The translations under genes and the position numbers were made by a program. This document shows positions 1-64,000 of a DNA stretch of 64,000 nt, piece by piece (within the stretch, counting starts at the first letter, position 1; the number at the start of each line of letters is the position of its first letter). This stretch comes from Azolla caroliniana. Lineage: Eukaryota; Plantae; Polypodiophyta. Location: contig JBHGNT010000007.1 in the NCBI GenBank assembly GCA_043228905.1, positions 17,484,001-17,548,000 on the forward strand. The letters run 5' to 3'. The notes under the pieces were generated by a model. It saw nothing but the letters and a program-made list of their open reading frames with translations, had not been told where the DNA came from and made no database searches.

Positions 1-1266
1 CGGACGTTACATGCCTAGGGATATCCAACCAAATGGCTCCGATTTTGGCCGGACTTACTCGTTTAACACATCATCTAATTGGCTCAAGACATCAAATGTA
101 TTTTTATGACAAGGACTACTAGGCCTTCTTGGGTTACAAGAAGGCGGGGCAGAAATTGAGATGGGATTGTCATGAGCACTTACTTGGTTAACTTGTCGTG
201 GTGGTTTATGTGGACAATTCACTGCAATATGCCCTAGACTAGCACAATAGAGGCATAGACGATTCGCTCGCCGTCATTGCTTTTTAGCATCTAATAATGG
301 TCCTCGACGTTGTATTGTCTCGATTTCCATTGGAGTAGGGCCTTCCACCACACTTGACTTTGATACTTGGGGTGGAGTTGCAACCACCGAAGCATATGTT
401 TCTGTTGGTTGAAAGCGTAACATTTGTTGTCGCTCAGAACGCCGCTCAAATAAGCGATTGTCACATCGCACGGCCCGACTTACTGGTTCAGTAAGAGATT
501 TTGGATCATCATGGAAGGTAAGAAGTAAATCCTTCACATCATTGCGCAGACCTTGACGAAATTGATCCATTAATGCCGCCTCGTCCCATGGAATATCACA
601 TGCTAGAAGGCGAAAATCTGCAGCATAAGTGGAAGCAGGACGATCTCCTTGTCGTAATCGCCGAATTTTGTTTATTGCAGTCCTCATACTATTAGTGTCT
701 CCAAAGTTGGCTTGGAACTCATTAATAAACCCTTGAAAATCTTCTAATAATGGTGAGTGCTTCTATAGGAGTGGTGCAAACCACGCCAATGTGGTACTCG
801 TTAACAAGGAACCAACTAGACCCACACGAGCAACATTAGTTGGGTAACGGCTAGGATGCAATTTAATCACAAGTCGTACCTGATTTAAAAATCCACGAAA
901 TTGAGACCTTGTACCATCAAACTTGGCCGACAGACTAATCTTGGGTTCCTTCGGCGAGGTTTGAACTTCCGTCGCTTGTCGTTGCAATAGAGTAGTCTCC
1001 AATTGATGCACCCGTTGAGATAATTCTTCATATTGTTGTACTTTCTCAGCACTTACTTGTTGTAGGTCTCCCAACAATCTTTGATTTTCATGCTCTAGTG
1101 CCACGAATTTGGTTGTTAGCATTTCGATCTCGGAGAGAACACGCATATATTCTTGCTTGCTGACGGACTCCATAGTTGCGATAGAAAATTGCTAGATTTG
1201 GTTGAATAAGGTTAAGATAAGAAGAAGAAGTTGGAGAAGAAGAAAAGAGATAGATTCGGTTCAAAC

Positions 1267-1314
1267 TGTTGTGACTTGAGAATAGGAGAGAGAAAAATAA
1301 GATGACAATAGAAG

Positions 1315-1351
<37 letters not shown>

Positions 1352-1366
1352 AGATGACAATAGAAG

Positions 1367-1411
<45 letters not shown>

Positions 1412-1789
1412 ACTAGAAATGGAAAGAGAGTTTATATTATAAGAGAGCAAGGATTACAAAGAGTAGGCTAAGGGGCTACAAACTGGTGTTGAACCGAATG
1501 AGTTGTGATGAATGAATAGACACCTATTTATAGGTCCTTATGGAGTATTCTAGAATGTTCTAAAATATTTTAGATATTTATGATATTTAATATAATCATG
1601 GAATATCCTAGAATGTTCTAGAATACTCTAGATTGTTGTAGAATACTCTAAATGTCTTGTAATAACTAATAATACATTTATTATAACTATACATCATATA
1701 TGTTAGTATAATGGTTAAAGGTCTAACATATAGACCAAGACGTCTTGGGCTCGAATCCTTGTAAGGCCAAAATGTATGTCGTCATGACA
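1267..1789 (-). repeat. 5' LTR of the Tcn1-like element
   Basis: Minus-strand termini TGTCATGAC...GTCACAACA (imperfect inverted repeat). TATAAATA at 1532-1525. (TC)n tracts in R/U5. Confidence 0.75.
1697..1769 (+). pseudogene. tRNA-like cassette inside LTR U3
   Basis: A-box-like TAGTATAATGGT (1704) and B-box-like GGCTCGAATCC (1748) at canonical tRNA spacing. Stems are degenerate. Confidence 0.55.
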
Positions 1790-1854
1790 AATACAGGTAT
1801 ATAGAACTTGTCACATTAATTTAGTGTAACGTTATAGTTTATTCTTCAATTTGA

Positions 1855-2240
1855 TGTTACATGTGCAATTTCATTATACTATCATGTACTACTACAACAT
1901 GCGCCTTAAAGATGTTCAGGAACTCTGTTGCATTAGAGAAGGACCCTGAGCAAGTTATTTTCATCAAAATGAGGATCCAAGGTATCTGAGACTGTCCTGA
2001 TCAAGACCAAGAAGTTGGGGCAAAACATATCAATGAAACTAAGATGTTCCAGATGACTTGTAGAGAACCGATGGAACCTATAGATGAAGAAGTAGGGGAC
2101 CTTGTTGAATTAGCAGACGTGTCTGAGTCTGAACATACTAACAATTCAACTTAGCGTACCGACGAAGCCAATGAAGACAATCCTGATGCAAGAGTTAATC
2201 TTGATGAGACGGCTTTACTAGACTTATTGTTTGATTGAAT
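1855..2240 (+). pseudogene. Possible decayed C-terminus of a hAT-type transposase
   Basis: Translation ...YYYNMRLK... resembles the hAT dimerisation tail (HYNLRL) and is followed by an acidic low-complexity stretch. Frame is broken. Confidence 0.25.
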
Positions 2241-4902
2241 GGATATGGCTTATTATAAAATTTGAACAATATGAATTGTTAAATTTTGACGTAATATATA
2301 AGTTGAGCGTATTTATAATTTTTGTGTAATACTCATTGAACTTAGAGATTAAGTATAATTTGTATGTGTACATGTTGTCTAAAGTCTCCTTTATTGTTTG
2401 GGGTATATGGGAGATAAAATTATACTCTACCATTTACTCATATGATTGGAATGTTATTGTAGACTAGTTTATTTATACATTGACGGTGTCATGTATCACA
2501 TGTCAATGGAAATTTTCTCTTGACATAGTAGTATCTCTTAATTGCAAGGTTCACAATTTGCTTTAAGATATATTATATATAAATATACACAGATAATTAG
2601 AAGAAGTCACTTATTCAATGGGGTATGCGTTTTAGAATATGCACAAGGACTCGTGTTACTATTATACTTGCATTGACGAATATAGCCATGTCTAAGATTT
2701 GGACAAAAACATGGTAGATAGAATATACGTCGGATGATTTTGTTGACATGATATTAGTTAGTTCTATTTTTCGCTATGTTTTCATAAACCACATACGTAT
2801 CGTCGTGCCTTTTTAAAATTATGCTTAAATAAGACATTTTTTAACATCTCACTAAGATATGAAAAAGAGAATGCGAGATATTACCTGTTTTAAATGACCC
2901 GGTGTTATATAAAGGATCCGGATCAATGTATCTTTAGGGAAGTAATACAAGTTAGAGTATCGATTTTCTATTCTATTTGTCTACTGTGTGATTTATCTTG
3001 TGTCCTTGCCGTCTGTGTGTTAAATCATTATCGTATGCGTGTAATTAATTGCCGGATATGTTGTAAGTGTTCTGGAGAGCATTCCGGAAAGTAACCGGAT
3101 AGTTATAAGTGCCGGATTGAAGAATCACCATCCATGTCTCGGACCACCCCTTTGGATACATATTCCGGAAAGGAATAGCTTGTGTTAGCAACGAAGTCCA
3201 GGCCAGGAGTAACTTTCATCCTTTTGGATCTTCCCCTTTGTGAGACTATCGAGGATAGACAGCCAAAATTCAGCCTCCTTCCCATTTGGGTTTCTTGTTT
3301 CCTTCCCCTCATGGATCCTAACTAATGCCGAGTAGTGGTTGGACTCAACATTCTAAGCTTCGGCCTCTTCCATGAGCCTTTTCATAGGTCTCCTCAACCA
3401 ATGTTCGATTCCAAGGAGTGTCTTGTTGTTGTTGTTGTTCCCTACAAAATATATAACATTCTCCACATGACCTCTTAGAAGTTCTGACACTCCCTTCTTT
3501 GGTGGCCAGGGATGTTGCATCACATGCATCTTTGTATGAATGTGGGATGTCAAACTTGAGGTGGTCGCCCACCATCTCTTCTCGATAGGGCTATCTAGAG
3601 GTCTGCCACCATCTTTGTGAGTTCGTCAATTTCCACCCCTAGACGTTCCTTCCATCATGTTTGTTGTCGGTCGAGGAACCGCATTTTCTTGCTCCCTCCT
3701 TTCCATCATTTTGGTTCCCTCCGTTTTGGCAAGACTCGAACTTAGCTCCTCTCTTGGAAATAAGGTTTATCAAATAAATCATTTCAACTCTTTTCTTTCT
3801 CTATTAATTTAACTTCCTTTGTTTTTATATTTACTATTTTTATCTTACAAAACTTGTTTACCAAAAGTAAATTGTTTTTGCAAGACTTGAACTCACAACC
3901 TTTATTTGAGAAGGAGCATTTGAGATAATACGTTTCACCTTCTTCATTTTCTTACGTTTGTTTTCTTTCCTTTAAATTTTGTCGTATATTATGATCTTTG
4001 TATCCCACACCCTCGTGAGCTTCTTCACCCGCTTTCTCTTCTTCTTCCTCTCAATGAATGGGTAAATACCCCATCTTTGTTGTAAACCAATTCTCTCATG
4101 GGCCAATTTTGGTCTTAGAAGACGTTAATATATCTTTCTTTCTTTCTTTCTCTCTCCCTCTCCCCATTCAGCCACGATAGGAGTGACTTACACCCTATAA
4201 AACCCTCCTTGAGGCCGTTCACGAACCGTCTCATGCATGGGCAGTTGCGTCTTTTTTTTTAATATTAAATTATTTATTTATTTATTATAAATTATTATAA
4301 ATTCTATTTTGCAATAGTACATTTGAGAAATTACGAAATCACCCTTATTTACTTTCGAATCCCCCTTTTTGATATAATTACATTTTTGCCGCGTGTAGCA
4401 TTGATCCTTCCGAAGGCTATATCTTGGGATTCCGAACTCCAATTCACGAATCGAAAAATTGTACATGGTCCTCATCACAAGCTCCAAATGGAAATTTTAC
4501 TTCTCAAGTTTTTTAACATTGTTTCGATATCATGAAGCCTCAACTTGACTACAACGGGCCATAGGGCTCTCGCTCTATTGGACCTTGGTCGTGTGAGAAT
4601 TGTACATTTTTTGTCGTTTATCAAAGCAATTAGATGCCCTTTAAACTGTGGACCAATTTTTCATACTCATTCTCGAGTAGGAGGCCCATCTTCTCCATGT
4701 CTGGAGCATCCACCACTTGAACAAACAGTAGAACTTTGCTAGTGGTGAATATCTTCTTATCGAATGTAAAGAGGCACCAATAAACCACTTCTGAAATTCT
4801 TGACATAGCACCATGGTGGTCACCTCCCTTTCCCAGATGATTTGTTCCAATCCATTAAGTCTTTCTTTGTCCTCTTCATGGAGTCGTTAATGTCATGCTC
4901 TT

Positions 4903-5311
4903 TGCGAATGTTAATGTGCGGAAGCGTCAGACAGAACCAGCTCAATTAGATAGCAACATAAAACGAGCTGAAGATTTAATGGAAAAGCTTCAAACACAGA
5001 GGAGACAGAGAGAGTAGAACATAAAACTATATTCAAAAATTAATTCTAAAACTCTGTAGATACAATGTGCTAAACAACACTATTTATACAAGTCCATAAA
5101 GTACTGACAGAAGTATTGACAGGTACTTCAATGCTCACAAGTGCGACTGACACTAACTACGAGACAATGATTACCTAGTAGTCTAGGCTACTACAAGCTT
5201 CCGGTTCCCGCTCGAATTCCCGCTCGAATTCGACTCTCCGATCCAGCTCCCCGAACCGACCGGTTGTTTCCGGATACCGATCCAGATCCGGTTGAGCTTG
5301 CTCACTCAACA
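4903..5311 (-). repeat. 3' LTR of Copia element
   Basis: Minus-strand TGTTGAG...ACATTCGCA with internal TATAAATAG. Similar to the LTRs at 22759 and 28280. Confidence 0.85.
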
Positions 5312-8160
5312 CTCCCCCTCAAGCTCAACTTGAGGTCAAATCGTGGTGTTAGTGTCCGCGACAGCCAGTTCTTCTACCCGACTCCTTTTGGTGTTGCCCC
5401 GCCTCGCTCACATTCCTCGTCCGGTCCGGTCTTGTTTGCTGCGACCCTTTTGGTTCTGTGCACCTCGACCTCCTCGGTCAGCTTGACTACTCAACAGGCC
5501 CATTTCAACTCCCGCGTTGTTGCGACTCCGGCGTTTGTCGACCTGTCGGTTCCTTCGTGCTGGTGTCGACTTCCGCTACGTCCGTGTCCGCTTGGCCTTT
5601 AGTTGATCCAGCTTCTCCGAATCTTGAACCAAATCGGTTTCCTTCGATTCATTCCAGCTCTTGTCCGAGTCGGTGTTCTCCAACTCGTCTTCTGGTTTCG
5701 GGCCCTTCACCACACCAGACCACGTCTGGGTCTTGGCCGTTTTCTTCCAATCGGCTTTGTCCTTCTTGACTCTGCCGCCACTGCCGCTTGTTCCGACCTT
5801 TTCGGATGTGCCGACTCCTTCGGTCAGCTCAACTTCCTTTTTCGTCTTGTCTCCCCCTTTGTTGGTTCATTCTTCCTCTCCGGCTCCTTGTCCGGTGTCA
5901 TCCGTTCCCTTTCCTTTTCTCCCCCTCAAGTGCGGCACGTCGAGATGCTGAACACCAAGCATTTTGGTGAAGTGCTGCAACTTGTCCGATCCAAGCGATT
6001 TAGTGAAGATATCTGCAATTTGCCGATCCGTCTGAACATACCGAAGTTCTACTTCACCGCTCAAAACCCGCTCACGCACAAAGTAATTGTGGACTTCTAT
6101 GTGCTTCGTCTGAGCATGGAACACGGGGTTCTTGGCAAGCTGAATGCTGCTCATGTTGTCACAATAGATCAGGATCGGGGTCGGGACCTCAATCCGCAGG
6201 TCTTGCAGTAGTGGCCGAAGCCGGATGGCTTCATAGGTGGCATTGGTAGCGCCCAGGTATTCAGCCTCAGTGCTCGACAGAGCCACTATTGGCTGCTTTT
6301 TGCTGCTCCACGCAACAGCCATGCTACCCAGAGAAAACATGTAACCGGAGGTGGATCGGCGATCCGATGCATCACCGGCCCAGTCGGCATCTGTATATCC
6401 GACTAGTTCTTCAGTTATACCATGTCGGTATAACAGTCCCCGGTCCTTCGTGCCGCTCACACACCGGAGTATCCGGTGTGCGCACTAAAGGTGCTCGACG
6501 GTCGGCTTCTACATGAACTGGCTAATCACTCGATAGTTGGGTCGAGTGATCGTCAAGTATATCAAGCTTCCGACGATTTGTCGAAATCGTTGCTCATTGT
6601 AGGCCGGTCCGGAGTTGGGACAGAGCTTCTGGTTCCAGTCCAGGTGTGTGGAGACAAGTTGGCACTCCGTCATACCGAACTTGTACATCATATTCAACAC
6701 ATAGTGTCGTTGTGAGAGCAATATGCCGTCGGGGGTTCGGATCACCTCGATCCCAAGAAAATAATGAAGGTCCCCCAGGTCCTTCATTTCAAATACGTCC
6801 GACAACTGGGACTTTACTCGGCCGATTTCATTGAGTCCGGTTTCGGTGATGACTAAATCATCAACATAAAGTAGGATGCAAAACAGACCGTCCGGACCTT
6901 GCCAGATGAACAACGACGAGTTGGATTTAGAGGTCACAAACCTCATCTTACGCAACTGGTGCGTGATCTTCGTATTCCAAGCTCGGGGGGCTTGTTTCAA
7001 ACCGTAAAGCGACTTCTTGAGCCAACACACCGCCGACTTGTTCATCTCTAACTGAAAACCGGGAGGTTGGATCATATAGACCCGTTCTTCAAGGTCACCT
7101 TGAAGAAATGCATTCTTCACATCCATCTAGTGAAGATGTCACCCCCTTGCCACAGCAATCGCTAGTACCACACGAACAGTCGTCATCTTCGCTATCGGGG
7201 CGATGGTCTCATCGTAATCAATTCCCTGGGTCTGTGTGTATCCCTTCGCCACTAACCGGGCCTTGTACCGGTTAACCGAACCATCGGCATTGTACTTTAC
7301 CTTGTACACCCATTTGCAACCGATCGGTTTATAGTGTCGGGGAGGGTCAACAAGGTCCCGTGTGTCGTTGGCATCTAGTGCCCGCATTTCTTCCTCCATA
7401 GCGGCACGCCAATTTGCGTCCTTTGCCGATTCTATGTAGCTCTCTGGCTCACGCACTTCCGCCACCTTAGTCATGAACGCATAATGATGTGCCATGTACT
7501 CATTGTACCCATAACAAGGTTCTTCAGGCGGGAAGACTGGCGTAACTTGGTATTACCCGGTTTGGAGCCCTTCTTGGCCAGGTCGGACTTCGTTCCCGAA
7601 GATTCGGCTTCATCCTTTCCGGAGTCGGATTTGCTCCGATCCAACTTAACATTGCCGGTTTCGTATTCCGGCATCTTCTTCTTCCCCTTCTCTTTGCGCG
7701 TGAACCGTCTCCTCGGTTCCTTGCGTGGGGCGAGCACGTCAGAGTCTCCACTACTCGTCGGTTCCTCATCCGATTGGTCATCCCGACTCAGCCGCTCATT
7801 CGGTCCACTTAGCCAGAATGAGATCGGACTCTCTTCTAAAGTGCCAAAGTCTTCATCTTCTACTTGGATCTCCTCGGGCTCACTAGCCTCATCTTCCGGA
7901 ATCGGGTCTTCGTCGGGAGTTGGAGTCGGTAAGGAGTATCATGATGCCATCTCATCAAACTCGACATCTCGGCTTACTCGAACCTGGTTAGTCTGGGGTT
8001 TATAACACTTATACCCCTTTTGCTCATGCGAGTAACCGACTAGAATGCACTTCTCCGACTTCGGATCCAGCTTCCTCCGCTTCTCATCCGGTACATGCAC
8101 ATATGCGATGCTACCGAATATCCGAAGTTGTCTCAAATTCGGTTTTCGCCCGAAATATAA

Positions 8161-8558
8161 CTCATGTGCTGACACCTTGTCACCGATCCGGTTTTGGATG
8201 TAGACGGCCGTCCGGACCGCCTCGGCCCTGTAGAAATGGGGCATGCTCTTCTCCTCCAGCATTGCCCTTGCCGCGTCGACAATCGACCGGTTCTTCCTTT
8301 CGGCCACACCGTTTTGCTCTGGTGTGTACCTACAGCTGAATTCTCTCTGAATTCCGTTATGCTCATTTGCTGATACCTTGTCTCCGATCCGGTTTTGGAT
8401 GTAGACGGTCGTCCGGACCACCTTGGCCTAGTTGAAATGGGGCATGCTCTTCTCCTCCAGCATTGCCCTTGCCGCGTCGACAATCGACCGGTTCTTCCGT
8501 TCGGCCACACCATTTTGCTCCGGTGTGTACCTGCAGCTGAATTCTCTCCGAATTCCGT
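8161..8558. repeat. ~200-bp tandem duplication within the integrase region
   Basis: 8161-8362 and 8363-8558 both encode REFSCRYTPEQNGVAERKNRSIVDAARAMLEEKSMPHF. Confidence 0.9.
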
Positions 8559-9705
8559 TCTGCTACAGAGAACTTTTGAATTGGCCGGAAAAGTATTCTT
8601 TCCCGCCATCCGACCACAAGCACTTGATCTTCCTCTCCGTTTCCCATTCAACCAAGCTTTGAAGGTTCCGAAAACACTCGAAGACTTCGCTCTTCCTCTT
8701 GATGAGGTAGATCCACGTGTGTCGGCTGTAGGCGTTGATGAAGGAGACGAAATACTGACTCTCGCCAAGACTAACGTTTCGTGTCGATCCCCATACATCC
8801 GAATGGATTAAATCGAGCTTGTTATGGCTCCGGTTTCGATCGGTGGGGAATGGAAGCCGGTGTTGCTTGCTGAGTTGGCAGGCTTCACAAATTTCGGCAA
8901 ACCGAAAACGACTTGTTTCGATTTCAGGTCTTGAAGCCCTCGATAATTGACGTGGCCAATCTGCTTGTGCCACAGGTCGATGTCCGATTCGACCTTCTGC
9001 CCTTTCGCAAACATAGTGGTGCCGACATCATTAGTGTTGAGGATGAACATCCTCCCGTCTTTGCGCCCTTGCGCAATTATCCGACCCTCTTCCTCGATGC
9101 AGCACCATACGTGCGTAAACCGCACTTGCATCCCTTGGTCAATGATTTGTCCAACTGACACCAGGTTCTTTGTGATAGTTAGAACATGTCGTACGTTCAT
9201 CAACTTCCCCTTTTGTCTGACGTGGCTTAAAGGGACTTCTCTGACATGCATAATCGGGTGAGGGGTGTTGTCTCCGGTTTCGACATCCCCCGGTTGTTCC
9301 GGTTTCTCTAAAAAAGAGAACCACTCTTCATGGCTCGTCATGTGGTTGGACGCTCCAGAATCAACGTACCATACTTCCTCTGATCCAGAAGTAGTCTTCT
9401 TCATCGAGTTAGCCTTGTACTTCATCACGAAGGCTAGCCCTTTACCGGTTTCCCGGTTCCGGATCCTTACGATCCTTCCGCATAGTGCGAGCTTTGCCGG
9501 TTCTCCTAACCGGCTTTGCCGGATCCGAATTTGTTCGAATCGGCGCACTTCTTCCAACACTCGCTTTCCTTGTGGCCCTTTTTACCACAGTACCAGCATT
9601 CCGTATCGGCCTTTCCTTGCCGGTTCCCAGCGCCACTTTGACTCCCCCTGCTTGTGGAGGGTGCGGAACTGCTATCGGCACACCCTCTGTGGCTCCGGTC
9701 CTGCT

Positions 9706-10141
9706 TGTCAGGAACAGTACTAAGACAGAGAAGGAATTAGTACTAAACGAAGGATTAGTACTATGAGAGGTGTAGAACTTCTTTGAGAGAAGGAAGAAGT
9801 GAGCGAGACAAAGAGAAAGAGAGAGATCGAGAGAGGGAGAGAGTGATGATAAGAAAGAAATGTATTATGTGAAGAGAATATACAATGGTGGCTAAAAGGC
9901 TTAAGACTGGCGTTGAACCAATTTGGTTCAACATAATGCCTAGTGCCCTCTTTTATAGTGTTTTCAGACCTAAGGCCCCCAAGCAAGTTCACACTTGGCC
10001 CTTATAGGTTGTCCCAATTCCTAAGATTAAAAGTAATCCTCCCTTCTTTACACTCTCGTTTAACCCTCACAATTTATCCACATGTATAGAATACTATGAT
10101 ACAATCTTACCACGAGATATTATATGGTCATGCCCCTGACA
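9706..10141 (-). mobile_element. Isolated LTR related to the 1267-1789 LTR, without a matching TSD
   Basis: Termini TGTCAGG...CCTGACA. Minus-strand TATAAAA is followed by ATTGGTTCAACGCCAG, similar to ATTCGGTTCAACACCAG in the first LTR. Flanks tgct/tcaa do not match. Confidence 0.65.
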
Positions 10142-10740
10142 TCAAGAGAATATTTCACTGACATCTCAAATGACATAACTTGTGAAATTCCTACTTGAAT
10201 TTGCAAAGCTTTGGATGAAGAGATATGCCACTCTTTCTCGAAGTCTGCCATGAAACGTAATGAAGTCTTGTGTTAAGCCTGATGCATGTTTGTGCCATCC
10301 CAACAAATATATCCAATCATTAAAGTTTTGAATTGGGTTTGAGGGTCAATACTATCACAAAATGTCATGAATGTCATGCAAGAAAATGTGACAAAACTCT
10401 TCCCTGTCCTCTTTAGAGTGGATGAATTCGATGAATTCCATCAGTGATGCCAATCAGATAGAATGTGCTCTTTAGCATTGAGTCCATTCACATCTTGAAG
10501 AGAGATGAGAATCAATGCTTATAGACCTGAAAAAATGGTTTCACTTGCTTCTTCCATTAGCAAGTTAAACTATGAAGCTAAATCAACATCAGTTCCCCTT
10601 GTTGTGTATTTTGCTTCCAAACTTATTTTTTCCCTGTGTTAGGATATGTTGAAGTCTATTTGTTTGTGATTGAGACCCCACATCATGGTAACTATGAAGT
10701 TTTCTCTCAGTAATTCTCTTTGTGTTGCGCCTTTCTCGAT

Positions 10741-13398
10741 TTACCAGTAATCTCCACATGAGCAAACACCATTCCTGATATGATGAATATGATTAGCATC
10801 CCTTATTGTAATTGCTCGATTTGTTAGTTTGGATATATATTTTAAGGTAAAATGGCAATCCCCACATATTTTAAGGTTTTTTGTTACAAAAAGAGGGGTT
10901 CCCAAAGGTGTGCTAAGAAGACCATAGGCAACCGCCAACTTCTCACTATGATAACAAGAACATGGTTCCTCCTTGTACCATTCTTGCATCATTATGTGGT
11001 CGTTAGTTGCAACTCCATCCATTTTTCCTTCAAGTTTTTGCAATTCAGCATAGATCTCTTTTCTTTGATGGTGCACCTGATCATCAGTTAAAAATTTGTG
11101 AACTTTACCCTTCACCTCAATATAGCTATATCCCAATCGTGTTCTCAAACCTTTTCTCCTCATTCTATCCATAACCTTTTCAGCATCATGGACTCTACCT
11201 GCAGCTGAATATATGTTTGAAAGCATAACGTAAGGAGCTGGATTAGCTGGATCTAGTTCAAACACATATTCAGCAATGACCTCCCCTCTCTTCACATCTA
11301 CTTTATATCGGCATCCACCCAGAAAGGCCATAAATGGTGCTATTGTAGGTTGCATTGGGATAGCTCGAAGATACTTTTCGGCTTCATCTAAATATCCAGT
11401 TCTTCCGAAGAGATCAATCATACACACATAATGATCTAGCACTGGAGATATACCATAATCTTGTTGCATTGATTTGAAGTATTTATGACCTTCTTCAAGA
11501 AGACCACAATGACAACAAGCTGCCAGAACACTCACAAACGTAGACTTATCTGGCATTACCAACTTCTCCTTCATTTCACAAAAGAGTACAAGAGCTCGCT
11601 TTCCATGGCCTTGCATGGAGTAAATAGAAAGCATTGCATTCCATGTAATAGAAGTTCGTGTAGGCATTTTATCAAACAATTCCCGAGCTTTCTCCACATT
11701 CCCACACTTACCATACATATTGACTAATGCAGTTCCTATGATTACATCTGATTCTAGACCGCTATCAATAATTCGCCTTTGAATATGCTTGCCCTCTGTT
11801 ATAGCTGCCTGGCTAGCACATGCATCAAGTATACTCACATATGTCACTTTATCTGGCAACAGTCCTCCTTGCTGCATTTGTTCGACAAGCATAAGTACCT
11901 CTTTCGATCCTTCTTCATGATGAGCGTAAATAGCTATGATGGCACTCCACAGAACCACATCTGGTTCGAGAAACGTATCGAAGATTTGCCTCGCATCTTT
12001 CAGCCTATCACATTTCCCATACATATTCACAAGGGCAGTTCCTAACGAGAAATCCAACCCAATAGTGAATTTCTCTTGTATATGAGCGTGAAGACGCTTA
12101 CCTTCTGAAAGAAAGGCTCTATTGTTGCAAGATGCAAGGATAGTAACAAAGGTAACTTTGTTCGGTGTCACTTTAACATCCAACATTTTGTCATATAATT
12201 GAAGAGCCTTTGCCCCTTGGCCATGATAGTTATAGGCTGCCATCATGGCATTCCAAGAGACCACATTTCGCTCAGGCATTAGATCGAATAGTTCACGTGC
12301 ATTTTCAGGATTATCACAAGAAATACCGTACATAGTTATGAGAGCATTGCAAACTACAATATTCATTTCGGGGCCATTCTTCAACACACAAGCATGTATT
12401 TGCTTGCCACGCATTAAAGATGTGGATGCATCAAGAAAAGTAATGAAAGAAATATTATCGGGTAGTACTCCTTCATAAAGCATTTTTTGAAATAGTTCAA
12501 CCCTCTCCTGTTCAGACCGATGTTTGCACACTGAAAGCATGGTATTGAAAGAGACTACATTTCGTTGATGAATCCGAATGAAGACCGAAAAAGCATTATC
12601 GAAAGCATCACATTTCCCATACATATGTACAAGGGCAGTGTCCACAGCCACATCAACTATTTCGATACTCTCTACAATAAGATGATGGATTAGCATGCCA
12701 CATGTAGAGACATCTTCGTTCACACAAGCATTAAGAATGCTAACAAAAGTTACGGAATCCGGCATAATGTCATCATTCAATAGCATTCTAGCGAAGAGCT
12801 CAAAGGCTTCTAGGCCTTTTCCAAGTTGTGCATATAAGGTAATGATGGCATTCCAAGCAACCACATCATGTGAAGGCATGTGATTAAAGACCATACGAGC
12901 ATAGTCTATGCTTTCACATCTACCATACATATTCAGGATGGCTGTCCCAACCACAACATCAGACAGGAATTCGCTATCCAAAACCCGAACATGTACCCTT
13001 CGGCCTTCCTCTGAGCATTTCATCTTTGCACATATAGGAAAGATACAGACAAAGGTAACCTTTGATGGAAAGACCCCTTCTATCACCATTTGTGTATAAA
13101 CCTGAAGCGCTGTGTCATAATGGGCTAGCCTCGATTGCAATGAAATGATAGAATTCCACAGAGCAGGGTCTTGGCGATGATTTAAGGAATAGAACAAATC
13201 CATACATTTGTGGGCACATCCACACTTGTGGTAAAGCTGTATTAGGAGCTTACATAGAACAGGATCTTGATCAAGCCTTCTTTGTTTGGAGAGGAGGGAA
13301 TGGAGATGTTCACCTTGAATCAGGTCCCTCTCATCGATACATCGGCGCAGGAGAGATGGAAGGGAGCTCAGCTGTTGGGAACCAGTCTGCCTGAGCAT
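10741..13398 (-). CDS. PLS-class pentatricopeptide repeat protein with E/DYW domain (organellar C-to-U RNA-editing factor)
   Basis: Uninterrupted 885-aa ORF with repeated GTALVNMYGKCG/VVSWNAM PPR motifs, E domain (PYVMLSNIYSAAG), deaminase motif HSEKLA...CGDCH and terminal CSCGDYW. Confidence 0.97.
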   Translation of the reverse strand: MLRQTGSQQLSSLPSLLRRCIDERDLIQGEHLHSLLSKQRRLDQDPVLCKLLIQLYHKCGCAHKCMDLFYSLNHRQDPALWNSIISLQSRLAHYDTALQVYTQMVIEGVFPSKVTFVCIFPICAKMKCSEEGRRVHVRVLDSEFLSDVVVGTAILNMYGRCESIDYARMVFNHMPSHDVVAWNAIITLYAQLGKGLEAFELFARMLLNDDIMPDSVTFVSILNACVNEDVSTCGMLIHHLIVESIEIVDVAVDTALVHMYGKCDAFDNAFSVFIRIHQRNVVSFNTMLSVCKHRSEQERVELFQKMLYEGVLPDNISFITFLDASTSLMRGKQIHACVLKNGPEMNIVVCNALITMYGISCDNPENARELFDLMPERNVVSWNAMMAAYNYHGQGAKALQLYDKMLDVKVTPNKVTFVTILASCNNRAFLSEGKRLHAHIQEKFTIGLDFSLGTALVNMYGKCDRLKDARQIFDTFLEPDVVLWSAIIAIYAHHEEGSKEVLMLVEQMQQGGLLPDKVTYVSILDACASQAAITEGKHIQRRIIDSGLESDVIIGTALVNMYGKCGNVEKARELFDKMPTRTSITWNAMLSIYSMQGHGKRALVLFCEMKEKLVMPDKSTFVSVLAACCHCGLLEEGHKYFKSMQQDYGISPVLDHYVCMIDLFGRTGYLDEAEKYLRAIPMQPTIAPFMAFLGGCRYKVDVKRGEVIAEYVFELDPANPAPYVMLSNIYSAAGRVHDAEKVMDRMRRKGLRTRLGYSYIEVKGKVHKFLTDDQVHHQRKEIYAELQKLEGKMDGVATNDHIMMQEWYKEEPCSCYHSEKLAVAYGLLSTPLGTPLFVTKNLKICGDCHFTLKYISKLTNRAITIRDANHIHHIRNGVCSCGDYW

Positions 13399-13442
13399 GC
13401 TTTTTTAAGGTTTAAAGCTTAATTAAGCATTAGCTATGGGCC

Positions 13443-14863
13443 TATAGATTGACATATTCGCATTCGTGGGGATTCTAAACGAATGCATACGAATAACAAT
13501 ACGAATGCATTTAAAAGCATTCGCAAGAAATAACATTTATAAATTCTTTCCTTTTTAGTTTCCTACATATAAAAAAGGGGACTTCCCAGGGTACATGACA
13601 CTAATCAATTTTTATAATAAATGTAAAAGTATTTATTTATTTTTAATAAATAAATAAAATAACATAAAGGTTCATTCGTCAACTTTTTATTCTCTCAAAT
13701 TTTATGGATATTTTTATCTAACATTAAAAATGGAACTTCACACTACTTATATTTCTATAATAAATATAAAAATATTTGTTTCTTTAAAATAATAATAAAA
13801 TAAAATGAAGGTTAATAAAATCTCCCCTTTTCAATTTTACACTATCAAAAAGATTTAATACTAATCATATGTATAGATTGACACATTCACATTCGTGGGG
13901 GTTACCAAACGAATGGATAAGAATACGCATAAGAATGCATGAAAAAATATTCTTAAAAATAAATAAATAAATTCATACTTTTTAGTTTCTTGCATATAAC
14001 AAAGAAGACTTTGACAATAAAAAGGGGACATTTAACTTCACATTAAAAAGGTTACTTACACTAATAATATTTTTATATAATAGATGTAAAACTTAAAAGT
14101 ATTTGTTTTATTTTTAATAAATAATAAATAAAATGTTCATTAATTCCCCATTTTTACTCTCCTAAAAAATTTGAAATTTTTATCTGTTATTAAAAAGGGG
14201 ACCTCACACTAGTAATATTTTTATAATAGATATAAAACTTAAATGTATTTACTTTATTTTTTAATAAACAAAAAATAAATAAAAATATGTAAATAAATAA
14301 AAGGTTCCCACAAAATTTCATACTTTTATCTAACATTAAAAAGGGGACCTCATACTAATAATATTTTTATAATAGATGTAAAACTTAAAAATATTTGTTT
14401 TATTTTTAATAAAACAATAAATAATAAATAAAAGGTTCATTAATTCCCCACTTTTTACTCTCGGACCAAATTTGATATTTTTATCTGACATTAAAAAGGG
14501 GACCTCACACTAATAATATTATTATATAATAGATGTAAAAATATGTATTTGTTTTCTTATAATAAATAAATAAACAAATGGTTTTGTAATATTCTTGGGG
14601 TCATTTTTGTATTCTCGAATATTACAGATGTCAAATACCACGAATATCATGCATGGGTCTATCTATGAGATTCATATGTTTATAATTTATTAATGAACGA
14701 TTGTTCTTTTCGTAGTGAATTATTTATTTTTATTTATTTTTATTTATTTTTATTTTGCAAAACAAATGGTTTTCTAATATTCTTGGGGCCATTTCATATT
14801 CTCGAATATTGCAAATATAACGCATGGAGAATATCACAGATGTCACGCATGTGTCGATCTATG
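13443..14863. mobile_element. AT-rich non-autonomous TIR element(s) (MITE), probably two nested copies
   Basis: Left ends TATAGATTGACA at 13443 and 13872. Right ends ...TCTATCTATG (~14667) and TGTCGATCTATG (14863). Internal subrepeats AAAAAGGGGACCTCACACTAATAATATT. Confidence 0.6.
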
Positions 14864-14895
14864 GCTATGACTATGGTGTTGCAAGGGCTCTACCT

Positions 14896-15239
14896 CATAG
14901 TTGTTAAAAAAACGCATATTCTACGTTTAGAGTACGTTTTAGAATACTCTGAAGTATTCTACACGTATTCTACATTTTAGAACTGCCATTTTTTAAAATT
15001 TGATGTATTCTACTTATTCTAAAAATTTGACGTATTCTACATATTTAACAAGTATTTATCATTTCAAAAAATATTTTCTTTTTTTAAAAAAAAAAAACTT
15101 TAAATTTTCAGAAGTATTTAACGTATTATACACATGTTCTAAGTATTCTACACGTATTCTAAGTATTTAAAAAAATAAAGTTAGAATACTTAGAATATGT
15201 ATTGTACGCGTATTTTATGCTAAGTATTTTACAACAATG
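14896..15239. mobile_element. hAT-like MITE
   Basis: TIRs CATAGTTGTTAAAA ... TTTTACAACAATG. Internal CGTATTCTA subrepeats. Degenerate 8-bp flanks ctctacct/gtctagca. Confidence 0.55.
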
Positions 15240-15271
15240 GTCTAGCATCGGACACTATGTGATTCATGTAA

Positions 15272-15830
15272 TCAGCAATAGTTTGGTTCGATTCGAGAAT
15301 GTCAAAACCAAACAGGTTTAAAACTGAAGAGTTTAAAATTTTTGAAACTTGAGCCAATCCGGACCGGACCACAAAACCATTTAAACTGAAATCGTTTAAA
15401 ACAAACCATTACAAAAAATCCAAATCATTAAACCATTAAAATTGTAGTTTCATGGTTCAATTTCGGTTTTTAGGTCGAAATTCAAATTTTCAATTAAAAA
15501 AATGAAGAGGTTGTTTAAAAAAAATATTTAAAAAATACTTAATTGGCAACCCTAAACCATGAAGCAAATTTTATTCAAACATTCTTGTGTTTTTTTTTTG
15601 TAATTTTCCCCTTTTTAAGTTTTTTTTTTTCCTTTTTTTAGGTTTATTTACCTCATAATAAATAGTTAATCCAAAAGAATGGTATTTACCATTCTTTGAG
15701 GGTGTTTACCATACTCGGATGATTGCAACATTCACGAATGCGAATGCACGTATGGTTCATACTATGCATGAATTCATTAAGTCGTGGTTTTGTGGTTCGG
15801 TTCAGTTCGGTTCAAACTAAACCGTTGCTA
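15272..15830. mobile_element. MITE with GGTTC/AACC subterminal repeats, carrying a segment shared with 36380-36592
   Basis: Ends CAGCAATAGTTTGGTTCG and CAAACTAAACCGTTGCTA are near-inverted. 15560-15767 aligns by eye with 36380-36592. Confidence 0.5.
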
Positions 15831-16619
15831 ATTGTTAAATAGCTTTAGGACATCCGAAGCAAAAAAAGGCCTCTATTTTTTTTACGAAAAGGAGACGATC
15901 TCGACTTGGAAAATGTTGTGATTCATGTTAGTTTACAACAGATGCCATCGTCCCAAACTACATAAGTGTTATGTGGTCAAGATTTTTGAGCCTATCGAAC
16001 AACGGGAGCGGCAAAAAAGGGCTACTAATACTAAAGTCCCATATTTGTGACATCCTTGGCTTGACACAAAAATCTAGTGAGGACTCCAACTTAATTATTG
16101 ATCCCATGAGGGAGAGGAAGTGAAGGGTTCCACCACGTCCTTCTAGAAGTGGTTGTCCCTTCATAGAACGCCCTACAAAGCTTTCCATAGTAGCTCTTCT
16201 TAAGGTTTGGGGAAAAGTGTGATGAAACACGTGACATTCACTTGGCACAAAAAGTGTGATGACAGTCAATGACCGAACGCCTTAAGAAGATTTCCATAAT
16301 AGCTCTTCTTAAGGTTCAACAAAGAGGGTGATAAAATGTTGAATATGATGATATGTGACCTTGTCAAGTTCTCTCTCTTCATGGTTAAGATTTCGTGACT
16401 TCTCTGGGATTGTTAATTGCCACAAAAGAAGTCTTTTTAACTTTATAACATATTTTCTCACCCCAACTTGCAAATCAAAGTGATAGGATCACCTCCACCC
16501 AGACACGTTTATGTGGTTAGGTAATACAAATACATCATTCCCCTTTCGCCCACACCCAAAAAAATCCATAGTAATAGACTACAAAAAAATTTCTGGAAAC
16601 CGCTTAATGACACCCTTTG

Positions 16620-18640
16620 AATAGAAAGTACAACTCACAATTTATCTAAACAACCCCTCACAATAAATGAAACACAATTGCAAGGCTTAAGACTCAAATA
16701 CATTCCACCATCCTCTCTGCCTTCCACTAATACCATCCTTAAAGATTTTGCTAGTTTAAGTAGATCTTTACATTTAAAACATTTATTTAGAGACACGGAC
16801 TCACCCCCCCCTTAATCCATTTAAACTACCAAATCCTAATTGGAATCTACCATCTCAATATCCCCCTCTTGAAAATATTATTAAAAAACATGAAAACTCC
16901 TTTTGTCTAAACTCTAACAACCTAAACCCAAAGTCGTTAGGACTCCACTTCACCTTCGCACATCCCTCAAGAAACTTTGGAATAACGGCCAAATTATCAT
17001 TCTTCGGGCTGATAAAAACATGGGAGTATGTGTTCTAGACAAAGATACCTATTATGAAAAAGCTATAAACCACGTCTCGGATACCACCACCTATAGAAAA
17101 GTAACCCATTTTCCTTTAGAAGAACTCTTATATCATATTAATAGTATAGTTCAAAAAAATCTAGCTACACTTTCCTTTATTGAAGCTAATTACATACTCC
17201 ATAAACCCCTAAAGGGATATCAAGTATCTAATATTTATTTTTTCCCTAAACTCCATAAAACACACATTGGCTTTAGACTCATTTGCTCTAAATTGCTACA
17301 TTTTCAATTTTTACCTATCTTAGTACTCCAAAAACAATACTTGAAAGATTCACACTCCCTCATCCAGAAATTAGAACAATTAACCCCCCCTCCTAATAGT
17401 TTCATCTTCTCTTTTGATGTAGAATCCCTTTATCCTAACATCCCTCCAAAGTTAGGACTAGAAGCACTTCACCATATCATTTTCCCCCATTTCTCCTTAG
17501 CCAAGACTAATCTTATCTATACCCTTAGTCCTCTAAGCCTAGAGTATCACTACCTGACCTTCAATAATCAAGTATACCAACAAATCAAAGGAACAACCAT
17601 GGGTAGCAACTTCTTAGTTGTTTATGCATGCCTTTTCTTATCATACTTAGAAAACTCCCAAACCACACCCCATCTCTTCTATTTTACTAGGTACATAGAT
17701 GATGCCTTCGGGGTTTTGACAGGTACGAAACCCCAACTCTTGGAATACCTCAGTTTCTATAACCTTATGACCAATAACTCTATTAAACTTACGATCCATA
17801 CTTCCCCCACTAGGGTCCTTTCTTAGATATTTGGATCAATTTAGAGAACTCTAAGTTCTCTTTCAATTGTTTCCAAAAACCAATAAAATTCCTATCAATG
17901 TCTTCCCTTCTCTTCAGACCATCCTATTCATGTTAAACAAAATTTTATCTCGAATAAATTAAAACGCTGCCTAGTTAGAGAAAGCACACCTATAGGGTAC
18001 CTAGAAATGAAAAAATGTTTCTTCCTTAGACTCATTAGTCGAGGCTACTCACCTCATTTCATCCTTAAGGCCTTTAAAAAACATATTTTATCCCTTAGGA
18101 ATACCCTCATCCATAAGCATAAAAACAAATCTTCATGTACTCCTACCATATTAAAGCTTAGGTACTCTAAAAACTCCCCTAAATTAGGCATCCACTTGTT
18201 TTTACAAGACTTATATGCCGACCTTAGCCTAGATCCCCAACCAAAAGACATCCCTAAGCTTTTTATATGTTGGACTAAGTCCAAATCACTCTATTCCTAT
18301 CTAGTGAGAACTAAATATATTAGATCCCCAAATCCCCATTGAAACATCACACTTATTATTGCTATTTATCTATTAGAACTAAATATAATAGATCCCCAAA
18401 TCATCCCTTCCCATCAAACTCATTAAGCTATCCCTCTCTACATTCACTACCTCCCACATCCTCCTTTACACACATTCAAAACCCCTCTCTCTCATTCATC
18501 TCCACCACTCCCCTTCTCTCTTCTTTCCTCTTCCCCTATATAAAACTCTCACAATTTTGTATATTTTCTTTAGTACTGATGAACTCATATAGAGTGAAAC
18601 ATGTTTGCTAAAAGACCTTTTTCTTACATAATTTGAAATT

Positions 18641-18696
<56 letters not shown>
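16620..18696 (+). mobile_element. Penelope-like retroelement (degenerate RT) with 3' hammerhead ribozyme and (TC)n tract
   Basis: PLE motifs HNLSKQPLT..LKYIP, ADKNMGVCVLD, YFFPKLHK, FDVESLYPNIP, YQQIKGTTMGS, RYIDDAF, FSSDHP and LISRGYS. Contains frameshifts and stops. Confidence 0.88.
18569..18612 (+). ncRNA. Minimal type I hammerhead ribozyme
   Basis: TTTAGTA-CTGATGA-ACTC(ATATA)GAGT-GAAACATGT-T-TGCTAAA. Conserved core, 4-bp stem II, palindromic stem III (ACATGT), 7-bp stem I. Confidence 0.8.
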
Positions 18697-18699
<3 letters not shown>

Positions 18700-19091
18700 C
18701 TCCTCCCCTACTATTCTTTTTTATACTATTCTTTAGGTATCATACTATTTAACCTAACTATTCAACCGTCGAAGGTTATACACCCTCACTCATTGCTTAG
18801 GCCATAAGGCCAACAACTATTTAAGGTTCATTGTTCTCCACATGTGAAAAAACCTAATTAAATGAAGATAATCTTACTTCATTTAAAGACATCCGCACTA
18901 AACCGATACATCTCGAAACTATCTAGCCATTAGGCATGAAAGAAATGGATGCCTACTATGTTCCAATTCCATTGAACAAAAGAAACACATTCCTCTCACA
19001 ATGTTTCTGTTGTTTAATGCATCCCCCAATGGTAAAGCTCTAACCATAACTCTCTCCTAACATAAATCGAGAACATCAACCTACCTTGATC

Positions 19092-21634
19092 TGTAAAGAA
19101 ATGGAGAGTGTAGGTGATCTCGTGCAGCGGAAGGAAACTCTTTGTGTGTGTAAGATAAACAAAGAGAGGGTGTGTGTGAACTTAGAGATAGAGAACAATA
19201 AGTCATATTAGCAAGAAACAATTACAACCAAAAACTACATAAAAAAAAAACTAGGTTACAAATGAATTGGTTTAAATACCAACTAACTTAGGGCAGCTGC
19301 CCTTTCTACTATTTACAAAACTAGCTTGAACCTAGTGTGTCCATTGCCAGTGTGAACCTAGGGGAAGTTGGGTTTGACTCTCAACACGCCCCCATCAAAC
19401 ACAACTTCTGGCTTCCGGAAAGTCATCTTGCTATTTGGCATGTTTTGGCTTTCTTGGTGAAAGCATGTGAATGAATGGAAACACTATTATAGCTACCATG
19501 TAGCTACAATGACCACAACTAAGTAGTTTTTTATAGCTAATTTTCAGTGGGGAAATCTTAAAGATACATATTATTTATTATGGGCATGGAAATATTACCA
19601 TTTATGGTCTATAGTTTAGTTGGTCTTTATTTGAGATCACATTCTAATAATTCTTAAAATTGCCAAAATATACAAATTAAATATAGCTTTTTGCATAGCT
19701 AATTAGTTATGTCAAGGACACAACTAATTGTTCCCATTCCAATGCTTTCATTGAATTCCTCAACTGTGTGTCTGGATGGTCGGTTGGGTCGGCTTTGACT
19801 GGTTGACTAGTATATGTTCTCCTTTGTCCGACTACTTCGTGCTCCTTGTTCAACTACTTCGTGCTCCTTGTTCGACTAGCCCGTCTGTTTGTCTGTTAAG
19901 TTCAGCTTCGTGCTTCGACCCCCTTTGGTCGGTTGTGTTGCTACTTCGACTAATCCTTTGGTCGACTTCAATCAACTCGTCAATTGATATTTGGTTGTTG
20001 CATTGTACTCGTCGGTTGTGTTGTACAACTCCGATGTGAATTGTCTGAGCTTGTCGACCCTTAAGGCTTTTATGAAGATGTTGGCTACCTGAAAGTTTGT
20101 GTTGATGTGTTGTAGGTCCACATCTCTAGTCTAAACGCACTCTCAAATGAAGTGATAGTGCACTTCGATATGCTTTGAGTAGCATGTCTATTCGTTCTTG
20201 TTCGACTAGCATGCATGTTCACCGGTTAAGTTCAGCTTCGCGTTTTGACTCCCCTGGGTTGGTTGTGCTGCTACTTCGACTACTCCTTTGGTTGATTGGT
20301 CGGTTGCTATTCAGTTGTTGTATTGTACTCGTCGGTTGTGTTGTACTCCCCCTCGAGCTTGGCAACATGACTATTGTTAGGCCAAGGTTCAATATGAATT
20401 GCCTGAGCTTGTCGACTCCTACGGCTTTTGTGAAGATGTCGGTTACTTGAAGGTTCGTGTTGATGTGCTAAAAGTCGACATCTCCAGCTTGAATGCGCTC
20501 TCAGATGAAGTGATAGTGCACTTCATTATGCTCCGTGCACACGTGGAACATTGGGTTCCAAGCAAGATGAATACTGCTCATGTTGACGCAATAAAGGGGA
20601 ATCGAATCCTTGATGGGAACGCCAAGATCCTTCAATATTCTCTTAAGCCAAACGGTTTCACATGTTGTGATGCTTATGCCCCTATATTCGGCTTCTATGC
20701 TTGATAGTGCAACTATCGACTGCTTTTTGCTGCTCTAGAAGATAGCTCTGCTACCGAGGGAGAAGACAAATCCCGAGGTCGATCGTCTATCGGCCTTGTA
20801 GGCGGCCTAGTTTGCATTTGTGTACCCTTCAAGTCAAACGATCATTTCCGACTTACATAGGATGTCGTAATCCATTATCCCACTAACGTACTTGAGTACT
20901 CTCTTAGCGTAATCCAAATGAATATTCCGAGATTCCTTCTTGAATTGGCTAAGTAAACCGATCAAATAGTTAAGGTTGGGTCGTGTGATGGTAAGATAGG
21001 TTAAGGTACTGATCAACTGACAATATTGAGACGGCTCACACTCTTCTATCCTAAAGTTGGCATTGAGCTTTAGGTTTCGATCAAGAGGGGTTGACACAAG
21101 TTTGCACTTTGTCATCCTGAACTTGTACAACAAGTTGAGGATGTGGAGCCGTTGGGAGATCATGATCCCGACTGGTGTCTGAATTACTTCTATACCGAGG
21201 AAGTAATGGAGCTCCTACATGTCTTTCATTTCGAATCGATCGGACAGGAAGGATTTGACCTTATTGATGTCGGCTTGATTCTCTCCTCCGATGACTAGAT
21301 CATCCATGAATAGGATGATGACAATCAGACTTTCAGAATCGCTTTTTATGTAGAGGGAGTTGTTCGATTTCGACACTTGGAAGCCAATTTGGTGAAGATA
21401 CTGAGTAATCTTCGAATGCCAAGCACTCAATGCTTGCTTGAGTCCGTACAACGACTTCTTGAGTTGGCAGACTACGGTCGGGTGGTTGGTCGATTCGAAC
21501 CAAGGTGGTTGAATCATGAAAACATCCTCTTCTAATTCGCCTTGAAGAAAGGCATTCTTCACATCCATTTGACGGAGGTGCCATCCTCTAACAACTGCGA
21601 GTGCAATGACTGTCTGAACAGTCGTCATCTTTAT
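19092..21634 (-). mobile_element. Degenerate Copia 3' half (RT, RNaseH, 3' LTR 19092-19386)
   Basis: KMTTV..MDVKNAFLQGEL, SLYGLKQA, FMDDLVI and RNaseH remnants. PPT cgccccc at 19387-19393 next to an LTR with TG..CA ends. Internal ~350-bp duplication (~19880-20540) and a TAGCTA-rich insert (~19470-19745). Confidence 0.85.
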
Positions 21635-22009
21635 CATCTTTTCATCGTCCATATTAACCCAAATATACATGTGAGATTGTACATGAAACCTCTCTTCAAT
21701 CGTGCGTGAGTTATATCCATTCATTTGAATTGGTTCAACAACTTGTCATGTGTATTCAGTGTCTTCAAAGTCATTCAATACTTCCAATTCCTTATCAATT
21801 ATGTCGAAAAGGACCTTCTCAGTTACTTTGTCCCTTTTAGCTGGTAGAATTGCTAGGTATGTACGTCGTTTTATATTGAATCTATGGAATTCTAGCAAGG
21901 TAGCAGGAGACGACTTGGGAAGACATTTGAAGAGGATAGAGACCACTTCATCGGAGAGGAGAGACCCATAAACAAAAACTCTGTGAGCTTCTATTGATGA
22001 AGTGCCCAT
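21635..22009 (-). pseudogene. Intronless AIG2-like / gamma-glutamylcyclotransferase retrocopy, 3'-truncated and fused to Copia RT
   Basis: HRVFVYGSL...PATLLEFHRFNIKRRTY.AILP...KVLFDI...ELEVLNDFEDTEY...YIWVN matches the plant AIG2-like family. One in-frame TGA. Confidence 0.8.
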
Positions 22010-22046
22010 AATTATGAGAAGCTCGTCTTGTGATATCTCAATCCCG

Positions 22047-22102
<56 letters not shown>

Positions 22103-22249
22103 TCAACTTCCTAGAATTGCATGGGAAGCAAGCAAAAAGATCCAAAAGACGCATAAAAGCAAACTTTTGTGTCCAAGTTGGATGTAAGATATAGAAAAAT
22201 GGTTTGGTAGATGGGATGTAAGACACTTGCTTCATGATGCATCACTAGA

Positions 22250-22700
22250 TTCCTTAGTAAATGAGGCCTTTTTGCAATGCCAATGTATCATGACATGGGA
22301 CAAATGTGGAGGCTCACACTTCACACATTATACTACACATGTTGCACCTAACCACAAAACCATATTATTCTCGGAATGGGGAAACCGTACACATTGATAC
22401 ATGTTTGAGCCCATCTCGTTATCTACCATTCAAACCATTGCTTCCATGCGACTTAGCTCACATGCATTGTGATGTGAGACAGGGCATTGGGACAATAGTG
22501 ATGAGAGTGGCCGGCTATGCACACTTTGCCCTAAACAAGTACGAGACTCTAAGTATCACACTTTCATACAATGCTCAGCCTTTGATCCTATTTTACCATG
22601 CTTTCCACATCTCTTCAATCGAGCCCAATCCTTGTACGAATTTCTCTCACAACCACAATGTGCACTCTTGATTGCAACATTCATTGGTAAAGTTCTTGAA
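22250..22700 (+). mobile_element. 3' fragment of an RTEX-like LINE
   Basis: Decayed MRLSSHAL.CETGHW...GRLCTLC...YHTFIQC zinc-finger tail, similar to that at 34540-34680. Confidence 0.55.
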
Positions 22701-22758
22701 CATCAAGAGTCATTATTCACTTTCACACGTATCACGTGAAATGTAATATTTTTGGTCA

Positions 22759-25700
22759 TGTTGAGCGGCAAGCTCAACCGGAACCGGATCGGTTGAATAA
22801 GCCGGAGCCGGTAAGCGAGACGGATCAGGCGAAACGGATCGGTATGACGGTGAGCAACCGAACCGGCAAGCAGTGGAGGCCGGGTGCAATCCGTAACCGG
22901 AAGTCCAATCGGAAGCCTAGTATAGGATAGACTACTAGGTAGCTATAGTCTCGTAGTAAGTGTTAGATGCTTGTGTGAGCATTGAAGTACATGGTACTTC
23001 TGTTAGTCCCAAGAGGACTTGTATAAATAGTGCTACTTAGCACAGTGTGTATACAGAGTCTTGATATAATTTTGAAATTACGTTCTACTCTCTCTGTCTC
23101 TCTCTCTCTCTCTGTCTCTCTCTCTGTTGTTCTCTATTTTACGCTTCCGCAAACACTCACATTCACATGGTATCAGAGCGCGAGGGTTGAGAACCTCTGT
23201 TGCAGACATTTACTCTTGAGAAGAAAACCCTAACAGGTCGAAAACAGACACAGTAGAAGACATGGATAGAGGCATGGCTACGTCGCTCCCGGTGGAGAAG
23301 CTCGACAGGAGCAACTACGCATCCTGGTCTTACAAGATGCACCAGTACCTGCTTGGACACAGGTACTGGAGTTATGTCGAAGGAGCGAATGATGCGGCGC
23401 CCGACTCGGCACACAAGGACTTCCCGGTATGGGAACAGGCGGCAAGCAGGGTGATGTACTGCTTCGCGTCCAGTGTCGGCGATCAGCTGCTCAGCCACAT
23501 CCGTGACGCCAAGACACCGAAGGATGCTTGGGGGAACTTGAAAAAGGTTTTCGCCGCAAGCACCACTGCCCAGAAGCTGCAACTCAAACAGGAGTTGAGC
23601 AATGTTCGACAGAAGAACTTGACCGTGGCAGACTACACAGGCTGGATAAAGGCAATCTGCGACTCGCTCGCCTCTATCAATGTTACCGTAGAGGAAGACG
23701 AGATAGTGCAGGTATGTCTCGGAGGCCTGGCGTCCAAGTTCGGAGCGTTCCGGACTGCGGTGTGTACAAGGGAGAATACCCCCTCATTCTTCGACTTACA
23801 GTCGATGCTCCTTGTAGAGGAGAACCACGCCGGTGCATCTACCAGTGCATCCCCGGACAGCCAAATGCTGTACACGAGAATGGATCGGCTCCGTGGGCGT
23901 GGTGGAAGAGGTGGGTCGGCACGCAATGGAGGAGGCCGGCAAGAGCAGGAACGAAGGCACTATGAGTGTGCCGACAGCAGTTCCGGGACTTCCACAAGCA
24001 GGGGGAGTCAAGGCGGTGCCGGAGGCCGGCAAGACAAATCCGCTACGGAATGCTGGTACTGTGGCAAAAAAGGCCACAAGGAAAGCGAGTGCTGGAGAAA
24101 GCGTGCCGATTCGGACAAATCCGGATCCGGCAAGACCGGTAAGGGTGGCCAGCAAAACTCGCACTACGCAAACGGATCAGGAGGATCCGGAACCGGAAAG
24201 GCCAGTAAGGGGCCAGCCTTGGTGATGAATCACAAGGCAAACTCAATGAAGAAGACCACTTCCAAAACGGAGGAAGTGTGGTATGTTGATTCCAGCGCGT
24301 CAAACCACATGATGAGCCACAAAGAGTGGTTCTCCTTTCTGGAGAAACCGGATCAACCAGGAGTAGTCGAAACCGGAGACGACACTCCTCACCGAATCGT
24401 GCACGTCGGAAAAGTCCCTCTAAGCCACGTCGGACAGAAAGGGAAGCTGATTGACAATCACGAAGAACCTGGTGTCTGTCGGTCAGATTGTCGACCAGGG
24501 GATGCAGGTGCGGTTTACGCACCTCGGGTGCTTCATTGAGGATGAGGGCGAAGTCATTGCGCAAGGGCGCAGAGACGGGAGGATGTTTATCCTCAACACC
24601 AATGACTTTGGCACCGCTCTGTTCGCGAAACGACAGAAGGTCGAGTCCGACATCGACCTGTGGCACAAGCGGATAGGCCACGTCAACTACCGGAGGCTTC
24701 AAGACCTGCAAACGAAACAAGTCGTTTTCTTTTTGCCGAAGTTCAGCGGCCGGAGAGCCGAAATTTGTGAAGCCTGCCAACTTGGGAAGCAACACCGGCT
24801 TCCATTCCCCACCGAACAGAACCGGAGCCATAACAAGCTCGATCTCATCCATTCGGATGTGTGGGGACCGGCACAAAGTGTAAGCCTTGGCGGGAGCCGA
24901 TACTTCGTCTCCTTCATCGACGACTATACTTGACATACTTGGATCTACCTCATTGAGCGGAAGAGCGAAGTCTTCGACTGTTTCCAGAGCCTCAAGAAGA
25001 TGGTGGAACGGGAATCGGAGAGGAAGATCAAATGCCTTCGGTCGGATGGCGGAAAGGAATATTTTTCCGGCCAATTCACTAGTTATCTGTAGCAGAAGGG
25101 AATTCGGCGAGAGTTCAGCTGCAGATACACACCAGAGCAAAACGGTGTGGCCGAAAGGAAGAACCGGACACTCGTCGAAGCGGCAAGGGCAATGCTGGAG
25201 GAGAAGAGCATGCCCCGGTTCTACTGGGCTGAGGCGGTCCGGACGGCCGTCTACATACAAAACCGCATTGGTGACAAGGTGTCAGCTCATGAGCTGTATT
25301 TTGGGCGCAAGCCGAACTTAAGACACCTTCGGATATTGGGCAGCATAGTGTATGTGCATGTGCCGGATCAGAAGCGGAGAAAGCTGGATGCAAAATCGGA
25401 AAAATGCATCCTAGTCGTCTATGCTCAAGAGCAAAAGGGGTATAAGTGCTATAACCCCCGGACGAAGGAAGTCCGAGTTAGCCGGGATGTCGAGTTCGAT
25501 GAATCAGCATCTTGGTACTCCGTACCGACTCCGACTTCCGATCCCAACCCAATGCCGGAAGATCAGGCCAGTGAGCCTGAATCAGCCCTGGCAGAGGATG
25601 ATGAAGCCGGGACTCAAGATGAGAGTCCGGAATCGTTACGGTTGAGTGGACCGAACGAGCGACTGAGTCGGTTGGACCAGTCAGATGAAGAGACGGCAAG

Positions 25701-28682
25701 TGGTGGAGACTCTGTCGTGCTCTCCCCGCGCAAGGCACCGAGGAAACGGTTCACGCGCAAAGAGAAGGGGAAGAGGAAGATGCCAGAATTCGAAACCGGC
25801 AACAATGAGTCAGATCGGTGCGTATCCGACTCCGGAAAGGAAAAAGGCGGATCTTCGGCAACGAAGACCGAACTGGCCAAGAAGGGACTCAAATCAGGTG
25901 ACAGTGCGTTGCGCCGATCAACCCGCCAGAAGGATCTCGTCGTGCGGTACGGGTACAATGAATACATGGCGCATCATTATGCGTACATGACTAAGGTGAC
26001 AGAAGTGCGTGAGCCGGAGAGCTACGCAAAAGCGGCAAAGGACGGAAATTGGCGTGCCGCTATGGACGAAGAAATGCGGGCACTCGATGCCAACGAAACT
26101 TGGGACTTAGTTGATCCTCCCCGTCACTGTAAACCGATCGGATGCAGGTGGGTGTACAAGGTCAAGTACAACGCCGACGGTTCTGTTAACCGGTACAAAG
26201 CCCGGTTAGTGGCGAAGGGATACGCGCAGACCCACGGAATCGACTACGACGAGACCTTCGCTCCTGTGGCGAAGATGACGACGGTTCGTGTGGTACTGGC
26301 GGTTGCTGCGGCAAGGGGGTGGCATCTTCACCAGATGGATGTGAAGAACGCCTTCCTTCAAGGAGAGCTTGAAGAAGAAGTCTTTATGACTCAGCCCCCC
26401 GGATTTCAATCGGAGATGAACAAGTCGGCGGTATGCCGACTGAAGAAGTCGCTTTACGGCTTGAAGCAAACCCCCCGAGCTTGGAACGCGAAGATCACGC
26501 ACCGGTTGCGTAAGCGGGGGTTTGTTGTCTCTAAGTCGGACTCTTCGTTGTTCATCCGGCAAGGCTCTGATGGTCCGGTATGTATACTCTTGTATGTGGA
26601 TGATTTAGTCATCACCGGACCGGGTCTTCCCGAAATCAACTGCGTCAAGTCCCAGTTGTCGGACGCATTCGAAATGAAGGACTTGGGGGACCTTCATTAT
26701 TTTCTTGGGATCGAAGTGATCCGGACCCCCGACAACATATTGCTCTCACAACGACATTACGTGTTGAATATGCTGTATAAGTTCGGCATGACGGATTGCC
26801 GACCTGTCTCCACACCCCTGGACCAGAACCAGAAGCTCCGTCCCAACTCCGGACCGGCCTGCAATGAGAAACGGTTACGACAGGTTGTCGGAAGCCTGAT
26901 CTACTTAACCATCACCCTACTCGACATCAGCTATCCCGTCGGGATGGTAAGTCAGTTCATGCAGAAGCCGACCGTGGAGCACCTTCAATGCGCGCAACGA
27001 ATATTACGGTATGTCAGCGGCACTAAGGACCGTGGACTGCTATGCCGGCGAGGTATACCCGAAGAGCTTGTCGGTTACACAGATGCTGACTGGGCCGGCG
27101 ATGCGTCTGATCGCCGCTCCACTTCTGGATACATGTTCTCCATAGGTAGCGCGGCCGTTGCGTGGAGCAGCAAGAAGCAGCCCACAGTGGCTTTGTCAAG
27201 CACTGAGGCTGAGTACCGGGCCGCTACCGTTGCCACTTGTGAAGCCATTTGGCTTTGGCGACTGCTGCGAGACTTGCGGATCGAGGTATCGACCCCGATC
27301 CCGATTTACTACGATAACATGAGCAGCCTGCAGCTCGCCAGGAACCCTGTGTTCCATGCTCGCACAAAGCACATCGAGGTGCACTACCACTTCGTGCGTG
27401 AGCGGGTCCTGAGCGGTGAAGTTGACCTACAGTATGTTCATACGGATCGGCAAGTTGCCGACATCTTCACCAAGCCGCTCGGATCGGACAAGTTGCAGCA
27501 CTTTACCGACATGCTTGGTATTCAGCATCTCGACGTGCCGCACTTGAGGGGGAGAAGCAAGGGCAAAGTCTATCGAAACGGGCAAAGGCCAAAAAACTGT
27601 TGAACCCGTCGGTAAGAGGAGAGCTGGAAGAAGAGGAGACAAGAATATAAAGGAAGCCGAGTCGACAAAGGAAGTCGACACATCCGAACAGGTCGGAGCA
27701 AGCGGCTGTGAAGTAGAGTTGTGCACTCAGGAAGAGAAGTGCATGCTATGCGGAGGTCATCACGACGGTACTGACCATGATACAGAGTCGAATGAAGAAT
27801 TCGATTTCGGTTCACCGGCTGAAGAAGTCGAGGGAAGCATGGAGAAGGCCAAGACTCGGAAGTGGTCCGATGTGGTGAGAGGCATGAAGTCGGAAGTCAA
27901 ATCGGAGTGTACCGATTCGGACAAGAGCTGGAACGAATCGGAGACAGCTGACTCGGATCAACAGATGGATCCGGATGAGTCGGATCGACTGAAGGCCAAG
28001 GGGACACGGACACAGCGGAAGTCAATGCCATCGTAGGAGAACCGACGGATCGGCAACCGCCGAAGTCACAACAACGTGAGTGCTGAGATGGGCCTATTGA
28101 GCAGACATGCCGACCGAGAGGGTCGAGGCATGCAGAACCAAAGGGGTCGCGGCAAACGGGACTGGACCGGACGAGGAGCACGAGCAAGGCGGAGTGACGC
28201 CAGGAGAAGTCGGTTGGAAGAACCAACTGCCACAGAGGTCGACACTACGACCCCACCTCAGGTTGAGCTTGAGGGGGAGTGTTGAGCGGCAAGCTCAACT
28301 GGAGCCGGATCGGCTAAATAAGCCGGAGCCGGTAAGCTAGACGGATCGGGCAAAACGGATCGGTATGACGGTGAGCAACCGAACCGGCAAGCAGTGGAGG
28401 CCGGGTGCAATCCGTAACCGGAAGTCCAATCGGAAGCCTAGTATAGGATAGACTACTAAGTAGCTATAGTCTCGTAGTAAGTGTTAGATGCTCGTGTGAG
28501 CATTGAAGTACATGGTACTTCTGTCAGTCCCAAGAGGACTTGTATAAATAGTGCTACTTAGCACAGTGTGTATACAGAGTCTTGATATAATTTTGAAATT
28601 ACGTTCTGCCCTCTCTGTCTCTCTCTGTCTCTCTCTCTGTGTTGTTCTCTGTTTTACGCTTCCGCAAACACTCACGTTCACA
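22759..28682 (+). mobile_element. Full-length Ty1/Copia LTR retrotransposon
   Basis: LTRs 22759-23167 and 28280-28682 (TG...CA, roughly 15 mostly-transition differences by eye). PBS TGGTATCAGAGC (tRNA-iMet) 23168-23179. PPT 28271-28279. TSD GGTCA on both sides. Confidence 0.98.
23262..27603 (+). pseudogene. Copia gag-pol polyprotein (gag, CCHC, PR, GAG-pre-INT, INT, RT, RNaseH), disrupted
   Basis: ORFs 23262-24539, 24451-24933 and 25147-27603. Small deletion/frameshift at ~24450 and stops at ~24931 and ~25089. Confidence 0.93.
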
Positions 28683-28739
28683 GGTCACATAGGTCACATA
28701 GGTCACATTTGACCTCCGAAGATGATAATATAATCTCTC

Positions 28740-29065
28740 TCTTTCTCTCTCAACGGCTCTTTCTGTCGTTTGTCATCGTCGTAGCCATCGTTGATGCCAT
28801 CACCGTTGTCTGTCTATCGTCATTGTCAGTCGCAACCGTCGTTGTCTGTTGTCGTCGACTATCACTGCAGCCACCGCCATCTGTTGTCGTCGATTGTCGC
28901 TGCAATTGTCGTTTATCGTCATTGACTGTCATTGCAGCTGCCGCCTTCTGTCGTCGTTTGTTGTCGTCTTCGTCATTTGTCGTTGTTATCCTTTGCCGTT
29001 GTTTGGTTTGTGGCATAGTTGCCATTCTCAACCGTCGTTGTCACCTACACCTCTTACGACGTCCT
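28740..29065. repeat. Degenerate (GTC/GTT)n low-complexity tract
   Basis: Repeated tgtcgtcg/ttgtcg trinucleotide-derived sequence. The ORFs here are artefacts. Confidence 0.6.
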
Positions 29066-29099
29066 TGGTTGTGTAGACGATAGAGTACAAATGTGCTTC

Positions 29100-32000
29100 T
29101 ACACTTGTACCTAGCGCGCAAGACATCGATGCTCAGCTAAGTTTTTCTGTCCTTTTGAACTTTTTCTTTCTTTTATCTTTTGAATTACAACATGACTTCT
29201 CCACAAAACCATAAGAAAACACATGACAAAATTATAAGTAAGGAAGAATTTTTAGATGTCCTTAACCAGTTAGTTAAAATGGAAAAATGGGCAAAAGAGA
29301 TTGAAGCTCAAAAACAAAAAGATAAGGAAGAAAAAGAACTACTTATTGCTAAAATAGCGAAACTTAAGGAAGACAACGTGAACCTTCAAAAATAAGTTAA
29401 GGACCTTGAGACATCTAGGGAAGATGGTGAAATATCTTCCCTAGAGGATATTAAGGACGAGATAAAAAATGTTAAGGAAGAGGTTAAAAGCAATATGGAA
29501 TTAGAAAAAACTGGGTGGGTTGATGTAGTAAAACGTAATATTAAAAAGGAACTAAAGGATGAAAATATTGTAAACACCACCCTTGAGGAGGAAAAAATGC
29601 TTCAAGCTTGACGCTTAAACATAAGAGTTAGTGGGCTCAAGGAAGGGGCATCTCCCGACGAAGATGCACAAACATTAGGGAAGATGTTGGGGTACAAAGC
29701 CCTACCAATCATTAAAACTTGGAAAGTAGGACGTGACACCATTAGGAAAAGAGCTTTAGTCCTTCAGTTTAAGGACTCAGAATCTAGGATCACCTTTTTT
29801 GAAAAGAGACCAATTCTTCGAGGATTGGGCGGGGACCCTATCTACCTCGATGAAGACTTGACCAAGATGCAAATTGAGCATCGTAAAACTTGTATGTCGC
29901 GAGTCATACAAGCTCATAAAGAGGGGCACCGTGCTTTTTACCGAGACGGTGTCGTGAAAATACAACGAGGATACGTGAACTTGAGGCAGGACCCCGGGGC
30001 CTCCGACCGGAAGATATCAGATTCGTGCGTTTATATTTTTAACAATTAACGGAAATAAAAAATTTAATAATTTTCATTAACAAAGGAAAAGAAAGATTAC
30101 AATCAATCTCAAGATTGAGATTACAAAAAGTTTAGCTAATGGAGATGGCTAGAGTAATAGATTAGAGGAAATTAAGATATGAATTCTATAGAAAATTAGG
30201 GTTTTTGGTTTTGATAAGAGATTATGGTTTTATGAGTTGAATAGCTTCCATATGAAAATTTAGGGTTATGAGTAAGATATGGCTTCCGTAAGGAAATTAG
30301 GGTTTACTTGAGAGATATGGCTTCGATAAGATAGGGGAACCGAGAAGAAAAGGAAAAAAATTAAGATAATATGGAGCCAGCATGAGTGTAGGAAAAAATG
30401 GAATTTTATATGGAGTTCTCCCTTGATCATCTGCATGTCCACTTTTTGTTGCATAGCCTCTACTTTTAGTTGCTTAGCTTTTTCTTTTAGTTGCATCTAT
30501 TTTTAGTGGCATGGCTTTTTCGTTTAATTGCATGTGACCGTCCACATGACCTTTACTTTTTGCATGCACTCCAACTTTAGTTGCTTACGTCCACATGGCC
30601 TTTACTTTAGTTCTCTTCACTTTACTTTAGTTTGTTGCATGATCCAATCTTCCGTCCGTCCGCGTCCAACCTCGTCCGGTAGCCCGTTCTGCCCGATCAC
30701 CGAATCCCTCGCCGGCCTGTTCCATTTTGCTTGCCGACCAGTTCCGGTTCCGATTTTGCTTGTCGGCCAGTTCCGGTTATGCTTGTCGACCAGTTCTGGT
30801 TCTGGTTACCAGCCGATTTCTGGTTTGCATACCGGTTTCGGTTTCGGTTTTGCTTGTTGGTCGGTTTCCAGTTTGCATACTAGCCAGTTTTCGATTTGCA
30901 TACCAACCGGTTTCCGGTTCCAGTTTGCTTGCCGATTCCGGTTTCGGTTTTGCTTAACGGCCGGTTTCTAGTTTGCATATCGGCCAATTTCTGAATTTGC
31001 TTATCGAACCGGTTTCTGGATTTGTTTACCGATCGGTTTCCAGTTTTAGGGAATTTGGCCACCATCATCCATCAAGACAAAGTGGCCAAAGTGCTCTTAG
31101 CACAAATAAAAAATGAGGGAGCTCAAGGTGCTTATATTAGCTAGGGCCTTAACTTTCCTATCTATGTGGGATAGTTCTAATTTCCCTATTTTCTCAAACT
31201 TTATTTTCACATAACTTGATATGTATTTCTCCATTATAGTAAAATACGTTTTGAAGCTCTTGAGTATATCTATCTTTCTATAGTAAGCTATTAATCTAAT
31301 CTATAATAATTATTTCATTATTTTTTTATATAGTGTGTGAAGATTCACACGACAACGGACGTTTGATAATTAATGATCACGCCGCCAATTGACGGTGTGT
31401 GGTCCATGTGACAGACAATAAACTTAGGATGACCTTATGGAATTGTAATGGTGCACTTTGGACACACCCTAGCCGTCTAGAGGACATTTTGAAGGTATCT
31501 GATATACTTTTTTTAGTAGAAACACATCAGAGTCCAAATCGAGGACTACCACGAGTTGACGGTTTTCGTTGGGAATCTGTCTTTAGACAAACATCACATC
31601 GACACACTACTAGAGGGTCTGAAGGGGTTGCGATATCATTTCAGAGAGAGATACATAATAGGATAGAAATACTAAAGAAAGACCCAGAATTCCGTTTTAT
31701 GTGGGTGAAAATCCTCACTAGCAAGGATCAGGTGATATTTATCGCCGTTTGTTAATTCCCCCCGAAAGGATCCTGGCATAATATGGCTGGAGAGGCGAGT
31801 ATAATTGATGAAGGAATGCCACATGGGCCTTCTCCATACAAACCTTTATCGGATGACATAATCCGATATTCTTCTCAAGGGGAAGTCTTCCTTGTAGGGG
31901 ATTTTAATGCGAGAACCCAATCTCGACAATGCACAATATTTCAGATGGATAGAAACTTAGAAATGGTGAATGTCAACCCTTTAGCCTTAGGCATAACACG

Positions 32001-35000
32001 TACATCAAAAGATCAAGGTGCGAATGCCACAAGCTTTGGCCATCATCTGCTTGAACTTGGAAGCCGACACTAGATGATCATATATAATGGCTTAGCCAAG
32101 TGGCCAGGCTCAGAAGAGCTCACATGTTTCCCACATGGAGGAAGGGAAAGCATAGTTGATTACCTAATAGGACACCCTGAAGCTACCCACATGGTTAACT
32201 CCTTCCGAGTGGCCCCATGCCCCATTGGTGCAGACCATAGCTTCCTATACTTTGAGCTAAAATGTGACATCTCCCACGCCACCAACTCTAGTCAACCAAC
32301 TAATCACACCATAATACATTTCACGCATGAGCTCACTGACATCTACTCTCGACATGTACAAGCCAATCTCTCCTCTTTTGATTCTTCCTTGCCTTTAGAG
32401 AACCTCACTACAGAACTCACACACATCCTTCACTCAGCAGCAACTAGTAGCTTCCCATGCACGAAAGGTTCCAATCCTAGTAGAATAGGGTCTATGCCAC
32501 AAAACAAGTGGTATGATGAGGATTGTAGAGAGTTGTATAGTCAACTTAAGGTGTCGCAACTTAGTGGTACTATTTCCTTAGTACAGGCTCACAAAGAGAT
32601 GTGCAAGATGACACGTCGTAAAAGACGAGCTTGGGAAGCATCTCAATATTGGGAACTCTACCATATGTTCATGAGTAGGGACTGCGCCCTTGCATGGAAG
32701 AGACTACGAGAACCAAGACCACAAACACCCATCGAGGATCCCAATATTTGGCATACATATATTGAGAGACTCTACCATGTCCTGAACCAACCACCCATTC
32801 CAATGCCTTCCACACCTCGACCTACCATGGGGACACTTTTCATGACCTCTAGGGTCACGAAGGTCATAAAAAAGTTACAACATAGGAAATCCATGGACCA
32901 CACAGGATTGCGAGCCGAGCACATCATATATGCTCGAGAGTGCCTAGCCTCCCTTCTCACTCTAATCTTCAACCGTGCCCTCACCGAGGGTTTTCCACCA
33001 CAATGGGCCATGAACACAGTGGCCCCTATACATAAAGGAGGGAACCCAATGGACCCAAATACATATAGGACCATTATGATAGGTCATACGCTCACTAAAC
33101 TATAGGGTGCAGTAATGGAAGCGGAGCTCAGTGAATATATGGAAATGTTAAGTCTTCACACACCTGAGCATGTTGGCTTTAGACAAGCCTTCTCCACTAT
33201 TGACCATATCTTCACACTTAAGTGCTTAATTGACCAAACGAAGGCTCATAAGAAGAAAATATATTGTTGCTTTATGGACTTCCGCAAAGCCTTTGACACG
33301 GTTCCTAGGGAGAGGTTGTTTGATAGACTTAAGAGCTTGGAGATACCAAATGACATGATATGGGCCATTTATGCCTTATATGAGCAAGTCTCTGGGTGCG
33401 TACAATGCCTAGGTGGCCTATCCGATTGTTTCACTAGCACCATTGGTGTAAAACAGGGTTGCCCCTTGTCACTGACTCTTTTTAGGATCTACATTGATGA
33501 GATCACTGATTTTATTGCTCGAAAGGGAGGCAAGGGAGTAGTTATTGGGGATACGCAAGTTAGTTTCTTACTCTATGCAGAAGACATTGTCTTGCTCTCG
33601 GAGTTGGAACACAACCTACAAAAGCATCTTAATGCCCTAGATGACTTTTGTACACAACGAGGATTGGTAGTGAATTTAACGAAACCTAAAGTCCTTATCT
33701 TTCATACATCGTCCCGAGTTAGGAGTAAATGTCACCTAACCCTCTCTCATAAACTAGTTGAGGTAGTGGGATCATATGTATACTTGGGAGTCACTTTTAG
33801 TGCTCGCTCAGGTAAATTCTCAATGACCCAGGCAACCAAAGATAGGCTAACGAGAGGGTATGCATCCCTCTCACTCTTAGAGAGACAATGCCACCAGGCA
33901 TACTTTCAAGAGCCACTGACTAGAGGATGGCTCTTCGACTCATTAGTGACCCCTTCCCTCATGTATGCATCAGTAGTATGGGCTCTAGGTCTACCATCGT
34001 TCATGTGGACGCAATTAGAGAGACCTTTGGTGACGATGTTATCACATCAACTCCGAAGCAAATCGACAGTACCGCATGACATTATTAGAGTAGAGTTTAG
34101 TCTACCCCCGATGTTAGTAGAAGCACTCTTTCAAATGGTAGTTTTTATTCATCATATACATAGCCAACCACAAGATAGGATATCTCGTCGAGCCTTTGAG
34201 GCATCCCGATCCCTACATGCATCTGGAGACACTAGCTCTTGGTATAACATTGTGGTGAGTTGGCTACTTGCAAACGGCATAGACATTAATAACCTACCTC
34301 CCCTTTAGTACAATCATGGGACTGATCAAACTCTAATCTCTCATGAAGACCGTAATAAAGTGATACGCCATGAAATATGGCAAATTTACACTCAATATAA
34401 ATGGATCACCCCACGAGAGCCACTCCCATCTAAAATGTTGTACTATAAGGAACACTTTTTGCACTTCTCTAAGTTAGGTTTTATTACACGACCAAGATAT
34501 CTAGATACATTCTTATCAAATGCACCAAGGGTGGCCATTGGACAACTTAGGATATCATCTCACCAACTTGAGATTGAGAATGGTCGAGCTAATAGAGTCC
34601 CTAGAGAGGAAAGGCTATGCATGTTATTGCACATAGAGATAGAGGATGAGTATCACTTCACATGCAAGTGCCCAACTTATGCCGAGATACAGGCGGAATA
34701 CCAAGACATATTAGGACCCTCTCCCACCCTCTCCAAACTATTAGATACCCCGAGTGTAAAAAGAGTAGGTAGGTATATCTTAGAGCTAAAACAACATAGG
34801 GAGAATAAATTACAAAGTGTTAATCATAACCCTTTTACTATTCATCAACATGTAACTAGTGTAATTTTTCAGGAACAAGGGGAGACAATGAATGTGGATA
34901 CACTTACACTGCTCGGCCTCTCCCTTGAGGAAGTAGAAATACAAAGAACAACCAAACACCCTCGGATGTTGGGCTTCAAAACAAGTCGACGTGGAGTAGA

Positions 35001-35160
35001 AAAGATTAAGAATATAAGGGAACGTGAGCTACGTCGACTAGAAGCTATGGTTGGGGTACCTTTTACATTGGGACCACGGGCCACATCCACATCGCAACCC
35101 TTTGACCTCCCGTTGCTCTTCAAGAGACTTGGATGGAAATGAAATTAGGCCTAGTATAAC
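29100..35160 (+). mobile_element. Near full-length RTEX-like LINE (ORF1 plus APE-RT-zinc finger ORF2), degenerate
   Basis: ORF1 coiled coil and IYLDEDLT..YRDG|RLIIND, split by a solo LTR. ORF2: LWNCNG, FLVETH, GDFNART, SIVDY..ADH, DFRKAFDTV, GVKQGCPLS, YAEDIVL, HQLEIENGR..RLC..EDEYHF..CP. Confidence 0.9.
29950..31354 (-). mobile_element. Solo LTR inserted in LINE ORF1
   Basis: TGTCGTG...CACGACA termini and 4-bp TSD ACGG. Removing it restores the ORF1 frame. Internal CCGGTTTC-rich subrepeats at 30650-31050. Confidence 0.85.
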
Positions 35161-35202
35161 ATCTTTTCATTATAGAACATGTTTTTTTAGAACTATTTTT
35201 TA

Positions 35203-35818
35203 GGAATGGGCTATTTGCCCCCCCATTCCTATTTGCCCCCCCATTTTGGCTATTTGCCCCCCCCCCCCCCCCCCCCTCCCCAGGCGTAGTTACTCTTCCT
35301 TCTTTCTCTTTCTTCTTCTTCTTCTTCTTCTTCCTCAAGTTTCCAATCAATTCTGTGGATTCCTTTCTTCTTCTTCTTCTTCCTCAAGTTTCCAATCAAT
35401 ACTGTGGATTCCTTTTTCTTTTACATGATGTCTTAGGCGATGGGGAGGGTCGGTGGTGGCTACTAGGTGCCGCCATTGGAGGAGGAGGAGGAGGTGTGGG
35501 TAGGGAAGCAACGACGGAGGCAGCAACTGATGGCGAAGTGAAGAGCGAGGATAATGAGGAGAGCTGTCGTGATGAAGATAACGTGGAGATCGAGGCTACT
35601 TCAGGAAGGGGAGGAAGAGGAGGAGCGGGCCCCGCCCGGGCGCTGGAGCTCGGGGAAGGAAGGAATTCCTCATCGTGATTCTTATGATTATTGGTCTTAT
35701 AGCCAAAATAGAGGGGCCAAAAGGTTATTTTTTTAGGGGGCCAAAAAGTTTTTTTTTTTAGGGGGCCAAAAAAGTTTTCTTTTTTATTTTTGGAGGGGGG
35801 GGGCAAATAGCCCATTCC
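35203..35818. mobile_element. Non-autonomous TIR element (MULE-like) with a GC-rich internal segment
   Basis: TIRs GGAATGGGCTATTTGCCCCCCC / GGGGGGGCAAATAGCCCATTCC and 8-bp TSD ATTTTTTA. Confidence 0.75.
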
Positions 35819-35848
35819 ATTTTTTATCTTATTTTGATTTTTTTTTTG

Positions 35849-35960
35849 ATGAATGGGTAAATATCCCATTTTTTGTAAACCATTTGTCTCATGGGCCAAA
35901 TTTGGCCTTAGAAGACGTTAATATATCTTTCTTTCTTTCTTTATTTATTTCTCTCTCTCT
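35849..35960 (+). repeat. Dispersed repeat shared with ~4054-4160
   Basis: ATGAATGGGTAAATA..CCAT..GTAAACCA..CTCATGGGCCAA..TTAGAAGACGTTAATATATCTTTCTT is present at both loci. Confidence 0.75.
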
Positions 35961-36104
35961 TGATTATATAACCCCCCTTGGTCTACCGATGAATAGAACT
36001 GCATATATGAATAGGTGATGCCACAATGTTGAAATAATTGACACAACCATCTCGAATAACCATGGCCCGATTGGGGGAGGTCTCGTTGGGCATGAATGGT
36101 GATT

Positions 36105-36285
36105 CCATGACTATCATCATCATCATCAAACATGATCAAACATAATCAAACTTCATCATCATGGAACATCATTATGAAACATAATCAAACTTCATCATCA
36201 TGGAACATCATTATGAAACATCATGAAACATGAAACATCACCATCAAACATAATGAAACATCAACTATCATCATCATCATCATCT
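36105..36285. repeat. (ATC)n-derived minisatellite
   Basis: catcatcatc / aaacataatcaaacttcatcatcatggaacatcattatg duplicated units. Confidence 0.7.
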
Positions 36286-36319
36286 CTGGGATAAGCAAAG
36301 GAGAAATGCCTCTATGACC

Positions 36320-36592
36320 CATAAGACGTAAAATTCGTGTTCGTCTAGCATAACATTCGTGTTCCTACGTTGGAAAACGAATGCGAATGTTATTAAAACA
36401 TTCGTGTGTTTTTGTTGTTGTTATTTTCCCCTTTTTTTAAGTTTTTTTATTTTTTTTATTTTATGTTTATTTACCTCATAAATAAATAGTTAATCCAAAA
36501 AGTATGGTATTTCCCAATATTCTAGGGTGTTTACCATACTAGAATGATTGAAACATTCGCGAATGCGAATACACGTATGGTTCAATACTATG
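36320..36592. mobile_element. MITE copy directly upstream of the TBC gene
   Basis: Homologous to 15560-15767. GAATGCGAAT motifs as in the 13443 family. Confidence 0.55.
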
Positions 36593-36802
36593 CAGGCTCT
36601 GTCTCTCTCCCTTGTTGATGATGGGAGTATTTTCAGGAATTTGGTGCAAATGGAGGCCTATTTTCGTAAATTTCTCATTTATTCTTCTCCTTCTTCTTCT
36701 CCTTCTTCTGCTTTTCTGCACAGAATCACTCAATCTCTGTGTTTCTCCTCCTCCATGGCATCGTCGAACAAGTTCTGATTTCTCTCTCCCTGTCTCTCTC
36801 TC

Positions 36803-37042
36803 ATGTTCGACCACGCGTTCTTCTACGACCAGGCATCTTCTGCATTCCTTGAAGCTTTCTCATTTCTGCAGAAGGCGTCCATGTCCTCGCCTTCTTCCTA
36901 CCATCGCTTCCGCCATTCTTCTGTCGCAGTAGCAGTGGCTATCACTGCAGTTGCAGGTGTTGCAGTTGCTGTAGCGATCTACAATCACAAGTAAGGAACG
37001 TGTTATTTGGACTCCCTTTTCTTTTTCATTTTTTCCTCTGTA

Positions 37043-37078
<36 letters not shown>

Positions 37079-40000
37079 TCTATTCTTTCGCAGAATGGAT
37101 TTAGTTTAGGTTTATGTTTTAGGATTTCTTTGCACTGAAGATTGCTTCAGCTTAGTGTTTCTGAGTGCTGCGTTCTATATTCGCATCGATATAGGGACTA
37201 TCGTTTCATACCTCTGATGAAAATAGCTTCAGAATAGGCTTAGGTTTTCTGAGTACTCCAAATTCATACTTACTCCTGAAGAAGCATTTTATTTCAGGGT
37301 TTCAAATTAATGATTCTCCTGAAGATGGTTTCAGATTAGGCTTGGAGTTTTGAGTATATTATCTCACAATTCTGAGGAGCATTGCTTCAGAGCCGGGATT
37401 TGATGTCACACTAATGTACTTTCGCACTTCTGTTGTCTCAGAAAGTGCACTTAGCAATTTCACCTCTCTGTAGTATGTTTATTTTAGCATTTTAATGTTT
37501 TTTTCTGTGTTGTAGGTTTTTTTACCTTTCAGTTATTTTTTGTGTAGCATTTTGATCGTTTCTTTTAATTCAGTGTAGTGTTTCTTTTTTGCCTACCGAA
37601 AATTCATCTCTGATGATCTGTGCCAACTGTCTTTGTTATGTATAGATCTTCCTTCATTAAAAGAAGGCGGAAAAGAACTCCACTTACACAGAAGCAATGG
37701 CATGATGGGTTTGACTCAGCATCTGGTCGTCTAACTGATCCCCGCAAAATGCTGAGAAGAGTTCGGTTTGGGGTAAGGACTCTCTCATATACATAAACAT
37801 ATGAATTGCAAGAAGTGCTAGAAAGTTTCTCTACTATGAAATTGGTAGTGAAGATTCGGTATACTAAGGTAGATGTGGAGAGCTTCTTGCCTCTGATCTA
37901 ACCTAGTTAGTCATGCAATGCTTCTCTAGGCAGCATGGAAAACATACATAGCTGGATGTTGATTGTGTTCTAGCCTCCCAGATAGATTTTCTGAGCATCG
38001 TTGTGGAAGCTGATCATGTTGAGCGATGTAGGCACGGTGGAGATACTTACCTAGATGTTGTAGATGGGGACTAACAACTTAGAAAGTTCAGTAGGGTGGT
38101 AAGGAGTTGTAGATGGTGTGATACGATGGCAAGGAGTTGATATGTGCTAGGGTGGTAAAGTGTTGTAGATGCGATGATAAGGCGTTGTGGACGGGTTGTA
38201 ACATACTTTGGAAGTGTGGTAGAGTGGTAAGGAGTTGTAGATGGAGTGTAGAATGTGTAGCTAGGTGTGATACGATGGCAAGGAGTTGATATGTGCTAGG
38301 GTCATAAAATGTTGTAGATGTGACGATAAAGTGTTGTGGACGGTTGGTAACATACGTAACCAGGTGTGCTAGGATGGTGAGAGATTGTAGATGGCATCTA
38401 ACATGCCTGATGTTAGGTTTGGTAGGGTTGGTGTGATAAGGTGTTGTAGATGGGGTGGAACATAACAGCTAGGTTTGCAAAGCTTCTATTGATAAATAGG
38501 AACTTCCAAATATCACATGGATTAAAACACACTCCACAAATACACATGGATTAATACTTGAACAGATGGGGAAACAAACAACATCAAATAGAGGCAACAA
38601 TGAAGGAGGGGGATGTTGCCTCTATTTAGAACAGAGGGGGAAACCCGCTCATAAGACTTGTGAGATTCCAATGCCATCCTCTTATTTAATTATGAGAGCC
38701 TCTCATGCCGAAACTCAGAATTCTCAACATTGGAGAGAAAAACATGAGGGAAAGTGGTTTTTTCTGGTATCCGAAATTTTCTAGAGGTATTTGTTTATAT
38801 CTTCGATATTAGTGCATTGCATATAGGACTTCATACAATGAAATGAAGAGTATCTATACGTGCCATTTTATGATTTCTTATCTGTGGCATGTTTTGTGAA
38901 ATATGCAGGGCATTGATCCTTGTATTAGGGCTGAAGTTTGGCTCTTTCTATTGGGCTTGTACGTTGTCACTGTTATCCATATTATGTTCAACTCATCAAG
39001 CTGCATCATAAAGTGCTCTGTAGCTATGAATTCTTACCTTTCTATATATTATTTCAATCTGCAGCTATGAACTGGACAGTACTCGAGGTGAACGAGAACA
39101 GGAAAAGAGTAGGAAAAGGTATGCTTGTCTCATGAGCTTCTCTCTTTCTCTGTCACTTCTCTTTCTAAAAATCACAAATCTTGCTAGAAACATGACAGCT
39201 GTGCTAAAAGTAGAAATAGATGCCAAATTGGAAAAGAGATCATGTTATTGCAATATATGCTTTGAAAGGATCAGCTGTGATGTGTACAATGAATTCTATG
39301 GGCCTTGTTGCTCCTCCCTACATATCATACATCAAACAAGGGTGCCATTGTCATCGACAATGTACATATAATACAACCCTATCCCATGACCCATTTTCCC
39401 TCTAAATCGGGGAGATGACCTCTTGTGCCATTCGACATTTACATGGTTGGAGGCATCGATAACCAAGGGATCCATGCTGTGCAACTCATATATGTGTGAC
39501 ACATGCACCCCATTTATTGTAGAAACATCTATTTGTCTCTTGGGTTAAGGCTTACCAACTGAGTGGAGGAACTCTATTGTACATATCCACAAAGCAGGGG
39601 CACCATAGATCCCAATAACTACTTATAATCATGATTGGTCGGCCTAATTTAGCGACCTACTAGAGGCCAAGCTTTCTAGTTATGCAAAAATGGAGGAACT
39701 GTGAATGACAGGCCATGCTCAGATGTTTGTTTAACCAAGCCTGGGTATGAAAGAAAAGACTATAATGTTGATTTGTGGAGTTTTGCAAAGCATTTGATAC
39801 AATCCCTTGGGACAATATTTTCATCCCTAATGACATATTTGGGAGATTTACTCTGAATGGGGAGGTGATTTGTAGGAGGATGAAGCCTTGCTAAGAAGAT
39901 TGGAGTGAAGCAAGGGTATCTGTTCTCCCTGATGTTATTTGGAATCTATGTATATGATGATGAGATTGGCTACATAATAGGAGACAGCAGTTATGAAATC

Positions 40001-42977
40001 GAGCTTGGAGGTACAAATATTCAGATATTGCTCTATGTGGACAACATCATAGTCTTTGAGTCACACACAGGACATGGCGAGGCATTGGATGACTTTATAC
40101 CTAGAGAGGATTGACATCAAACTCTGGGATACGACGATTCAAATGTTCCATACATCCAAATACATATTTCAAAATACCTTAATTAGCAGGGAAATAGGTG
40201 AAGGCTCCAAGCTTGTGTCTGTTTACTTGGGGATCACTTCGATAGCTACAGTTGACTATAGGATGCTTCTCTATTGCATAGGCAGTGTGATACAGTCATT
40301 TGGGGCTATGATACATTGGCAAGGTTTAAAAGGTAGTGCCACCTGTCACATTTGCAGCACTGTACCAAAGAGTTGCCTTTTGACACTTTGGTCACACTTG
40401 CTGGGTATACATACCAGAAACAAAGACCATGAATATTTTGGAATGCCTCACATGTGAACATTAAGTATGATTTACGAGAGTTCCTGAAAGTTTTCTCTAG
40501 CTTTAAACAATTCCTAACAAGGACAGAACATCCTCCATGACACTAGGTATGGTTTTTGTTCATCTACCTCATAACAGAACCAAAGCCATGGGAAATCAAA
40601 ATAGTGAAATATTGCAGTAGCTTAAATTTTCTTCTTAGCTTTTACATTTTATTTTTGTTTTGCTAGTTTAAAATCCGCCACTTACATAGTTCTGGAGGGT
40701 GCGGACACCAGATATTGTTACACATTGGCCTGTCAATAGGTCTGAGAGTACATGGACATGTATGCTTGTATGACTCGAATGTACCATTTAATTACCTATC
40801 ATTAGATGGTGAATAGATATTGTAGCGTGGTGCCCTAGGGATCTTTCCTTTACAAATTGCAAAGATTAGTGACCAATGCAAATTTTAGCAATTCCTTCCA
40901 AAGAAAGATCCAGAGATGCAGAGATATCTCTTACATTCAGGATCAGGAATATACTTTCCAGTAGAGGGTAATTAAACAGAATGAGAAGAACAAGAAGAAT
41001 CTGCCCTCAGCCTCAAGGATCTCCTCTTTGATGCAGTGCACCTGGGGGTAGCACTCCAGGAGGTAGAAGCACAAAGTGCATGTAGATAGCCTAGATTGTT
41101 GGGCTCAAGACACCGGGATTACACATTTAAGAGACCTAAGAGATTCACATCTGTAACTAACAGAAAATTGAGGTAAGAGTGAGTGACTGACATACATGAG
41201 CTCTAATGTAGTGCTCATTTTCAGAGAGTTCACAATGCAGCTGTCTCTACATGTGTTAACAACTAAATCTCTCACATGGACAGAGCTAGCTCTTAGTGCA
41301 TATTATCTACTATCCTACTCAATACAAATCTTTTATTATTGTCAGAATACATGAATTTAATTGAACATTGTGTAATTTGCCTCAAAAGATGAGGTCAGCG
41401 TTTCACAACGTTAATAAAGCATTGTGTATTTGTTTCGTTCTTAAGTGATTTTACTGTAGGTATTGTGCATTGAATGCTTGACTTTCTTTTCTATCAACCA
41501 ACATATATTTGATCTCAGTATTGTCTCTAACAGGGAAGTTTACAGAGATCTGAAAATCCAATGCAACCTTCTGAGGGGGAGTATCTCGGAAAACTCAGAA
41601 AGTTCTGAGAACCTGAGTTCTTTGGTGGAGGTGCAAAATATATCTATAACGAAGGAAACTTTAGAATCACGTAATGATTCACAAGGCAGCAGTGAAGGGA
41701 ATTCAGACGAGGATTGTAAAGAAGAGCCCATTCAAACAACCAATTCACTTGCATCAAACAAAATAACAATGAGTATAGGGTCCGAGGAGGAAGGAAAATC
41801 AGAAGGAAAAGTCATTTTTCTTGAATCAAACAAAGTAGAAGTAGCTGAGAGTGTTTGGTTTAAGGATGAAGGAGGAGAATCAAAAGAGGCAAGCATCTCA
41901 CTTGCATCAAATGAAGTAAAAGCAGTTGAGAGTTTAAATTCCTATGAGGGAGAAGAATCAAAAGAGAGGACTGCTTCTTTACTTGCATCAAACATAGTAG
42001 TCGAGAATGTTGGGTCCAAAGATGAAGAATCGAAAGTTAAAATCACTCCACATGCAACGAATATAGTAGTTGAGAATGTCGAGTCCAAAGAAGAAGAATC
42101 GAAAGTTAAAATCACTCCACGTGCAACGAACAAACTGAAGGTTGTCAAAGAAGAAGTATCCAAAGCATCTGAAGATTTCATTACATGGCAAAGGATCATT
42201 CGATTGGATGCAGTTCGAATGAATGCAGAATGGGTTCCTTATTCCCCAAGTCAAGCGAACGTGACCCAAGAAGTAGCTTGGGAGCTCGCTTCAAGTGTTG
42301 GACTGAAAGATGATGAACATTTAGAGCCTTGTCGGCAACATCATGCAGCTCGTCTAGTAAGTATATTAGAGGCATATGCTCTTTATGACCCAGAAATAGG
42401 TTATTGCCAAGGTATGAGTGATCTTCTATCCCCCTTTGTAGCCCTTCTTGATGAAGATTATGAGGCTTTTTGGTGCTTTGTTCAATTCATGAGCACTGCT
42501 CGGCATAACTTCCGAAGAGATGAAGTTGGTATACGTCGGCAACTTAACAAGATTGCAAACATTTTTAGAATAGGAGACCTGGGTCTCTATTCTCACTTCG
42601 AGAAAATGCAAGCCGAAGATTGCTTTTTTGTTTACCGGATGGTTGTGGTGCTGTTGAGAAGAGAGCTCACTTTTGAGCAAACTATTTCCTTATGGGAGGT
42701 CATTTGGGCAGAGAAGAAGGATGTGACATTGGGTGACATAAAACCATCTCGTTCTTCTTGGAAAATGAAGAAGAAGCAAAAGTCTACCGATGACTTGATC
42801 TTGTTTGTTATTGTAGCGGCAGTTCGACAAAGGAGGAAAGTGATTATTGCGAAATGTAATGGATTGGATGAAATTCTAAGGGAATGTAATAGTATGGCTG
42901 GACATTTGGATGTGTGGTCTTTATTGGATGAGGCCCGAGAGCTATTTTCAATTGTTAATGGTCGGATTAATGATTGA
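36803..42977 (+). CDS. TBC-domain Rab GTPase-activating protein (GYP7-like); exons ~36803-36990, 37646-37772, 38909-38958, 39065-39118, 41534-42977
   Basis: The exons join in frame through GT-AG introns: VAVAITAVAGVAVAVAIY / RRRKRTPLTQKQW..RRVRFG / GIDPCIRAEVWLFLLG / YELDSTRGERE / ...WQRIIRLDAVR...YDPEIGYCQGMSDLLSP...AFWCF. The start codon is uncertain. Confidence 0.92.
38050..38470. repeat. Intronic GTTGTAGATG-based degenerate tandem repeat
   Basis: Repeated ggtaaggagttgtagatgg and gatacgatggcaaggagttgatatgtgctaggg blocks in intron 2. Confidence 0.65.
39560..40460 (+). mobile_element. Highly decayed LINE RT fragment in TBC intron 4
   Basis: Remnants of KAFDTIP, GVKQG..S..LFGIY, ILLYVDNII and VYLGIT. 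Related to the 29100-35160 LINE. Confidence 0.7.
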
Positions 42978-43160
42978 TTGATATGATATAACTCTTTTTA
43001 GGAGAGGATAGATGAAATTTGTAGTGGCTAATAACCTTTGGGATGGTCTCTTTAGTTTGGTTGCAGAGGCACTCCATTCTGTAAAAAAACAGAGCCTAAT
43101 ATTGCAACTTCTCAGGTCAAATTGATACCTTTTTTTCAATTCCAACAAAGCATTGTGGAG

Positions 43161-43510
43161 ATGATTTTTAAATCAGAATGCATATAAAATGGGTAAATCT
43201 CAATCTATGTTGAGGGATAAAAGAACCAGCAAGGTGCATTCTCTATGCCAATAGATAAGATGGAGTTTTGGTCTATTATAAGCTAGTATTGTTTGGCACG
43301 GATGTTACACCTTTCTTGAAGCATGGTCATTATGGTCATGATTTTTAAATCAGAATGCATATAAAATGGGTAAATCTCAATCTATGTTGAGGGATAAAAG
43401 AACCAGCAAGGTGCATTCTCTATGCCAATAGATAAGATGGAGTTTTGGTCTATTATAAGCTAGTATCGTTTGGCACGGATGTTACACCTTTCTTGAAGCA
43501 TGGTCATCAT
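43161..43510. repeat. 177-bp near-perfect tandem duplication
   Basis: Units start atgatttttaaatcagaatgc at 43161 and 43338. Confidence 0.95.
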
Positions 43511-45180
43511 TGTCATCTTCTTTGGTTTCATGATCCGCATTAAAAATATGTTCAGTGTACTTCAAAAAATGTTTGTAGAACTCGAAACTTAAGTTACATC
43601 ATCCATAAATTCACTATTTTACTTTTTCTTTGTTACAAGCATCATTATACTAAATATGATTCTAATTGCCCATGGTTTACTTTTATGCCCATTGGCTTAA
43701 TTGAATGTAGTGCATGCTCCTAAAACAAATGGGATCCGTCATGGCTACATGCAAAGAATTGTGTATTGACAATTGGACAAGAGCTCAATGATAGAGCAGG
43801 ATGCATGATAAAGAGAATAGGACTCTAATTGAGAAGTGTAAGTCAGTGGATGATAAATATTTTTACATTGTATAAAATTGCAAGAAATTATATACAATGG
43901 AAAATGTATTTGATGTGAGATATTTTGCAGTTAGTGATAACTTAATAAAAAGGTATAACTATTTTTTGCACCCTGAATTATACGCTGTACAATAATTTTC
44001 CAAACCTCTTGCATGTTAAACTATAGAAACCTATTTCAAGAGGCATTCTTGAAAAAGCAATGAAGTTTGCTTTTTGGATGAAAACTAAATTGCGGTAAAC
44101 ATTTTGAAGACAATGTAACTAGAGGTAAGATTGAACGTGGTTTGCATGCCACATTTATTATCCATCTTAGTCTCTAGCAACAACCATGAAGAATATTCAA
44201 TTCTAGGGTGCCACCCTTATTCATGTATAGATCCCTTTAGGCCCAATAATGCAAATCTTTTGTTAAGCACGGTAAGTATGTATGCCTTTTCCTGTTGGGC
44301 CAAAGGATCTATGATTTTACAACAATTATGCTTTAATTAAGGACCACAATTGAAATGTGGACATGCTTCGACTATATCCTTCGATGATGACTTTTCAAGA
44401 GCAATTTGTGAGAAAAAGCATTTGTGATCTCCCAAACTATGATCATGATCCTAAATCAATCCTACTAAGGGTTGAACCTAGAGTGTTTAGTTTTGTAGAT
44501 TAGAGCCTTGTCCATTGGCTCATAGCCTATATGATCTATGATTTTCAATTAATTATGCTTTAATTAAGAATGCAATTAAAATACAAAGACATCTTCAACT
44601 AAATCCTTCAATGATCATGTCGAAATGACTTTTAAAGAGCATTTTTTGTGAAAAAAACATTTGTGATCTTTCAAACCATGATCATGACCTAAATAGACCC
44701 TACTAGGGGTCAAGCATGTAATCCCTACTTTCCTAGACCACCACCTTATCCATTGAGCCATGGGATCTATGATTTTTTATTGATTATGCTTTAATTAAGA
44801 ACCACAATTGAAATACATGAATATGATTTGACTCAATCCTTTTGAAATGATGTTGTTTAGACTTTTAACGAGCAATTGGCACGAAATAAACTATTTCTAT
44901 TCTCAAACCACAACATCCTTATTAATCAACGCATTCAATGAAAGATGTATAGGATCACTCTTTGTAGACATTTACAAGTAATGTTATGATTAAAGTCATG
45001 GACATTGATGCATTCAAGGAAAGAGGCATATTGAGAATTTTCTTTGTAGACATTTGATATTAATGTGCATGATCCCTGATCATCGTAGTTTTGATATTAA
45101 TGATTATTCATCATTGCACTTGTGATCTCCCAAACTATCATCTTGATCCTAGATCAATCCTACTAGGGTTCGCACCTAGA

Positions 45181-45285
45181 TTTCACTTGCGCCAAAGGCT
45201 CCCACTTATTCTACACCTCTCAAGTCATTTCACAAAGTCAGACTAGAGTCAAGCTCAATAGGGTCTTCTTTCCACATTGATTCTT
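45181..45285 (-). rRNA. 25S/26S rRNA fragment (pseudogenic)
   Basis: Reverse complement reads GAAAGAAGACCCTATTGAGCTTGACTCTAGTCTGACTTTGTGAAATGACTTGAGAGGTGTAGAATAAGTGGGAGC, a conserved LSU rRNA segment. Confidence 0.9.
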
Positions 45286-45323
45286 CTATTTTAATAATTA
45301 AAGCATAAGAAAATTAAGTCATA

Positions 45324-45396
45324 GATCCAATGGCCCAATGGATAAGGTGTTAGACTATGAAACCAGAGATTTTAGGTTCGACCCCTAGTATGATCG
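45324..45396 (+). pseudogene. tRNA-Arg(ACG)-derived copy (anticodon mutated to ATG), inverted relative to the array
   Basis: GATCCAATGGCCCAATGGATAAGGTGTTAGACTATGAAACCAGAGATTTTAGGTTCGACCCCTAGTATGATCG, 73 nt. Closely resembles plant tRNA-Arg(ACG). Confidence 0.85.
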
Positions 45397-45522
45397 ATTA
45401 TGATTAGGTTTTTCATTGGGAAATTTAAAAGAGAACGATGACACGATGTATTGCGTGATGTTGAATTAAAAATGTGTATAAGAAATGTGCTTGTGATAAA
45501 AGTAGATTAATGCAAGAATAAA

Positions 45523-45682
45523 CCCTTGCTTCTGGTCTTAAGGTGCACTTGCGCGCTGATTCAGGCTGAAGACATTGTCAGGTGAGGAGTTTGGTTGGGG
45601 GGGCACATATGTTAAGAGATAATGCAGGTGTCCTAAGATGAGCTCAACGAGAACATAAATCTCATGTGGAACAAAAGAGTAA
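45523..45682 (+). rRNA. 25S/26S rRNA fragment (pseudogenic)
   Basis: GAAGACATTGTCAGGTGAGGAGTTTGG...GCAGGTGTCCTAAGATGAGCTCAACGAGAAC, the LSU segment just downstream of the 45181 fragment. Confidence 0.9.
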
Positions 45683-47429
45683 TACAAGGACACACTTCAA
45701 CTAAATCCTTCGATGATAATGTTGAAGTAACTTTTAAGGAGCAATTTGTGTGAAATAAGCATTTGTGATATCTCAAACCATGATCATGATCCTAAATAGA
45801 TCATAGTAGGGTCAAATTGGAATCTCTTGTTTTGTAGACCATTGCCTTATTTATTGGGCCATAAAATCAATGATTTTCAATTAATTATGCTTTAATTAAG
45901 ACTGCAATTAAAATACAAAGACATGCTTCAACTAAATCCTTCGATGATCATGTTGACCTAACTTTTCAAGAGCCATTTTTGTGAAATAAGCATTTTTTAT
46001 CTCTCAAACCATGATCATGATCCTATATAGATCCTACTCAAGGTCAACTGTGAATATGATTCGACTAAATCCTTTTGCAATCATAGGGTAGACTTTTAAT
46101 GAATCATTTGTGTGAAATAAAATGTTCTTGTTCTCAAACCATGACACCCTTATTAATCAATACAATCAAGGAAAGAGACAAGTATAGGATTACTCTTTCT
46201 AGACATTTACAACATCCTACTAGGGGTCAAACTGAACCTAGAGTCTCTAGTTTCGTACACTAGCCCCTTATCCATTGGGCCATAGGATATTAGGATCTAC
46301 AATTTTCTATTACTTATGCTTTAATTAAGAGCTAGAGTTGGAAAACAAATACAAGGACATGCTTTGACTATATGATGACTTTTAAGGTGCAATATATGTG
46401 ACATAAGCATTTGTGATCTCCCAAACTATGATGTTGATCCTAAACCAATCCTACTAGGGTTCGAACCTAGAGTTCTTGGTTTTGTAGCCCATCGTGTTGT
46501 CCATTGGGCCATAGGATCAATTATTTCTAATTAATTATGCTTTACTTAAGAATGCAATTAAAATACAAACACATGCTTCTACTAAATCTTTCGGCGAGTA
46601 TGTTGACTTGACTTTTTAAGCAGCAATTTGTGTGAAATAACCATTTGTGATCTTGCAAACCATGATCCTAAATAGATCTTGCTATGATTCAAAGCTAGAA
46701 TATTTGGTTTCATAGACCACTGCCTTATCCATTGAGTCCGAAGATCTATGATTTTCGATTGATTATGCTTAAATTAAGAACCACAATTAAAATACCATGT
46801 AATATGATTCGACTAAATCCTATTGCAATCATGTTCATTAGACATTTAACGAGCAATTACATGAAATAAACTATTTCTATTCTTAAAGTGCAACATCCTT
46901 ATTAATCAATGCATTGAACGAAAGAGACATGGATAGGATTACTCTTTGTAGACATTTACAATTAATGCGATGATTCAGAGTTGTGGAAATCAATGCATTC
47001 ATTGAAAGAGGCATATATAGCATTACTTTTCATATAGATTTAATATTAATGTGCATGATCCTTGATCATCGTATTTTGTATATCAATGACTCTTAATCAT
47101 TGCACTTATGATCAAGCTCAAACTATGATTATGATCCTAAATCAATCATACGAGGGGATGAACCTAGAATATCTCGTTTCGAAGACCAATGCCTTATCCA
47201 TTGGACCATAAGATCTTTTAGTCGATAATGTTATCATGATGGTGCACCTCCAAAAATGCCAATATACATATCACTTAGTATGCTTTGCTATGGTCTATCG
47301 CACTTCATCAATGTGTGTGGGGGATTGTTCCATAACTCTCCCTAAAGAGTGGACAAAACAAATAGGTAAGTTTGCTACTCTGTTACTTAATCCCAAATGT
47401 ATAAATAAAAGTATAAGTTGTGATAGTAG

Positions 47430-47845
47430 ATAATTAGCTATATAACCAAGTTCATAGTACATTTGTAGCTAATTAGCTAAGCTGGAACCCCTAACCACTA
47501 AATAGCAAAGTTCGTAGTACATTGGTAGCTAATTAGCTAAATATCTAAGGTTTTGGAAGAATGATAGCTAAATAACTAAGGTCGTAGAATAGTGGTAGCT
47601 ATATAGCTAAAGTTGTGGAAGAGTAGTACCTAAATAGCTAATTAGCTATATAGCTAAGGTTGTGGAATAGTAGTAGCTAAATAACTAGTTGGTATCGTTA
47701 ATCGCTAATTAGCTATGACCATAATAGAGTAGTAGCTTAGGTAAGACCATAGTACAATAGGCTAAAATCATGGTTAATTGGTAGCTAATTAGCTAAAGTG
47801 ATAGTAAGAGTTAGTTAGCATTACCAATCGCTAATTAGCCTATAC
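47430..47845. repeat. TAGCTAATTAGCTA-rich repeat (MITE-like), also at ~19470-19745
   Basis: More than 15 TAGCTA palindromic motifs. Confidence 0.6.
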
Positions 47846-48575
47846 ATGTTGTTGTAGAACCTTGGGGATTAACTCACTTGCATGATGTGTCCGACCGGGT
47901 TGATGTTGCAACCAATGAGGAAATATTTGACCATGTGGTTGAGGGTAAGAGTTTTGTCTAAACATCTCTTATAGATCAACTTCATTCTTTGCTTGTGGAA
48001 GAGTGTAATGAACTGGGCAAGACTGCCCAAAATAATAAAACGGTCGACCCAACGCATAATTCTGAAGTGTAGTGTTTTTGAACACTTGATACAACAATTC
48101 TTTGAGTCCTCTAACCTTGCACAACCTCACCTAGCCCTTACATGTGATGTTGTAGACCCACATCCTCCTCTTCTTGAACATCTAGCGAAGGAAGCTGCTA
48201 ACGTGCCTTTGGAGGAGGATGTGGCGGATATGTGTCAGAGGACACACGTGCTCAATGGGTGAAAGAGGCTAGACAAAATGGGTAGTTGTCTAGAAATAGG
48301 TTGAAGAAGGGGACTCCATCGGGGAAAAGACCAATTACTCGGTGAAGGGGTTAGATTTTCATTTTAGTGGATTAGATATGTAGTGGATTTATCTTTTAGA
48401 GATTAATGTATAAGTTTTGTTTGTACAAGCAGAACCATTATTGGTTTATATTTAATCCCTTTCATGTGATGGATATTTAGGAAATGGTCTAGTTTGGTCA
48501 AGGAATGTTGTTTTATAATATTGTTGTCATTTTGTAAGATTTTTGTTGCTTTGTGAGTGTGATTATGCTCGTTTT

Positions 48576-49380
48576 TGTTGATGCTACAGAGACTAAAGGG
48601 TATGAATCATTTGCAACAATGGCTGAAGTTAGTGTAGAAACTTTTGATGTCGCTACCTATTCTGAGGGCCCCATTTTGAGAGTAGATACAACAAGTAACA
48701 CAATTGGTCTAGTCATTCAAGTAGATGATGTCAAATATGGGAATATAATGGACGTATTCACATTATCCCATAGGAAAAACTAGAATAGGCCATATTTGTA
48801 ATTAGCATAAAGGGCAATTGCCCTAGTATATAACCAGTTTGTAACCTAGTTTGTAAGATGATACCACCATTTTTGTTGTAACTGCCATATATTGAATAAT
48901 ACAGATTATTTTGTGTGCCTCTCTCTCTCTCTCCCTCCTTTGTTGTTATTGATTCTTGTAGTTGGTCTTTGTTTGAGATTAAGTCTGTTCAATCTATCTT
49001 AATCTTTCACCTTGTTAGTCTAATGATATACATATTACTAGTGTTGCACCCTTACCTTGACGATCTCCTCTCCAACAATTGGTATCAAAGTGAGAGGTTC
49101 TTTCGTAGTTGGTTGTCACTTGTTCCCACCATCAACAGTTTTGTTTCGACTACTGAAGAGTTCAACTTGTTGAATATCTTGAATATTATCTACAAGGTTT
49201 CTATCCAATTGAGATCTTTTGTTCGACATCTACAAATATGATCTCGTGAAAGAAAGAAGAACTCAGCACGGTTTGTTCTCAATTTGGCTAGGCTATACTT
49301 CAAGTAAACCTGTTGGTTGTACCTATCAGTTTGGTCGTGGTCACTCTGAGGAGAACATCCGGCTCATCAAAGATGATTCT
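48576..49380 (+). mobile_element. Copia 5' LTR plus PBS and leader remnant
   Basis: TATATAA at ~48828, LTR end TCCAACA at 49077, PBS-like TGGTATCAAAG at 49080. The left boundary is uncertain. Confidence 0.55.
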
Positions 49381-50234
49381 TGTTGGGAAACATGTCCCTC
49401 CGGATGGGAAGAGAAGTACCGTGTTGGTGAGTATCTCGGCCGAGGCCAAAAATGAAATCGTTTCGGAAGACTATAATTGCAAATAGTCTAAAATGCCCCT
49501 TGTGGGTTATACTTGTAAATAGCCAGAAAGTTGCTTTTGTTTATAAGCAATTAGGGAAAACTTTAGTAGGCAGAGCCGATCATTATTGTAAAGTTAGAAC
49601 GAGGTAGTTGCCTCTGTAACCATGAGTGAGAGTGTAACTCTATACCCGTCTGTCAGACGAAGGAGAACTCGAGGTCGTTGCCTCTGATTTCTGTATTTAT
49701 ACTTCCTCTCTTCTATAGTGATTTGTTTACTTGGGGTTCGTGGACCCCCGTGGGTTTTCCCATTTCGGGTTTTCCACATAAAATATCTGTATCTTTCTGT
49801 CTTCACATTTTTTCTTCTGTGTACGAGTTCTTGGTTTCTGCACACCAATACGAACGTGCAACCGGTTGTGGTCGGTTGATTCCTAACAAAGTGGTATCAG
49901 AGCGATGGAAGACTCGTTTGGCAACATGTTTAAGCTAACCGGCCCCAACTACTCAGTGTGGAAGTCGAAGATGAGAGATATGCTCGTGTGCAAAGACCTT
50001 TGGCTGTTGGTGCAGTTCGGAGATAAAAGACCAGACAAGATCGATGCAACGACTTGGGAAGTGTTGCATCTGAAGGCGACCGCATATATAAGGTGTTTTA
50101 TAGACATGAGTCTATACAACAACTTCAGCGAAGAAACAGAAACAAACGTCCTATGGAAGAAGATCGGCGTCATGTTTGAAAACAAGAACGCCTTGAGCTG
50201 AGTCTCAGTAGTTCGAAAAATCGTGAGGCTCCAG

Positions 50235-51109
50235 TGTCGTGAAGATTTCCGACTACGGTGAGAAAACCGGGAGGGACAAATAAAATGGGGATGTGCAACA
50301 TTGCACATGCACTTGTAAATTTGTGTAATAAGAATAAGTAAACAAAATGTAACGGGAAGGGTAATAATCTAAGGTGTTAAAGGTGCACCACGAAGTTCGT
50401 GAGGCATAAATGTGATGTGCACTTTTTAGAGTAGAATGAGTAGTGAGCTCGTGTAAAAAGTAAGAGAGAGGAGAGGTAAAAAGTAGAGGGAAGATAGGCT
50501 AAGAATTTATAGAGATAGAATCATACATTATGTAAGAGAGAGTTAATGGGCTAGTGGATAGTCGCATTGACTTCTAGTTAGAGGTGCACAGTTCAAATCT
50601 AGTCTTATAGTGTAGCGTGATTTAAGGAATTTTATTCCTTTTTTTGCATTAAAGACAAAATTGGCGACCCCCCTTCCTTTTTTCCTATAAAAGGAGGTCG
50701 AGGGGGGCTCATTTGGGTTGCCTATTTTGAGTGAGAGAGGCATACCACTTAGGTCGAGGGTTTCCTATTCGGTTTTAGGGTTTTGGTTAGGGTTTCTTCT
50801 AGGGTTTTCTTCTTGGGTTTCCTTTGGGGTTTTACTATACTTCTCTACTTGCTTATCCGGTTAGGGTTTTCTTGTAGTCATTGGGTGCGGCCTATGCGGC
50901 CATGGTTGTAATGCGTGTGGTGTTCTTCTTAATACAAACCATTTGTGTATCTTGCCTCCATCATATTCTCGTTCAATGTTAATGTTTTATTCCTTCTCCT
51001 CTTGAGCTAAGCTTCCATTTCTTGTAAGCTCTTTCTCTTCTACTCCCTAGTCCAAGACCCCTGTGGTCCTGCCTCAGATCCTACACACGCTCGCGGAATA
51101 ATCGCGACA
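50235..51109 (+). mobile_element. Solo LTR nested in Copia gag
   Basis: TGTCGTG...CGCGACA with TSD CCAG. Removal restores VRLQYQDGSGMAKHINAF. TATAAAA at ~50686. Confidence 0.88.
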
Positions 51110-51255
51110 CCAGTATCAGGATGGCTCCGGTATGGCGAAGCACATCAATGCCTTCCAAGGATTGATGAACCAAACCACCTCTCTAGAAGTACCTCTGGCT
51201 GACGAGGTATTAGCATTGTTGTTGTTGGGTTCCCTTTCGGACAGTTGGGAAATGT

Positions 51256-52023
51256 TGTCGTAGTGTAATTCACACACTATGTGAAAAATTGCATTTTTTC
51301 TCTCTCCGAATAGGACATGGAGTACCCGGTGAGAACTAGATGAAGAAGGCCGGTGAGAGTCTCTCACAGGATGAAGAGACATATTTGTAAATAGAAGAAA
51401 GTATAAAAATATATATTACATGCATAGGGCAAGATTCAAACCTTGCACCTCCATATTTATAATGTAAAGCCTTACTATTACACTAACATATCATTAGTGT
51501 TAAAAAAGTAAACATTCCACATAGAAAGGTAAGTTCACGCTAGGATAAACTTTAGTTAGAAGAAAACGCATGATAAAAGAAAAAGCTACGCATGCACATG
51601 TAGCATGCATGAACACCATAGTCGATAAAAATGCATCAAGTTAGAAAAAGTAGGATCACTTTAGAAAAAGCATAGAGTCTATCTATAGAAAAAGCATGGA
51701 TTGTTAAGACTCTCTCATCACTATATAAGGATGAGGAGCACAATGTAATAAGTGTGTGAAAAACTTGGAAATTGGATATATTTCCTAAAACACCAATTAA
51801 TATAATATATTCGTGGGATTCATGAATTTGTTATCAAAATTGTCTCTTACTATCTAAATATTGATTAAATACACTAAACTCGTGGGATTCACAAGATTCA
51901 TAACTTACCTATCTTTCTACCTATTCATTACTAACCTTATCTCATATTCTTCTTTATCCTAGTCCAAAACCCCAGTGGTTCCCACCCGACTCACGCAACG
52001 ATCCGGTGCCGAAAGGCACGACA
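51256..52023 (+). mobile_element. Solo LTR nested in Copia gag
   Basis: TGTCGTA...CACGACA with TSD ATGT/ATGC. Removal restores DSWEMLVVTLGN. TATATAA at ~51722. Confidence 0.85.
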
Positions 52024-54317
52024 ATGCTAGTTGTCACGTTGGGCAACGCGGGACCGGAAGGGAAACACCTATCCCTAGAGCAGGTGAAATCGAGCTTGCT
52101 AAACAAAGAAGATCGTCGGAAGGATCGAGACTCCAATGCTGACTAGAAGGCCTTAGCCACAGAAGGTGACATGATTCGGGGAAGAAGCCGAAATCAATGT
52201 TCCTAGAACCGAGATAAGTCGGGGACCAGGTTGAAGTCGAGGGGGAGACCCACGTGCTTCTATTGTGGGAAACCGGGGCACTTCCAGAAAAACTGCTAAC
52301 ACTTTTGAAAGGAGAAAGGGGGTGCTGATCATGAAGAGCTGAAGAAAATCCCGGATAGAAAGAACACCTCAGTAATCGCCGCGAGTGAGGAGGAGTTGTT
52401 GCTCATCAGTGAGCAAAACGAAGTCAATCTCGCCGGCGAAGAATCAACATGGGTGGTCGATTCGGGTGCGTCATTCCACCTAACCCCTGACCAAAAGTGC
52501 TTCTCATCCTACAGAGCCGGAGATCTCGGATCCGTAAAGATGGGAATGAAGGAGCATGCCGAATTGTCGACATTGGAGATGTGTGTTTGGAAACCTCAAC
52601 CAGGTGCAGACTCGTGTTGAGAGATGTACGACATGTTCCAGAGGTTTGATTGAACCTAATATCAGCCGCTCGGATAGATGATGAGGGCTAACACAAGTAG
52701 CATCCGGAACGGTGTCATGAAGTTCTGTCGAGGAAGCTTGATTGTGGCTTGAGCTCGGAAGACCAACACACTATACACAATGAATGCTCGAATATGCCAA
52801 GGAGAAGCAGACGTGGCAGCCGATACGGTCGGTGAACTGTGGGACAGGAGGTTGTGCCATATGAGCCAAAAGGGGATGTGAAAGCTTGCCGAGGACAACC
52901 TCATTCCAAAGGTGAAGAACGTACAACTTGAGAAGTGCACTAATTGCTTGGCCGGCAAGTAGAATCGAACATCCTTCTGAACGTGGCCCCCGATGAGGAA
53001 GAAAATGTCATTTGAGCTCGTGCATACGGACGTATGCTATGTTGACACGAAGTCACATGGTGGTTCACAGTATTTTGTGACCTTCATTGATGATTGTAGT
53101 CGGAAGTTATGGATTTCTGTGCTGAAGACGAAGGATAAAGTGTTATCCGTCTTCAAAGAGTTCCATGCGAGGGCCGAGAAGGAAACCAAACGAAAATTGA
53201 AGGCAGTCCAAGCAGACAATGCCGGAGAGCAATGTGCACCGTTCGAGGAATACTGCCCAAATCAAGGAATCTGGCTCAAGTATACCGTGCCGAAGACGCC
53301 AGAGCTAAATGGGTTGGCGGAGAGAATGAATTGGACCATAATGGAAAGGGTCCGAAGTATGCTTGCACATGCTAAGTTACCGAAGACGTTCTGGGCTGAG
53401 GCGTTGATGACGACAACGTACGTAATAAACCGATCACCCTCAGTACCCTTGGACGGTGATATTACACAAAGGGTGTGGAGTGGCAAAGACGTATCGTACC
53501 GACATTTGAGGGTGTTCAGTTGTCTTGCTTATGTGCATGTGGCAAAGGATGAGAGGGGAAAGTTGGACCCCAAATCTCAGCCATGAATATTTCTCGGCTA
53601 CAGTAATGATGAATTTGGCTATCGACTATGGGACTTAGCCGAGAAGAAAGTGATTAGGAGCTATGACATTGTCTTCACGGAGGAAAAGACAATAGTCGAC
53701 TAGGAAATTGAGAATAAGTCTCCAACTACCGAATCGAACCGAGTCAATGCTCGGCCGAATCGAGTAGAAGCCGATTCGATCGATTTAATATTCGGCAAAA
53801 TTGAGAACTGACTAAAGAACGAGGGAAAATGGCCGAACAAGGAACCAAATTTGACTCGGCCGAAGAAGTCGAAGAAGAACCGACCGTGCCGAATGGAGGC
53901 CGAAGATACCCCCTTATAGAAAGGAGGGCCCCCCGAAGATTTCCGGATGAAGGGCGTGTCCTGCTAACCGATGAGGGGGATCCGGAAAGCTTTGAAGAAG
54001 CTAAGGAAGATACCCACAACCGAAAGTGGTTGAGTGCCATGCAAAAGGAGATGGATTCCTTGCATGAGAACCACACATATGAACTGACCGAACTGCCAAG
54101 AGGAAAGAGGGCACTTCGGACTAAATGAGTATACAAGTTGAAACCGGGAGATGGGGGGAATCCACCCAGGTACAAAGCACGAATCGTCGTGAAAGGTTTT
54201 CAGCAGAAGAAGGGTGTCGATTTCGACGAAATATTTGCCCCAGTCGTAAAGATGACGTCAATCAGAACCTTGTTGAGCATCGCGGCCAACATGGATGTCG
54301 AAGTCGAGCAATTGGAG

Positions 54318-57300
54318 TACATATATTGTTCCATGATGCCCAACTCATACCTAGTCTTGATTCTTTCTTCCACAATGTATACTTAAGTGAACGAGCTAAT
54401 TGATCAAGTGATTTCTTTGTCCAAGGTAATAATGGCAAAAAATAAGAAATCATTGGAATCATTATAGCTTGTACCACTTTGAGACGAGTACTAAACGGCC
54501 ATGCTTGAGACTTCCAATACATAAATTTGTCTAAAATGGTCCCCGATATCCAATTCAAACTTTGAGACGTTGAGGTATCAACACCAATAAGGTAACCTAA
54601 GTGCCGACACACATTGCCTTGATCCAATATTTGGCCACACCATCCAAGATCAACCAAATCACTTTCAGTGCATCTAATGAGCATTGACTTTCGCATATTT
54701 ATATTGAATCCTAACGCCAATGCAAACACATTCCACACCTCCATGGCTTTTGTTGTATTATCAGGTATCACTTTGAGAAATAAGAATGAATCATCGGCCA
54801 ATGCCTGAGCTATCAATTGTTTTCCTAATGGCAGAGCTAGTCCAACTATTTCCCCACATGTTGCCAACTCATGTATCTTCACCAAAATCGGGTGTGTCGT
54901 AATTGCAAATAACAATGGACTCAATGGGCATCCTTGTCGAAGTGAGCTTGCCAATGGTATTGCCTTAGTCACTCCACCATTTAACATAATGTGTGACACT
55001 GCACCCAATCCCACCAACAAGGGGATGCGGGACACCCTTAAAGAGTTGAGTAATAAAAGACCAACTTACATGATCATATGCCTTCTTGATATCTAGTTGT
55101 ATCATTACCATTTGTTGTTTGGATTCTTTTGCATAATCCACTGCCATTTGCCATTTGCCCCTAAACCTTCTGAAGTCTATTTGCAATTACTTTGGCAAAA
55201 ATCTTATACAAACCACCCATTAATGATATCGGTCTCCATTGAGCAAAAGACATAGGAGATGCAACTTTTGGTATAAGCTTAACTAGACCTATGTTCCATG
55301 AATCAGGCATTTTACTAGAACTCCACACTTCTTGGCATAACATTGTTAGAGGTCCTTTGAGTTGTTGTACAAATGCTTTAAAAAACTCATTTGTAATGTC
55401 ATCCCAACCTGGACTTTTATCAACTAAGAGATGTGACAATACACATTCAACCTCCTCCTCTTGTATATCCTCCTCCAAGGCCAACATGACATGTTGCCCA
55501 CCAATCGTTGTAACTGAGTTCAAGAACATTGATCTCGCTTGTGTTATGTCATCATTTAGATTACTTTCTTGCCCAAAAATATTCTTGAAATTCTTAACAC
55601 ACTCATCAATAATCACTTGTGGGTTTGTATTTAAAGTTCCATCAATCTCTACGCATCCCACATTCATCCTAGCATGAGATGCATGCAACCCATGGAAAAA
55701 CTTATGTGAATGACCGTTGTGATCATGTACTTCATTTTTCATAGCCATCACCCGTGATTGTTGATAAGTACAAACCTCTAACACTTGTAAAGCGTGTGAC
55801 AATGCCTCTTGAATATCCAACAACACATCATCAAATGTACATTTCACCAACAATGCATTACATATGTCTAGAAATTGTTGGATTGAACTCATCTTTTGTT
55901 TACGGATGGATGCTTGATGAATTCCATAATATCGTGTAAAGCGTTGAATATTAAAGAGGCAAACATCCCATGATGAAAGACCATGAACATTGACTTGTCT
56001 AGTAAATTCTCCCACCAATTGTCTCATAGCATGTTTAAAGTTATTATGTCCAAGAAAAGATGAAGCAAACCGCAATGGTTGTTTTCCCAATAATGATCTA
56101 AAATCATCCATACTTTGATGTGTGCATTCCAACACAACCGGGAAGTGATCTAATAATCCAATCACCCTATACACTTACATAGTCATAAGCGATGGCAAGA
56201 ATGTCTCATCATGCATAATGTAAATTCAATCCAATCTACTCCAAGTTTATCTATATTGTGCAGATTGAAATGTATAACCAACATCATGTCCATTGATCCA
56301 AGTCCATGCATCATACCTTATGACCTCCATCATAAAACAAATCCCAAACCTCTCGTTCAGGAGCATCCATGAGGCTATGCATCGAAGTAGATTGGCCCAC
56401 CTTTGAACACATATTAAAATCACCTAACAAAAAACCTACTCTTCCATGACGTAAAACTTGATGTAAACCTCTCCAAAGATTGATACGTTGCCCTGCAACA
56501 TTTGGTGCATAAATACCTACCACCCAAATTTTATTCCCTTCATAATTAACTTCAACCACCAAAAACCGACCATTATCATCTCTTTGAGCCACTATTGGTT
56601 TCAAGATGTCCCTTACAATAAGCATTACGCCTGAATACAACCCTCCAATGACTCCGGCATAAAACACATGATATTGCTTATACGGAAGAGAAGACCCAGA
56701 CTTAGCATGCTCCTTATGACATAATACATCCCATTGACTAATAAAAATAGTTTTCCACATACCATATCGCTTAGATGAAGAACAAATTCCCCTTACATTC
56801 CATGTGACTATTTTCATCAATCACTAATTAGGATGTTTGTTGGCATGTTCACGTTCTCGTTGTGCCAATATCTTGGGCATATCCCCGAAATAATCACTTA
56901 AGACTGCAAATGCATTTTGCACAGATGGTTTATGTCTATCGGTGGATATCATTGTACCCTGTGAACTATTTCTTTTCCAATTTTGTTTCTCTAATGGTAA
57001 ATTGATTTTACTATTCTTATCAATCCTAAGGTTGAAAGGTTTTGTCCCTTGATTAGAATGTTGGTACAGTGAACCTTGCCACGGTTTTGACCTTCTTTTG
57101 AATTGATCATAATTAGGTGCATAAGACACCCCCATAGGATCTTTCGAGGAACTACCCCTCTCTTGGTCATGATGTTCATGAACTTTCTCTTTTTGGTACC
57201 TTGGATGATTCACCTTAGAGACCACCTTAATCCACGACCCATCATCATCTATTAAGTCTTGTCTTCTTTCTTCAATATATTTGTCTTTATGTTCCAAAAT

Positions 57301-58421
57301 AGCGACACATTTACCTTTGTCAGCATTTGCTTCCTTAGTTTTCGGCACCTCATTATCATTTGTGACATACTTAACACATCACCATGGGAAGTATTAGGCA
57401 TCTCTACAACCGGTGTTTGTTGACATTCTGCCATGAAATGGCCCAAACCACCACATCAGAAGCAATGACTGGCAAATGATCCCCAATGCAATTGGCAACA
57501 GAATGACCTCATCTCCTCAATCTTTATGTTTAGCCACAAAGGCCTTTTTTTGTTGTATTCCATAGCATACATAACTTATATATATTATATGCTTTGTCAT
57601 TTGGGGCTATTATCACCTTTCCCAATTGTTCCATTACACCTTGAATTATAGGCCACAAAAAAGAAAATTTACACTATACTTCCACCCATATTGGACACTC
57701 TTGTTTTAAAATTTCTTGAAATTCAGCTAGGTTCGAAACACAACCTCAAAAAAACCTCGTGGACCTTTGTACACATCTTCCACGTTGTTCTTACCTACCA
57801 TTGTATTTAACCATTGCGCCACCCAATGTATGAAAGGATTTTTTCCCATAAAGGAGCAAATAATGCCTCTCTCATGAAACATTGAAAGCGTCTTTAAAAT
57901 TTCCCTACGCGGCATCTCCACCTCTACGATCTCATCCCCTTCAATGTTGGCCACCATCTCTATATCATCCGGTAAAATCTCATGGAGTGCTTCATTAGCA
58001 ACTACATGCATAGCTTCCCAGTAATGATCATTCCTCTTCTCCTCACCTTCTCCCATAACATGTGCATAGGATGGTTTTCATATCATATCTATATCCTCCT
58101 CATGCATATTATTAGTTCCAATCTTTTGTTTCTTCACAAGAACATCATCTTCTCCTTCTTCTCGTTGGCTCTCTATTTGTCTTGCATTTATACATGATCC
58201 ATCTCTTCCATAGATTCTGTGTTCCGATTATAACGAAAAGGAAAATAATAAGATGATAATTAACCTAGAATCAACAATATGACATCCGAACTGTTTGTAG
58301 AAGAAAAATGTTGCAACACTCTCCCATGATGTAGCCACGCCTCCTCCTCCTCCTCCTCTTCCTCTTCTTACAGGGCATCTCTGTCACTCTATCTCTCCCT
58401 CTGTCTCTCTCCTTCTTCTCC

Positions 58422-58459
<38 letters not shown>

Positions 58460-58520
58460 TCTCTTCTCTTCTCTTCTCTTCCTCCTCTGTTCTTCTCTCT
58501 CTTTCTTGTTACCGGCCGGC
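54318..58520 (-). mobile_element. L1-clade LINE, degenerate and 3'-truncated
   Basis: ORF1 remnants with a CCHC knuckle (CF.CGGLGHFMAEC). ORF2 KIVTWNVRG, GIYAPN, GDFN, KSPGWDDIT, WRPISL, LDIKKAYD, LRQGCPLSPLLF, LADD. (GA)n-rich 5' region. Confidence 0.9.
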
Positions 58521-58571
58521 AAAGGAGTCCAGAGTGTGAAACAGAGGAGTTATTTAATTATTAGGAATGGT

Positions 58572-61500
58572 TGTAAGTAAGCTATGAGTGTGGACGGACG
58601 GACCGGAATCAGTATGTCGTTCCGGATCCGGACCGATCCCGAACAGGTGCGGATGGCACCGTTTTGTACTACAGACCGGAAACCTATTTAAAGGCCCGGT
58701 TACAATGTAATGAGCAGCGGATAATTAATAAAGATTAGTGTTTTTATATCTCTGTGTTAATTGTCGTTCTGCATTCATTGTTATATCTTACATGTGTGAT
58801 TGTTAAGGACGATCTTGCTAAGTAACCTAATTAAGTCAGATTAATCGTTGATCTTAATCCTCTTGCCGTAACACCCCTTTGGTGAAGTGTCTTCCGTAGA
58901 CACCCTGTGTTAGGCCATTGTCCGGCCCTAAGAGTTAACATTGTTTTTGGCGACCACGATTCCTATTTTTGCAGCGAACGACGACACGGATGGATGACTA
59001 GATCAACGCACGACCTGGTTACAGATCGAACTCGACGCCTTGCCGAAAGGCAAAGGAGACGTGAGGCTTTCCAGCAAGCGGCACAGGAAATTAGAGCGGA
59101 TCGCTCGTTTTCTAACGTAAACTGGAGAGTAGCGGAGGAGTCCCTCTGGTTACAGCAAACATCGCACCCGAACGACGGCAGCAGTCTAAGTAGCCTCCAA
59201 GAAACCGAATCCCTTCTCCTGGCGTTGGCAAGTGGAGAAGGCGAAGCAAAAGCCTTTTCAGCGTATGAATCGGATTCCGAAGGGGAATACAACGTGCACA
59301 CGAACTACCGTAGCAGCAACGAAACCCCGGGCGGACAGGAGGACTAAGGATTGGACACCTTACCGACACCGGAACCGGAAGTGCTAAGGCTGGAACCTCC
59401 GGAACCAGCAGAGGAAGAGCAACCTCTGACACCGGAAGTCGAGGAGGAGAGGTCTCCGTCACCAAAAGAAGAGGAAAGACCACCGACGCCGGAAACAAAT
59501 CAGGAAAGACCACCGACGCCGAAGAAAAACTAGGAACGACCACCAACACCACCAGCCCGCGCACCGATACCGGACGACGACATGTTGTTCTAGTACTCCA
59601 AGTATAGAGATGATCTGGACGCGGAAGCCCATGTTCACGCCTTTGAACAGACATGGGAAGCAAACCATGTGTCCCAACGATTGACCCCAGAAGAAGAGGA
59701 ACGCTCCAAGATAGCAGAATTTGGCATCACATTCGAGGGACCGGCAGCGAGATGACGGCGGACGTAGGACCCGTCTACCATAACCACCTTCATAGATTTA
59801 AAAGCTAAATTCTTGCATTTTTTCCAAAAGGAGGTGGACCAGACAGTAATGGTGGGCTTATTTTATACCATCCGACAGGAGGTAGGGGAGAGCATTCCCC
59901 AGTTTGTCATCCGGTTTCAACAGATGCATAGTCAGCTTGCCCGCGCACCCCCGGAGGAGGAATTACGGACTATATTCCTAAATGCGCTCCGGGAACCCCT
60001 ACGCACGGTTTGCACGGTAATTGACTTCCGCACAAGTACCATCGACCAGGTCATTGACCGGGTGAGAGAGATGGAAAAGACAAGCTCCTGGCTCACACTG
60101 GGAGCCCTCCAACGGGCGTTATCGTCCGATGAAGACCTCTGGTTTCGGCAAGCAATACAGACTGTGCACAACCTGCTTGAATTCTGGACACTCGGCACTA
60201 GAATGCACTATGAGGATGCAATGTGTAATCTGTCAATCCAAGGGCCATACGACGGATAGGTGCAAGTATAATCTATTGAACTGGCAAGCACCGCCCGTCC
60301 GACAAATAGAGCCACGCAGCAGCCGGGATGAAGAGGAGGAACGCTGGCGGCGAATGGACCGCGACCGACCGGCACAGGATGTCCGGTATGGCGATCGACG
60401 GGAGAATGAGGTCTAGTACGGTGATCAGCGAGATAACTATGACCGGTACGATAGATATGATCGGTACCGGGATTACAATAGACGATACGAACATTACGAC
60501 CGGGAGCACTCCCCCGGGTATCGTCAGCAACGGGAGGAATACGACAGATTTAACGACCAACCTCATCAAGAGTACCGCAATAAGAAGAACTATAACAAAA
60601 AACAGCATTTCAAAAAAGGCGGCTACCCACGGGATTCGGAATAAGGAGCTTCAAGTAGCCAACCGGCCCAAAACCCCGCGCTTACCACGGGACCTGCCTC
60701 GGGTACAACAGACAATGCTGAATCCAGCAATACCCGGAAAGCCTACTGCTACTACTGCCGACAAGAAGGCCATTATAGTAATCAATGCCCGGCGAAGAGC
60801 TATGACAAACGACCGGTAGTAAATATGGTAGTCCCTGAAGTGGCAGATCTGCAGCAGGTGACCACAAGGTCGAAGGGCATGGCGAAGGAATGGGAGACGT
60901 AGGAGACCATCTAGAAGCAAGCGACAGAATGGGTGAAGAAAGCAAATGAGCAAAATGTCACAGACTTACAGCGGCAAAAAGAGAACACCATAGGGCTTGC
61001 CGGCGGCAGTCACTCCGACAACGAGACATGGCAGGCGTTGCAAGAATGCCAGATTACGCTGCCACTAGGAAGACTCCTACAGCTCGTGCCGAGATTCACG
61101 GAAGGACTGAAGACGGCCATGACGGCAGGAGAATCATCACCGGCACCGGTACTCTTCTCGAATCCGGAGGAGGGACCAACGGTGGTGGACACCAATAGTC
61201 CGGTAATCACTGCCATTGTAAAAGGGAAAGAACTCCCCGGCACAGTTATAGACGGAGGCTCCGGTGTGAATGTAATAAGCCTCCGGACGTGTGATGCCCT
61301 GGGAATCCACGAGTGGGAGCCGTGTCCGTTCTGGTTACGGATGGCCGATACAAGCTCTGTGCGGCCGACAGGATTAATACGAAAATTAGAAGTCACCATT
61401 GGCGGTCATACATTTCACATCTCGATAGTAGTGCTACAATTACAGGCACAAGGCACATACCCGCTATTGCTGGGGCGGCCGTGGTTGAAAACAGCACATA

Positions 61501-64000
61501 TCAAACAGAATTGGAGGAAAAATATAATTCCCTTCCGGCGAGGAAAAGCCAAGGTACGAGTACCAACACAGCCAAGGACGAGCACTGGCAAGGAACATAC
61601 ACCGTTGTATGCAGAGTGCGTCAACATGCTAGAAGGGTTAGCTGATGAAGAAGAAGCTCAGTACTTGTAGGAAAACCCGAAGATCGTACCCCTCTTCGAA
61701 ATTGACATTGCCGACGCAGTAGCACCATACTTACCGCAGCCGGAAGAGGCTGAAGCAGAACCGGATAAAGACGCAATCCGAGAGTTACGACAAGCGCAGG
61801 AAGCGTTGGAACGAGAAATGGCGGTTTCACAGCGCGTAAAAGCGTCGCAACTTGAAGAGGTGAACCTAGGGACCACGGACGAAGCAAAACCGGTGCACAT
61901 CGCCAAGGAGATGAAGTCCGAAGACAAAACGGCGATGATCACACTTCTCACGGAATTTCGCGACGAGTTCGCCTGGTCATACGAAGACATGTGAGGGCTC
62001 GACCCTCAGTTATACCAGCATCAGATTCACTTGAGCAAGGACGCAAAACCAGTGGCACAAAGACGGTACCGGATGAATCCCAATTATGCTGCCAAAGTCA
62101 AGGAGGAAATCGACAAACTGTTAAGAATTGGCTTTATCCGTCCGGTAAAGAAAGTGACATGGCTAAGCCCGATTGTAGTCGTACCGAAGAAGAACGGAAA
62201 AATTCGAGTTTGTGTGGACTACCGGAAACTCAATGCGGCTACAATAACGGATGCGTTTCCACTTCCGTTCATAGATGGAGTGTTGGATGTCGTCGCCGGC
62301 CATGAGGTTTATAGATTTCTAGACGGATTCAGTGGGTATAATCAGATCCGGATGCACCCCGACGACCAAGAGAAAACGGCTTTCGTCACCGAATGGGGGG
62401 TGTTTGTGGCCGTGGTGATGATGTTCAGACTCAAAACGGCACCGGCAACATTTCAACGAATCATCATGGAAATATTTGGTGAATATATCTTGGCTTTTAT
62501 GCAAGTTTTCCTTGACGATTTCGCCATCTATAGCCGGGAGGAGGACCATTTTCAGCACCTCCGTCTTTGTCTAGAAAAGTGTAGAGCGTACCGGCTAAGC
62601 TTGAATCCGGCGAAGTGTGTATTTGGCGTGTCCAGTGGAACCTTACTAGGACATATTGTGAGCCAGGAAGGCATTGCAGTCGACCCAGACAAAGTGAAAG
62701 CCATATTAGAAGCACCGATGCCGGCAACGACAAAGGCATTGAGCCGGTTCTTAGGCCAGATCCGGTGGCACAGCCGGATGCTCCGATACTTGGCCGACCT
62801 GGCTACACCGTTGCATGTCGTCATACATCGGACACCATTCCGGTGGACCGACACCGAGGATAGGGCGTATAGGGCCCTCAAGGTACTATTGTCGCAAGCA
62901 CCGGTAGTGCAGCCTCCGGATTGGAGTAAAGAATTTCATGTGTTCGTGGACGCCTTCGACATCGCAATCGGAAGTGTACTGATGCAGCTTACGGAGCCAA
63001 AGTGGTACCGGCCAGTGTACTATGCCAGTCGAAAGCTATCCCAAGCGGAACGGAACTATTCTACCACGGAACGGGAAGCTCTAGGGATGATCTACAGTGT
63101 GACAAAGTTTCGGCATTATTTATTGGGAAGGAAGTTTTCCTTTCATGTAGATCATTCGGCACTCCTCTACCTGGTGTCCAAGGCGTCACTCACCGGTAAG
63201 TTATCCCGGTGGACCTTACTGTTACAGGAATTCGAGTTCAAAATATTCCATCGACCCGGTATACAGCATGCCGTAGCGGATTATTTAAGCCGATTAGAGT
63301 CCGGAGAGACGGGCGACGGAGTAGCGGACGAGTTTCCGGATGCAGAGCTGTTTCGAGTCACTACAGAAACTGCAGCAGATGAATCGGTGGCACAAGAAGA
63401 CAAGTGGCTCACAAACATGCACCAGTTTCTGAGCACAGGACTGCCTCCGGAGGAGATGAACCAGGACGAAAGGAAACGCCTGGCGGTGCAAAGCCGACAT
63501 TTCTGCTTACTGCAAGACACACTTTACCACAAGGGCGCGGACGGCATATGGAGACGGGTTGTGTGCAGCGATGAAAAGGACCTCATACTGAGGGAAGCCC
63601 ACTGCGGAGTTGCCGGAGGTCACTATGCCAGAGGTGCGATGGCCAGGAAAATATGGCAAAGTGGCCTATGGTGGCCAACTACATTAAGAGATGTTGTACG
63701 GTACGCAAAAGAATGTGACCTATGCCAACGAATGGGCCAGCCAACGGAGCAGGCTCGAATGCCACACCAGCCTGTACTACCACTCGAACCATTCCAGAAG
63801 TGGGGGCTGGACTTTGTTGGACCGTTCAAACCACCGGCAATGAGAATAGGTAATCGGTACGTCATCGTCGCGACGGATTACTGCACGAAATGGGTGGAGG
63901 CCAAAGCCTTAAGAGACAACACCGATGCGTCAAAGGCAAAATTTCTATACGAATACATCTAGTGCCGTTACGGATGCCCAATCAAATTAATAAGCGACCA
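58572..64000 (+). mobile_element. Ty3/Gypsy non-chromovirus (Athila/Tat-related) element, running off the window
   Basis: LTR 58572-58940 (TGTAAG...TTAACA) and PBS TGGCGACCAC at 58948. gag with CCHC knuckles, [28 protein letters not shown], RNaseH YASRKLS..ERNY, INT HHCC and WGLDFVGP. Scattered stops. Confidence 0.95.

What the first reader, a model, noticed from the sequence alone, without database searches (positions are those of the whole stretch)
44283..47215. Higher-order satellite built from tRNA-Arg(ACG) genes
Seen: about 11 copies of a 73-nt tRNA-Arg(ACG)-like unit (consensus GATCCTATGGCCCAATGGATAAGGC...CTACGAAACCAGAGA..CTAGGTTCGA.CCCTAGTAGGATCG), each in a conserved AT-rich spacer. 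Spacing runs short-short-long twice: 44457->44695 (238), ->45155 (460); and 46214->46446 (232), ->46674 (228), ->47143 (469). This implies a ~930-bp three-tRNA higher-order unit. Only the 46214 copy keeps the ACG anticodon; the others show CpG-type decay. There are no poly-A tails or TSDs, so these do not look like SINEs. Inference: an orphaned piece of a large tandem tRNA-gene array or tRNA-derived satellite, possibly a Pol III/TFIIIC boundary beside the TBC gene or a small-RNA source.
Basis: partly seen in the sequence, partly recalled or inferred. Interest (0 to 1): 0.8.

Follow-up and report, generated by a model that had tools for sequence, protein, structure and literature searches.

The report
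Dead tRNA-Arg array in a fern
This 3-kb stretch holds eleven broken copies of an arginine tRNA gene and is a decayed offshoot of a family of long, near-identical tandem tRNA arrays found intact on two other chromosomes of this plant (likely a water fern); the local copies are likely non-functional, but the intact arrays would help explain why such ferns carry so many tRNA genes.

Summary
Observation confirmed. Window 44283-47217 holds 8 full-length and 3 partial tRNA-Arg copies. They form three copies of a four-tRNA block (TCG-X-X-ACG), broken by deletions, an inserted 25S rDNA piece and an inversion. The copies decay neutrally: 37 broken pairs against 38.7 expected, and tRNA parts diverge faster than spacers (29% vs 15%). 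A boundary or functional role is therefore not supported. The source family is alive elsewhere in the genome: homogeneous arrays of a 1.18-kb unit carrying tRNA-Arg(ACG) plus tRNA-Arg(UCG) on C1 (31 units), C9 (43) and three unplaced contigs. There are 450 exact motif hits against 5 dispersed ACG genes. The UCG gene is an anticodon switch on the ACG body (221 copies against 3 native-type genes found). In living arrays tRNAs are conserved over spacers (1.4% vs 8.4%) yet lack nearby poly-T terminators. Relatives hold the same unit, head to tail in three of four runs. Expression is untested. Tandem tDNA clusters are known in plants; an Arg ACG/UCG, terminator-less, birth-and-death family was not found in my searches, nor in earlier scan notes. 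Verdict: ordinary relic pointing to an interesting array family.

The parts
44283..47217 (-). Whole decayed tRNA-Arg array relic (three copies of a TCG-X-X-ACG block, rearranged)
47143..47215 (-). Block 1, slot 1: tRNA-Arg pseudogene, TCG anticodon intact, B box broken, 4 broken pairs; homology to the array starts 2 nt upstream of it
   Evidence: Rfam 30.6 bits
46747..47142 (-). Long spacer of the 469-bp unit: the array's TCG-to-ACG short spacer with an internal ~84-bp duplication
   Evidence: alignment; TRF 84-bp x1.8
46674..46746 (-). Block 1, slot 2: pseudogene, ACG decayed to ATG, followed by a TCG-type trailer (chimera, inferred)
46446..46518 (-). Block 1, slot 3: pseudogene, ACG decayed to ACA (ARAGORN labels it Cys); A and B boxes intact, D-stem broken
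46212..46289 (-). Block 1, slot 4: ACG anticodon kept, 5-nt insertion in the T arm; followed by a deletion into block 2
46029..46054 (-). Block 2, slot 2: 3' fragment (T arm and acceptor strand) of a tRNA copy
45798..45868 (-). Block 2, slot 3: heavily decayed copy (ACA)
45523..45682 (+). 25S (LSU) rDNA fragment 2, 90% identical to this genome's rDNA
45287..45522 (+). Inverted segment: end of a short spacer, the block 2 slot 4 copy, and ~125 bp of the ACG trailer (start of the array's long spacer)
   Evidence: 72% over 187 nt to the C9 unit; alignment
45324..45396 (+). Inverted tRNA-Arg pseudogene (ATG), A and B boxes intact, 5 broken pairs
   Evidence: Rfam 33.4 bits
45180..45286 (-). 25S (LSU) rDNA fragment 1, 95% identical; lies 54 nt upstream of fragment 2 in intact rDNA
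45155..45180 (-). Block 3, slot 1: T-arm/acceptor fragment with TCG-type trailer
44695..44767 (-). Block 3, slot 2: pseudogene (AGG)
44457..44529 (-). Block 3, slot 3: pseudogene (ACA)
44283..44309 (-). Block 3, slot 4: 5' fragment, end of the relic

Best explanation
The stretch is a decayed member of a family of tandem tRNA-Arg(ACG)+tRNA-Arg(UCG) gene arrays that survives as homogeneous 1.18-kb-unit arrays on chromosomes C1 and C9 of the same genome, and the local copies are likely non-functional pseudogenes. Shown: homology of tRNAs and spacers to the living unit; three copies of a four-slot block; neutral, methylation-type decay; the rDNA insertion and the inversion. Inferred order of events: (1) a piece of an older array variant was seeded at this site by ectopic insertion or repair (flanks are not shared with other loci); (2) unequal crossing-over between the 91%-identical ACG and UCG genes removed the long spacer and made ACG-anticodon/UCG-trailer chimeras, and a ~135-bp deletion made the ~230-bp unit; (3) the TCG-X-X-ACG block was amplified three times; (4) homogenisation stopped and CG/CHG methylation drove decay; (5) later a ~320-bp 25S rDNA piece entered one spacer and a ~340-bp segment was inverted. 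The family thus likely evolves by birth and death of whole arrays. The living arrays likely keep their tRNA parts under selection, but whether they are transcribed is untested.
For: Intact arrays: C9:18389004-18439744 (43 ACG + 44 TCG), C1:25118101-25154377 (31+31), C324 (29+29), C120 (127 hits), C343 (55). Unit identity is 99.8-100% within arrays and about 90-93% between the C1 and C9 types. Window spacers align to the array short spacer and share a ~36-bp insertion with the decayed locus C9:18.608 Mb, their sister in the tree. Neutral decay: 37 of 160 pairs broken vs null 38.7+/-5.3; between blocks tRNA 42 of 146 vs spacer 103 of 666 differ, p=0.0003. Living arrays show the reverse: 2 of 146 vs 84 of 1000, p=0.001. 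CpG o/e is 0.42 here vs 1.44 in the living unit, with the same low CWG (0.29 vs 0.21-0.36). rDNA pieces differ at 2 of 132 A/T sites vs 29 of 288 in the tRNA copies, so the insertion is younger; the spacer rejoins across it. Intermediate stages exist: decayed TE-interrupted array edges and small decayed clusters at C1:14.405, C9:18.246 and C9:18.608 Mb. No flank is shared between the window and six other regions except repeat matches 4-7 kb away.
Against: The seeding step has no positive signature (no target-site duplication seen), so death in place of an old large array fits equally well. The sister relation to C9:18.608 Mb could be partly convergent CpG decay. Slot 1 carries ACG-type bases at positions 13 and 43, so ACG/TCG typing of decayed copies is imperfect. 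The tRNA-versus-spacer contrast in living arrays could come from gene conversion among tRNA copies rather than selection, and the arrays' missing terminators and less AT-rich upstream regions argue against ordinary expression. Genome searches score only 40 candidates each, so other relics may be missed.
Confidence: 0.85

Rival explanations
1. The relic is kept as a TFIIIC-bound boundary or small-RNA source next to the TBC gene.
For: Lies 1.3 kb behind the TBC stop codon at 42977; copies 46446 and 45324 keep A and B boxes; tRNA genes act as barriers in yeast (PMC13578239, section 21).
Against: Boxes are not significantly better kept than other positions (p=0.31), pairs are broken at the neutral rate, and tRNA parts evolve faster than spacer. 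The same review says no such function has been described in plants.
Confidence: 0.05
2. The whole family is a selfish tRNA-derived satellite: the living arrays are silent repeats homogenised by recombination, with tRNA parts kept alike by gene conversion and apparent compensatory changes produced by CWG deamination. This agrees with the best explanation about the window and differs about the living arrays.
For: No T4 run within 100 nt of either tRNA in any of five array units; upstream AT 0.52-0.58 vs 0.74-0.86 in dispersed genes. The paired stem changes (50-64, 27-43) are C-to-T/G-to-A changes at CWG sites, which are depleted in the unit. Arabidopsis clusters are mostly silent (PMC7544208).
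Against: Array tRNAs have 0-1 broken pairs and 62.7/66.4 Rfam bits. The two tRNAs stay distinct from each other while each is near-invariant between arrays. In runs of four related organisms the tRNA parts are laid at far higher summed depth than the spacer (depth is not copy number).
Confidence: 0.35
3. The units are SINEs or a tRNA-carrying non-autonomous transposon (TRIM/Cassandra-like, Helitron) and the window is an insertion cluster.
For: Homology begins within 2 nt of the UCG gene's 5' end both in the window and at C9:18.608 Mb, as a retroposed Pol III read-through transcript would; one solitary UCG-type copy without spacer lies on C8.
Against: No poly-A tail or TSD seen; 42 of 42 matches to the long spacer (40 of 253 candidates scored) lie in tRNA-array loci; the unit has no long internal repeat besides the two tRNAs and no ATG-started ORF over 72 aa; other relics begin inside the long spacer; the two loci with the same 5' boundary may share one ancestor.
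Confidence: 0.06

Closest known systems
Arabidopsis Ser-Tyr-Tyr (SYY) tDNA cluster (PMC7544208: abstract and Results part 1 read; PMC12308677: abstract and outline only)
   Same: Regularly spaced multi-tRNA unit repeated in tandem in one orientation (27 times over ~40 kb there; 31-43 units over 36-51 kb here); cluster-specific isodecoder bases; methylation.
   Different: SYY keeps AT-rich promoters and poly(T) terminators, while these arrays have no T4 within 100 nt. There is one SYY locus; here there are two living chromosomal arrays plus several dead ones. The isotype is Arg, and one partner arose by anticodon switch.
Plant tDNA homo/heteroclusters surveyed in PMC13578239 (section 21 and passages), PMC13437025 (passages, supplement hits) and PMC12652284 (passages)
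   Same: Local tandem amplification of single isotypes or small modules; Ceratodon modules repeated up to 37 times.
   Different: Clusters named in the passages read are Pro, Ser-Tyr, Cys, Gln, Ala, Ile, Leu, Val, Glu and Phe, not Arg. The list of same-amino-acid, different-anticodon tandem pairs in PMC12652284 lacks Arg, and that paper has no occurrence of 'fern' or 'Azolla' in its main text. Land plants are described as mostly dispersed, whereas here array-type copies are about 99% of the exact motif hits for the Arg(ACG)-body family in the assembly.
Azolla filiculoides tRNA gene excess (7,848 genes, PMC13437025 Table S1; >10,000 tRNA-like sequences, bioRxiv 10.1101/2021.12.21.473619, passages)
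   Same: Likely the same plant group (inferred); many intact copies plus many decayed ones.
   Different: Those papers attribute the excess to genome duplication and repeat content; tandem arrays with birth and death are not mentioned in the passages read. I did not test A. filiculoides annotations directly.
Anticodon switching (Yona et al. 2013, PMC3868979, passages)
   Same: A first-anticodon-position change turns one isoacceptor body into another (here A34 to T34).
   Different: Here the switched gene was amplified to 221 exact-motif copies against 3 native-type Arg(UCG) genes found, and alternates strictly with its parent.
5S rDNA arrays and rDNA orphons (orphons recalled; 5S described in PMC13578239 section 21)
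   Same: Pol III gene arrays in concerted evolution, with dispersed decaying fragments.
   Different: The gene is a tRNA pair; transcription of any subset is untested.

Membership tests
Tandem tDNA cluster (PMC13578239 definition) | 5 or more tRNA genes within 5 kb, repeated in one orientation | tested here: met
   Window: 11 tRNA-like copies in 2.9 kb, 10 on one strand, counted as pseudogenes. Living arrays: 8-9 genes per 5 kb.
Tandem tDNA cluster (PMC13578239 definition) | Intact cloverleaf and anticodon (window copies) | tested here: not met
   7 of 8 copies have 4-8 broken pairs; the eighth has a 5-nt T-arm insertion; 2 of 8 keep an Arg anticodon of the family.
Tandem tDNA cluster (PMC13578239 definition) | Intact cloverleaf and anticodon (living arrays) | tested here: met
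   0-1 non-pairs, the same C13-A22 as in dispersed genes; Rfam 62.7 and 66.4 bits.
Arabidopsis-type tDNA cluster | AT-rich upstream region and short poly(T) terminator retained | tested here: not met
   First T4 at +104 to +546 in five array units vs +1 to +26 in 8 of 8 dispersed Arg genes; upstream AT 0.52-0.58 vs 0.74-0.86.
Arabidopsis-type tDNA cluster | Methylated and silent, or tissue-specifically active | not testable with these tools
   No methylome or tRNA-seq at hand; the mutation spectrum indicates past CG and CHG methylation in the window.
Higher-order satellite | Multi-monomer block repeated, equivalent monomers closer than neighbours | tested here: met
   Equivalent units are sisters, 99/96 and 100/98; 80-81% identity.
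Higher-order satellite | Ongoing homogenisation, high copy number | tested here: not met
   Three blocks, 82% identical over 856 columns, two of them truncated.
tRNA-derived SINE | Dispersed copies with fixed head-body-tail, A-rich or simple tail and TSD | tested here: not met
   Copies are tandem; no tail or TSD seen at the relic's ends; spacer matches only at array loci among those scored.
TRIM/Cassandra-like tandem element | LTR with internal PBS and PPT, shared termini between loci | tested here: inconclusive
   No long internal repeat other than the tRNAs; termini differ among loci. PBS and PPT were not searched systematically.
Anticodon-switched isoacceptor | Body closer to another anticodon family than to its own | tested here: met
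   Array UCG gene is 67 of 73 identical to the array ACG gene; the three native-type Arg(UCG) genes have a different body.

The most novel reading that the evidence does not exclude
Water ferns run a rDNA-like system of terminator-less tRNA gene arrays. An ACG gene and its anticodon-switched UCG twin are held under selection in a 1.18-kb unit and are read as long read-through precursors in at least some tissue, supplying most CGN-decoding tRNA. Whole arrays are born and die at new chromosomal sites, and the same holds for Lys(UUU), Arg(UCU) and Ile(UAU) clusters. This, not whole-genome duplication, explains the record tRNA gene and pseudogene counts of Azolla, and the window is a fossil of one such array.
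Probability: 0.3. Interest if true: 0.7.

Novelty: new variant of a known kind. Interest (0 to 1): 0.46.

Why it matters
The window's copies are pseudogenes, but they expose a gene family whose structure can be tested. Current reviews treat land-plant tRNA genes as mostly dispersed, leave the Azolla excess to genome duplication and repeat content, and call the role of clusters unresolved (PMC13578239). Here a few dispersed genes with normal terminators coexist with hundreds of array genes that carry diagnostic bases, so one tRNA-seq run can tell whether arrays contribute. The family shows living arrays, decaying edges and dead relics in one genome, a direct view of array birth and death. It also warns annotators that decayed ACG copies get labelled His, Cys, Gln or SeC.

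Tried and rejected
Expression: no RNA holder was listed for the array unit. Two runs guessed to be RNA gave no laid contig, and one run of unknown kind gave one contig at depth 2; this is no evidence either way. Run X13 gave two small pieces and is not counted as a holder. A hidden snoRNA or third RNA in the spacer: Rfam at E<=10 on one unit gave only tRNA, a reverse-strand tRNA look-alike family and an E=8 match. Link to 45S rDNA units: no tRNA-Arg copy in 10 kb of rDNA contig C570. Shared carrier transposon or homoeologous flanks: none between the C1 and C9 array flanks or between the window and six regions. A recalled angiosperm Arg(UCG) motif found nothing; a generic pattern then found 3 native-type genes, a lower bound. 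TRF does not report the array because copies are too diverged. Scaffold-gap artefact at array ends: no N in the C9 and C1 stretches read. Literature: searches found no paper describing these arrays. The main supplement PDF of Li et al. 2018 (PMC6786969) was too large to read. I recall, unverified, that it notes tRNA-Arg and tRNA-His as the most abundant types and some clustering in Azolla and Salvinia, which would lower novelty. Supplements of bioRxiv preprints were not seen.
Full report
Observation. The window (G000:C7:17484001-17548000) holds 8 full-length tRNA-Arg-like copies between 44457 and 47215, seven on the minus strand and one (45324-45396) on the plus strand, 55-64 matches to an intact copy of 73 nt. 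Three fragments (44283-44309, 45155-45180, 46029-46054) bring the count to 11. The reversed window gives no hit at E<10. Three copies pass the Rfam tRNA cut-off narrowly and ARAGORN calls two.

Host. The neighbouring exon encodes a RabGAP-TBC domain whose best named relative is from the fern Ceratopteris (77%). With a 523-Mb assembly and chromosome-sized contigs up to at least C22, a water fern such as Azolla is likely. This is inference; the chromosome number 22 for Azolla is recalled.

The source family. A search of the genome with one window unit led to homogeneous arrays. The unit is 1,179-1,185 bp and carries tRNA-Arg(ACG) and tRNA-Arg(UCG) in one orientation, 330-349 and 831-852 bp apart. 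Counts read here are C9 87 genes over 51 kb, C1 62 over 36 kb, and the unplaced contigs C324 58, C120 127 and C343 55. The unplaced contigs may be haplotypes or extensions of the two placed arrays, as C808 is a 96% copy of C9:18.60 Mb, so only 149 genes are safely placed. Exact motif counts in the assembly are 450 for both genes together, 221 for the UCG gene and 5 for the dispersed ACG type. Units are 99.8-100% identical within arrays and fall into two types, C9/C324 and C1/C120/C343, about 90-93% alike. The UCG gene is 67 of 73 identical to the ACG gene and unlike the three native-type Arg(UCG) genes found: an anticodon switch.

Signs of constraint on living arrays. Between C1 and C9 units, tRNA parts differ at 2 of 146 sites and spacers at 84 of 1000 (p=0.001). 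Cloverleaves are intact. Contigs from runs of four related organisms (B, D, E, F) lay on both tRNA parts at far higher summed depth than on the diverged spacer, and three of the four runs show the head-to-tail joint; such depth is not copy number. Against ordinary function, no unit has a T4 run closer than 104 nt to either gene, and upstream AT is 0.52-0.58. All 8 dispersed Arg genes examined have T4 within 26 nt and AT 0.74-0.86. The paired stem changes are also what CWG deamination would give. Expression could not be tested.

Anatomy of the window relic. Read on the minus strand, the first copy keeps TCG and is followed by the array's short spacer, lengthened to 469 bp by an ~84-bp duplication. 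Two ~230-bp units follow, each a tRNA with an ACG-derived anticodon, ~35 bp of UCG-type trailer, a ~135-bp deletion and the end of the short spacer; the fourth copy keeps ACG. This block occurs three times: 47215-46212, 46211-45287 (first slot deleted, last slot inverted) and 45180-44283. Equivalent units of blocks 1 and 3 are sisters (16 rows, none left out). Two 25S rDNA fragments, 54 nt apart in intact rDNA, flank the inverted copy. Turning 45180-45522 round joins them and restores one ~230-bp spacer around the insert. The inverted copy alone carries the ACG trailer of the living unit (72% over 187 nt).

Decay. C-to-T and G-to-A changes hit 18 of 64 CG sites and 10 of 28 CHG sites, but 20 of 202 CHH sites. 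Broken pairs match a context-aware null (37 vs 38.7+/-5.3), boxes are not protected (p=0.31), and tRNA parts of equivalent copies differ more than spacers (28.8% vs 15.5%, p=0.0003). The rDNA pieces are much less decayed (2 of 132 A/T sites), so they came later. CpG o/e fell from about 1.44 in the living unit to 0.42, while low CWG was inherited.

Mechanism. Shown: membership of the array family, the block structure, neutral decay, insertion and inversion. Inferred: seeding at a new site, chimera formation by unequal exchange between the two paralogous tRNAs, local amplification, loss of homogenisation, methylation. Other stages of the same cycle are present: TE-interrupted decayed edges at the upstream end of both placed arrays, and small relics at C1:14.405, C9:18.246 and C9:18.608 Mb. 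Flanks are not shared, which argues against a carrier transposon. It does not separate seeding from death in place.

Comparison. It works like a fossil of an Arabidopsis SYY-type cluster (PMC7544208; PMC12308677 abstract). It fails that family's terminator feature and, in the window, the intact-gene feature. Surveys read in passages list no Arg cluster and no fern array, and ascribe the Azolla excess to genome duplication and repeats. Nine paper searches found no description (listed under Tried and rejected), but the main supplement of Li et al. 2018 was unreadable and may mention tRNA-Arg abundance. Earlier scan notes held nothing on this sequence or place.

Verdict. The finding as given is a real but non-functional relic. 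Its value lies in the living family it points to, a new variant of tandem tDNA clusters whose expression is an open and easily tested question. Interest 0.46.

Noticed in passing
L095-L099 (C5:17.915-18.025 Mb), L110 (C16:18.116 Mb), L100 (C11:0.694 Mb), L102-L104 (C22:1.43-1.51 Mb), L106-L108 (C4:19.51-19.58 Mb), L101 (C2:20.109 Mb): Further tandem tDNA clusters: Lys(TTT) (368-bp unit x17), Arg(TCT) (~690-bp units), Ile(TAT). A T4 run within 25 nt occurs in 1 of 51 Lys/Asn, 1 of 33 Arg(TCT) and 2 of 7 Ile copies, against 15.7% of random positions. Loci were picked from the 62 best Rfam matches, so the sample is biased.
   Followed up: partly
C9:18388506 (L018) and C1:25154597 (L048): Both placed arrays are polar: the downstream end is 100% identical up to a sharp junction followed by a short imperfect copy of nearby array sequence (repair-like), while the upstream end decays and is split by retroelements.
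   Followed up: partly
L014 331-1508; L096; L100; L103: Living units are CpG-rich (o/e 1.4) but CWG-poor (0.2-0.36); the other tDNA clusters are also CWG-poor (0.25-0.45) against 0.70 in generic DNA. Suggests CHG without CG methylation; unexplained.
   Followed up: partly
window 47217 and L028 (C9:18607874): Two relics begin within 2 nt of the UCG gene's 5' end with unrelated upstream DNA: common ancestry, recombination at a tRNA gene, or retroposed read-through RNA.
   Followed up: partly
L140 4617-4689 (C8:1545617-1545689): Solitary decayed UCG-type tRNA without any array spacer.
   Followed up: yes
L100, L102-L108: Arg(TCT) clusters occur in a genome where an earlier scan note reports Gypsy elements with Arg(UCU) primer sites; a link between primer demand and these clusters is an untested idea.
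   Followed up: no
window 1697-1769: Weak, isolated tRNA-like sequence (55% to a window copy; nhmmer E 2.7), possibly an old pseudogene or SINE head.
   Followed up: no
window 43161-43516: Recent 177-bp tandem duplication (98%) just behind the TBC stop codon.
   Followed up: no
window 41460-42977: Long open frame ending in the RabGAP-TBC domain, with a Glu/Ser-rich stretch containing a 69-bp duplication before it.
   Followed up: partly
window 31393-35142, 49887-54400, 54262-58077, 59768-63962: Broken retroelements: RT-bearing LINE-like (+), integrase-bearing Copia-like (+), a second LINE-like on the minus strand (no Pfam hit for the frame tested; by motif recall), and RT/RNase H/integrase Gypsy-like (+).
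   Followed up: partly
window 47427-47830: Short imperfect 31/47-bp repeats rich in a TAGCTA motif right of the relic, likely transposon subterminal repeats.
   Followed up: no
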